Assembly (NCBI GenBank): GCA_030704615.1
Contig: CM060731.1
Location: 13,392,001 to 13,456,000, forward strand
Source of the DNA: Takakia lepidozioides
Lineage: Eukaryota > Plantae > Bryophyta
Length of the DNA: 64,000 bases
Reading direction: 5' to 3'
Part shown: positions 1-64,000 of the stretch, piece by piece
How positions within the stretch are numbered: the first letter of the stretch is position 1
How the letters are laid out: each line of letters begins with the position of its first letter
Made by a program: the position numbers and the translations under genes
Notes under the pieces: generated by a model
What the model saw: only the letters and a program-made list of their open reading frames with translations
What the model was told of the DNA's origin: nothing
Database searches by the model: none

Positions 1-1285
1 GTGGCATTTTCTTGATTTCCATCCTATTGCCCTAGATTTTGGCAGGTCATTGGGGGGTAGGAAAATAAAGTCCGGTCAAAATTTTAAAATTCTTTGAATT
101 CCAAAACTTATAGGAATTTTCGAATTTTCCACCCAAGGGTTACTCACTTTGGGAAAATCCAACTTACCAACTTGGCCCTTAAACGCCCACCACGTCCATT
201 TCGGGCTTTGGGTTTAGAAAATTCTGAATAACTTTTTACATTCTCCATGGAATTGTGTGAAAAAAAAATATAGTGTTCTTGGGCACATGGCACACCAAGA
301 TTCATTGCCTGATTGCCTTGGATCTGCCAGGTTGCAAAGAGGTCTCATCAGGCAAGGAGGGGGTCACGAATTGATAAAGGTAATTCCCGTTGTTATTCAC
401 ACGAGTGTGAGTGGGGGAGAGAAACATGGGATTTTCCCAGGTTTGACCAAGTGGCAACATCACATGCATTGGCCAAATTGGATACTTTTTGGCTTGTTGG
501 ATGAGGGATCTCAAGGGGATGAAACCATGCTAATTTCGCCTCAATCCCATTTGATCCCGTCACTCAAATCTTTAAGCAATTACCAAAAATGGATATGTTT
601 CTCAAAAGTGCCCAATAATGGGGCCCACATTCAACGGTGGTATTTTGTGGATCTGGGGCTGATTGGCCTCAAATTTGGCAGGTGGATGCAGGAGGAAGGT
701 GCGTAATGTGCGGTCAAGTTCTTTAAAAAGTTAATTTTCTGAAAGTTACACCAATTTTTCACTTAAGGGGTCATGTTTTTTGAAAAAGTCAAACTACGGC
801 ACCGGGCGTTTAATGGTTAAGGGCAATGTCCGGGAAATAATTTCAGTTGAACCAGCCAGTAGCCGCTCATTCCCAGCAGCAATCGGCTAAGTGGGTTGGG
901 CAGTCGGTTGCTACCCCTTAGTGGTAACTATACCCGGTCAATTTCTGAGAATTTGTTTTTACAACCGGTAATATTCCTAATGATTTATTTTGTGTTAAGC
1001 TATAAATCCGGCCCTTATAAATATCAACCTGTTGTCAACACAAGTGTCAAATGCACAACAATAAGTAAATAATAATAATAATAAATAATCACAACCAGTT
1101 TTAAGCAATTCAAACAAGTGAAGAACATTGTATCCTTATAGAAGTTGGACCTGTCAATGCCCTCAAACCACATGGAGGCCAAGAATTGAACCCGTGTGGA
1201 CAGGTGAGCTGTGATAGCAGGCAGGGAGTGCAGGCAGGGAGTGCAAGCAGGCGTGGGGCTGAGGCTGCGAGAGCAACGTCCAGAC

Positions 1286-2373
1286 CAGTGTTGTGCGGGT
1301 ATCCGCTTAGGCGGGTTGAAACCGGCGGTTCCGGTTCCGGTTCCTTGGAACCGGTACCGGACACTGGAACCGGAACCCGGCGCCCAGGAACAGGAACCGG
1401 AACCGGGGAGCAAGGACGAGCCGGTTCCAGAACCGGACCCAGCGGGTATGGGTTTTTCCAGGAACCGGCAGGAACTGGAACCGGGGGTCAGTGGCGGTTC
1501 CGGATCCGGTTCCCGCACTAGGGTTTTGTTTTTTTTGTTTTTTTTTCCCCTGATCTGTCGTCTCTCACCTCCAATCTGCGCGATCTGCTGCAGTAGCGCG
1601 ACTTCAGTAGGGAGCAGCGCATAGCAGCACGGGGAGGAAGGAGCAACGCGCCTCAGAGCGGGGGAGAGGGATCAGCGCGTGGGGCAGCGCCTCGGCGCGT
1701 GAGGGAGGGAGCAGCGTTTTTTTTTTTTTTGGGTTGGTTTTCCTGGTTCTGTAGTCTCGCACCTCCCACCTGCACGATGTGCTGCAGCAGCGCGAGCATC
1801 AGCACGGGGAGGGAGCAGCGCAGGGAGGTAGCATCGTAGGTAGCAGTAGTTTTGTTTTTTCTTCCTTCCACGTTGTATCGTCTCTCACGTCTGTTTTTGA
1901 ATAGTGAGGAAGTTCACTTAGATGACAACAAGGAGTTGATTGCAGAGGCCGAGTTGTTTGAGATAAAATGATTTCTTTGTGTACTCTACACATTAATTTA
2001 TACTCGCTTACATTGCATTATTATTATTTCATAAATTTGTATATGAATTTTGTGTTGTTTCTTTTCAACATGGTCAAAAGATTTGATATAACTAATGGGG
2101 ATTCACAAATCATTTTCAGATTTATAAAAAACGATCAAAATTTTAATATATATTTTTAAATTCAAACCGGAACCGGAAACTGGAACCGGCGGTTCCTTCC
2201 CAAGAAATACCCGGAACCGGAACCAGAATCTGCTCATGAATTTTGGAACCGGAACCGGCACCGGAACCACTTCATAAAAAAGAACCGGATCCGGAACCGG
2301 AACCGTCTCTTTAAATATACCAAGGAACCGGAACCGGAGGTTCCTTCAATATGGCAAGAACCGCACAACACTG
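1286..2373. mobile_element. Non-autonomous hAT-type DNA transposon (MITE)
   Basis: 13-bp TIRs CAGTGTTGTGCGG...CCGCACAACACTG; exact 8-bp TSD GTCCAGAC at 1278-1285 and 2374-2381; dense GGAACC subterminal hexamers at both ends; no transposase. Confidence 0.93.
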
Positions 2374-2877
2374 GTCCAGACTTAGTTGGGTTTGCCCGCA
2401 GCCCCGGCCTCTTGAGTTCACCTAAACGCCCTTCCTCGGATGTAACCCGGCCTGGCACGTTCGATTTTTGCCATGTGGCGGACTTCGATGGCCATTTCCG
2501 TTTTTTGTAATATAAAAAAGGCCGGAATCCGTCCAGGCCTTGCCAACTAAGGCAGATTTCCTGTCTGTAATGAAATGGAAAGGCAAATATCCTTCCTAAA
2601 AGTAGGGCACCCGGTTGATTTCCACTTCGGCCATTTTTTCCCTAGGTTCCATTTCCTGAAGTTTCATATTTTATTTGGAAATTCTGGAATTCAGTCGGCT
2701 AGCATGTAACTGGCTGCCGGTTCTCCCCGTTGGTTGGTTAAGGGTAAAGGCGGAGGCCTGAAGTATGGTGGAGAGAGGTGTGAGGGGTGGGGTTGCCCAA
2801 ACCGCATAGCTAGGGCGTAACGCTAATTCATGAATTGGTTCCTTATCGCAGAATTCTTTTCTGTGCTGCCGGCGGGA

Positions 2878-3268
2878 GAGTGGACCCCGCGACAAGCACC
2901 CCAACCTCCACGGACTGTGCAGAGTGGACCCGGTGGATAGGCACCCCAGCCTCCACAGACTATTCAGAGTGGACGGTCAAGCAGACTGTTGGGGTGGACC
3001 CAGTGGGTAGTCGTCAAGCGGAGTGTGCACCATAGATGGTCGAGCGGACTGCGACCCGATGGATGGCGAACTGCCCCGTGGACCCCATGGATAATGACCC
3101 CATGGATGGCGGACTGCCTCATGGGACCCGTGGATAATGACCCCATGGATGGCGGACTGCCCAGTGGACCCGGTGGATGTGGACCCGATGGATGGCGGAC
3201 TGCCCCCTGGACCCGGTGGATGGGGACCCGATGGATGGCGGACAGCCCCTGGACCCGGTGGATGGGCA
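2878..3268. repeat. Degenerate minisatellite of GGACCC / GATGGATGGCGGACTGCCC modules
   Basis: Repeated ggacccggtggat and ggacccgatggatggcggactgcccc units; the overlapping ORFs are repeat artefacts. Confidence 0.85.
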
Positions 3269-3810
3269 CCTAGGCATGCCATGGGCTGTATTAACCCTTA
3301 ATCGACGAGCAGTTTTTTGGTGGGCCACCCCAAAAAACGGATATACCTTCACGGATGAGAACATATCTCCTTGGCCCCAAACATCCAGGGGAATGAACCT
3401 TACAATTTTCATCCTACCTACTGCATCTTCCTTCCAAAGTTTCAGAGTGTTTGAACGTTCCAATTGTTATATTATAACAATTTTGCATTGTTGTTTTTTC
3501 AAAGACCATCATATTTCACCTTGCATTTTCTCCTTTGACCAAGGATTTGCCCAATGTTTTTTATTTTTCTTTGGAAATGCCTTCCACATTCTGAATGGAG
3601 GGCACCTCCAGGACACTCACACCAAATTTCACATCCAAATTCCAAGTTTGGGAAGGGGTCGGTTTGTGTGTGAAAACAAGGGGGGGTAAATTAGGTTGTA
3701 AGTACTCTACAAACAGGAAACACTCGGGAGAAGGGGAATTCCCCAATGGAATTAAAATTCCAACAGTAGAAAGGTGCAGTGCCCGTAAGCCTAAGCCTCT
3801 GAAAATTGCT

Positions 3811-4333
3811 TCTCATTGTTGAATAATTGGGAGTTTAAGGCTCCCATGCACGGTTGTTGGGCGCCCTGGGTGGCCCCACCGCAACCTATGACCCAACCTG
3901 GGTGGGTCAGCCGCGAGACTCAGCCAGGGTGGGTCTACCCGTATGGTCTGCCGCGAGGTAGGGTGACCTTAGGCGGAATTGGGGCTGACTGCGGCTGTTT
4001 TTTAGGTTAAAAGATAAAAAAAAGTAGCAAGCTGCGGGTAGTGCGGTGGTTGGGCGCATTGAGTGATACCTACGAGATTGTGGGTTCAACTCTGGCTGTG
4101 CCAAATGTGCATTAACGATGGTTCTGGCCACGCGACGAGCATACCCTATCCTCGAGAAGACCCGACTTGCCCTGTCAGCAAACAACCTGCCAACAGACCG
4201 GACCCTGGGCGCTCGAGAAGACCCGACTTGCCCTGTCAGCAAACAACCTGCCAACAGACCGGACCCTGGGCGCCCTACATCCGTGCATGGGCCCACTGCC
4301 TGAGCCTAAACTCCCAATTATTCAACAATGAGA
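3811..4333. mobile_element. MITE-like foldback element
   Basis: TCTCATTGTTGAATAATTGGGAGTTTA at 3811 is the reverse complement of the sequence ending at 4333, and similarity extends inward (cccatgcacgg / ccgtgcatggg); no clear TSD. Confidence 0.7.
4151..4272. repeat. Exact 61-bp tandem duplication
   Basis: ctcgagaagacccgacttgcc...ggaccctgggcg at 4151-4211 and 4212-4272. Confidence 0.95.
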
Positions 4334-4900
4334 GGCGTGAAATTTTCACTTGAAAATTCCAAAACCGAAAAAAAAAAAAAAACCCGAAAGAGGAGATTTT
4401 CATTTGGGTGAAATTTCTGGTGAGGTCCAACTCAGGCAATCAGTGGCCGGACCGGCCAATGTTTCCCGGTGGGTTTTCCAGGCCACGCCCCTTTCAACCC
4501 CGCGAGGTGAATGGCTTCCCTGGAAGCGAAAATCGTGGCACCCGGCGTGGGTTTCCAAGAGCCCATAACATTCGCGGGCACCAACTGCCATGAACTGCCC
4601 ATCTGCCTTGCCACATGGCAATGGTGGCGAGCCCTGGGCCTCAAATTCCAACCCCCCCTTCACTTCGAAAAATCCCCGGCGGCGCTGTAGATATCGATTT
4701 CGGCCGTCGTAAAGTTGAGTGTTTAGAGCTCGCTGGCCGCTACGTTATTCGTTCAGGTGCCATTTTCATCCGACTTCATCCCTGTGAGATATTCCAGGGA
4801 TAATAAAGACAGCTGACCTTATTCGGGTCGGCTCGTTGTTTTAGTAAGGGTTAAGGACCTTAATATTAAGAAATAGTTTGCTATAAACTTGATAAGATGT

Positions 4901-4976
4901 ATTGTAAGAGAAGGATGTGGACCAATAGGTGGGGATGAGGCTAGTGAGAGATTTTGTACCAATAATATGTCCAGAC
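4901..4976. repeat. Dispersed repeat, inverted copy at 42807-42882
   Basis: 76-bp match with 2 mismatches by eye. Confidence 0.9.
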
Positions 4977-7900
4977 ATAAACATGTTAGGCGTTGACATG
5001 GCTTGGATGAACATGTACATGACACAAGTCATTGTGGGGTCCTCAACCTAGATAGGTACCAGCATTAGTGAGGTCAATCGTTAAGGGCCTAGTGGCCTTT
5101 GTTGACTTAGGAGAAAAACCAACTCAGTGAGACAGTGAAAAACAGACATAATTTTGCGAAACTACTGAGGATATATTATGTAATTTGCTACCTCTTGTAT
5201 ACAGTGGCCAAATTTCAAGAGATTGAAATTCAAAGAAAATGCCACCGTTCAATGTGGGGACGAATTTTTGGGCTGTTACAAAAGTAGAGTGATTTTCTCT
5301 TGGGGGATGACATTCATTTATTCTAAAACCCCTACCCTTCCATCTACTTGATATCTTACATCCAATGAACTAAGCAGCACCTCATTTTGCCCAAAAATGA
5401 GATGTTGGCACTTGGTCAAAGCGGGGGTCACTTTTGAGTTTACAAGCAGCTTGTGAAGCCAGAGTTTTTCAATCTGCTTTGCATTGAGCATCAACTCTCC
5501 TCTCCCTCCTCCATGTGCATCCATACCCACCTAAGCGCCTCCTAATATGATTGCATGAGTGGGATTTGAACCCAATATTCTGCCCCACTTGGCAGCTCAT
5601 ACATGAACACAAGGGGGAACTGTATGGCCCCCCAAGTGTGCACCCCCGCTTGGGAAGGGGACTAACACCTATGACCTCTGACAAAATTCCCTATAGCAAT
5701 CTACCTATAGGAGGAACTAAATCTGCTCTGCACAAAAGCTCAGCTAATTTCTAAGCTGAATGTTAAAGCTGCAGCTTGAAGTCTGAATCAGGTTGCTCTA
5801 CACCAGAATCTATCTGCATTAACAGACCGGCCCATTACAACCTGCACCACAACATCATCATCCCCTCATCATCCTCACAATGCCTCCTGTTGCACCATAC
5901 CAGAGCCCATATTTGCAACATATGCCAACAACTCAATACAGAACACGCCTGAACTACCCAATTTGACAAACTGAATATACTATCCTGCACAACGCTCCCA
6001 AGCGACACAGCTCTCATATATCCTCTTCACACATAACCCAATCATAGAACCACCTACACTTAACGTAAGCAAATGTCGATGGTACTCATTATTAGACAGT
6101 CTACCACATAAAAAAGTTTTTGGAACATCTGATTATGCACTCTAGAAATATTCTCAGTGTTCCCTCAAGCTCAGATTTCATTATCTGCTCCAGCCTGATA
6201 AATAAGCAACTAATGCATAGAGAGCTATGTATCTGCTGATCTACAGGAATCTCACAGTCACCTCAAGCACATGATATACTGATGCATGGATTATGTTTCC
6301 TCATGCTAACTTGGCCTCCTAACATCTAAGCCTTCCAGGGGCCTATGTACTTACTACTATTACTGTACTCTGCATTGATCACACTTTGTAGCCCATGGCC
6401 ACAATTCCTGTAATACGTAGAGGATAGCCCATGCGACCTAGATTTTCTGTAGTGGACAGGCAGGAAATCCCACCTAAGAGATTTCATTAGTGACTCAAAC
6501 CCTATATACCTATGTTGTGGCTTCATCTTGGCCTAGTCGCACAAGGAATACATACATAATTTATGGAGCTGCAATGCAAGCCTATGTAGGACATCATTGA
6601 CTTAACAATATGCCGAACTCTGCTCCATTAAGCACTCCCCTTAAGGCCTTCCTGGCCAGAAGCCAACACTAGATATGGACAAACACTATCAATTCATGGT
6701 TGAGTTCGTGTTTTCATGTACTCGACATATCCATATATATGGCCCTTGCATTTGCTCTTTGCAGTGCTAAGGGTCCATGCAGGGGGACTGTTCACCTTCA
6801 CAGTCTGTCCTGATCAGCAATCTCTATGAGCAATCTAGCTGGTCCTAGTCTGCGTGATGATAGAACTAGAGCCATATAAGCTTTGGAGATACATAAATTT
6901 TATGCGCAACTACACAGATACAAACATGGCTATTGGAGATATCATGAGTTCCTGTGAGTCCTCTCTTCATTTACTCCATGTGGGTTTGAATATCCAATGT
7001 CACTTGAGCTCTAGAATCCAGTAAATTTCAGGTCGAGAAATGCTTCAATCAACTCTCTACCTCTCCAAGCATCTTCGGCAGCATCTGGGCAGCATGGAGT
7101 TCAGACCTTAGACTTACCACTATTGACAAATGTGTCCATGTGTACTCAATATACCAGCTCTCCAACACACCTCTACGGCATATATTGCAACCTTGGAAAA
7201 TCAGTTACAAATAGAGAGCAATGCCGCCAACTAACCTCCCATGTCCCAAGCAGTGAGATTCCAAGAGGTGGATTAAAAAGTTCTGTCTGTAAACCACCAA
7301 TTCAAGGTCAACGTGCTACCCTATTCACATGTTGGATGGTCAGTATATACTTGCGTGTGTGTTTTGGGGATTCACATCCAATGGAAACGCCCTCTTTATC
7401 TATGGAATCACCACACTGTCATCGCAAAGTTGTCTGGACAGAGCTATGTACAGGTTAAAGTGTCACAGGTTGAAGTGCTCAAGGCATTGCAAAATGCAAC
7501 CAAAAAGTGTTGACTGCGGTAGTCATGAATTGGGAGAGATTTCATCTAAAGAACACATTAGCTTAAAATTGAAGAAACGTAAGCTCTATATGTATCAATG
7601 TTCAACAACGTTCCAGGTGCTGGACCAAGAGGGTTGGGCAAACTTAGTTATCAGCAGAGTCACACTACATGAATACAGCGATTGCATGGAAAACAGAGTA
7701 TAGGGAGGATTTTAGGGTCAGAGAGAAGAAAAGAAAATGTCAGACCAGTAAATTTGAACGAAATTCCACGGAACGAAATTCCAACGGACGAATTCCAACC
7801 GACGAAATGCCAGCGGAATACTCCAGATAAGGCCGCCAGTCACGTTGGGTCTGACAAGGCCTCACTTGCAGATCTAGGTCTCGACCAGGGGAGTTTCCAT

Positions 7901-8050
7901 TCAAAAGGATGTGAGGGAGGATCAGAGAGAGTTTTCAACATCTCATTGCATCAACCTGAGGCTTTGGTTCTGATAGAGGAGAGTTTGGCCTTTGCGGGAG
8001 GAGGGCTGGAGGTCAGGGATCTGATCGAGGAGAGTTCTGAGGAAGGAGAG

Positions 8051-10669
8051 ATGGGGACGAACAAGATGAAGATAATTGACCTGGAGGAGGGATGGAACTT
8101 CATTTACGAGAAGGGCATCGCCAAGTTGAGGGAAAATCTGGAGGGTGTGCAGCCTGAGAAACAGTTAGACTCCAAGGAGTATCGTGATGATCTGTACACA
8201 ATAGTGTACACATGTGGCATCCCGGACTTGAGGAAAAATGTAGAGGGTGTGCAGGAGAAACAGTTCAATGCGGAGGAGTATATGGATCTGTACACAGTAG
8301 TGTACAACATGTGCAGTCAGGAACCCAACTACTCACAACAGCTGTATGATAGATATAGACAGTCATTTGATGAGTACCTGACTACGGTCGTTTTACCCCT
8401 AGTGAGAGGAAAGCATGGTGAGTGTATGCTGAGAGAGCTTGTTTCTAGTTGGAAAAATCACAAAATCATGATCAGGTACATGTCACGGTTTCTTCAATAT
8501 CTGCATCAGCGCTTCATCAGCAGTAACTTGCTTCCCGGCCTCGTTGAAGTGGGCCTGCTTTCTTTTCGTGACCTGGTTTACGGAAATATCAAATACCAGG
8601 TGAAAGACGTGGTCATCTCCTTGATTGAGCAGGAGGGTGAGCAAATCGATCGTTTGCTGAAGAATGTGCTCGACATGGTTGTGGAGATTGATGTGGGTAA
8701 CGTAGATGTATACAAGGCCCATATTGAAGCTCACATGCTCCAAGACACTGTTGCTTGCTACTACTCTTGCAAGGCAGCGTCTTGGTTGCAAACGGATCAG
8801 TGTGCGCAGTACATACTGAAGGTGGAGAATTGCTTAAGAAGAGAGGAGGAAAGAGCTGGCTTTTACATTCAAGCTAGCAATCAGAAAAAGTATATGAAGA
8901 AAGTTGAGCATGAGCTCCTTTTACAATATCAAACTCAGCTGCTGGAGTGGTGCCCTGCTTTACTAACAGATGACAAAGTGGATGACCTTTCACGTATGTA
9001 TAGATTGTTCAGCAGGATTCCCAAGGGCTTCTCAACTATCTCTGGCGTCTTCTTTAAGCATGTTGCAGATGCAGGAGCTACATTGGTACAGGAACAGCAA
9101 GCTAAGGATGCAGATGCAGCCTCTGCATATTTGGTCCACCAAGATGTTGACCAAGTCGAGGATGCAGTATTGGACAAGCAGACTTGTAAGGGTGCACATA
9201 TTGCAGCCTCTGCATACTTGGTCCAGCAAGATGATAACCAAGCTGAGGACGCAATATTGGTGACCAAGCAGGCTAAGGGTGCACCCTCAAATGCAGGAAA
9301 GGTATATTTGGTCGAGAAGGATGCAGTTTCAGCTAACCTGGTTGATGCAAGAGCTGCATTGGTCAAGAAAACCAAGGTAGCGGAGAAAACAAAAACCATC
9401 ATGAGGGAAACTGTACAACAGCATGCATTGGTTGTACGCACAATGGAGCTCGTGAGCCAGCTCCACGATAGATATTCTCATTACGTTGGCAAATGTTTTG
9501 CCAACCATCCCCTATTCCAGAGGGCATGGAGGGAAGCCCTTGAGCTGTTTTGCAACAAGCTGAATGTGGCCAGGTGCACCACAGAAGAGCTGTTGGCCAC
9601 GTTCTACGACAGCCTAATGACTAACGGTGGAATTGAAAAGCTGAGTGATGGAGCAGTTGAAGAGACCATTCAAAAGGTGATAAAACTTCTTCTGTACAGC
9701 AATATTGACATGGACCACTTTGCAGAATTATGCAGGAAGAAATTGGCTCGCAGACTCTTGACCAATGTAACCGCTAATGTCAGTCATGACCGCAGATTTC
9801 TGAGGAAACTGAGGCAACAATGGGGTGAACAATATACCTCCAAAATGAAGGGCATGATCACAGACCTCACAGTACTGGCAGAGGAGAACCACAGCCTGTT
9901 CGAGGATTATGTAGCCCACAATGTAACTACCTCAAACAGGACCTCGAAAATTGATTTTTCAGTGAAAGTTCTCACCTCCTGGTTCTGGCCGAAGTACATT
10001 TCTTCGGACCTTGCTTTGCCTCCAGAGATGCTTGAATGTGTTCAGGTGTTCAATGAGTTCCACGAGACAACAAAAAAGCGTCGGAAGTTGAGGTGGATAT
10101 ATTCTTTGGGTTCATGCATTATAAGCGCAACGTTTGATGCCAAGCCCATTGAGCTCATTGTCTCCACCTATCAGGCTGTAATTCTTCTGCTGTTCAACGT
10201 ATCAGACAGGTTGAGCTACTCTGAGATTAAGAGGCAAGTGAATCTAGCAAATGGTGAGACCCTCAGATTGCTTCATTCTTTGTCACGTGCCAACTACAAG
10301 ATTCTGAAGAAAACCCCTGGTACAGAACCTGTGGGAGAGACAGACTGGTTTGAATTCAATGCCAATTTCACTCACGAGATGAGTCGGGTCAAGATTCCCT
10401 TGCCACCCTTAGATGAGAAGAAGACAGCCATACAGGATGTGTACAAGGATAGGCGCTACGCCATTGATGCAGCAATTATGCGTGTCATGAAGAGTCGGAA
10501 AGTTTTGTCACATCCACAACTCGTTCAACAGTGTATGGAAAAATTTGTGGGCATGCTCTCCAAGCCTGATCTTGACATGGTGATAAAGCAGCGAGTCGAC
10601 AACTTGATCGGGCGAGAGTACTTGGAGCAGGACCAGAATGATCCGAACATCCTTAAATATATAGCTTGA
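8051..10669 (+). CDS. CUL1-like: Cullin-1-like protein, intronless (probable retrogene), divergent
   Basis: N-terminus MGTNKMKIIDLEEGW matches the plant CUL1 start (so ATG 8051, not the TTG at 7682); NYSQQLYDRY, DDKVDDLSRMYRLF, cullin homology region (KMKGMITDL, RKLRWIYSLG), neddylation motif IDAAIMRVMKSRK (Lys codon 10490-10492) and C-terminal LIGREYLEQD..PNILKYIA; one uninterrupted ORF. Confidence 0.93.
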   Translation: MGTNKMKIIDLEEGWNFIYEKGIAKLRENLEGVQPEKQLDSKEYRDDLYTIVYTCGIPDLRKNVEGVQEKQFNAEEYMDLYTVVYNMCSQEPNYSQQLYDRYRQSFDEYLTTVVLPLVRGKHGECMLRELVSSWKNHKIMIRYMSRFLQYLHQRFISSNLLPGLVEVGLLSFRDLVYGNIKYQVKDVVISLIEQEGEQIDRLLKNVLDMVVEIDVGNVDVYKAHIEAHMLQDTVACYYSCKAASWLQTDQCAQYILKVENCLRREEERAGFYIQASNQKKYMKKVEHELLLQYQTQLLEWCPALLTDDKVDDLSRMYRLFSRIPKGFSTISGVFFKHVADAGATLVQEQQAKDADAASAYLVHQDVDQVEDAVLDKQTCKGAHIAASAYLVQQDDNQAEDAILVTKQAKGAPSNAGKVYLVEKDAVSANLVDARAALVKKTKVAEKTKTIMRETVQQHALVVRTMELVSQLHDRYSHYVGKCFANHPLFQRAWREALELFCNKLNVARCTTEELLATFYDSLMTNGGIEKLSDGAVEETIQKVIKLLLYSNIDMDHFAELCRKKLARRLLTNVTANVSHDRRFLRKLRQQWGEQYTSKMKGMITDLTVLAEENHSLFEDYVAHNVTTSNRTSKIDFSVKVLTSWFWPKYISSDLALPPEMLECVQVFNEFHETTKKRRKLRWIYSLGSCIISATFDAKPIELIVSTYQAVILLLFNVSDRLSYSEIKRQVNLANGETLRLLHSLSRANYKILKKTPGTEPVGETDWFEFNANFTHEMSRVKIPLPPLDEKKTAIQDVYKDRRYAIDAAIMRVMKSRKVLSHPQLVQQCMEKFVGMLSKPDLDMVIKQRVDNLIGREYLEQDQNDPNILKYIA

Positions 10670-10949
10670 GGGTTACATATTTTGCTCACTTCAGGTGTGA
10701 CAGTATTTATAGGTTTGTGAGCACTTCCTGTAATCAGGTGCGAATGTTGAACTTCTTTGTACATCTTTCTACTGTGCTATCTGCATCCTCACAAAGATCC
10801 GAACCCTCTAAAATATGTAGCGTAAAGGCTACATGTATAATATTCTGTACACTACTGATTGGGTACAAAATTTGAGCACTTCCTAAAATCAGGTGTGGAT
10901 CTGGTGAACATTTTTGTGAGGGTTCTTACCACCACGGTCTGCAGCCATA

Positions 10950-11403
10950 CTTATCTTGCATGCCTCACCAACTGTGCAGTTTATGCAACTCCATCATATC
11001 TGCTTAAGGAAAATGCATGAGATCCATAGGTTCCTTGAAGCTGCTACCTTGGGAATCCTGCTGAAGTGGCAGTATACTTGAGAGGTCATCGGCCATGCAC
11101 CTTATAATGACTCTTTAAAGCATGGCAGTGCTAGTGAACCCTAGAGGTGCAGGGTGCTCTTTTTCTAGCGCTATGAACTGAACATTGTGACAGAACATTT
11201 TTCACTGTTAGCTTGAAGGTATGGCCAATCCTTTCCTTCTCTCTTTTCAGGCCCTCGCCCTGCAGCATGTAGAGTGCACAAGAATCCTATTGAATCCAAG
11301 ATGCTGCCTAGCGAGAGTAGTAAGCAGCACTATCTTCCAGGAGAGTGTAAGCTTCAAGTCCGTTCTGTTATGCATCCATGTCTCCCACATCCATCTCCTC
11401 AAA
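10950..11403 (-). pseudogene. Decayed intronless cullin-1 fragment, tail-to-tail with the intact gene
   Basis: Minus strand reads FEEMDVGDMDA*..LLEDSAAYYSR*AASWIQ*DSCALYML..LKREKERIG, then LEKEH, CHAL, DDLS..FSRIPK with stops and frameshifts; homologous to about 8680-9060. Left boundary approximate. Confidence 0.8.
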
Positions 11404-13193
11404 GTCAGCAATGTAGCAATGTATGATCGATTTGCTCCACCTAATTGGTCCTACATATTTGATTACACCAAGTGGGGAACCAGGTGAGGGTAGATTGAAA
11501 TGGCAGGTTTGGCCTCCCAATTCAATGACTGGGGCTTGAACGTCAATGATTGACCAGTGTACTTCACCCCAATAGCGAACCTACAGTAGTTGGACGTCTT
11601 TCGATCGTGCTTGAGGAAAGGGTCTGAAAAAATTCTCCGAGCTCGTCGGATCTAAGTACATTTCCACAGCCATGGTGTACTAGTTGATTCACTTCGGCAG
11701 GAGGGTCTTCACAAGTGGGCGCATTGCTGGTAGGTTTGGAAATATCAGCCGAAATGCTCTGGGAATTTGGTCCGCAGATACGTGGCTAAAATTGTTTCCT
11801 CTAGCAAACAAATAGAAGCTGGTACGTACTTAGAAAGCACTAATGAATCACTTCGAACGGTTGTGACCTTCATGAATGTATGTCAGAGAAAGAAAGAAAT
11901 CGGAAGAAATTACTCTACTGTGCCACGGACCGAGAGTTGGTACCTGATTATCAACCTGGCCAGTGATGGACTTACAACTTGGGACAAATCTTCGTTGCAA
12001 TGCGGCAGCCAAGCTTCAGCCGAAGAGCTACTTCCCTACGTCAAAAACGGAATCCATGTGCCGGATCTAGAAGATTTTCCCTAAGCTCTGCCCATGATGC
12101 CCTGAGATCCCATTCTGTACACAAGTATTTCTGACGTTAAGGTAGTACTAGCTTTGGTGCAAAGATGGTTTCAAGAATCGAGGGATGTGGAGGAAGATAA
12201 ATATATATTCAGGTCTACTCCAGGCTTTAGAAATCTGGAAGACGCGGGACTGTCCTGCACTACTGTGATCTGTAATGTTCAGACCTCCAGTCCTCATAAA
12301 CCTTGACTAATCAACTAACTTAAGTCGACTTAGGTTGGGGCAAATGCGGAATCAAATGGGTGTGTGCCTCAAGACAAGGCGCTGCTCTGGGCCGGGACGT
12401 CTGGACCCCGCCATAGCTGCAGGTGCCTGGAGGTGGCCGGTGTCCTACTTGACTGCGCCCGCACTGCCCGGGATGTGACATGCTGATCATCTACTTTTCT
12501 AAGAATCTGCGACAGAATATCCATGTATACACCATCGTCTTCATTGATATTTTATGGTATATGCTCTGTACTGCGCGGACGATGTGTGGGCGTTACGCTA
12601 TTTATACCCGTACTATACCCGAACATTAACCTAACTAGAGTATTCTAATCGAGATTCTAATGATACTCGATTGGACGTCCTCTTCATTGATATCGCCCAC
12701 AGAGCTTCGGCAGTATTGTTAAGCAGGAAGAACTGGGGAAGAACTACACCTTCTCCCCTCAGAATTCAGATTAGTATGATTGTGAAGAACTCAAATGCTT
12801 CATTGTCCGGAGCCAGGCCATACTGCAGACTATTAATGAGAGCCAAGTTCGGGCGCCAATATACTGATCGGAGATGAGCTTGGGGATTGGATACCTGAGC
12901 AGCAGGAAACTGAGAACTTGCATTGATTACACTGTACATACGTCGTACATATATAATGTGTCTCAAGAATGTGGCTGCCCAAGGGGTGTTAGGTGCTTCA
13001 TCCCACTTCAATACTGGAGAGTTCTTGGGTGATACACAAAGTTATTGGAGCAATTTCTGTTGAAATACTAATAGATTACTGGTGGAATAGTCGTGTAGTC
13101 ACAAAATACATGTGGCAGTCCACCGAGCAGTCACATGTGGTAGTCTCTAAGAAGTCGCTTGAATTTATAGTTAGTTGGATCCCCGGCTCTTTG

Positions 13194-13439
13194 TGTTAAA
13201 ACATCCTGAATGCTTTACTAAGCATGAACACTACAGCCGGATTACAAAGCCCTTAGAAGGCAGCCTATTTATTGAAGGAGTGCATTAACTAGTAAGAAAC
13301 AGTAGTAATAAACAGTGGTGGGTGGGGAAAGCCTACAAACCTGGATGGCCAACTGACTAACACTAAATTGAACTAAATACTACAGTGGAGGCCACCTCAC
13401 GAGTGGGCCCTATGCTGAGAGAGTCACTAATTTCTAACA
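13194..13439 (-). repeat. 3' LTR of Copia element
   Basis: tgttaaaacatcctg...tttctaaca; adjacent polypurine tract (ccccctctc on + strand, from 13440); has an extra 13-bp duplication relative to the 5' LTR. Confidence 0.95.
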
Positions 13440-13989
13440 CCCCCTCTCAATCTTAGCATCTTCTCTAGGGTTTTCTATCAACCCAATTCTTTTTTTTTGT
13501 TGTTGATATGTCATTTGTTGCTGATCTCAGACAGACTGCAAACACCCAACGCTGCTCTAAATTTCTCAAACATTTGCCTTCCTAATGGTTTAGTCATAAT
13601 ATCAGCGATCTGATCTTGTGTGGCTACATGAATCAAATCAACTTCTTCATTTTCTATCTTCTCGCGGATATAGTGATAGTGTACTTCAATATGTTTCGTG
13701 CGAGCATGGAAGACCAGGTTTCGAGCAATCTTTGCACTGCTCTGATTGTCACATTTGATCACAGTTGGTCCATCCTTCAGAATACCCAATTCCTCGTACA
13801 ATCTTCGCAACCAAGTGGTCTCCTTGGCACCTTCAGTGAGTGCGCGGTATTCAGCTTCTGTGGACGACAATGCCACAGTTGGTTGTTTTTTGGAGCTCCA
13901 AGTGATTGCACTTTCTCCAATTCTGAAGACATATCCTGAAGTGGAGTGTCGATTATCACTCTCACCCGCCTAGTCTGCGTCTGTGTGAC

Positions 13990-16900
13990 CACTACAAGAG
14001 ATGAGTGTTTTTAGGACTACGGCTTTGGCGGAGTCATAAAATAGGTTTTAAAAAGTTAAAAAATTGCTAATAAGGTTGCCCATTAGGGTAATCGTGAATA
14101 GAAAGGAGGGCTGGGACTTGGCGTTTTTTTGTCTCCTGCGCCACACCACATAGCCGAGGGATGGAACGCGATGATAGCAGGATATGCAGGGGCGTGGGAT
14201 GGAGGCGTTGAGCAAATGATGCACGAAGGAGAAGAGACGACGAGACGAGACGAGGAGAAGCGAGCTCGCCGTTCTTGGGAAAGTCAGCTTGGTCTTAGCA
14301 TGCGTGTTTCAATCTCTGACTACTCAGCTACGCCGTAGCGGTTCGATCTCACAGACCAATCCGACATTACCTGACTACAGACACAAACAGTACACACAAG
14401 AGGTCCTTTTAGGTTGATGGTCGGTCAAATCCTCCATGGGTCAGGACAGGTCAAGGACAATGTGGTAGGGTACCTTCTTCTTCAACCTATTTCAGCCTGT
14501 GTTGCCCTCTCATCAGACTCGGCCGCAAGATGCATATTGAATTCTGTAAGTTAGGTCGTTGGATAGATCTGTGGTGGTTTGGAGTGACTTTGGCAAGTTA
14601 CTGCCAGTGTGGCAGCATGGAAGTATCCAAAAACATATAATAGAGGTGAGGAGAAGCTTTGGGGTGAACACTTTCCGACCCCAGTCAATGGTGGGACAAC
14701 GGAGACAAAAAAACGAATGCCTGTTGGACTACAGAGAGAAGCAGATGCATTTCAGATTGTGATAAGTAGGGTTGGGGTGTTTTGGGGAAGAACTCCACAC
14801 CGGTATGGTTGGGGTGTTTGCTGGTAGAATTCTAGGCTGTCAGAGGCATGGATAGCTGAAGGAGCAGGGATAGAGTGTGGGTCCAGATTCATCCAAGAGG
14901 GCTGGATTTCAAGCTCCACATTACCTATGATTCCCTGTGGAAGGATAGCTACAAGAAACCTACATGGGTAGATGGTCAACTGGAAGCGGCAGCAGCAGTG
15001 GCACAATTGATAAGGTCAGGCACTTCTACTGAAGGCACCTCCTTCAGCACATTTCACCCTGTTTTCCCTCTTATCCGTTTCTTGCGAGCTGTCTTCTCTT
15101 ATCTATTTGTCTGCCCAGTCTTCAGTGAATGCGTCAAGGCTTTGTGTTTTGGCTTCTTCCTCGCTTTTGTCACCCTCTCCCATGAATATCTCTGGTTGGC
15201 GCTCAAACCCTGCTGAGCTGTAGATGTTGTCCATGCCAATGCATTCTTCTTCACCAAATCCATGTTTTTGCCCTAAATCCTTGATGTCTTGGCTGGATTT
15301 CTGCAGAATAGGCATCCCATCCCCTATTTTGGCCTTCTTTGCACTTCCCCGTGTCAACATGTTGATGTGGGGTGTTGTTGTAGTCTTATTGGAGTGTGAT
15401 CACTTATATGGTATATCTCGTCCAACTCATCCAGTGCCTCCAGCTCATTATGAGTGAACTGACATGATACTTGTGCTGTTGGTTGCATCGTGTACTCCGT
15501 GCTTGGCAATGGATAAGCTGCTCCTCCTTCCACGTACTCATTGATCACTGCAAAAGGTGCTCCATACATCTTCCTTTGAGGTCCTGCCCCTTTTTTTGCT
15601 TCTGTGATTGGTTCAGCTTTGCTGAAAGTTTGCCAAGACCCATGTTGGATTAGTGTGTGACGACTGTGTCTCATGTTATTACAGATTTTAGACAATGTCT
15701 TTGTTTGGGCCTTCTAATGCCTTGTCTGATGGACTCAGGTTAAAATCAACTTGTATCCACTCTGCTTCCATGTTGTTGCTGTCAGCAGCTTGTTCTTTTG
15801 CCAGCTGAACCCTGATAGGGCCTGGGTCTTCCCTTCTGCCCGCATCAGAGCATTTCGCAATGTCTGTAGTTGCTTCATCCTTCCTCAACTCCGCCCTCTC
15901 TTTGGCAGGTTGCGCACCTTCACCACCTTTGTTGTTTTTTTATTTGCACATGGTATCTGTTGCTTGCGTATCCTCATTGTAGTATTGAATATGCCCTGTA
16001 GGCATTGGCCTTACAAAGCCATTGTGCCCACTCTGGGTTTGGGTCATAGAACTTGGTTGTCATTGTCAACTGCTAGCAGCAAGGCGAGGATGTATGCATG
16101 ATTTGTGCAGGGGCATGGATAGCTGAAGGAGCAGAGATAGATGTGTGGGTCCACATTCATCCAAGAAGGCCGGATTTCAAGCTCCATATTACCTATGATT
16201 CCCTGTGGAAGGATAGGTACAAGAAACCTGCATGGGTAGATGGTCAACTGGAAGCCGCAGCAGCAGCGGCACAATTGATCAAATCAGGCACTGTTAATCA
16301 AGGCACCTTCTTCAACACATTTCACCCTGTTTTTCCCTCTTATCAAATCGGCCGTAAATATTGCACTGTTTACCAGGGTCCTTAATTCTAGTAGCACCAG
16401 AACAAACTAGTATTACAACAATTCAGCCCATGTGTGGGCTTGCTTATTTTTTGCTTACTGAACCTTTTCAGGCATGGATTTTTGGACCTTGTGGCCTTTG
16501 AGGTATCCATTGGGACATTGGTCTCATTTGGATTTTTGTAATATAATTTACAGGGCGTGTATTTCCCTGTACTTGTCTATTTTGAATGTCCTTGTGGTTG
16601 CTAGTATGCAAGAGGGGTCCATTCTATTTTTATATCAGAATTTCACCATATAATGAAGAATTTAAATCATTTAATCTATTTTTATTTTATATAATAGTAT
16701 TAAATTAAACATTAATACCATTTAATAAAAAATTCCAAGCTGCTATCCCCTGTTTCCAAAAATATAAATATAAATTTAAGAATTTAAAATTACAAATATA
16801 ACTATTAAATTATTTTCAGAGACATTCTTGATGACACGTGGCATAAACCCTGTCATATATGCTAGTCATATATTATGTCTAAGTGCCACATGTCACATCT

Positions 16901-17209
16901 GAAGTGCAATAGGTGTCGTGACATGTCACTTGCGCAGTGGTGCACGTGTTCCTCTAAAGCCTCTCCATGTAGGCAACGCTCATCAGACAATGTAGTCATA
17001 TAGTTAGTCGAGTTGTAACTACATCACTCTCTTATGCATGACTCTAGGTGCCACGCACGCAGTCACGGCTATGATTTGCAAAATGCAGTCCTAAAGACTA
17101 GTCGCTATGACATGGCTTTTTTCACTATAGAGTGATGTAGTCATGAACGCATATAGGACTGAAAAAATAGTCATATGTGCAGTCATAAAAACGCTCATCT
17201 GTTGTAGTG
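13990..17209. mobile_element. Non-autonomous CACTA element with unidentified cargo
   Basis: TIRs CACTACAAGAGATGAGTGTTTTTAGGACT / CACTACAACAGATGAGCGTTTTTATGACT; TSD GAC; removal rejoins the Copia frame LLNG|HTDAD. Confidence 0.94.
14845..16344. repeat. About 230-bp diverged direct repeat (14845-15075 and 16112-16344)
   Basis: Both copies run ggcatggatagctgaaggagcag...ttccctcttatc. Confidence 0.9.
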
Positions 17210-20200
17210 GACCATTTAGCAAAGTACTTGATCCCCTTCGATAAAAGATCCCATAATCCGCTGTACCAGCTATGTATCTTAGGATGTGATCGACCGCATC
17301 CATGTGAGCCTTTTGTGGCACCGCCATGTAACGACTCACTGCTCCAACCGAGTACACCAAGTCGGGTCTGGTGTTTGTCAAATAAACAAGTTTCCCTACT
17401 TTTCTTTGATACAGTGTTGCATCTGAAAGTGGGGTGCCCATGTCAAAATTTGAGATTCTCGATCATAGGCACTTTATGTGAATTGCAATGAGAGAATCCG
17501 AATTCTGCAAGCAATTTCTTAACATACCCCCTCTAAGTGATCATAATATCTCTTCAACATGAAGAAATTCAGCTGCTAAATATAACTGTATGAGGCCAAG
17601 ATCAGTCATATCGTAAGCAAGCTTGAGTTGTTCGCATGGCCAGGCTATCTTTTCTGAGTGACTGCCGGTTAGCAGTAAATCATCTACATAGAGAATTAGC
17701 AAAACAACCTTGCCATTCTCTTTGTAATAGTAGAGATTGTAATCTGCACCAGAGCGGTTAAGACCTTGAGATTGAAGAAAGGAATCGATGTTTGCATACC
17801 AAGCACGTGGCGCTTGCTTGAGGCCACCTTCAACAATTTACATACCTTAGTTTCATGACCTGGCTTTTGAAATCCCTCTGGTTGTCTCATAAAGACTTCT
17901 TTCAATTCGCCATTCAAGAACGCGGTTTTGACATCCATGTGAAAGATCTCCCAGTTTGAGTATGCGGCAAGTGCAAAAATCGGTCGAATAGTTCCCCACT
18001 TCACCACAGGGGCAAACGTCTCGTCATAATCGATTCCCTTGCGCTGTTGGAAGCCACGTGCAACCAACCTTGCTTTGAGCTTGTCTGGTGACCCATCAAC
18101 TTTTTGCTTGATTTTATAAACCCACTTAGCAGTGATTGGAGTTTTCCCAGGAGGAAGGTCCACTAATTCCCAAGTTCTATTCTTGGAAATTGAGTCCATT
18201 TCTGACTGCATTGCATCGCACCAGCCCTCCACTTGAGAAGCTTCATGAAAGCTTGTAGGTTCCTCACTTTCAACCACATTCACATAGTCATCCAAGAGAG
18301 CTGGCCTTTGACGAACTCTTGTTGACTTGCGTTCAATAGTGTGCATAGGAGTGGCAACTTGCTCGTGAGTTGGTTCAGTAGGTCCTGCCTCATCTTCAAT
18401 GTGTACATCATCTTCTGGGTTAATATAAAGATCAACGTGAATATCAATAGCAGGATGGGTCGGTGGATTTGGTACTGTGGCCGTTTGTTGGACTATTGAT
18501 TCTTCAGAACAATCATCATCTCCATCATCATTCGATGTCGATTAGAATGTCGCTCTGCTTCAGGCGCATCTCCTTGAACAGGGATCTTCTCGATAAACAT
18601 CACATCCTGACTAATAAAGATCTTACGTGTGGTAGGATTGAATAATCTGTAAGTCTTCGTTTCGATGTCGTAACCAACCAAGATGCAAACTATGGATTTT
18701 GGATCTAGCTTACCCATGTATTGTTTATCAACATGAACAAAAGACTTGCTGCCAAAAATGCGAAGATGAGATATCACTGGTTTGGTACCTGAAAACTTCT
18801 CATGTGGAGTCATACCAGCATTTGCACTTGAAGGACACCGATTTATCAGATAAGCAGCTGTATTCACAGCTTCCGACCACAGAAACTTTGGTAGATCAGC
18901 TTCGAGTACCATACTCCTTGCGCGTTCAAGTAGAGTGCGATTTTTGCGCTCTGAAACACCGTTTTGCTAAGGTGTGCGAGGTTGACTGAGCTGTCGTGTA
19001 ATCCCGTGCTCATGGAGATATTTAGTGAAAGCATGAGACATAAATTCACCACCACGATCTGCTCTCAAACATTTGATCGTCTTTCTAGTCGCATTAGAAC
19101 TCAATCATGTTTCTCAAAGTTTTGAAGTTTTGCAGAGCCTCATCTTTCCTTCTCAAAAAATACACCCATGTGTATCGGCTATAATCATCAGTTATGGCCA
19201 TAAAGTACCTTGAGCCTGAGAGTGATGGTGCCTGCATAGGACCACACAAGTCCGTGTGCAACAGTTGGAGTATCTCAGTAGCTCTATGTTCAGCTACCTT
19301 CAGAAATTTCTTTCGTTGATGTTTTCCTAGTAAGCAGCCCATGCATGTGCATGTTCCTCTGAGAAGTGGAAGGTGTGACATGCCCACAGCTCGATGTTGA
19401 GCAGTTAACTGGTGGACCCCCCTAAAGTTTAGATGACCCAAACGTCGATGCCAAAGTTGAGTCATTTTAGGATAATCTATTTGTGGTACAACCTCGTCAC
19501 AAGCATTTATTTCTATCTGTTTTTCAGTGTCTATGCTACGGCTTTCAAGGAACTTGCTCGTATCTAGTTTGTATAATCCATTTCGACTATCTCTAGTTCC
19601 CTGAGCTATGATTTTCGTGGGTCTTTCTTGTCTATAAATAAACATCTCCTAGAGTCAAATATTGCTAAATGTCCACTATCAGTCATTGCACCTACTGAAA
19701 ACAAATTTTGTCTTATGCCAGGCACGTAAAGAACGTCAGATATTTTCTTTATTGAACCATTTAGTCTTAACTTGGCATGGCCATTGCCAAGGACATTGTG
19801 TGCATGCCCACCAGCAAACTTCACATTATGTGAGCATCTGGATGCTACTACATCATGCACAAGATCAGAATTTCCTGTGATGTGTTTTGTAGCACCAGAA
19901 TCGACAAACCATTCATGTTGATCGATGATCTCTGCTGATAATGCTTCATCTTTTTCTCCAACTTCCACAGCTGCTAAAGCTGCTTCGAGTACTTCAATGA
20001 CATCATTACTATAGTCACTATCATTACTGTCGCTAGCATTTTCAACAAGGTTGACCTGCTGGGAGCGAAGTTTTAGAACCTGATCATATGGAACAGCATA
20101 GTCTTTAGCCCAGTGACCGGGCTTACCACAACGGTTGCATGTGGATACCTTCTTGTCGATAGGAGCTCTGGAGTCTCGTTTGTCACCTCGAAAACAACGG

Positions 20201-21028
20201 CTAGGACCATCCATCTTCCGAAACTTAACATAGAGAGCTTCAGTTTCCTTTTGATGACACCCCCTCAACTCTCTTCGAGTTTCCTCGTGAAAGAGTTTGG
20301 CGGTGACCTCTTCCAAGGTCGGAAAATCTCTTTGGCTCAATACAGCTTGAACGTAATGCTCGTAGCTCTCTGGCAGGGCATTGAGCACCATTTCCATCAT
20401 CATTTTCTCGTCCATCTTGTCTCCAAATCCTGCAAGTTGATTCACAAGATCAGATATTGTTTCAATGAAAACTTCCATAGGCGTACCTTCCTCCATGCGG
20501 AGGTTAACAGGCAATTGCATAGCATCAGCTTTCTAGAAGTGGCCTTGACCTCATAAAGCTCACAAAGCTTTACATACATCTTCCTAGGACAGGTGATATC
20601 TTGTATGTAAGGAATGACCTTATCAGAGAGAGACATGCAAATGATAGAAGGGCTCTATTCTTTCTCTTGTTGTGAGCTTCTCGTTGTCCCTTTGGAGGTG
20701 ACACATCTGTGTCTAAGAATGGAAGTAGTTCTTCTCTAAGCATCATGGTTCTCAGTTTGAACTTCCAGATGTTCTAGTTCTGCTGTCCAACGAGTTTATT
20801 GGACTCCGAGAGATTGATGTGCTGGACTGTATCTAGTGGCATCGACATCTTGAGCGATGATGTTAGTACTGGAAACAACGATTAGTGAGAAGAAGAAATA
20901 AGAATTGACTCTTCCTGGTCAATGAGACGAAGCCTACAATAGACTACATATCTGAGACGGAGCAGAAGGATCTACGTCTGAAGTCTTCTACAGTGACTTC
21001 CTACACTTCGATTCCCACAGCTGCCTTG

Positions 21029-21041
21029 AGCTCTGATACCA
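21029..21041 (-). promoter_or_regulatory. Primer-binding site complementary to tRNA-iMet
   Basis: TGGTATCAGAGCT on the minus strand immediately inside the 5' LTR. Confidence 0.9.
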
Positions 21042-21274
21042 TGTTAAAACATCCTGAATGCTTTACTAAGCATGAACACTACAGCCGGAATACAAAGCCC
21101 TTAGGAGGTAGCCTATTTATCTGAAGGAGTGCATTAACTAGTAATAAACAGTGGTGGGTGGGGAAAGCCTAGAAACCTGGATGACCAACTGACTAACACT
21201 AAATTGAACCAAATACTATAGGGGAGGCCACCTCACGAGTGGGCCCATGCTGAGAGAGTCACTAATTTCTAACA
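21042..21274 (-). repeat. 5' LTR of Copia element
   Basis: Near-identical to 13194-13439. Confidence 0.95.
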
Positions 21275-21299
21275 CTTTGCACCTTATTTACACGCAGAT

Positions 21300-21782
21300 G
21301 ACACTCATTGTTCTTCTTCTTCTAATATGTATGTACGTGTATTATATCTGAAAATCAAGCTGTGCAAACTACAGTACAGCATGAAGATCTAGGCTGGAAT
21401 GAATGACCTACAGACTATCAAATCGTTTATATATCTACGGTATTTATAGAGGCATAATTAAGTGAGCTGAGCTAATCCTGCGGTGGAGCGATGGTGCAGC
21501 GGTGCAATAATTACCAACTAACTATCCTAGTGAATTCTGAGGACTAACTAACACAAGTGAGTGCAATAATTACCAACTAACTATCCTAATGAATTATGAG
21601 GACTAACTAACACAAGTGATTTAAATACCCTCCCTCCGTCCCCAGATTCTATTATTCATGAAGATGTCTACTAGGAGCACGAGGAGTTGCGAGCCTGCGG
21701 CTATGGATGAATTGACGAGGGCCCCGGAACATTAGTCGATGGTGAGGCCTGAGTCTTCAGCTGGAGTTCTCCCGCTTCAGTT
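21300..21782 (-). mobile_element. 3' end and LTR remnant of an older Copia (continues at 34575-34949)
   Basis: RNase H tail ELGMCSLT at 34575+ reads on into 21782 once the CACTA is removed; PPT-like ggagggaggg near 21630-21640; 59-bp tandem duplication 21502-21619. Left boundary approximate. Confidence 0.6.
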
Positions 21783-22145
21783 CACTAGAAGAAAAACGCG
21801 GAATAACCACTCTGTTAATCACTCATTTTGAGTGGTAAAAGACACTAAACCACTTTGGCCTTAGAGTGATGAAGAACCAGTGCATTAGGACAAGTGAGTG
21901 GTAAAAGACATTACGTGGCACCGGTGGTTAAGAACAGTGGTTCGAACCACTCACGTCCGGGTCCACCTGTTAGCTGACGTGTCACAGTGGTAAATTAACC
22001 ACTGTGACATGTCAATGATGTCAGTTTGAATGGAATATTGCCTCATTCCAGGAGTTTTGGGGTGCATTTCATTACACTGCAAAAAAAAGTCTGATACAGC
22101 AAAATGCAATTGAAAATATCCATATGGAGGATTCCCTTTGCCCCA

Positions 22146-25100
22146 TCAATGATTTCTGGAATTCCTAAGGAAGAGTTTGTGCAGCTCGTTCATGCTCAAC
22201 GCCGGTGCATGAATAAAGTCATCAATAGTCACGTTCATCCTCAACCTCTTCAGGTAAATGTAATACAGATGCTTGCACGGATAATACTTCGAACCCTTCT
22301 TTGCTTCCATCAACGAGAAGTCCGTACAATTGCAAGTCGGCTCCACTCCAATCGTAATTGTGTATACATCGTCGCGTACAGCCGAGCCGGCCGTTGCCAT
22401 CCGATACACACGCCTAAGGCCGGGTGGGGGTACGTCCACGGAGCTCTGAATAGTGCAAGTCATCCCAAGAGCATTGGCAATCCGAGTCTCATTCAACTTG
22501 TTGGGAGGGTGTCGTCTTTTCACTCTTTCGAATCGCATTGTGGGATGTGCAGAATTGTCCAGTCCGTCTCTACTGGACCAAGCAGTCTGCAATGGCTGGG
22601 TCTGAGGAACCGGAAATGCGTGGGCCGGGATGTCTGTGCGTTGCACCATTCGAAATCCTGCTGCAGATAGAGCATCCGCCTCATTCTGAGAGAGGCTGCA
22701 ACCCGGTGCAACAGGCCAGACGCCCGGAGGCTCCGGCATTCCCTGAATCCCGTACTTGGGCTTGCCAAATACACAGGTCATTATGTCGTGCCTACAGAAC
22801 CAAAATGTCAGCGTTGTGGCGTGAGCAAATGTGGGAGTCAAAAATCTGCCGCTGAAACAAAGTGCAGGTACAGCACCATGTGGGTTCCTCCGAATCATCT
22901 CACCACAGCGTGCTCTTGTATCCAGCCGGATGGCGCAACACTTCCCTCGAAATGCCGGCAATGTCCTCGCAATTCTCCACTGTGACTCCGACACTCTTGT
23001 CTCCACAATGGGAATGTTGTACTGCTTTACTACAGATGGCTCGTTATGTTGCCGGGGCACGCGCCCTGTGCTCAAAGGAGATGGCGATCTTGAACGTGCA
23101 GGACTTGCGGTGCTCGATGAGACCTCCTCGGGCAACATCACCGGACCACGAGGGAGCGTGCGAATATTCTTGTCAGCTCGCCATGAATCATCTTCTCCGC
23201 CAGGTGCCTCGTCAAGTCTTCGTCTCACTGGACGGGTATGAACATCTTCTTCCAAATGTTGGCCTCTTCGCAACAATGGCGTGTCCCGAAGGCCCTCTCG
23301 CAAGGCCGCCGCCCTTTTCCGAGGATTCTTCGATCTAGAGGCAGTCCGCATCAGCATTTCCTGCCTGCCCGGCCCCAAGCCCCACTGTTTCCCTTTCAAG
23401 AACTCGTTGTACCTGCTTTGCTGCATAATTGATCTCACAATGTCCTCCGTTGTGGCAGTGAGGATGTCCACCAGATGCGCCGCAGAGGAGGCACGCCAGG
23501 AAGAGTGCACTGATTCGGCCATGTTTGTCGTGGGCATGTCGGTGTCGGAGTCGAGACACATTTCCTGCACAAGCACATGTTGAGGTTACAAGCAAGTTAC
23601 AAATATGGCCAAGAATAATATTCAACGGGACGCGAATTCGTGCAACTCACCTCCCGCATATAGTCGCCGAACTGGAGGAAACGATAATGCCACCATGCTA
23701 GCCAACTGACCATTGCTCCCTCGTCTGATTTCCTTACAGCATCTGACGATGTCCACCAAGCCCGTATACATGTAAACTGTGTCTCTGCATCATTCAAGGT
23801 GGGAGCGCGCTTCCACGCAAGGTACATGGAACGGTGCTCCTCTCTGAAATCTGGCGCCACGAGCCTGGTTGTGTACTGCGAAAGGCTCTGCAGAAAATGG
23901 AACCCACAAGATCTCTCCTTGCCTTCCATGGGAACATTGGGGTCTTCCCCGTACACCCTTCGGATGGCAGCCCAATTTGCTTGTGCGTTGTCCGCCATGA
24001 AACCACGGAAATTGGGAGGGGGCAATCCCGCCTTAGCCATCTGTTCATTTATTCCCTGCCAAAGAAGCATCTCCGATTGTGTGTCCTCTCCTTTCATCTC
24101 ACAAATAACAATTGTCATTAGCATCCTGCAGTGGGTGTCGTAGACATGAGCACCCATTGTCACCCACTAGTGATTTGTAATTCGTTTGATATGGTCGAAC
24201 ATGACCCAACTGTTTGACAAGTCCCCACTCGTCATCCTGTGGACCAGTTCGACGCCGCTGCCAGGTCCACACGTGGACATTTTGAATACGAAACAACGAT
24301 CTGCCTCAGTCCCTTGTCCTGGAAACCGACTTCCATGAATGTAGTCATATCCACATCGTCGCTTCACCTCCAGAATGGAGTGCATATCCGAGCCACGCCC
24401 AATTTTCTGTTTGCATGACACAATGTGGTTTCGGACATTCGGTGAACAGACGTGGGACACCGACTCCAGCAATGCCTCCATTTCCTTGTCATCGAGAGGA
24501 ACTCTGTCAGAACCGTCTTCCGACATAATTCTGGCCAACGCCATCTTATGGGCGGCTTGGAGCTGTATCTGTTTGGGTTTGGCACCCGGTCTCAACTTAA
24601 CCTCCTCCTGAACTAGCTGCTCTGCCTCGTGGGCAGCCTCCCGCGAGTTCCCCCTCGCCAATTTGTGACAATGGGATCCAACGTGTATGCAAGCTCGGGT
24701 GAGGTCAGGGAAACGGTGCAACACATAGAACTGCTTGGCATTACAAACAGACATGCAATGTGGTGGTTCTTTGCAATGCGCACACTTAAATGTGGAGTTC
24801 GGAACCTTCTCCTGAGCTCGAATTGGTTGATGAGTTGTGCCTGTCCAATCGGTCTCGTTCCTGTGACCTCTGGATTTAAAGTGGAAGCAAGTTGGGGAGA
24901 AACACCGCAACACGCCCGCACAAACAACGTAGTGCACCCGCACACCATCGAGCATCTTCATGCTGGTGGTTTTGGTAACGCACCAAGGATGACCGTCATG
25001 TTTTCTATCCATATCTGTCAACATTCCGGATGCCCTCGAGTAGTCCGCCCGAGGAGGGAACTCAAAGAAGATATTACCGTCGACGTCGGCGGGAAGGCAT

Positions 25101-25743
25101 GTAACCGATTTAATTGCGAACTTGCTGTAGTCCAGCCCGGCCAGCTCCGACCGGTGTCCCTCCAGGTGAAGCCCTCGCAGAATTTCAAGAATAGATCAAA
25201 CTGCGGTGCTCGTGCTGGGAATATGACTCCCTCCTCCATTGAGGACTTGCCTGATCTCCAGGACGACCTCGGAACTTCCATGACCTCGTCTGAGTCGGAC
25301 AGGTTGTGAACAACCCGGTTCTCGCTCGTCTTCATGGATGGGTTCGGCTCTAGATTTACTTCGTTGCGGACTTCTCTCTTTGAGGTAGCCACTCTCTGAT
25401 TCGCGGATTGTTTCGTGGAAGGCGCCAGGATAGAAGGTGCATTTGGCGGGCAAATGAAGTCCCCAACAGCCCTGTATATGACGTTGTCCGATGGTGGAAC
25501 TCGCCATTCCCTGCCATCGCCGAAATCATCGTGGAGCACAACAATACTCTCGACAACAAGGCCGTTTGAGTCCTTCCATTCCTCCTCCAAAAAAACCGAC
25601 CCCGGTTTTAGGTGGTATCGAACGCACAGATATTTCTCCATCACCCGGCAGATGTCCCCTCTGCACGGAAATGAAGCTCTATGCTCGTGAGGAGGGCAGT
25701 ACACTGTAGCGCTCGGGTTTTCCGCCATGGGAGATGTGCACAC
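22146..25743 (-). pseudogene. Mutator-like DDE transposase with N-terminal GCM/WRKY-like zinc domain and C-terminal SWIM finger
   Basis: LPADVDGN..DGHPW..CAGVLRC..C..CAHC..HVGSHCH; WVMFD, FMADNAQA, CGFH (CxxH), TTNMAESVH; SWIM CNCTDF..PCKH; GT-AG intron 23650-23565; stop at 24167 and a frame change near 25200. Confidence 0.78.
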
Positions 25744-25965
25744 AAGACTGCCAGGATGGCGTGCGGGGAAGCTCCCTGGTAGAAGGGGGATGCAGCGATG
25801 GGAAGGAATGTGGTGCCAATTTGTCCGAGCGACGAAGCCTGATCCAAATCCAGGGAGCCAACTATCTCAAAAATCCACAGTCAGTGTTAATGAACCTTGT
25901 CTCCGGAATGCGGCACCTGGTCTTTGCGCAATAACTGCCAACGGTATGCAGTCAGAAAGTGGGGG

Positions 25966-27062
25966 GCCGTCCGGATGATGTCGGCTGAAGGGGAGAAGCC
26001 GGCACCGTGCCGTCACATTACTACCCCCGAATGGAAATTCGGCACCCAATATCCAACAGGGGCCGCACGGATGAAGTCGTCCGGGGCAGACATGCCGGCA
26101 CCTGTCCGACAAAGAACATCCCCCGGATGGAAATTCAGTGCCGAATTTCCATTCGGATCCCCCCAAAGGAAGTCCTGTCGGGGGGTCAGGCCGAAAACTG
26201 GCCGACATAAAAACCTCCTCGGATGGAAAAACGGCGCCGAATTTCCATCCGAGGCCTTTCGGATGCAGTCGGCTCGGGGGAAAGGCCGCCATCTAGCCCT
26301 CACATTACAACCCCCGGACGGAAATTCGGCACCGAATATACAACAGGGGAAGCCCGGATGAAGTCGCCTCGGGCGTAGAGGCCGGTGCGTGTGCGACAGA
26401 GAACATCCCCTGGATGGAGATTCAGCGCCGAATTTCCATCCGGGCCCCCCCAAAGGAAGTCATGTCGGGGGGTCAGGCCGAAAACTGGCCGGCATAAAAA
26501 CATCCCTAGATGGAAAAACGGCGCCGAATTTCCATCCGGGGCGGTTCGGATGCAGTCAGGGAGGGGGGAGAGGCCGGCACCTGGCCGTCACATTTCAACC
26601 CCCGGACGGAAATTCGGCACCGAATGTCCAACAAGGGACGCCCGGATGAAGTCGCCTCGGGCGTAGAGGCCGGCACGTGTTCGTCAGAGAGCATCCCCTG
26701 GATGGAGATTCGGCGCCGAATTTCCATCCGGGCCCCCCCAAAGGAAGTCGTGTTGGGGGGTCAGGCCGAAAACTGGCCGACATAAAAACCTCCCCAGATG
26801 GAAAAACGGCGCCAAATTTCCATCCGGGGCCGTTCCAATGCAGTCGGGGAGGGGGGAGAGGCCGGCACCTGGCCGTCATATTTCAACCCCGGGACGGAAT
26901 TTCGGCACCGAATATCCAACAGAGCGGCAGAGAGGCCAGCACCTCTCCGATAGAGACCATCCCCCGGATGGAAATTCGGCGCCGAATTTCCATCGGGGCC
27001 CCCTCAAAAGAAGTCGTAAAAACCTCCCAGAATGGAAAAACGGCGCCGAATTTCCGTCCGAG
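25966..27062. repeat. Tandem array, about 288-bp unit, three GGCGCC-centred palindromes per unit
   Basis: Units start near 25971, 26259, 26546, 26834; consensus core GGATGGAAATTCGGCGCCGAATTTCCATCC. Confidence 0.92.
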
Positions 27063-27169
27063 GCTGTTCCGATTTGCCTCTAGCAGTCAAGGATTCCAAG
27101 AAAAACGTGTCTACAAGTGCACTTCAGCCACAAAACAATTGTTTTTCTCCGAAAAATCAATCGGACACG

Positions 27170-27860
27170 GTCAGAATTACCTGCAAGAAGGTAATTCAGC
27201 GCTTCGAAATACCTGGCGAATGGAAATTCGGCGCCGAATATCCATACGCCAGCAATCCGACTTACCTGCTGGATGGAAATTCGGCGCCGGATTTCTATCC
27301 ATCCGGGATTCGAATTACCTGCAGGATGGAAATTCGGCGCCGGATTTCCATCCATCCGCTCTCCGACCAACCTTGCGGATGGAAATCCGGCACCGGATTT
27401 CCATCCATCCGCCTCCGAATTACCTGCGTGAGGGAAATTTCGCGCGCCGCCCTACCTGCGCGGATGGAAATCCGGCGCCGGATTTCCATCCACCCGCCTC
27501 CGAATTACCTGCGTGAGGGAAATTTCGCGCGCCGCCCTACTTGCGCGGATGGAAATCCGGCGCCGGATTTCCATCCATCCGCCTCCGAATTACCTGCGTG
27601 AGGGAAATTTCGCGCGCCGCCCTACCTGCGCGGATGGAAATCCGGCGCCGGATTTCCATCCATCCGCTTCTGAATTACCTGCGTGAGGGAAATTTCGCAC
27701 GCCGCCCTACCTTGCAGGATGGAAATCCGGCGCTGAATTTCCATCCTGCTGCGCTCCGAATTACCTGCAGGATGGAAATCCGGCGCCGGATTTCCATCCT
27801 ACAGCGCTCCGAATTACCTCTACGTTGGAAATTCCGGGCCGAGTTCCGTCGTTTTTCATC
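27170..27860. repeat. Tandem array (about 57- and 85-bp units) of the palindrome GGATGGAAATCCGGCGCCGGATTTCCATCC
   Basis: Perfect 30-bp palindromes (e.g. 27462, 27547, 27632) separated by repeated gaattacctgcgtgagggaaatttcgcgcgcc linkers. Confidence 0.92.
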
Positions 27861-28010
27861 CGACATGGAGGGCTTCATCCGACATTTAATTGCGCAATTG
27901 GGCAATAAATGTCCACCGCCGTCCGTTTTCTTTCGGGCTGGCGACACATGGCTTCCTGGATACGTACCCTAAATCTGATGCTAATCTTGGCTTAACATGC
28001 TATTCGAGGC

Positions 28011-28611
28011 ATGTACCCCAAAAACGGAGATCTTTTTCCATTTTGGCTGGGACTTATGCCGCCTGAAGGGCGTGGCTCTCCTGAGAGAGACCTCACATCC
28101 AAACCGCGGCAGAAGTTGAAAGCTCTGTACTACGGACGACGGCCAATCTCTCGCATGGCCAAACTGAAGCTCCAGCAGGAGATTCCAGTGTCTTGCTCAC
28201 AACCCGCGCCAACTGAAGCCGAGTACTCTCAGGCAAGCCACTTCTGCTTTCACTTTGTTCGATTTCGCTTTTGCTTTTGCTTTCGCTTTGTTGCCTCGCT
28301 TTGTTTTTGCATCTTCATCCTGGCTTCGCTGGATGAATGAACCTTAGATAGTTGAGTGCGTGTGCAAATCCGGCAGCTCTGGAGAAGGCTGCTTGTGCAT
28401 GTCATTCTCAGGCAATGGTTGCATTTGTTTTCATTGTTGTTGCATGGCTCTCCATACTTCCTAAACTTGTTATGTTTTCATTTTTGTTACACGATTGTTG
28501 CCATGGTGGTTGCGATGCTGGTTTTGGCACCGATGTTGGTTCTCACGATTTTGGGAATGACAGAGTGACGACGAGCCCGACACGCTGGTGGTATCATCGA
28601 CTGCTGCAACG
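28011..28611 (+). pseudogene. Candidate 5' exons of the ParB-methyltransferase gene
   Basis: ATG 28011 just downstream of the arrays; possible GC-AG introns; last piece SDDEPDTLVVSSTAAT joins in frame to PQTPMSAH if 28612-32698 is flipped. Confidence 0.4.
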
Positions 28612-31600
28612 CTCACAGCCGTGAAGAATTCCATCATGGCTTCAAAACCAGGGGTGTCTTTAGGCTCTGTACCGCCAGCCCTCTTCTTGGCTTTCCCCTT
28701 CTGCTCCGCCAGAGACTTGCTGTGTGCCACCTTCTTCGCCGTGGCAGCGAGAGCGTCAAGGAAGCTCTCATTGACGCATTGGATGATGGTTGGAGGTTCT
28801 AGCTTTGGCCTGTGCGTAAACGTCACCGCCGAATACCGCCGTGTAGGCTCGCCCTCAAATGCCAACTTCTTGGCAGAGCCAGTCCCGCTCCGAACTGACT
28901 TGGGAACCCGGACGACCGGTGACTGGGTAGGAGCAACAGCAGTCGCAGGACCTTGAACAAAGTCGTCGTCCGAGTCACTCTCTTGGGTCCCCTCCTGCGC
29001 CTCCTCCGATGCCCCGATGGTTTTCTTCTTTTTGGGTGTTACTGCACTCACATGTTTCCTTGTCCTTTTCCTTTGGCCTTTACTCTTCTCATGCAATTTC
29101 TCCTGAATTCGTGCCTGAGCAAGCTCTGCCGCTTTCCTAGAGTTTGCAAGCGCTTTTCCCTCTTTTGCACCCAACGGAGGCAGCGGAGCCCGGTTTCGTC
29201 GGAATTCAGCATCCAGCTTCAATTGAAACTCGGATGGGTCGAGCGAGCCGGGCGGAAGGTCCACATACCAAGGGCAATCACGCAAATGTTCCAGATGCCA
29301 CTCCTTCACAATATCGTCAGTGTACATGGAGTCAGCCCCAAGGTTCCTCCATGCCAGGAAGAATGGTGGCTCGAAAGACAAATGACCTTTCTCCAAAAAG
29401 GAGAACTTGCAGTACCTGCATTCATGAAAAACACAATGAGGTCCGTGAAATGCATATTCGGCACCATTTTCCCAGGTTGGGGCGGATGTGAGTGGGCCTA
29501 GAAATGGAAAAATGGCGCCGAATTTCGGTTTTCGGTGACTGCCACCCTAGGGACTTAGCCATCTTGGGAGCCCTGAACTGGAAATTCGGCGCCATTTTTC
29601 CCGGTTTGGCCCGAAGATGGCTAAGTCCCAGAACCGCAATAGGGCCTAGAACTGGAAAAATGGCGCCGAATTTCCAGTTCAGGGCTAGCCACCCTAGGGA
29701 CTTAGCCCGAAAATGGCTACGTCCCTGAACGGCAATAGGGCCTAGAACTGGAAAATGGCGCCGAATTTCCACTTCAGGGCCAGCCACCCTAGGGACTTAG
29801 CCCGAAAATGGCTAAGTCCTTGAACGGCAATAGGGCCTGGAACTGGAAAATGGCGCCGAATTTCCAGTTCCGGGCCAGCCAGTCTAGGGACTTAGCCCGA
29901 AAATGGCTAAGTCCCTGGATGGCAATAGGGCCTAGAACTGGAAAATGGCGCCGAATTTCCAGTTCCGGGCCAACCAGTCTAGGGACTTAGCCCGAAAATG
30001 GCTAAGTCCCTGAACGGCAATAGGGCCTAGAACTGGAAAATGGCGCCGAATTTCCAGTTCAGGGCCAGCCAGTCTAGGGACTTAGCCATTTTCGGAGCCC
30101 TGACTGGAAATTCGGCGCCATTTTCCCTAACACCACATGAGGCCTCTAACATCCTGAAATGCAAGGACTTGAAAGAAAGGCAGCGCGTATGTACCTGTAC
30201 AGAAGGCGCATTGCAGCTTTGTCCGCGTTCGGCTGGTCGGTGAACTCGTGGCTCCATCTGCTATCCCGAAAGAATAGGTTGGTTTTGTAGAGCAGAAAGT
30301 ACCTTGTCACATAGTCGCGTAGACTCTCTGCTGCAGGAGACATCTCCATCTTGAACTGATGTGCTTGTGTGTCCAGCTGCTCTTGCGCATTCGTCGTCAC
30401 CTGTGGAGATTCTCCATCAGATCGCTTTCCTGAAAAAATACAATGAATCCACCCCCTACTAGAGTAGAAGCCCCAAACGAAGCGTGGGGAAGTACCTGAA
30501 ACCACCATGTCATGCGGTTCATCCACATGTCGAATGTGGGGTCAGAGAGTTTGTCCGGTTTGGGGAAGCTCCACATGTCCCTGGTACTTTGGGAACCATT
30601 CCAGATTTGGAGTCACCGGGTCTGTCCAACCACCCAACATATTCGTAAGCGCCAAACACCACAAAAAGGAGTTGTTGCCACCACAATTTGGTTAAGAATG
30701 TATCACCTTTTCTGTTGCATCCACACAGGATATGGCTAGACGATGGAGCTTCTCCAATGTCATTGTGGGCTTCAGAGCGCGAGAGTAGTGCTTCCCCACC
30801 TCCACCAGAAAGTCGGCACCAAGGGCGGGATCAGCTATGGCCACGTACTTTACCATCCGCGACTTGTACTTTATGCGGGCCCTCACCTCCGCAGCTTTGA
30901 CATACGATTCGAGTGCCGGGAGGGTTGGATTCTTCTCCTCTGACTCTATGTAGAACCTCCGCGCATGTGCCAAATCATGCTGTATTTTTCGTCTGTCAAG
31001 AATGCGCACATAAGATTAGAGATCCTGCTCAACACAATTTCTTCTATTGGGGGAGGAGAGACAGATTAGCTCAACAAAACTGTCAGGAGCTTTACCCGAA
31101 ATATGTAGTCCACCATGGCATCGACGCTCAGCCTATACCAGGTTCTGTCTGCCTTTGCCTCCGACTTGCGCAGGAGGTCGGCACTGAGGGAATTGGCAAA
31201 CTCTTGCACCCCCTGCTTCCCGACATCCTTCACTCGGAAGAGCATATGGGACAAGTTGGTGGCAATGAAGGCATTCTCAGTCACCCTGCAGTGCCACATT
31301 TCCATCAAACAATACTGAAATGGGAATTTTCATCATATATGAGGATTCGCAATGAAATGACTTCCAAATTCAAAGTCCAAAAGCGAGAGGCGTTGTAACT
31401 TACGAGTTGATGTCCGCCATTGCAGCTTTGAGAAGACTGCGATCTTTGGGCCCCGCAACCTTCAGCACAACACACTCCACGGCGAAATGCCAATCGAGGT
31501 CGTTGGGGTGGGCTTGGGCAATGTGCTCCATCCATGCCAGGAGGCGATGATTGCCGTCCCACACGTAGAACATCTTACCGGACAAGTGCTGGAAAAGAGG

Positions 31601-32698
31601 ATCACTAGCAATCGATCTCTCAAACTCCTCATTTCGCGTTTGCCAATGGGGACCCCATTTGTCCACCTCATCGGAAGTGTGGGCACGGGAAGCTCCGTGG
31701 TCGTTCTCAATGGAAACGTAAAACACGGCAGACCCCATTCGATATCCATCCCGGAAAGAGAATTTCAGCTTGTCGATATCGCCTGGGAGGGCAGGTCTCA
31801 CCACCTGCAATGACACCAAGCGGCAAAGGGGAATTCGAAGCTTGGCCGGGTACACCATGCCCCCCAGCACCCTGCCAATGTTGCTGTGGGTTGCCTCCAA
31901 CATCTTGGCAGCGGCCAACTTCATATCCGCCTCTGACATGACGTCTGCTGCAGAGGGGTTTTCCGGCAGCCCACCAGGACCGCCAAATCCAGCCTGTATG
32001 CTCCAGGTTTGGGGCCTGGGGATGTCCGGGAGGATGTCATCTTGGTCAGAAAGCTCCTTGTCGTCCTCCTCAACAGGGTCAGCCACCTGCGAAACCACCT
32101 CCAGCACTCTCCCCGTCTCTACTGCCCTCTCCCTGGCTTCACCTCGAACTTGCACAATCCGTGCTCTTTCTGGTGTTCTTTCCTCTCCTCCACTCTCCAC
32201 CGTATGGGTAATTGCAGGGGCTGCTCTTGCCCACGATGGTCTAACCGGTGTGTTGCTGCCTCTTTGTGGTGTCTTGGAGGGATCCACCGTCTCTGTGTGT
32301 CCCTCACTTACATGGGAATCTGTCAGTTCGGAACCCCTGGCCTCTTCAATGGCCTTTTCTCTTTCCTCCTGGCTAGCCTTGTGTCTTGCCTGTTCTTTTG
32401 CCCTCTCTTTGGCCCTCTCACGGGCTTTCTGTTTCTTATTAGGGCTAGCAGCAGGGGAGCCCGGATGGACAACCACCTTTGAGGTAGGCGAACTGACACC
32501 CTTGCACGCACTGCGAACTCCCCCCTCCGCAGCCCGTGACGGCTCTCGCGCCGGGGATTGCACGTGCTTGGCTTTCTTCTTCTTCTTTGCTTGGACGGGC
32601 CCTACTGCTTCTGCATCAACAACCTCCATTGCCGGATCTGCTGTTCTCACTTCCTCACGCCCCTTCTTTGTTGGATGTGCAGACATTGGTGTTTGAGG
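28612..32698 (-). pseudogene. Spliced gene segment encoding a ParB/Sulfiredoxin-like domain protein
   Basis: IPLCRL..VRP..FYVWDGNHRLLAW (ParB/Srx DGxHR motif); GT-AG introns starting at 31403 and spanning 30194-29416 splice in frame (INS|VTENAF, LLYR|YCKFSFLEKG); at least one apparent stop in the middle exons. Confidence 0.78.
29495..30125. repeat. Intronic tandem array, about 95-bp unit with two hairpins
   Basis: gaactggaaaatggcgccgaatttccagttc plus agggacttagcc-cgaaaat-ggctaagtccct repeated 5-6 times. Confidence 0.92.
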
Positions 32699-33819
32699 CA
32701 TATTGCTTTGTGAAGAGAGGGTCTACGTTCAAATTCCGCAACGACGGTCGTCTTGTTGATGCCACTGTGGACCCTGTAACCTACGATGTCCTCTACAACT
32801 ATGTGCCCCACTCCAGTATGCCGAAGAACACAAAGACAGGCAAACCGTGGCGGTACAGCCGGACGCGGAGCCCTGCTTTCATCCAAACCCTCATGGAGAC
32901 GTGCTCGGATGTCCAAGGGCGGATTCTGGACCTCACATGCGGCACGGGTAAGCCTTCATGTGCTCAGTTTGTCCCCTGGCCCGATTGCAATTGCATGCCG
33001 CAAGCTATTAACCGCCCGCTTTGTTCCTCAGGTGCTTCAATGTGGGCAGGGACGTTGTCCGACAGGCATGTGTTCGCCTTCGAGCCAGATACTGCCCTCC
33101 ACAACTCGGAACTTGCAGCGGCTGAACGTCTGCCGAAAGAGGAAGAGGCATCCTCGGAGGATGAGGAAAAATCCGAGAAGGTTCAGGGGGAGGAAGTTGG
33201 GATCGAGGCCGAGGAGCCCCCGGTTTACGAGTGAGTGGTCGCATTGTAAGTTGCTTCCAGATTTCGTGAGGCACCTCCCTCCGCTCGCTTATTTCATTGA
33301 AAACCCTTTCTGGTTGTGCTGGTATTGACATTCTTGAAGTGGATTTGTTCTTACTGTAGGATGTCAAGTACTGCCGGAGGGACGTCTACACCGGAGTTCA
33401 TGGGCAGGAGGAACGTGCCTTTTTTTGCCAGGGGGAATTTCATGCCTAGTCCAGAAAAGGAGTACATCCTTCCTACTTATGCTGCCCGACTTGCTTCGGT
33501 GTCCATTAGGAGGTGTTCCGAACCTAGTCGTGTACAGCAGATTTTACACGAGGCAAGCCTCAAGAAAATGAAGATGAGGGAGGAGGCAGCAGCTATTAGA
33601 GCCCGTCGGGCTCGTAGATTTGTCTTGGATTCTGCTGAGGAAAGTGGGGGAGAAGACGTAGAAGATTCCCAGGAGGTGAGGTGGACAGTCCCCCAAGGAG
33701 AGGACGGGATTTTTGAGAGGCATAGTGGAACTGATGCATCACAGAGCTCGGAGGATGAGGGGGATGAGGGGGATGAGGAAGAAGGTGGGGCAAGTTCCTC
33801 GGAGGGTGTAGGAGAGTAG
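32699..33819 (+). pseudogene. C-terminal half of a beta-class N4/N6 DNA methyltransferase-like protein with acidic tail
   Basis: After removing intron 32948-33031 it reads RSPAFIQTLMETCSDVQGRILDLTCGTGASMWAGTLSDRHVFAFEPD (motif X-I-II pattern); intron 33231-33359 joins in frame to the acidic exon ending at 33819; no start codon or catalytic motif IV seen. Confidence 0.68.
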
Positions 33820-34574
33820 TGCCCATTCCGGCTATGACAGTTAGAACACACTTGTATAGACGTGGCTTGCCACAAAATTTGCAATAAAATGTTGCATTTC
33901 AAGTCCACTGGTGCCACATTCCAACTTCACATGACCCTATTTCCGTGCCTCCTAACCCTATTTCCGTGGACTCACAATGGTCTGCTCATGCTTTTTTTTT
34001 TCCGCTCATGCTCATGCCGCTCATGAATAGCAGCCCCCGTTTGTAGGCAACCACTCATGAGCAACCACTAGAATAGTGGTTCCAATTACTGCAGTATCTT
34101 TCACCACCCACTCTCCACCACTATCAAAGTGGTACAAATCAATGAGGTGTCTTTAACCACTCAAGATCAACGTGCAGCACTGTCCCCATCCACGTGGAAT
34201 ATTATATTTATGAATTAATACATATTTCCAAATCATAAATCACAAATAAAATTTGAATTATTACACGTGGAGTAGCAAGTGGTTTCAACCACTTCCCATC
34301 ACTGAGGTGTCTATAACCACTCACAATATACCACTGCACTCGTCCACGTGGAATATTTTATTAATTAATAAAATGTATTACCAAATAAATAAATAAACAA
34401 TTTATTACACGTGGACTACTGAGTGGTTGAAACCACTTCCAACCACTGTCTGTGATGCCACCGTGGCATTTCATTGGGATTAACCATTGGCAAGTGGTTA
34501 CTAGTGGTTTATAGAGTGGAAAAAAATAGTAGTGGTTAAAGGGCCAGTGGTTATTCCACGTTTTTCTTCTAGTG

Positions 34575-34949
34575 GTTAGACTGCACATTCCCAACTCCTC
34601 TATAAATTTCTCGAACTTGAGTCGCCCCAGTGGTTTGGTAAATATATCTACAACTTGTTCATTGGTGGGGACATGAACCAAATTGATATGTTTGTTTTCA
34701 ACCTTTTATCATATGAAGTGATGGTGTACCTCGATATGCTTAGTCCTAACATGGAAAACAAGGTCCTTTGCTAGTATAGAACTGCTTTGATCATCACAGA
34801 GCAGGATTGTTGGGCCTTCTTTCAGAATTCCGAGTTCATCAGCAAGTCTTCTGAGCCTAGTTGTCTCCTTAGCAGCTTCTGTAAGGGCTCGGTATTCTGC
34901 CTCAATAGAAGACAGATCGAGCTAAGGTCGACTACTTTTTCAAGCACCA
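34575..34949 (-). pseudogene. Copia RNase H remnant
   Basis: TKHIEVHHHFI, VHVPTNEQVVDIFTKPLGR with stops. Confidence 0.85.
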
Positions 34950-36950
34950 TGTTGAAGAACTGGTTGTGAAACTACAGCTTGAGGACAGTATGGCTAGAAA
35001 TAAAGAATCAGAAGGAGAGAGCACTGTTTATCTAATAAAAAAAAGAGGCCTAATTGAATGCATTAACTGCTGACTATCTACCAACCGAAGAGACTAACCT
35101 TCCTATCAAGACGGTGGCGGTGACGGTGGCGAGAACGGTGGAATAACTATCTACATTCAGCTGATTTCATGCTACACTAAATTCAGTAAATGACTGAGAA
35201 CCGACTAAGTAAACAATAACTAGCTGGTTGCACTAGAGATTCAACATCCCCCCCCAGTCCTCAGACAGCTTGCTTTCAAGATGTCGAAGACCAGACATTC
35301 CAAGACTCTCTCTCTAAACTTCTCCAATTTTATCTGTCCCAACGCCTTTGTGAAAATATCAGCAACTTGTTCGCAAGTTGGCACATGAATCAGATCAATC
35401 TCCTTGCTTTCAACCTTCTTGCGTATGAAGTGGTGGTGCACTTCAATATGTTTAGTCCTTGCATGGGTTTTTGGCAATTTTGGCGCTACTATGGTTATTG
35501 CATAGGAGAGCGGTCGATCCTTCTCCCAAGATTCCGATTTCTTCCAAGAGTCTCCTCAGCCAAGTTGCCTCCTTGGCAGCTTCAGTAAGAGCCCGGTATT
35601 CTGCCTCCATAGATGACAGTGCCACCGTAGATTGTTTCTTGGAGCACCAGGTTATGGCGTTGTTTCCAATGAGAAAGACATATCCACTAGTGGAATGGCG
35701 TTGGTTGTGGTCATTGGCCCAGTCAGCATCCGCATAGCCATTCAATTCATTGCTTGAGCCTTTGCGGTACAACATGTTGTCGAGCGGCTTTTACTCACCC
35801 ATCCCTTCGCTATCCGAGGTGGGAACTCCAAGATAGAAGAGTTGGAAATCTCTAAGCACTCAGCCCGCTTAGAACAATCAGTCATGACCTACAGCTAGTG
35901 TATCATGGGGGTGCTTCCTATTTGTATTCCTTCTGGCATTCATGTTAGCAAGTTACCTTACTGTCTATGATTAAGTATCAGATTGCTTCTGCAATCTACC
36001 ATGTTCTATCTATTCAAACATTCATTCCACAACTTCACTCAGGTCTTTCTACACAGTGTGAGTATGAAATATGTGTCAGATTAATATCTATCAAGTACCA
36101 GGCCGATGGTGTCTCTAATATGCTCTACAGTGCATCTCTACAACTTGCATGAATCAAGCATCATCTTGTCGTATCTCCTCCTCTGTGTAATCTCCATCTT
36201 TGTGCTCCAAGATCGTGCTCTCTGCCTGATCTCCTCAAGTGATGTCCCCAAACTGATCTCCCTCAGTGACGTCCAAGAAGTGCTCCAAGAAGTGACCCCC
36301 TCCATGTTGCCACTTTGCCTATTCTATCTGCAAGCTGTTCTAACCCCCTAACTAACTAACTGTCATTCAAGACAAAATGCACGTTCCCTCTGCAAATGTC
36401 ATTCCCACACAGTCGTTCCCTACCAATGATAACCGTTCCCTGTGAACTCTGTGACGAGCTGTACAAAGCTGTGTCGGGCAGTGACTGTGCCAAGCTGTAA
36501 CTGGCTATGTCGGGCTGTGTAAGATTGTGTCAACAAGCTGTGTGAGGCTTTGTGAGGCTGTGTCGGGCTATGATAGGCTGTGACTGACTGTGATAGGCTG
36601 TGATAGGCTATGTAAAGTTGTGTAAGGCTGTGACAAGCTGTGTCATGCTGTGACAGACTGTGTAAGCCTGTGACTGACTGTGTGAGCCTGCCTACTACCC
36701 CTAAGGCCTATGTCTGTCACCCCTAAGGCCTCTGTTGGTCTGAGTCTACCATCCGTAAGTCTGCGCAAAATTAAGGGTACCCCACAGAACCCGTAAAACT
36801 CTTAAGTCCCAGACAGCCCTCTAACACATGTCGTAGTCCAGAGTTCCCCGAATGTATCTGAAAAAATGCTTCACCGCCTCCAGATGAGGTTCCTGAGGCT
36901 CTGACATAAATCTGCTCACCGTGCTAACTGAGAAGACCAAATCAGGTGCA
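34950..36950 (-). mobile_element. 5'-truncated Copia (RT end, RNase H, PPT, 3' LTR 34950-35246)
   Basis: PDLVFSVSTVSRFM, GYADADWAND, SSMEAEY, ADIFTKAL; G-run PPT before the LTR tgttgaa...ttcaaca. Confidence 0.85.
35778..36826. mobile_element. Solo LTR inserted in Copia pol
   Basis: TG...CA ends, TSD CATGT (35773-35777, 36827-36831); removal rejoins LDYDM|LYRKG; internal ctgtgacagg-like minisatellite at 36450-36690. Confidence 0.88.
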
Positions 36951-37083
36951 TTACAAATCGGCGCCAAATTCTTTGTAGGACGCTCACATGAGCACAAATC
37001 TAGGCTGCTTGCCACCTTTCAAATGCTAGCAATGCTCACATGAGCTCACACAGTGCAAAACCAAATAAGAGAAAAATACTTAC

Positions 37084-37879
37084 TAGTTCATGCGTCTCAT
37101 TGCCGCACGGACAATTGGCAAGTCTTCGTTCTTAACGTCCATGATCTTCGAGTTGACACAAACGTGTCACTCAAAATCAACGGGGTGTTGCTTGTTGATT
37201 ACCTCCATCCATGCCAGCCATCTATGGTTGCCATCGAATATGTACAGCCATTTGTTCGAGAGGAACTCCCATTCCGTTCCTGCAATTTGCTCTTCAAATC
37301 GCGCATCAACAAGTTACCATTGATGGCCCCATTGTGCTTTGTCGGAATCTGTGATGGAGATCTCTCTCCCGGACCCGTCGTTTGTGGCCAAAAGGAAGGA
37401 GGCCAATGCATCGTTGTATCCATCCATTTCAAAGTACACCTTCAACCTGTCTATGCCCGGCCTCTCCGCTTTTCGAACCGCGGGCAGTGGTTTCATTCTC
37501 TTGGTGGTTGGCCCTTCCTTAAGAGTTTGGAGATGGAGGAGTATGTGTGATTCAAGGCACTTGAGGACATCAGCTCGATCGCCTTTCGCCGCCGATCCGT
37601 TGTGATCACAACATCCGTGGCTGCAGGGTCTGTCGAGACCTCAGGCTGGTCATCGATTCCACCGGGCTCTCCTTGACTTCCACCGTGCGAGCTTCCAGCT
37701 CCAGGGGAAGGAAGAGCATTGACGCTCATGGGACTTGCGTTCCCAGACCGTGGAGGAGTAATGGCGCCTCTATCGAGCCCGAGTGATTCACTGCCAGCCC
37801 CTCCTCCACTACGACCTTGCGTCCACGGATGACCGCCCTCTTCCTTGGCTACTTCCTTGAGATGTCGTGACTCTGCCAC
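37084..37879 (-). pseudogene. Second, diverged ParB/Srx-like gene fragment
   Basis: DKAQWGHQW*LVDARFEEQIAGTEWEFLSNKWLYIFDGNHRWLAWMEVINKQHPVDFE*HVCV..AAMRRMN|gtaag aligns with 31404-31850, including the intron position. Confidence 0.85.
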
Positions 37880-40800
37880 TGCGAAGAAACCGCCCTACAG
37901 CTTCTGAGACCTGTGCATTAGGATCTATTTCTTCGGAATGATCATGCGAATGCAGCGATTGCTCCATCCTCTCCGAAGTTGTGTAAGGGCAAATGCTGAC
38001 CAGGATAAATGAATGGAACTTTGGAACAGAGTAGCGTTCGGGGGCCTCCACAGGAAGTGCAGGTTGTGACGAGGACGATGCAAGGGGGAAGAAGTAAGGT
38101 AGGTTGTGAAGGCACCTCCTCTCTATCTCGAGGCGGTGTGAGGGGGAAGAGTAGCCTCCAATGGGTCCCTACTTGGCGCCGACGCGGCATTCTGCATCAC
38201 GTTTGCAGTCAAATTTGAAATGCCATTCTGATGAAGGCAAGTGTCGACAAGCCATTATTTCAACGAATGCAAATTGGGGGGAATGTACCTTCCAAGGGGT
38301 ACAAAGCGCGGTGCGACGCAACTTTCCGCATCGCCATCCTAATTCAAATTCCAAAACCAAATACGATCGCGGCAAGTGCCGAACGGCAGTAGGTCCAACG
38401 CAATGGAGCCCTCTGCCCTCTCAGCTCACGTGAGACAAAAATACTTACATCCCCAACACGATTTTTCTTCATGCACCAATGAGAAATTGCGAATGTTTTC
38501 ATCCGCAATGACATCGACATCCTTGACGCTGTCCGAGAGTTTCGCGTTCTTACGACCGCTTTCAGTGCACTCCAAAATCCAACCCCCCCTGCCTACACTT
38601 TGAGAAGGGGAGTGAAACCAGACCATGTCCCCGTCATCCTTCTCCAGCAGAGAACTACCGAACCGGGTTTAGGGTGCGAAACATGTGAAGGCCTGAATAA
38701 TTCAAATCGGCACCGATTTCCATGGAAGGAAAGTATTGTGTCCCTAGCAGGCAAACTTCCCTACCTCAACCGTGTTAGAATCAGCGCTGATTATGTGCGT
38801 CCAGCGAGTTGATTAATTCTTATTGTTGCCAGTTTAGGGTGTCGGACAGTGTTTAAAGGGGAGTCCTCCCACATTTCATTGGTGCTGGTGCATAGAATCG
38901 GCGCCGATTACATGGTTGCAGTGACAACATTCTTTGCAATTGGTCAAGACTTGCATCTGCAACACTGTTAAACGAATGCTCAATTCCACTGCTCGCCTTG
39001 AGAAAAAACGTGTCAGCAAACATACTTCGTATGCATGATCTGGCATCAACAAATTTTTGGTTTCCCCCTAGCTGTGTGTAATGGGACTTGAAGCTCGTAC
39101 ATTCGGCGTCGATTTGCTTTAGCGACAGTCTTCATACAAAAATCTGACCAAATGGAAGATTTTTCTTACATATAATCGTCGCCGATTATATGTTAATGCA
39201 GGCAACAATCGTCGTGCAGGTTATCGCATGCCGGCCACATGGAACGACTAAATCGGCGCCGACTACACAATGCGTTCCTTGCTTGTACTGCGTAGTGCGC
39301 AATCGCAGAGGGGATGGAGGATGTAATATGAGACTAAACTGTACTCCCACCACAATCACTCAGATTTCATTGATCTTATGGGAACAATTATTCGAATTGA
39401 GAAAATCAAATTGTACCCCGGGATTGCATCGCTCTTAAATATCTTCAATGTGGCACATGTCCAGTGGAGATGAGGAAGTGTTTGTTGTAACTTGTTGTTT
39501 TCACAAAATCGAGGTAAAAAACAATCCATCCCAAATCCACCCCCAAACAAAATGACGAGTTCTCCATTGTCAGAATCAAGGTTAAAATTGGACATAAATG
39601 AGGGCCCAATGGGTATATTTATTCATCCACATGAATTACATAAGAAGCACTTCTACTGCGCTGTTGGTACATGGGAATGGTCAGCCTTATGCCTTGTGGA
39701 GTTAAGTCATGAAGGAGTAGGAACTTCCACTGCTTTGAAGACGAGGTCATGAGTCATGGGGCTCCTTCAGGTAAACTTGATAAAGGCCGTTCTCACGCCT
39801 CTGTTCAAGTGGACGACAATGTCCTGCCCTTCAATCGAACCACCATGGAATATGGAAAGCTTCACTGTTGGCGGGCTGTTTCCGTGATCCATGTGAATAC
39901 GAATATCCCCATTCACAGGATAAGATGTGCGGACTTGTTCAGGAGTGTACGTCACAGAGATGGAGTCCTCCCAGGTCCACTGGCAGCAGTTCTAGCGCCA
40001 AAGCATGGCCGTGCGTAATCTCTCCTCCTGCCGGTCTCTTTAAGGGGAAATATCTAAGTCAAGGACGTGCAGGAGCCACGGATTCGGTAGACCGCCACTG
40101 TCGCCCCGCTCGAAAGCGTAGTAGCCTGGCAGATACTCTAAAGCTGTCAATGATTCCCCCCGCTCCCCTAAATCGTGATTGGAAACTATCATCCAGATAA
40201 CGATGTCCCCCGCTGACGGCGTAAACCTTTCAAAGTCGACGCCTCCATAAGGGCAGTCCTCACCGTCCCGGAAACACGACATCCTTGCAAAGTACAGAAC
40301 AAAGTCTCTGCATGAAGAGTTAGTCGAAGTTGAGGAGCCACTGTATCGTGGATGAGAATGACGTTGCACATGTCAACGGAGAAGACAGTTCAATCCTGGA
40401 GTGATGAGAAGCGGATGAGGACGGGTGCTCCAATAATGGAGGCACTGCAACATGGGTGCCACGTGTCCGTGTTGGGTGATACGTGACCGTCTTACATCCC
40501 TCAACTGTTTCATCTTGCTCCCGCTTGATGAAAACACACGGCCGATTTTCCGCCGGCTTTCCAAGGTGGACAATATTTTCCTCTAGTTTTGCGACAAATC
40601 ATATTTGGGCACATCCTGTTCTCGCCCTGGCTCCCTTGAAATCGGCGCCGATTTGCCTCAGAGACAGTGTGGTAACGTACTGTAGAGTTCCTTCAGGCAT
40701 ACTACAAATGTTAATCGAAATAGAATTCGGCGCCGATTTACTTCAGGGGCACTCATGAAATAGTAGAACTACAATTGCAATGGAGCCAGTTTGTGCAAGT

Positions 40801-40959
40801 GACAGTGTTCAGCTCTAAAGCGGAGTTCCTTCGGAGGGGTTGAAAATGTTAATCCTATATAATTCGGCGCCGATTTACTTCATGGGCCCTACTGCAAGAT
40901 TAACTCTGAAATTGAAATGGTATGCTGAATATAATCGGCGAGTCTGCGGAATATACACC

Positions 40960-41385
40960 TTCCAGGGATACAAAAGGGAGAAAGCTCTTCTTAAATGTCT
41001 GGCCCAATGTCAGAAGACAATTGAAACAAACTGGGCGGGTCCTCAGACTATGTCTTCTTTTAACTTGGCAAAATGTAACATCGCTGACCTCCTTAGAGTC
41101 AAAGAGGATTCCCTTCGTAGGAAAACAGGCATCAACTGGTCTTTAAAAGGCGAAAAGATGTCGCGTTACTTCAACCTGAAGGCTAAGCAACGTCGAGATG
41201 CCACCACGATCAGCTCCTTCACTGGCCTCGGAGATGAAACATATTCTGACCCAAAATCCATGACCTCTTTTGTAGCCTCTTATTTCTCAGACCTGTTTAG
41301 CAAGCCTGTATCTAACTTGCAGCATTCGATCTCAAAGCAAGCAGTTTTGGATTCATTTCCTTCACTGGTCTCAGCAGAGGAAATG
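40960..41385 (+). mobile_element. L1-type LINE ORF2 fragment (EN-RT linker)
   Basis: INWSLKGEKMSRYF..TISSF..YFSDLFS pattern; boundaries approximate. Confidence 0.65.
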
Positions 41386-41389
41386 ATGA

Positions 41390-41955
41390 ATAAAGGGGGG
41401 GAGTTGGAAAACAGTTGGGTAATGTTCGACAATGTGAAGAGAATCCACGGGTGGAGCACAATGGCTTGCCATGTCTACCATCCGTCCTACCAGGAGCTAA
41501 TGACCATCGCAATCTGCCAAATGAAGTCCAAGGACACACAGTCGCAGGTCCTCATGTGGGACTGCATAAAGGAGCAGATGAAGAGGGCGGGCAAGAGGCC
41601 TCCACATTTTAGGGGCTTCATGGCTAACAATGCGAACGCCAACTGGGCGGCAGTGCGCAATGTCTTCGGAGATGGGTCTCTAATGGAAGGTAGAGAGAGG
41701 TCTTGTGGTTTTCATTGGGGGCAAAGCCTCTCGTCGTACACCAAAAAGTACATTCAAGAGGGACTGCAATCCGCTCATCTGTCCCTGGCTGGAGGACGGC
41801 AAAAAGCGAGCAGGAAGCGGAGATGGCCTTCATGATAATAAGATCATGGTGGTCATCCTCGGGTGCTGCCAAACTGGCTGATATTCCCGCGTTGGAGAGC
41901 TGGCTGTCGTGGTGGACATACCGCTACAAACAGTTGGGGTCCTTTGTAAGGGCGG
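41390..41955 (+). pseudogene. Core fragment of a paralogous Mutator-like transposase
   Basis: NSWVMFDNVKRI..FRGFMANNANANW..ERSCGFHW..WLSWWTYR|gtaag aligns with 23651-24215; second Asp is Asn; frameshift near 41780. Confidence 0.88.
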
Positions 41956-42344
41956 TAAGAGTACTTGCAAACATTCATGACCTAGTTATGGACCTTTTGC
42001 TCACATGAGCGGACAAATTTTCTCCTTGACAGATGGTGCATGTAAGGAAGGATCAGTGCCGCATTAGTAAACTTAGACTTTCATTTGCAAGTTTCATTTT
42101 TTTCTAGCCCTTCACGATGAAACGTCCAGATTTTATTTGGCCTTTCTTTTGAAGTGCCCTAAACTTTTTGTCCTTCATATAGAGCATTTTTGCAAGTTGA
42201 AGGACGTTGCAGTCTTAAAAAATAGATAACCCAAACTTCAAAATCTAATGTATTAAAAATACTAATGAAAAAATAGTTACAATTATTAGGGTAGAACATA
42301 GAAGAGTGCTTTTAGGATACTTTTTTTGGATATATATTTTTAAA

Positions 42345-42557
42345 TAAAGGAAACCTGGGAGCGACAGCCCACAATTTAGGCCCTAGAGGAGGGGGGAAAA
42401 ATTAGCCCCCTTTCATTTATGGGCCATGAGGTCTACAGGACGATCAACGCCCAGACTACCGTCATGAACAATCCCACACACGGGGCAGGGCAGCGGGTTT
42501 GAACCCCAAACCACCAGGGCGACACACCGTGCACTTACCAGCTGAGCTACTAGCCGA
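42345..42557 (-). mobile_element. tRNA-derived SINE-like element
   Basis: Box A TAGCTCAGCTGG and box B GGTTCAAACCC at tRNA-like spacing; no convincing cloverleaf; TSD not found. Confidence 0.6.
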
Positions 42558-43789
42558 TGTGATGTGCAGATATTTTCTATTGTCGATAATGCATAAAATG
42601 CAAGTGTCCATTCAAATCTCAGAAAATGGCCCGAATGCATCATAAATTATGAAGTTATAAATATGCATGCCCCTTCAGAACGTTATGACTGGAAATGAAA
42701 GGAAGTTAGGGTCGAGTGAACGCAATAATGGGGTATTATCCGGATTTTAACCTCCGATTTTAAATGCCGGATATATGGTTCATAACCAGCTTCTTTTCAA
42801 CTACTGGTCTGGACATATTATTGGTACAAAATCTCTCACTATCCTCATCCCCACCTATTGGTCCACACCCTTCTCTTACAATCTTCATGCACACACATAG
42901 ACACTAGCCCCTAGCATTGCGAGCTCTCGGCTTAGTGTAAATCAATCAAATGAAATAATTTCAAAGCAAATAAAGGAGGGGGTGGTGGTGGATCACCCTT
43001 ACATCAGATGGTGGAGCTCGGTGTGCTCTATTAGCTCGGTAGAATGGTGCTCAAGGTGGCCCTTTCCCTAGGTGCTCTTCATACCTTGACCATCTCCGGC
43101 CTCCCTACTCGTCCTCAAGTCTCCCCTCTAAATGGTGTCCTCACTATGCTTCCCTCAAGGGCCTGAAGGCCTAGAGCTTGGACTTCCTAAGCTCCTCAAA
43201 AACTAACTAAGGAGCTTCAAGCTCCACTCCCTAGGATCTAGCCCTTTGTAGATGCATATATTGGTACAACTTTCTTTTCAGATCGTGTTTTATCATAAGA
43301 CAAGGGGTTTCGGCATTGTACTGCCAAAAAAAGGATAGTTTGTTAGTTATCTGGAAATCGTTGGTAAAGCACGTAGGAAATTAGGCAGTGACTGTGACGA
43401 CCATGGAGAATAGCTCTGGCGTCAAGATGACCATAGGAAGCTGCATCGACAGCAGATTAGGCTGCCAAATTCGGTACCAGTAACAGTAAGCTAATCATGT
43501 TCGAATAATACATGACGACTGTTCCAGTTCCAGATTGCGATCTCTCTTTTCTCCTGCCTCTCAAGTCTAGTAGGAACACACGGCGAGAAGCTTGGCAATT
43601 GGAAGAAACAACATGTACAACGATGAAATATCGCAAGCAAACGGCTGTATCGGAACGACAGCAAGTCAGGACGACTTCAAACGGCGAAGCGGTGACTTGT
43701 TAGCGGTGCAGGACAACTGGAGGGGACTCCGGACAACCTATGACTCAGTGGCAGGGTCAAAGACCCCAGAGCCACCACCACGGATTTGA

Positions 43790-46700
43790 TTTCCAAAATA
43801 CAACAAGAGCTTTATATAGCTAAATTACGACGAACGGCGAAATGTGTGACCTTTTACCACCGATGGACCTGAGAACTTACAGGTTGATACGGGGTATATA
43901 ATTGTAGTTTGTCACCAAGTTTGATGATTTATATAGCAGATTAGCAATGGCACCAAATTATTGAGTCGATGGCACTCACGGGAGCCGATTATTTGAGTTT
44001 TTACTTCATGGATGGATGAAAAATCCTAAAATTCGCCTTGAGGAGCTGGATGGATGAAATGACAACTCGTGCCAATTGGTCATCCATATGGATGGATGAA
44101 AAACCAGTTTTCATTGGCCTCTAAGACTTTTCATCCATGTTGAATATTATACTATAGATCCTCCAAGATACAATAGTTTAATGAATAGTTTTCATTAGTT
44201 TATTAGGCTCAAAAAAACAAAAAAAACAAATATATATATATATATATATATATAACGTCTCCCGGAGGAAGCGTAACTTATGGAGTCACTTCACCCTGAA
44301 GGGCTACTACCTTCCGCTAGGAAGATGGACACCTTTATGACACACTAGATCATGGTTTGAACCCACAACCACATCCAACGTGGTATGTGCCTATTACCAC
44401 AAGGCTACATGCTGGTTGCCGGCTCAAAAACAGTATAAAAGAGGAGCAAAGCTTCCGTTGCTCTTCACCTAGTTCCATTGCATAGTTTTGCTCTTGCTTC
44501 ATGTGTTGTTGCTTTGTTAGAATTGCTTGAGGAGGCCGAGGTCCTAGGGAGTGGAGCTTGAAGCTCCCTAGGATAGGAAAATTGTTAGAGGACTAAGGCA
44601 AGAAGCCTAGTTCATTGTGGCCTTGAGGCCTTGTTGAATTTGAGCAAGAAGGTTGTGCAATTCCGTGTGGAGAGGGAGACTTGGAGACAAGTAGGAAAGG
44701 CTGGTTGGACCTAGTGACGAGTACCGCATAGAGTACCATTCACGAGTCGTTAGAGCATCACAGGCTCCGCGCACATTGGAAGGTTGACACATTTCCTTAC
44801 TTGTCATTTATGCACTTGAAGTGTGATTTCTTTTCCAAGCCATGACTTGAAGTTTGAAAATAGATTAACAAAATAGCCCTATGGAAGAGGTGATGTTCAT
44901 TATGTGTTTGCTATGATTTAAGTTTACATTTGATGTGGGAGAACCCCATGACATGATTTGCCAAAAGGCTTTGGCACCATTGGAAGTGGAAAGAAGCATT
45001 GGGTACTTGTTTATTTTTATTTATTGAGGAAAAGGAGTTGATTTATAGCTCTGAGAAGTTATAACCAGAAGCTAGACTACTTATTGAAAGGCCTAGGAAG
45101 GCCCTGATAACCTTCTCTAGTACCCCACTAATGGACCTTGAATACAAGGAAAGGTGGGGAAGGGTTTGTATTTATTTTTTGGGCCCTGGTTTTTTGGAGT
45201 GTAGGAGCTGCCCACGGGTCGCCAGCAGTACGGGGAAGCCCCCACTAGTGCGCCTGGGAGCCAGGGACCCAACGGAGGAAACGCGGGAGGCAGCCGTGAC
45301 CCCACGCCTCGGCGCTGAGGAGGCAGGGCGCTGACCCTAGTCGTATGAACACAAGAGGACGGCCTGCATGGCCAACACGCGAGGCGAAACAGCCGCGTGC
45401 CAAAGTCGCATTATTACCCGTTGGGTAAAGCCCCGGCCCGAGGACCGGCGGTCTCTGTCGTTATCCGCAACGGTCCGCGCTATTATCCGGCTCGCAAGGC
45501 CCTGCGCCCCGCCACGAGGCGGGGGCGCCTTTGACCCGCGGTTACAGCGGAGTGCATTTGTTTAAAGGGGGTATTCTGGACCCTCAACTATTTCTTTCTT
45601 TGTTGACCCTTCTAAAAAGAAAAGGGGCTGATTCGGGTGATCTATTGGTGAGAAAATTGCATGCTTTGGAGAGAAGAAGGCCGTTGGGAAGGTCAATCAG
45701 ATAAGCCCAGGGAGAGCCGAAGGAGACTCTATAAGCGAGAGTTAAAGGAATAAGTAGCTAGAGACAGGAGCGAACCAAAAGTACTCTGTCCGTGTTTTAC
45801 GGCTACAGCAACCCCATGTGTCAGAGCCAGGGGTAGAAGACGACGCTTTCCACGAGGGGAAAGCGCTGGTGGTTTATTTTAATATAGGGGGGGTTGAAAC
45901 TAGGCTTGGGCCCACTCCTGGAATGTCTTAGGAAGGGCGACAGGCCCGTTTTGCAACTAACGAATGTGCAGCAGAGTCTGACCCGACGACTTCCGTTCAT
46001 CCGCGGAAGAGGCGGCAGTTCCCCGCGAAGGGGGGACGGATTCCGGGCGTTCCCAGGGTCAGCTGGCCGCCAGATCCCCCGCACGCGTAACGGCATATCT
46101 TTGCCCTAACCTAGTGAGTTCCCATGGGGTTCCCACGCCCCATTGGGAGTGGTTTTTGCACCTCTGGAGACTCCTCCTGCGCCTATATTTGGGAGGTATT
46201 TTCTAGAATATTGTTTTTTAATCAATTCTTGCTATTTTGGAGGAGGGAAATTCCTTAATTAGGATTGTCACCCTTGTTTGAACTTTTTAGAATAGGAACA
46301 CTGGAGAAGTGTAGTTGGAAACTTATTGAACTTTTCAGCTTATTTGTTTGACATTGCTTAGTGACTCTTATCCTTGAAGTTAAGAGAGAACTTGGGAGGG
46401 AAAAAAAAGATGATTGGCCCCTTCCCGCGGGTGATTTGAACTCAAGCACTGAGGGAAGAAGGGGCAGTGGGAGAAGGAAGAGAGTTCCTTTCCTCCCTAG
46501 GTTCGGAAGGTGTTTTGTGAAGGGATGAAGTGATATCCCGGCTATAAGCGGCTCGGGGACCTAGGCAGTATGACGTAGTAATAAACAAAGACTTGGAAGG
46601 CAGGTACTTGATAGAATGTAGAAATTCCATAGGACTTAGAAAACGCAAACTTGCCCTGTGAAGTAGAGTCGCTCAACCCTGCTTTGCCGGTAGAAATTAG

Positions 46701-47395
46701 AAATCGTCGATCATCCCAGTAACATTCCACGGACCCCCTGCACTAACCGTAGTCGGGTAGGCGGTTCATCGAGCCCAACCTACACCGCAACTTACCCCGA
46801 CCCCATTAAACTAGTATGTCGTCACCCCGGCCGCCCGCGACCAGGGTTCGTCACCCTCCTCAAGCCAAAAACTAGCAAGCACTACAACAACAAGCAAGAA
46901 GAAACTAAACAAATGAGCTAGATGAAGAACAACGAGGGCGTTGCTCTTCATTTATAGTTTCTTAGCCAAATAAACTAATGAGAAATAATCATTAAACTAT
47001 TATATCCTTGGAGGATCTATAGTTTAATATTCAAGATGGATGGAAAGTCTTAGAGGCTAATGAAAACTATTTTTTCACCCATCCTTATGGATGACCAATT
47101 GGCGCGAGTTGTCGTTTCATCCATCCAACTCCTCAGGGCGAATTTAGGATTTTTCATCCATCCATGAAGCAAAACCTCAATTAAACGGCTCCTGTGAGTA
47201 TCGTCGACTTGATAATTTGGTGCTGCCACTAATCTCCTCCATAAATCACCAAACTTGGTGAAAATTTATAATTGCACACCCTGTAGATGTCCGCAAAATT
47301 TCAGGGTGATTAGGGGTGACTAGAATTTTCCATCGCCGATTTTCGTCATTTCGTCATTTCGAAAGTTGTTCCTTTTTGGAAAATAAATAAGTGGG
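43790..47395. repeat. Long diverged inverted repeat (about 43790-44535 vs 46856-47395)
   Basis: For example tggatggatgaaaaatcctaaa vs tttaggatttttcatccatcca and ctatagatcctccaag vs cttggaggatctatag; a related inverted piece lies at about 43100-43240 vs 44540-44690. Confidence 0.8.
44216..44420 (-). mobile_element. tRNA-derived SINE-like element with (TA)n tail
   Basis: TSD GGCTCAAAAA (44206-44215, 44421-44430); box A-like TAGCCTTGTGG, box B GGTTCAAACC; (TA)n at about 44230-44253. Confidence 0.75.
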
Positions 47396-49199
47396 CAGTT
47401 GCAGGATTGGGTGGATCTAAAGCGGCACATGTTGAGTCCACTGGAAGTCCATGGATTTATTTTATTTTATTTTTGTTGAGTCTATTGCTTTTAATTTATT
47501 TTTAAAAAATAGATAGTAGTATACATAACATTGTTAGTAAAGAGTCCCTCCTCAAATATTGAAAACATTCTTTACTAGATATTTTAATCTTTAATTTGAA
47601 AAAATATTTAGACATCAAAATCTAGAGTTTACATCCACTTGTTCATATACCACCTGGCACCTCTAGATTATAGGTTTGTATGCCTTTTTAATAACAGACG
47701 ACACCTCAAAAACCCAAAACATAATATGCTATGGACTAGAGCAAATCAACCTGTTTTTATGTACAAAATAGTCCATAGCTCTCAATTCCTAAGATAACTA
47801 GTCAATATAAAAATGGATTTGGGTTGGATTTAAAAATGACACCCCTAGTGTGTTTTCCTTTGTGCCAATGTATGAGTGTACATGATGTTTTTTCAGTCCA
47901 TAAGATTTTATGTGTAACATCTGCACTCCACAGTAATCAGCTTTAAAAGTCCATGGCTCTCTGGCACATGATTGTTTTTTGCAATCTAACGATTGATACA
48001 CATACCTATTGTAGTTAGAAACCCTATACAATATAAATGTAGATGAAATATTGAGTTGTTGGACAAATATGGGTAAAACCATGGAGGGAGGTCACTGCAG
48101 AAACTATCATGTTACACAAAAACTGAGACACCCAATCCTGCAAATACCCAACTATTGGTGGCCCTGGGTGTCTTTGGCCTTGCCACTGGGTTCTAACCTT
48201 TCCGAAGTCTTCTCCTACACGCTTCGCACCGTTGGGGAGTCAAATCTTCACCATGAAGCTTCATGCTCCGCCGTTTGCTCCGATGCAGCAGCTTACTTTG
48301 TCACGATATTTCATCGCTATGCCAAGTATGTCATCCTGTGAGTCTACTGGACTTGAGAAAATGGAGAATAGAAGGATCACAATCTGTATCCAAACGCTCT
48401 CGTGGTTGATTGAAATCGGGTTCCACTCCGTTCGTTGTGGTTTTCCATGGTGGTAGAGGTAGAGAACTGTCGCGCGATCATGCGTAGTTCGAAAAGTGGA
48501 CTTCATCATCGTTCTGGATCTCTAGCCGACTGCCTTAGAGTAATATTACCTCAGCAGTGCCACTTGTCATTGCTCAAAGTGAGGCTTCTTTTATGTATAC
48601 GCAATCAACAACGAAGATGTTGTCCTTTAAAGCTGTGAGGATTATGCCATAGTGAATTACTTCAGGTCAGTTACACCAAAGGAACTCAAGGTATTCGCAT
48701 AATCCGTCTTGGACTATTTCACACCATCATCCTGGATGATTCATTGATGTGTTTCATAACATGCACTCAAATCATCTGGGCTGATAGTGCCACTTGTTTC
48801 TTGGCGGATTGTTCAAGTATCTTAAAATCCCAGTCTTTAATTTGTTTGAAGTCATTCTCCTTGCTTGCATAATCCGATCTCGAACAAATGAGAGCAACAT
48901 CGTGGTGTATTTTTTTGTTTGAATAGCCTTCGTTGTGGAGATTCATTATTGTTTTGAGGAACACAAACTATTAACATTGTGCGATCACGCGTGTTTCGAA
49001 GAGCAGACCTGTTCTGAAGTCCATCATTGCACACCAAAATAGTGTTATGACGAGGCAGAATGTCAGTGTTGGACGGTCAATCTCCAGTGTCATTCTCGTC
49101 GTTTTCATGTGGACGGGGCAACAAAGGAGGAATACTGTCGCAAACAATCTATGCAAACAATCTCAACAATCATATGTACTTCATGTTTCATGTCGATGT

Positions 49200-49572
49200 T
49201 CATGTAGCTGATTTCTATAGGAGTCTTTTTGCTATTCCCATGCCAACAACATCAGGTCCGCTGAGACTGCCATATTTTGAATTCCGTATCAGCCACCACC
49301 AACATGGAAGCATCAGCTGATAACCAAATACCAGCCCGGATTAATGCCTCAAGCCGCTCGCCAACTACTTGTGGGCTAGGGTGTTTCTCTGGAGTCGGAC
49401 AGGGTTGGGATACAATGATTCGATGATGTGGTTATGAGCTGACATGCAACTGATGGTTTTATATTAGTCAATGATGGTGGGCCGTGGCTGATACGAGAGT
49501 TTGAATATGACAGTCTCTAATATTGTTGGCATAGGAACAGCAAAACGACTACTATAGAATTCAGCTACAGGA
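49200..49572. repeat. Imperfect inverted repeat (49200-49305 vs 49470-49572)
   Basis: Both arms translate alike: VADFYRSLFAIPMPT (+) and VAEFYSSRFAVPMPT (-). Confidence 0.8.
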
Positions 49573-52500
49573 ACAACAATAGTATCAAACACCTTGCAGT
49601 AAATAGGATTGTTGAGGGGATTGTTTTCCCATGAGCGGTGAGCAGAGCGGCCATGAGCATGAGCAGAAGAGAATCGGGAGGGTATATTCATATATATTCG
49701 GCGGAATTACACACTACACCGCCTAATTCCGCGGGCTGAAAAGGGTCTCTGGGTAAATCGGCGCCGAATTACCCCTCCACTCGCGAAAAGTATAAATTAC
49801 TGCACCACAAATGCTGCAGGAAAATAAAATGGAAACGGACTGTGGTATCTGAACAGGTCTGAAAGTGCAGAAAAAATGAGCATGAAACAGACATCTAAAT
49901 TATTGGCCGTCGCAATTTATGGAAAGTGGGGGCAAGTCGGCGCCGATTTCAGACTGTAGCATTTTCCAAAGTCAATCCAAAGTTTGGAATTCAAATATGA
50001 AGACAATGGGGGAATGAAATTTTGCGAAATGAACCATGATGCGAGTGAAACATATATTTGTTTTCAAAAATAGATAAGTAAAATGATACGTCACAATGAC
50101 TGTTTGGAGCTGCAACATCTCCAAAGCCAAAGTAAAGCACAAATGTATTGCAGAAATATGAGCAGAGGTTACAATTGCAAGATATCTATCTTGACTGATA
50201 TAATTTGGCAGCAAAGCCCATAAAAACAAACGCTGTTTTTCTGACTGCAAACTAACTGCTTGAAGCAAAGTTCAAAGAGAAGATCAGGAAAAAGTAAACA
50301 TCCACTATCTTCCTATGTTCACATCCACGGCACGAACCTATGAGTCCACTAGGAACATGTCAAGAATGAGGAGTGGCGAGTCTGCCCTCCACATCCCATT
50401 GTTCATTGCTGGATGAAGATGGCGAACATGAAGGTACAACACGTCTACATTCATGAGGTTCGTGAAGATGTACAGATATTGGAGGCCTGGAGGAAGCTCC
50501 TCTACATTACTGTCGAACTGGCATGCATCAACCTGAAACCTGTTTCGATTTTGCCTTAAAGTCAGCAAGATATTTCCCGGACCAAATGAATGTAAGAGCA
50601 ACTGATGAGTTAGATCCGGGAGATAGTACTGTGGAGGTGCAGTGTACGAATGGTTGTACGACGCCACCAATTCGCCGGTACAACATGTCATGAGGAAGAG
50701 CTGAACATGGCGTTGACCATGTCGATCCCTCACAACAAGGATCCACTGTCTTCCGATTATCGGTCTAACCCATTGTAAGTCGCAGAGAACTGCTCGAAAG
50801 TTGGTGACAGTGCTAGTATTGCCTACACTTGTAAATTGCAACTCTACCCGAATGTCTCCGATTTGTGGTTGTCACCATTGCGAACGTCGGCATCTTGTTT
50901 GCCTAATGCATGAGGGCCTGTTGCATGAAGACATCCTCCTGGTAAATCTGGGAAGTGAAGAAAGTAGGGGCAGAGCATGACGAACATTCAGTGACAATGA
51001 TGTTCGGAAGCGCTAGCGGAGGAATGTTATATTGCGAGTTCGCCTTCCAACGTCCACCTGCTAGGACGAACAAAGACGTTGCACAAGAAAATTCCTGTTT
51101 GGCAGGATGCTCAGAGTGCATTGGCAGACCGGCACATGGGCTGTGGCCATGGCATTGTCAGGTTCGACTATGCAAAGTCATGTGACAGCTACTGAATGTA
51201 AGATATCGGAGAAACACACGTCACGTTCGTAGCTTGTGAATGGCAGCTTTGAACGTCACATGACGTCGAATGTCAGTTGTATGACGACGGAAAAATGAAC
51301 TGAGATGGACACCCTTCTTGAAGTTGTACAAATGCAGTAGTTGAAGTTCTGGTATGATTAACATGTGTGTTGTGGGCTTTCGGATGGAGTTTATTAAAGA
51401 AACAATTTTTTTTAAAAAACATTCTATGGCAGTGAAAGAGAGTTTGCATGTGAGAACTTCCGATACTACAGTCACTAGAAGAAAAAACGGCTTTTTCCAC
51501 GGCTCTGCCATCTCACACCTGGCACATTCCACGGCTTTTATCACGGGTCTGTACACTAAGCCAAGGTGTGGGTCTAAATATGCCCTAACTGTGGGGTGTC
51601 TCACATGTGGTCCACACCCCAGGCAAGAACGGTGTGAAAACAGCCATGAGCGTGGCAGGGGTTGGCTTAGTTTACATGGCATGTTACACACCTGTGTGCA
51701 ATGGGAACATACAATTAACAAAAAACACAAGAAATGGGAACATACACAAGAAGGAGCCTGTGGCCTACTTTTGGTGTCTTGCAAATTGCAATAAGAGGCT
51801 CCGATCTGTTGGCAAGAAGTACCCGTTGCTCCACGATTACTCCCTCTGGTACACATTGACTGGCCTTCCATGCCCTCTCGGATGAGCACGATGTCATGGT
51901 GATCATGGATCGAGGTGAGTGAGGATATACATAGTGTCATTGACATACACCGCAATGTAGATTCATGCACTGTAGCTTCCCGCAATCATCTCATGCATGA
52001 CGTTTTTGCTTCAGTTTTCAGCGTTGGTACTTGTGATGGTGTGATGGTTTGGGGGTGAAGCAGTAGCAATGCAGAGACTATCCACATTTCAGCCTGCGTA
52101 TATTATCCTTTTGGGTTTTGCCTCAAGTTTATGTACTTAACTGGCCTCTCCTGTCAAAAACTGAGTGTCCCCTGTACGACGTTCAGCTTGCCTCTTGTTA
52201 TCTACTTCTCAGACCTTTCAACCATACTGCTTATGAATCTGTAATACTTTTGTTTCATGTGTGGTGCAACAACTTGGTAATGGGCGGTAAAATTACAAGT
52301 GCACATGTGGTGATGTCCACATTCAGAACAAATAACAGCACATCTGGATGGTTGAAGGCATAACGCCCATGAGCTTCCAGCTCTAGCAAGAAAGAGTTTT
52401 ATTTTCGGAAGGACCAAATAATGTGGGGGGTTGCAAATCCATGCAAAGTACACACCCATAATGTGGACTGGTAATTGGTGTCTGTAACACATAATGGTCT

Positions 52501-53625
52501 TTGGATTGCTCACCTCAAGCCCCCCATACAAAGTATGTATGTTTTTCAAAGAAAGGTCATCTCTACAATTCCAACTCGCAATCATGACAAAGCGGGGTGG
52601 TACATGCAGAGGGATGAAGCACCGAATCTCACAAACATGAGAAACAGAGAGAAATCACAAAGCAAAAGATCAACTTTGGCTATATATGAATCTGGAATCT
52701 CCATGATTCTGAATTCATGGGTTCCAAGGTGCCACATACCTTCTTGTGATTCATGAACATTCTCCTCCACCATCACATCGCCTCTAAATTGAGCAATGAT
52801 AGAAGCCTCATCCCTGTCACAGTGAGGGTTTTTAAACAAGCCAAAAAATAGAGTAACCGTGGAACGAGCCCTCTCTATGAGCAAGTCAAAGCCATCATAA
52901 ATAGGGCCACATACTGTCATGTGCGGAGGAATTGAACCTGTAGCCAACTGAATGGCTCTGCCCCATGCATGGCTCTGCCCATGCGACCTGCAAGCACACA
53001 GTCAAAAAAGTGGGGGTTTACGAACTTGCCAAATCCCAAGCATGAACAGAGGGGTCCCATTAGTGGGGAAGACATGTGAATCAGCATCCACAGTTGCAAT
53101 GCCCATCAGATCCAACATGTGACTTGTTGTGCAGATTGTCCCCCGACTGCACCAAACCAGAACAAACATTATAAAGAAGTACATCCCCAACACATTGCAC
53201 CCAACCCCCACAATCTGAACACAGGGAAAATAGAGAGGGGGAGGGAGGAGCAGAGGCATCAGAATTCAGTTCGTAGCTAGAGAGTAAGTAAGGCATGGAT
53301 GTGGGCAGGGGGGGAGATAGTAGAGAGGTGGAGTAACAACTGAAGCAACCCAAAATGCCAACATGACGCTATTGCCTTTTTACCAGGAATCATCTTCCTT
53401 GCTGCTACATTCACAGGGAAAATAACCGCAACAAGTGGATGCTGCAGCACAGGATGTCCGCTGATTTGGGACTCAAAATGCGCCTCAGTGTGCCACTCAA
53501 AATGTCATATAATGCATATGTCATTTTACCAGGCCAGTGGCTGAAGCACAAGGTGTCCAGTGATTTGGAACTGAAAATGTCACTCAGTGTGTCAGTTAAA
53601 ATGTCAACATGACGCTATTGTCCTT

Positions 53626-56600
53626 TTACCAGATGTAGTCATCTTCATCGCTACTACTTTCACTACACTCTTGGTCAGTGTTGCAATCCTCACTATCTCG
53701 GTGCCATGGTTCGTCCCTTCGTGGGGGCCTCATCATAGCAATAGTAGCCATCTCAGCTTCGGTAAGGGTTGTTGAAGGTCCAAATTCTGTGTTGGGATTC
53801 ACATCCTCCAATGCCTCCGCCACTTGCATCCTTACGCATGACTCATTCTCACCCAAGCTGACACCAGTGACATCATGTACCACGCGCCGTGAGCGCGGCT
53901 CCTTCTGAAGTACTACTTTCCAGTTACCAGCGTTGGAGGGCTCATCTGCAAAAAAAAACTTGCTCGACTTGCCATGGAAATGTGAATGGTTCATCTCCCG
54001 GTGGCAACATGCGATCGAAGTCCACGAGTAGGAAACCATACTCATCCTTCTTCATGGTGCGGTTGCGACCTGTCAAGCTTGCTCTGACCCATTCACATAT
54101 GAATACTACAGGAGTGACAGCACCATACTGAAGCTGTAAAATTTCACGAACAACACCAACATATTGCAGCTGGTTCATGACAGGGTTACCATCCACGCCC
54201 CTTCCCGTTGACTCTTTGGCAAAAATCTGTGCAACCCCAAAGTCGAATGTGACATGGTAATCAACCACACCTGTTTCCACCACTCTGTAGTGATTTCCGT
54301 ATGCCCACATAGACCGAAATGAGCGAGCAACAAACCCTGGTGGCTTACACAGATGACGAATATTTGCATCATACGTTGCTCCTCTTGAAACAACATTTTG
54401 TACTGCCGACTGTATCCACATATGAAAAGCAAGCAAAGGCAACATGTTCTCGGGGTATGGAACGGTGCGTTGGTGTGCATTTATCCCTTGGGTGGTGTAT
54501 GTGGCTCGAAATTCGGCTCTGGCTGATTCTATGGTGGCCTTCTCAATATCATAAAGTCTGGTCATACTCAATTCACACTTAGTCAGGACCATAGTATGTA
54601 CAAAGAGGCTGAGTGAAAATTGAGAATGCGCCAATTTTGTGTCCGGAAATGGCCCCCAGAGTTAGCATGTGAAGCCAAATAAATGATGTATACTTACCTC
54701 AGAAACGGTCTCATGCACGCCGTGTTGTGAAGCACATAGTCGTGTGCACTAGCCCGAAGCTCAGCCGACAGTTTCCTTGGAGTTCCAAAGCCCTCTAATA
54801 CTTCTCCCGCAACACTTTCTTCTTCGTTGCAATCCCAGACCCTTCTACGAGTTCCTGGAAATGCAGCCATGTACTCTGTGAGGAGGCCAAGAGCCTCATC
54901 AAGAGAATATCTCCTGGCCATGCAACCTTCTGGCCGGGCATAGCTCTTCACATATCCCTTCAAATTTTTCATGTACCTCTCGATGGGGTACATCCAACGC
55001 GAACTAACAGGACCACAAACCTCCAATTCATTCACAAGGTGTAGCACAAGGTGGGTCATGAGATCGAAGAATGAGGGGGGAAACTCTTTCTCCAACAAAC
55101 AAAGCGTTACAACCACATCCTCCTTTAGGGCTGGTAGTTCCTCGGGATCCACTGTTTTCATGCACAATGCGCGAAATACACGAGATAGCTTCATGATTGC
55201 GAGCCTTGGACCTTTGCCCAGCAAACCTCGATTGCACAAAGGTAGAACTTGTTGCATTAGTAGATGGTAGTCATGACTCTTCATGTGTGAAAGCTTGTTC
55301 TTAGCAATATGCTTCTTAAATGAAGCACCATACCCTGTCGGTGTCTTTAGAGCACCCAAAGTTGCATAGAAGGTAGTAGTTTCCTGTCGATTCAACACGT
55401 AAGGAGCCTGCGGCTTCACCAACTTCCTGCCATCTCCGGGGTGGGGTTTTAACCATAAGTGAGGTCGTATGCCCTCATTCTCCATGTCCTTCCTGCTCTT
55501 TACTGTGTCCTTTTCCCCCAATATGGTGCGCAATATGTTTTCAGAAATGTTTTTTTCACAGTGCATAACATCAAGGGTATATCGTATCAACAAATCCTGC
55601 AATCATGGAACCACCATCAATATGGTATACTTTGATGGTAAAGCCAAGATATGACATCTTAATAATGGGAAAAGGAAGAAACCAGCCTTGCATGCTGCAG
55701 ACAGTATCCAGAGAGACAAAAGCCAGATATTTTCATGGAAACAACCATATTGCTGCTACATGTGCCATACATAAGCGACTCCAACCTTGCTTCATGCAAT
55801 TTGCATTAGGCTGAAATCTAAGTCGTGTGTGATGATCCTTACAACTGTATCCATGCAACTATGAAATCAGCCCTGCCGACAAACAAACAATGAAGACATA
55901 CCCACCTTCCAATATGGCAGGTTCCAAAGGATCGACCTTCGCTTCATGCCATGGGATTTGGCAGGGCACACATTCGGGCGACGGCTGCCAAATGTTTCCA
56001 TGAACCTCTCGTTTTCCTCCGCATTTTGGAGCTGATCCATAGTGGATACTTGGGGGGGGGGGTGGTCTGTGATCGGAGGCTCCATTGAAGTGGTTGCGAT
56101 TGCGTCTATATGGATGGCCTACTGGTAAGAATTTTCTGTGCCCCTAGTACACCATTTTGCTCAGTGCACTGGAGTGCCGGGACAAGCCTTGTAGCCCCCA
56201 GGATCCAGGTCCAGGTCCTTGAGGATCTGCACACCCTGCTAGCATGGCATATGCAGGATAGTCATGTACTGACCACATCAGAATGGCTCTCATGACAAAG
56301 GTCCTTGATCCTTCATTGCCAGATGCATCATTAGCCCTAACACCTTCCCACAACACGGTTAGCTCATCCACCAGAGGCTGCAAGAACACATCCGCATTGG
56401 TCTTCTTCACGGATGTCGGCCCTGGAATTAAGAGAGTCAACATCATAAAAAAAGGCTTTGTGCTCAGCCAAGGAGGAAGGTTGTACGTAGTTCATGAGCA
56501 AGACTGGCCACGTAGACCATTTTGTTGATTTATCACCAAAGGGATTGATACCATCCCATGCCAGACCTAGTCGCAAGTTGCGAGGTTCAACTGCAAAAGC

Positions 56601-57745
56601 AGGCCATGTATCGTCAATGTATTTCCATGCAAGGCTATCAGGCGGGTGTCTCATCTTCCCACCTTGACTTTGGTTCTCCATGTGCCACACCATAAGCTTA
56701 GATATCTCATTGCACTTGTACATGCGCTGCAGCCGGGGAATCAAGGGGAAATTTCGCAAGACCTTCTGTGGAACCAACGTCTTCATGCCAGGGATGTACC
56801 GAGGCGCCCCACATTTAGGGCAAGATGGTGCATCCTGCAGATCTCCCCTGTATAGCACACATCCCTTCTCACAAGCATGGATGCTATCGTAATTAAGCCC
56901 AACTTTTGTTATAAGTTTCTTCGCTTCGTAATGAGATTTGGGCAAAAAGTTCCCTTTAGGCAATAGATGTCCGTGAAAAAGTTTCAGAAGCTCATCCATC
57001 GCTGTGTTTGTGACACCATGAGTAGCACTAACATTGAGCAAAAGCAACGTCGCACTCAAGCAGCTGGTGGGGCAGCCAACATACAGAGGTTTGGTTGCTT
57101 GATGCTGAAATTGGAAAGCAGCACCGTCATCCCCATCCCCATGACTTTGTCCATCATGATGGCACTCGTCTTCTCCAAGCCCTTCATCCTCATTAATGGT
57201 GCTTTGCACATTATCTGCAACTGCAAATGTTTCCTGCAACATGCGAATGATGTCGCATCGGGGTCTAGATTCTCTCCACCACGAACAGGAACAGGGCTAA
57301 TCTGTCTTTCCACATCATCCTCAGGGGGGCTACGTTCTTCCACAAAGTCTTCGTCTTCGGAGTCGACACTCTCCACTTGCATGTTCACCTGCAAACTATA
57401 AGAGTATAGTCTTGTCCAAAATGTAACGTCTTGCATAAAACAGGGAATCTCCAAATTGACCGTGCTAGTTTCCATACAGTAGTCCACCGTACATGTACAG
57501 TGGAGGGCCGTTCAACATTACCATTCTAAGGGCTTCATCCTAAGTTATGTCTGCGAGAAGTGAGGCGAGAGATGCACGTTACTCACCATGGGATAACCCA
57601 ACAGTGGATCCCGGTCGTTGGCAAGCAAATGCAATTTGGCAGTTTCCACGAATTGGAGTCGACCCCCATGGCAGTTGTTGCAAGGACACATTATCTTTGA
57701 AATACCTAGTCTAGTTGCACGTCGTTCCTCCTTTCCACGTAACAC
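53626..57745 (-). pseudogene. En/Spm TnpD-like transposase, spliced and frameshifted
   Basis: CPCNNC..HL (transposase-associated domain); IHACEKGC..CPKC, PLIPRLQR, RNLRLGLAWDGINPF (Transposase_21); LDVMHCEKN, KSHDYH, WMYPIERYM (DUF4218); DEPFTFPWQVEQVFF (DUF4216). Confidence 0.93.
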
Positions 57746-58275
57746 TGGTGCGTTTTATCCCCTGGCATTCAGAGGTATGCACAGTATGAACAACAGACTG
57801 CTCATGTTCCAGCCGCCCCTGAAATTCACCCGCCCTTTTCTCAGTCGTACAATGCAAACAGCCCGTCAGGGGAGAACCGGTCATGTGCTGTTCCGTGTGG
57901 GGCATTTCCGCAAACTGGGGAAGCACAACATGCTCCTGTTCAGCATGGGCACTACCACGAAGGTGTGTGGTACCCTCACCCCAACCCTCCCCCACCTGCG
58001 CATCCTCCCCAGGCAACGTATCCCAGAAGCCCCATGTATAGTGCGTCGTTGCATGGCCCTTATTCCAGGCAGCCCATAGCTTCACCCAATTGCAACGCTT
58101 CGCGGCCTCTTCAATTCCCAAGCTCACCAGCTCCGAGCACAGATTATGTTCCTGCCCACCCCACACCCCACGTTGGTGCGTGGCAGGGTTCATGTCCGCC
58201 TGAAAGGCCCCATGTTGCAGGTTGTGAGGGAGGAGAGGAGGCCCGTGATCCAATATGACTCCAGATGCGTAACAT

Positions 58276-58818
58276 TTGACTGGCAAGGACAGAGCCAATT
58301 TTTTGTGCAAGGCGAGGAGAGTAGCACGGAGAGGGTTGAAGGAAAAATCTTGTGCAAATGTAGTTGCTGGGCAAAAGAGATTCATAGTTGCGTGTGGCAA
58401 AAAGGGCCCATACGGGGATGCATGGAATGACTGGCTGGCAGCCCTGCGAGGGCAATGCCAACGTGTGCTGGACTGTTCTGTGCCCATCCATCTTCAACCT
58501 CAAAGTCTGATTGACGAGGTGGGTGAACTATTAGCAGATGATTGGAAATATTTACCTCCTGGGATAACTGGCGCCCAACTTCGAACTGAGATTGGAGGCG
58601 TCATTAAATACCAGCGCATCAAACTGTTTAGAAAAGTGTACTCCCGTGGCAAACCTAAGCCCCACTATGTTGCGGACAAGACTTGGGCAGAACTTGTGAG
58701 GCATTGGAACACGCCCGAATGGCAAAAGAGTCGTGATAATGGCAAGCATGCATAGGGGCATGTTGGTGCCCCTTCGAGATCTGGACGCAGTGGCCTTAGC
58801 GGCGTTGAGGAACGTCTG
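58276..58818 (+). pseudogene. TnpA/Ptta-like (Transposase_24-like) exon
   Basis: KPHYVADKTWAELVRHWNTPEWQKSRDNGKHA*GHVGAPSRSGRSG, followed by a GT donor. Confidence 0.6.
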
Positions 58819-59050
58819 GTAAATCTACCTGTCTCATGACATTGCCAATATATTCAGGTAGTGAGGTGTCTTGTCATTTGTATCTTACTCTTAGAGGATG
58901 GCATTCTCCCTGTCCTCTAGGAAGCCTATTGACATTGGGTGGACTTGAAACGGGAGTACATTAATGTCTCTGTGACTAAATGCCGGCCCTGTGACCTCGT
59001 GTCCTTGTTTGTTTCGACCTGAAGCGCTTTGCTTCAGGTAAGGTAGTGCA

Positions 59051-61230
59051 TTGGATTTAGTTGGAAAGCTTGGGGCCTTTCCCTCTTTAGAATATGCCTA
59101 CACGGGTCAGCAAGTACAAGCGCTGAAGACTACTAAAGGTGCAGTGGTGACTCCATCGGTTGACATTGTCAAAACCTTTGAAACTCACTACAGTATCCTT
59201 GGCAGAACTTCTAGGTCTAACAGTGAGGGGTCTTCTGCTGAATGGAGGGACACAGTTGGAAAAACTGTTCCTATGATTCAAAACAGCCCTGATGAACTGG
59301 AGTATATTTCAATGGCTTATAATGCTCCCATTAGTTCTTCTGAGATTGTGGAAGCAATTGAACATTTAAATGGATATAAAGCTGGTGGACCTGATGGTAT
59401 TGTCAACTATCAAGCACGGTGGCGATCCCATGATAGAGGCCCTAGTTCTCATCTTTAACCTTATCTGGAAGACTGAAATGATCCCCTTTTGCTGGCGACA
59501 GGGGGTCATTGTCAATCTATACAAGAAGGGTGACAGAGAAGAACCGGGGAACTACCGTGGCATCACGCTCCTCAATGCTGTTGGCAAGACATTCTGCAGA
59601 GTTATAAGTATTCGTCTCGAGGACAGTCTAGAGGTTGTTTCCACGAAGGCCAAGCTGGCTTTCGGCGAAACAGGGGCTGTGTGGATCATATCTTCACTCT
59701 AAGCCAGATTATCCAAGGAAGGAAAAAAGAAGGGAAACACAGTGTGGAGAGATGGCCTATGGTTCCGCCTCTGGTCTTGTGGGATCAAGGGAAAGATGTG
59801 GAGAGTTGTCCACAACTTGTATGCTCACACCAAAAGCTGTGTCACTGTTAACGGACAAAAGTCCAACTTCTTTGACATAGACCAAGGTGTAGCTCAAGGA
59901 TGTACTCTCTCCCCTCTGCTCTTCAATGTTTTCATCAATCAACTCCTCGAGGATGTGGAAAGTGGGGGATTTGGGTTAAGGGTGGGTGATACCACCATAC
60001 CAGCCCTTATGTTTGCGGATGACTTCGCAGGCATAGGGGAGACTCCAACCAATCTCCAGGAGTTGATTGATTGCGCGAAGAGATACTTTGATCTTTGGGG
60101 GCTAGAGGCTAATGTCAGCAAATGTGCAGTGGTAGCATTCAACGACAGAGGAGAGGGAGGAAGTGATCTTAAGTGGCAGTGGGGTAGCCAAGAGATCCCG
60201 GTCCTCCCTTCCTACACATACCTGGGCGTTGAGTTCTCCTCCAATTGTAATTGGGATGCACATATCCGGAAAGTTGTTCAAACTGGCAAGGGCAAAGTTC
60301 TGGGGCTCACTAAATTTTTCCACTGCAGAGGGGTCAACTCTGAGGTTAAGAAAACCATGCTTTGTCGCGTTATTAGACCTACCTTGGAGTACGGATATGC
60401 TATATGGGTTGATAACTCCAACCAGGCTAAGTCTCTAGAATCCATTCAAGTGGGGGTGCTTAAGGAGTGTATGTCAGCATGCTCCAAAACAGCCAATGTG
60501 GCTGTTCGGGGTGAGTTTGGCATTCCGTCCTTAAGCTCCCGACGAGATGAATTCAAGGTCAGATGGTGGGGTCAGCTACAACATATGCCCAACACCAGAC
60601 CCTGCTGGATAAATCTGACTTAGAGGCTGTAGTGTCCTCAGCCATGTCTGTTGCCATGAGATTGTTTGATAAAAATGAAGTTAGGCAGAAAACTTCCCTG
60701 AACTTGTTTCCAGTCTGTGACATGGGGGAGGACATCTTGGATGACCTCAAGGGTCTACCCACTCTCGGCACTAGACTGAAATTTAAATTCAGGGCAGGAA
60801 GCCTACCTTTGAACAGCAAACAGAAGCAGAGAGGAAAGGGAGAGTGCAATTGCCCGTTGTGTGGGCAATCTGAAGACAATATTCATTTTCTGATACACTG
60901 TCCGGGGTTCTCTCACCAAAGAGACGCTCTCTTCAAATCTATTAAGGGAATTGTGCCTGTACCCCTGTTTACCAACTTTGAAGTCTCGAGGCTGAGCCAA
61001 AAGCCCAGGCCCTCCTGAGGCCTAGTTTTTGGGCAAATCACACATAGCAGATTGATGCTTGTGTGAAGGGATTTCTAGAGGATATCTGGAAAACCCGGAT
61101 TAATTCTTTATATGGAGGTAAGTCTTACTACCAACGTCAGCCCCTGACAGAGGTAGGTTCTGTCCCTTTTTTTCCCGCTCAAATTGGGCGCGGGGTCAAT
61201 GGCCACAAGGCTACGGCAGTCCACACTGTC
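59051..61230 (+). mobile_element. 5'-truncated non-LTR retrotransposon (LINE) inside the CACTA
   Basis: KAGGPDG, LYKKGDREEPGNYRGITLL, QAGFR, GVAQGCTLSPLLF, LMFADD, YTYLGV and C-terminal CPLC..H...HCP; frameshifts; the FxDxxKAFD block is deleted near 59735; ends approximate. Confidence 0.9.
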
Positions 61231-61519
61231 AGTTTCACAGTCCATGTGAAATATGACTCATATACATAAACACAATTCCAAAGCACTGCGGCAACAACCT
61301 GCTCATGACATGTACAATTGACTAAGCATGGCCAGAACAACAGAAAGAATGACCAGATGCAAGGGTGCTTCAAAGTTGGGTGCGCCCTTCATTGCCCAAA
61401 TAAAGTTTAGTCTGAACATGCAAGTATTGCAGAGTCTGCACTGCTGATCACAACCCACAATGTACCCAAATCCTACATTGATGCGCACAATAACGAAAAA
61501 AAGGTGAAATCGATATGAA

Positions 61520-62774
61520 GTGGCATTCAGTCAAAATTGCCTTCAAGTTGAGGATCCCCCACAACCTCATGTTCGGGTCACTTTGAGGAACTTGGCAGAC
61601 CACAGGGCTGTGCTGCCTACAGTGTCACTGAGCATCACAATGGGAGGCCTAACATCATTGTTGGGGTATGGTAGAGCAACATCTGCCCCATGTACTGATT
61701 CAACCGAGACAACATGATAATCGGCATGAACGACATAAGCCAGCTAGTCAGTCGACATGCCCAATATATGGCCCACGCCTGCCTTCCGTTTGGGTGCATT
61801 GGGGTCCTTGTCACCAACTTGAAACTGGGACAACCAACACCACCAATGTGTGCCCTTGTCATTTGTTATGCACATGCAACAGTTATGGACAGGGAAAACG
61901 CGAGATGCCATCATATAGCCCTACAAACAAAATACGGATGTACTTCCAAGAAGGAAAACTTACAACAGGTGCCGGCGCTTTGAAGCTTCCCATACGGCTC
62001 CCATCAACGTTGCTGGCAGCAAGTCTTGCGGACTTCTTCCTCATATTCACCGCAACAATTTCCTTTGGTGGCTTCTGAATCAATAGAAACCCACACATGT
62101 ACACAAAAGTCATGAATGGCCTGCAAGTATTGCATAATCGACTTGGAACAGCACAAGAATATAGGAACACGAGTACTTACCTTCCATACAACGGCCAATT
62201 TTGTTGTTGAATCAATGTTCTTCCCTGCCCCAACAATAACCACTCATGTGCCCTTAGCCCCTGCCCCTATGTCTTGGGCACTCTGTCTAAGTTCACTGCC
62301 GGTGTGATCCTCCAGTACAGGCACTCCCTTCTCAATAAGGGGGGATATGTCATCATTGGCACCATAATTAAGGCAAGGATCGTCACATGCCACGTTCTGA
62401 ACTTTGTCCTCACCTGTGGCATCTTCTTCCACAATACTGCCCCATTTCCTTTGTCCACTGCCTCCACTGCTAGGAGGCTGCTCACCTGTACTTGTCATTT
62501 CCACAGTAGTCGCAGGTGGGACAACACCATGAACAGGGGGCGACAACTCACACACAATGTTTGATGTTGATGGAGATTCATCTCTCGGCAGGTCCAAACC
62601 GAGCTTCGCTGCCAATGCCATGTTGAACTTGTCTGTCTTAGATACTGCAGCGGAAAACATGGATTTCACTACCTGCAATTCCAATTTGTGCTCCATTGAG
62701 CTGGCCTCCATTGTATGTTTCCATCCTTCCAAGCCATCAAGCCGAGAAGCCAATGCTCCAAGGCCCTGCCACAA
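61520..62774 (-). other. Unidentified spliced ORF remnants within the CACTA
   Basis: Exon-like ORF 62244-62774 (coiled-coil-like, then low complexity) with nearby GT/AG sites; no recognisable domain. Confidence 0.3.
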
Positions 62775-64000
62775 AAAGAGTGCAAATACGATTCAATACA
62801 TCTATCGCACTAGCCATGCGAGGTAATTTATTGGACAACAACACATGAAGGCAAAACCATAAATAATTGACAAGCACATCATTTCAACAAATGCAGGTGG
62901 GTTAGTTACTTACAGATCGGGTGGCCCCTGCTGAATCAGAACCATACCCCTTGTTGCTATTCTTGCTCCCCGAAATTTCGGATAGAAGTGGAGGACGACC
63001 ACTTGTCTTAGCCTACACATGGACATGATATGGGAATATTAGTGCCATCCTCTAAGATGTACTCATAAGACGTTGTATCACGATTTGTGATATGATCATG
63101 ATGCCTATGGAATAATTGTGCACACCATGACGTCACAAATATGTGAAATCAACCGTAGCTTGCCTGTGGCATCTTCCGCATTTTTGTGGAATGACCTACA
63201 ACATCAGCAGTAGAATATTTCAGACCCACTATGGTATGCTCCTGTGGCTATGTGGAATGACCTACAGTATAGGCAGTAAAATACTACACACCCACTCCAC
63301 GCAGATTACGCCACGTGCCATCCTCTCCAAAATACACGCGTTGCCCATACCGTTGCCCACATGTCGTCAAGCCCAGGTAACAGGGTGTCGCATCATTTTC
63401 CCGTAGGTGTGGACAAGTCCACACCCTTTGTACGTTTAGGATCCACGTGGGGGTGTTTGCCACGGAACATGTGGCCCCCAAACTTGCTAAAGCTGTGAAA
63501 ACAGCCAGTGGATGGTCTCACACCGAATGGCTTTTTTCACACCCACATGCCACGCCAGATGTCCGCTCCACATAAGTGCACATCGCCTCTTTGTCTCCAT
63601 ACATGTGTCATCCCCACAAAAATACACGTGTTGCACACACCGTTGCCCAGATGTCGTGAAACCCTGGTGACAAGGCAGTCGCATGGTTTTCCCGTAGGTG
63701 TGGACAAGTCCACACCTTTGTACATCTACGATCCACGTGGCGATGTTCGCCAAAGCACACGTCGCTCGTGGAAAAAGCCATGAACCCCGTGAAAAAGGCC
63801 ACCCGTGGACTTCTCCACAAGGCCACCTGAGAGCTAGGCCGTCCACGGGGTGTCCGAAAGCACTCGTCGTTTCTTACACCCATGGCAGGTGTGGACTGGG
63901 GCGGATTCCACGGGAAAAAGTGTGAAAAAAGCCGTGGAAAAAGCCATTTTTTCTTCTAGTGAGTGTATAGAAATTCGTATAATAAAGTCAGCGCCGATTA

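Follow-up and report, generated by a model that had tools for sequence, protein, structure and literature searches.

A rearranged ParB-methylase gene within a CACTA-ended element carrying a Mutator-type transposase in Takakia lepidozioides

The analysed window is a 64,000-nt stretch of Takakia lepidozioides DNA (contig CM060731.1), and its cullin, Tnp2 and LINE reverse transcriptase matches, together with copia-like ORFs, are those of plant-type DNA. Near its middle lies a transposable element in which a Mutator-type transposase gene is followed by palindromic tandem arrays and by the rearranged remains of a gene encoding a ParB-like domain and a methylase (Table 1). The anatomy of this gene, its inversion, the size of the deletion, two spliced introns, the ends of the element, the divergent transposase and the gene order conserved in relatives can be stated with near certainty. 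A copia-like element (13194-21275, with 248-bp LTRs about 91% alike) ends 500 bp to the left, and further copia pieces lie at 34580-35800. An intronless 998-aa ORF at 7673-10666, a possible retrocopy, encodes a full cullin with its Nedd8 domain (PF00888, E 1e-136) and contains short internal duplications.

Table 1. Coordinates of the element and of its parts in the window.
Feature	Position	Strand	Description
Whole element	21783..34574		12,792 bp; 29-bp TIRs starting CACTAG (1 mismatch); 3-bp TSD GTT
Left TIR and subterminal repeats	21783..22005		ACCACT at 25 per kb, against 0.1-0.5 elsewhere
Mutator-type transposase gene	22149..25866	-	FAR1/GCM-like part, DDE core with CxxH, SWIM finger
Tandem arrays	25963..27842		96-, 53- and 85-bp units; palindrome of about 30 bp centred on GGCGCC in each unit; candidate binding sites
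Un-inverted 5' region of accessory locus	27996..28610	+	Possible first exon or separate small gene
Inverted block of ParB-methylase gene	28611..32661	-
Low-complexity N-terminus of the protein	within 28611..32661	-	In inverted block
ParB/Srx-like domain	31846-31406	-	In inverted block
Helical exons	31287-31084, 30961-30707, 30612-30493, ~30235-30195	-	In inverted block
Intron	29419..30194	-	Holds 95-bp x5 array with one-sided GGCGCC palindromes
Exon	29418-28611	-	In inverted block
Right inversion junction	32661..32662		388 nt of intact copies missing from window
Methylase exon	32683..32947	+	Specificity loops, motif X, motif I as far as DLTCGT-G
In-frame intron within motif I	32948..33031	+	84 nt
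Methylase exon	33032..33230	+	Remainder of motif I, motif II (FAFEPD), acidic tail
Predicted intron	33231..33359	+	129 nt
Last exon	33360..33819	+	Acidic low-complexity tail, stop 33817-33819
Right subterminal repeats and TIR	34050..34574		ACCACT at 31 per kb

The methylase piece displays on the plus strand the beta-class motifs first described there, as confirmed by inspection of the sequence. Both DLTCGTG, the SAM-binding motif I, and FEPD, the acidic motif II, are present, and this copy retains motifs X, I and II only. The original prediction had placed an 84-nt in-frame intron inside the SAM glycine loop, and this intron is real: eight placements of 84 nt were tried, only the one at 32948-33031 begins with GT and ends with AG, and a contig of the public set X8 omits exactly those letters when aligned to the window. 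The intron is of phase 1 and splits the last glycine codon of DLTCGTG. The predicted junction, 32947-33032, is accordingly seen as a splice joint, but its two numbers denote the flanking exon bases. X8 is probably RNA, a guess that two spliced joints support, the second connecting 30195 to 29418 (loose contig ends, splice signals present). The intron-skipping contig starts at 32683, directly 3' of an AG, with 299 upstream letters that match neither stretch compared; the exon begins there, after an AG acceptor, and not at 32699 as had been proposed. Because this contig differs from the window by 5-6 letters in each exon, the transcript is attributed to another copy.

Splicing raised the score of the peptide against a profile of relatives from 46 bits for the unspliced ORF to 61 bits, with the next-best ORF of the window at 4.4 bits. 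A Pfam scan of the unspliced ORF and of the single exons gave no PF01555 match, and a database search with the unspliced piece gave no homolog among 396 candidates. The second intron, predicted as GTGAGT..TAG, keeps the frame through to the stop codon, with X8 contigs ending at 33237 and restarting at 33376 and X8 depth nil at 33287. The position of the motif I intron is shared with the loci L001 (102 nt) and L081 (81 nt) and with the L017 cluster (89 nt), bearing out the long eukaryotic residence that had been proposed; the reading pattern of P0136 also fits this intron, and several Ceratodon-like genomic ORFs cross the site uninterrupted.

Rather than a free-standing host gene, the piece forms the 3' end of a spliced gene whose protein, of about 1,100 aa, has ParB-like and methylase parts. 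A minus-strand ORF head-to-head with it matched Ceratodon M758_1G295400 (P0005, 1,147 aa), in which PF01555 scores 30.4 bits against a cut-off of 26.7. Residues 238-740 of P0005 are colinear with minus-strand exons from 31846 down to 29196, and residues 995-1114 match the plus-strand piece, while nothing in the window matches residues 860-995, the part with motif IV, by tblastn or profile. Among 80 related loci, redundant copies included, the methylase lies on the ParB strand in all 39 where it was detected. The segment 28611-32661 has been inverted in the window copy, and sequence was lost at both joints. A 1,311-nt X6 contig runs from 29046 to 28611 on the minus strand, through 388 unplaced nucleotides, and then from 32661 to 33147 on the plus strand; its depth is 81.1 in both placements, which were assigned to the same record from length, depth and complementary positions. 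The loose letters before 32661 agree between X5 and X6 and those before 28611 between X6 and X7, different loose ends follow 28610 and 32662 in public contigs, and beyond 28610 other copies carry letters absent from the window. A clean inversion without loss was rejected, as the junction sequences of intact copies gave 0 matches each in the window. On the un-inverted side, an X8 contig (28093-28333, loose at both ends) lies on a plus-strand ORF at 27996-28337, which has no match in related loci and may be either the accessory gene's first exon or a further accessory gene.

The missing 388 nt very probably hold motif IV, since their size fits the roughly 112-115 missing residues plus part of an intron, and a deletion of the size of the motif IV exon leaves the window copy dead. 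The term fragment, used in the original prediction, holds in that the piece is partial, but the cause is the rearrangement of one copy, with the other exons inverted alongside and the likely catalytic exon gone. Decay is also visible in single letters: 47 differences from the majority were chosen from 80 listed rows, where the other letter dominated, and 28 of them are C>T or G>A changes. Since 22 of these 28 sit in CG (14) or CHG (8), the window copy is concluded to have been 5mC-methylated by the host, which weighs against the protective reading given below, although this copy is dead. It could be argued that the inversion arose in assembly and that the locus is really intact, an account compatible with the functional readings below, given that none of the contigs listed crosses the window junction 32661/32662. 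This is highly improbable, as sequence has been lost at both junctions and the private lesions of the copy (one additional base near 30985, a gap of about 9 nt near 30254, the transposase stop described below and the CpG decay) are those of a decayed copy.

The assignment to beta-class amino-methyltransferases is supported by the family profile, which matches M1.HpyAVI and CcrM in agreement with other profile searches, and by a model of the P0005 methylase domain (pLDDT 72) with Foldseek E-values of 8e-12 for M1.HpyAVI and 1e-11 for CcrM. The best 27 listed matches of this model are all beta-class DNA methylases and MT-A70 appears from rank 42, so that a non-DNA methyltransferase, or a protein lacking a Rossmann fold, was not what emerged. 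In the P0005 model the family has a permuted Rossmann fold with motif IV ahead of X-I-II, an order and fold shared with M1.HpyAVI, CcrM, M.BceJIV, M.MboIIA, M.RsrI, M.PvuII and the rotifer N4CMT. The family differs from these enzymes in a D-x-P-x instead of D/SPPY motif IV, an identity of only 11-21%, the fusion to ParB-like and helical parts, and introns. In relatives, 6 of 21 match PF01555 under the cut-off, which P0005 passes.

The family is large, with 856 clusters at E <=0.001, chiefly exon-sized pieces. Named relatives come from Ceratodon purpureus and Riccia sorocarpa, and members in mosses and liverworts keep the gene order. None of the 57 proteins returned by the family profile is named as from Marchantia or from bacteria, none of 176 candidates in a viral collection is a relative, and one of 30 candidates from prokaryote genomes matched. 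That one, L081, is likely a plant contig mis-binned in a cyanobacterial genome assembly, because it has introns at the family's positions; at L081:735-4032 it holds a complete intron-bearing member with a GGATCC-centred palindrome array upstream.

Conservation of the methylase motifs is uneven. With the window's own ORF counted as one row for motifs I and II, the motif I aspartate is kept in 59/60 sequences, its last glycine in 52/60, and the motif II glutamate or aspartate in 51/54. Motif IV was counted in 46 proteins, mostly Riccia paralogs, with the motif IV of the Takakia family outside the sample; there the aspartate is kept in 45 and the third-position proline in 42 (D-x-P-x), position 2 is never proline, the canonical DPPY or SPPY occurs in none, and just 6 have an aromatic residue at position 4. 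Beta-class methylases usually have a phenylalanine in the motif I consensus, and this residue is missing in the family. These losses make it possible, though rather unlikely, that the methylase part is a pseudo-enzyme that binds SAM or a flipped base without transfer, the protein shielding its palindromes in the manner of VANC from VANDAL MULEs. In solved enzymes, residue 1 of motif IV and the backbone carbonyl of residue 2 are described as binding the target amino group and residue 4 as stacking the target base, being an aromatic in N4CMT (PMC10406627), so that the side chain lost in 40 of the 46 proteins is the base-stacking one. The described targets of VANC, tandem repeats in non-coding parts of its element (PMC5735166), would also suit a shielding protein. 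Against this stands the retention of the motif IV aspartate, the third proline and the SAM-contact residues across mosses and liverworts, along with one Ceratodon clade that retains DTPF, DQPF or DQPY. The use of the backbone carbonyl of residue 2, reported for CcrM (PMC10406627), further suggests that proline may be dispensable there. Judged from these sequences, transfer of methyl groups by the family's domain despite its non-canonical motif IV is put at slightly less than an even chance. An aspartate instead of serine in motif IV leans to 6mA according to one report (PMC4738411), and exceptions to this target rule are noted in another (PMC8885841); an amino-methyl mark written by the family would more likely be 6mA than 4mC.

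The N-terminal conserved domain was modelled with a pLDDT of 93, and all 8 of its matches at Z >=5 are ParB/Srx-type. The best, KorB (Z 7.5, rmsd 2.5, 89 aligned), lies under the caution line of Z 8, and Foldseek agrees weakly, with E-values of 0.01 or worse. A DGNHR motif (DGxHR-type) is almost invariant in the family, no helix-turn-helix was identified, and a ParB profile search of PDB sequences gave no meaningful match. ParB proteins read a palindromic parS site through a helix-turn-helix and act as CTP-gated clamps. By analogy, the ParB-like part probably recognises the palindromes of the element or loads at them. The core TCGG-NN-CCGA occurs upstream in 6 copies in the element, 6 in a second, decayed member of the window, 6 in L002 and 3 in L081, where GATC is at the centre; elsewhere in the window it is absent from 1-21782 and found twice in 42500-64000. 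At least 3 intact upstream cores were found in 2 of the 34 related loci examined, most of which are decayed. Two further TCGGCGCCGA palindromes lie at 49758 and 49937, with no family gene detected near. A looser core, YCGG-NN-CCGR, was rejected as a family mark, being unspecific: 11 copies occur in an unrelated repeat. This separate repeat element (1331-2328) carries 11 CCGG-NN-CCGG repeats. CpG reaches an observed/expected ratio of 1.12 in the arrays, whereas neighbouring elements have 0.35-0.55; the high value is explained equally well by binding-site selection or by recent array expansion and also fits protection.

The transposase is recognisably of Mutator type, its top atlas matches being all Mutator/IS256 (0.92-0.93). 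No direct Pfam MULE match was found in it, the SWIM finger scores 17.1 bits, under the cut-off of 19.6, and the FAR1/GCM-like part rests on weak recognition. Two lesions break the gene here, an in-frame stop (24167-24169) and a shift of frame near 25021-25195. The stop falls inside a CACTAG hexamer (24167-24172, minus), identical to the first six TIR letters, and at this position the transposase of the second member is two codons shorter; a footprint and chance are both possible. The element has the termini (CACTA/G), the 3-bp TSD and the subterminal repeats of the CACTA class. CACTA ends around a Mutator-type gene are an unusual combination. No Tnp2 (Transposase_21) was found among the element's own ORFs, the Tnp2 of the window belonging to another element; no TnpA-like gene was recognised, and no inner long TIR or 8-10-bp TSD of the Mutator/MULE type was found. 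The idea that an inner MULE, marked by a 9-bp TSD (22063/33893), sits within a CACTA shell was rejected, the repeat being at chance level and family depth continuous across it. With its CACTA-type ends, this copy would have been moved either by a Tnp2 transposase acting in trans or by a Mutator-type enzyme of an unusual kind. The former is plausible, since the TIR has its first 14 nt in common with that of a Tnp2-coding CACTA element (51473-63961). That element contains Tnp2 and DUF4218 genes, a TSD of AGT and a LINE reverse transcriptase inside (59042-61015).

The Takakia element is abundant, with 14,129 X2 contigs on 4 kb. Summed depth, which is not a copy number, is 2-6.6 x 10^5 in 29 of 30 bins; family depth in the bin 34016-34130, at the onset of the subterminal repeats, is lower by a factor of about ten or more. 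Assemblies as small as 2-4 Mb contain 36-43% of the element's words. The second member (36900-42000), also decayed, repeats the divergent order (37086-41830), with a ParB-like exon at 37580-37086 on the minus strand, interrupted by stops, and a Mutator-type DDE piece at 41398-41830 on the plus strand; no CACTA TIR was found around it. Among 46 locus clusters of relatives, 6 (L015, L020, L057, L061, L077, L078) have a Mutator-type gene upstream in divergent orientation, equivalent to 6 of the 16 having at least 4.5 kb of upstream DNA, and in L074 it lies downstream of the accessory gene instead. Tnp2 and DUF4218 adjoin the Mutator-type DDE of the family member at L015:2918-9008, possibly a nested insertion or a composite element. 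Two suggestive CACTA right ends were seen in relatives, in L057 and L077, but the pattern is no commoner than in controls (7 against 10, 4 and 3 in 36 loci) and was discarded as evidence.

The stability of this partnership with the transposase over wide distances could mean that the protein serves transposition, its ParB-like clamp loading at the arrays and pairing or protecting the ends as TnpA does for CACTA elements, with the methylase secondary. The ParB fold and the lack of a recognised TnpA-like gene would accord with this. Such a role is improbable, since the palindromes are internal (between the genes and in one intron) and the ends bear the different ACCACT repeat, and similar genes of algae are carried by Sola, EnSpm, Mutator and Zisupton elements, a spread that speaks against a role tied to one transposase. 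Passive cargo is still less probable. Capture of a functionless gene piece, as in Pack-MULE or Pack-CACTA elements, would explain a broken window copy and CACTA ends round a Mutator-type gene, but distant loci have full-length, colinear genes with introns next to a transposase of the same type, other copies give spliced transcripts, and the family forms hundreds of clusters.

The closest published design is that of Ectocarpus Sola1-1_Ec32, in which a gene for a 1,104-aa protein with ParB-like and N4C/N6A methylase parts lies on the other strand from its transposase (PMC12477816). The authors of that report propose binding and modification of the element's own DNA and cite similar algal proteins. 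The Takakia gene resembles it in size (about 1,100 aa), in joining ParB-like and methylase parts in one protein and in lying opposite the transposase, a comparison of architecture alone, whereas Sola1-1_Ec32 has a Sola transposase and a 4-bp TSD and the Takakia element a Mutator-type transposase, CACTA ends and a 3-bp TSD in a land plant. No algal protein is named among the homologs or family-profile matches. The Plavaka elements of Bostrychia, of the EnSpm/CACTA superfamily, are described with a PF01555 methylase gene and a ParB-like gene (PAG2/PAG3) and inverted-repeat tandem arrays, with palindrome binding proposed for PAG3 and with cassettes that move among transposon families including Mutator (bioRxiv 10.1101/2025.02.11.637652). 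Plavaka keeps a methylase-SET and a ParB-2OG oxygenase protein in separate genes, while the Takakia element has ParB and methylase in one. Arabidopsis VANDAL elements also encode a MULE accessory protein, VANC, aimed at tandem motifs in their own non-coding DNA; VANC induces 5mC loss, and the abstract concerned mentions no ParB or methylase fold for it (PMC5735166). The ParB-methylase transposon design and the anti-silencing hypothesis are already in print for algae. No land-plant account was found in the literature searched, which did not include Iyer et al. 2011, the supplements on Bostrychia or the version of Walker et al. in Cell (2025), all of possible bearing on novelty.

A beta-class fold with introns in a seed-free plant host also brings to mind the hint in the original prediction of a reproductive-tissue 4mC writer, that is, a domesticated host enzyme like Marchantia DN4MT1. 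DN4MT1a/b does share the prokaryotic-type beta-class fold in a bryophyte, but it is described as a pair of host genes with TSPPY, without further domains and with genome-wide sperm 4mC, and these traits set it apart (bioRxiv 10.1101/2021.02.12.428880). Neither the TSPPY motif nor the lack of extra domains, the latter also stated in PMC8885841, is found in the family, which has no SPPY, is high-copy and transposon-borne, and returned no protein named as Marchantia. This possibility is exceedingly slight, and for the window copy it is already contradicted. The original prediction is on the whole partly supported; it overlooked the ParB-fused transposon gene, the inverted neighbouring exons, the probable loss of the catalytic exon and the non-canonical motif IV.

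The preferred reading, by analogy with the systems above and with a probability of roughly 0.5, is that of a transposon accessory protein whose ParB-like part would bind the element's own palindromic arrays and whose beta-class methylase would amino-methylate the element's DNA, allowing escape from host 5mC silencing. Intact copies transcribe and splice the accessory gene, as the probable RNA run shows for two introns. The ParB-like domain, probably together with the helical middle region, would then bind the palindromes, as ParB/parS biology and the PAG3 proposal suggest; the methylase fold may modify neighbouring DNA of the element with an amino-methyl mark or only shield it, and this mark or shield would keep 5mC off the promoters that lie between the divergent genes. 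The effect would be anti-silencing rather than aid to transposition. The boldest version, for an abundant, transcribed, CACTA-ended and Mutator-cored land-plant family with a site-and-methylase system of bacterial style, in which a ParB-like clamp loads at an array of the conserved TCGG-NN-CCGA palindrome and a methylase with a D-x-P-x active site not characterised before writes 6mA or 4mC and so locally blocks 5mC and CpG decay, is speculative and has perhaps one chance in a few.

The window copy itself is dead and of little interest on its own. If the intact protein methylates its own element, land plants would have a prokaryotic-type DNA mark written by a transposon, and 6mA/4mC signals of bryophytes a source that can be tested. 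A pseudo-enzyme would instead represent a second, unrelated VANC-like anti-silencing design. Since Ceratodon and Riccia have annotated full-length members, the hypothesis framed for algae can now be tested in plants amenable to genetics.
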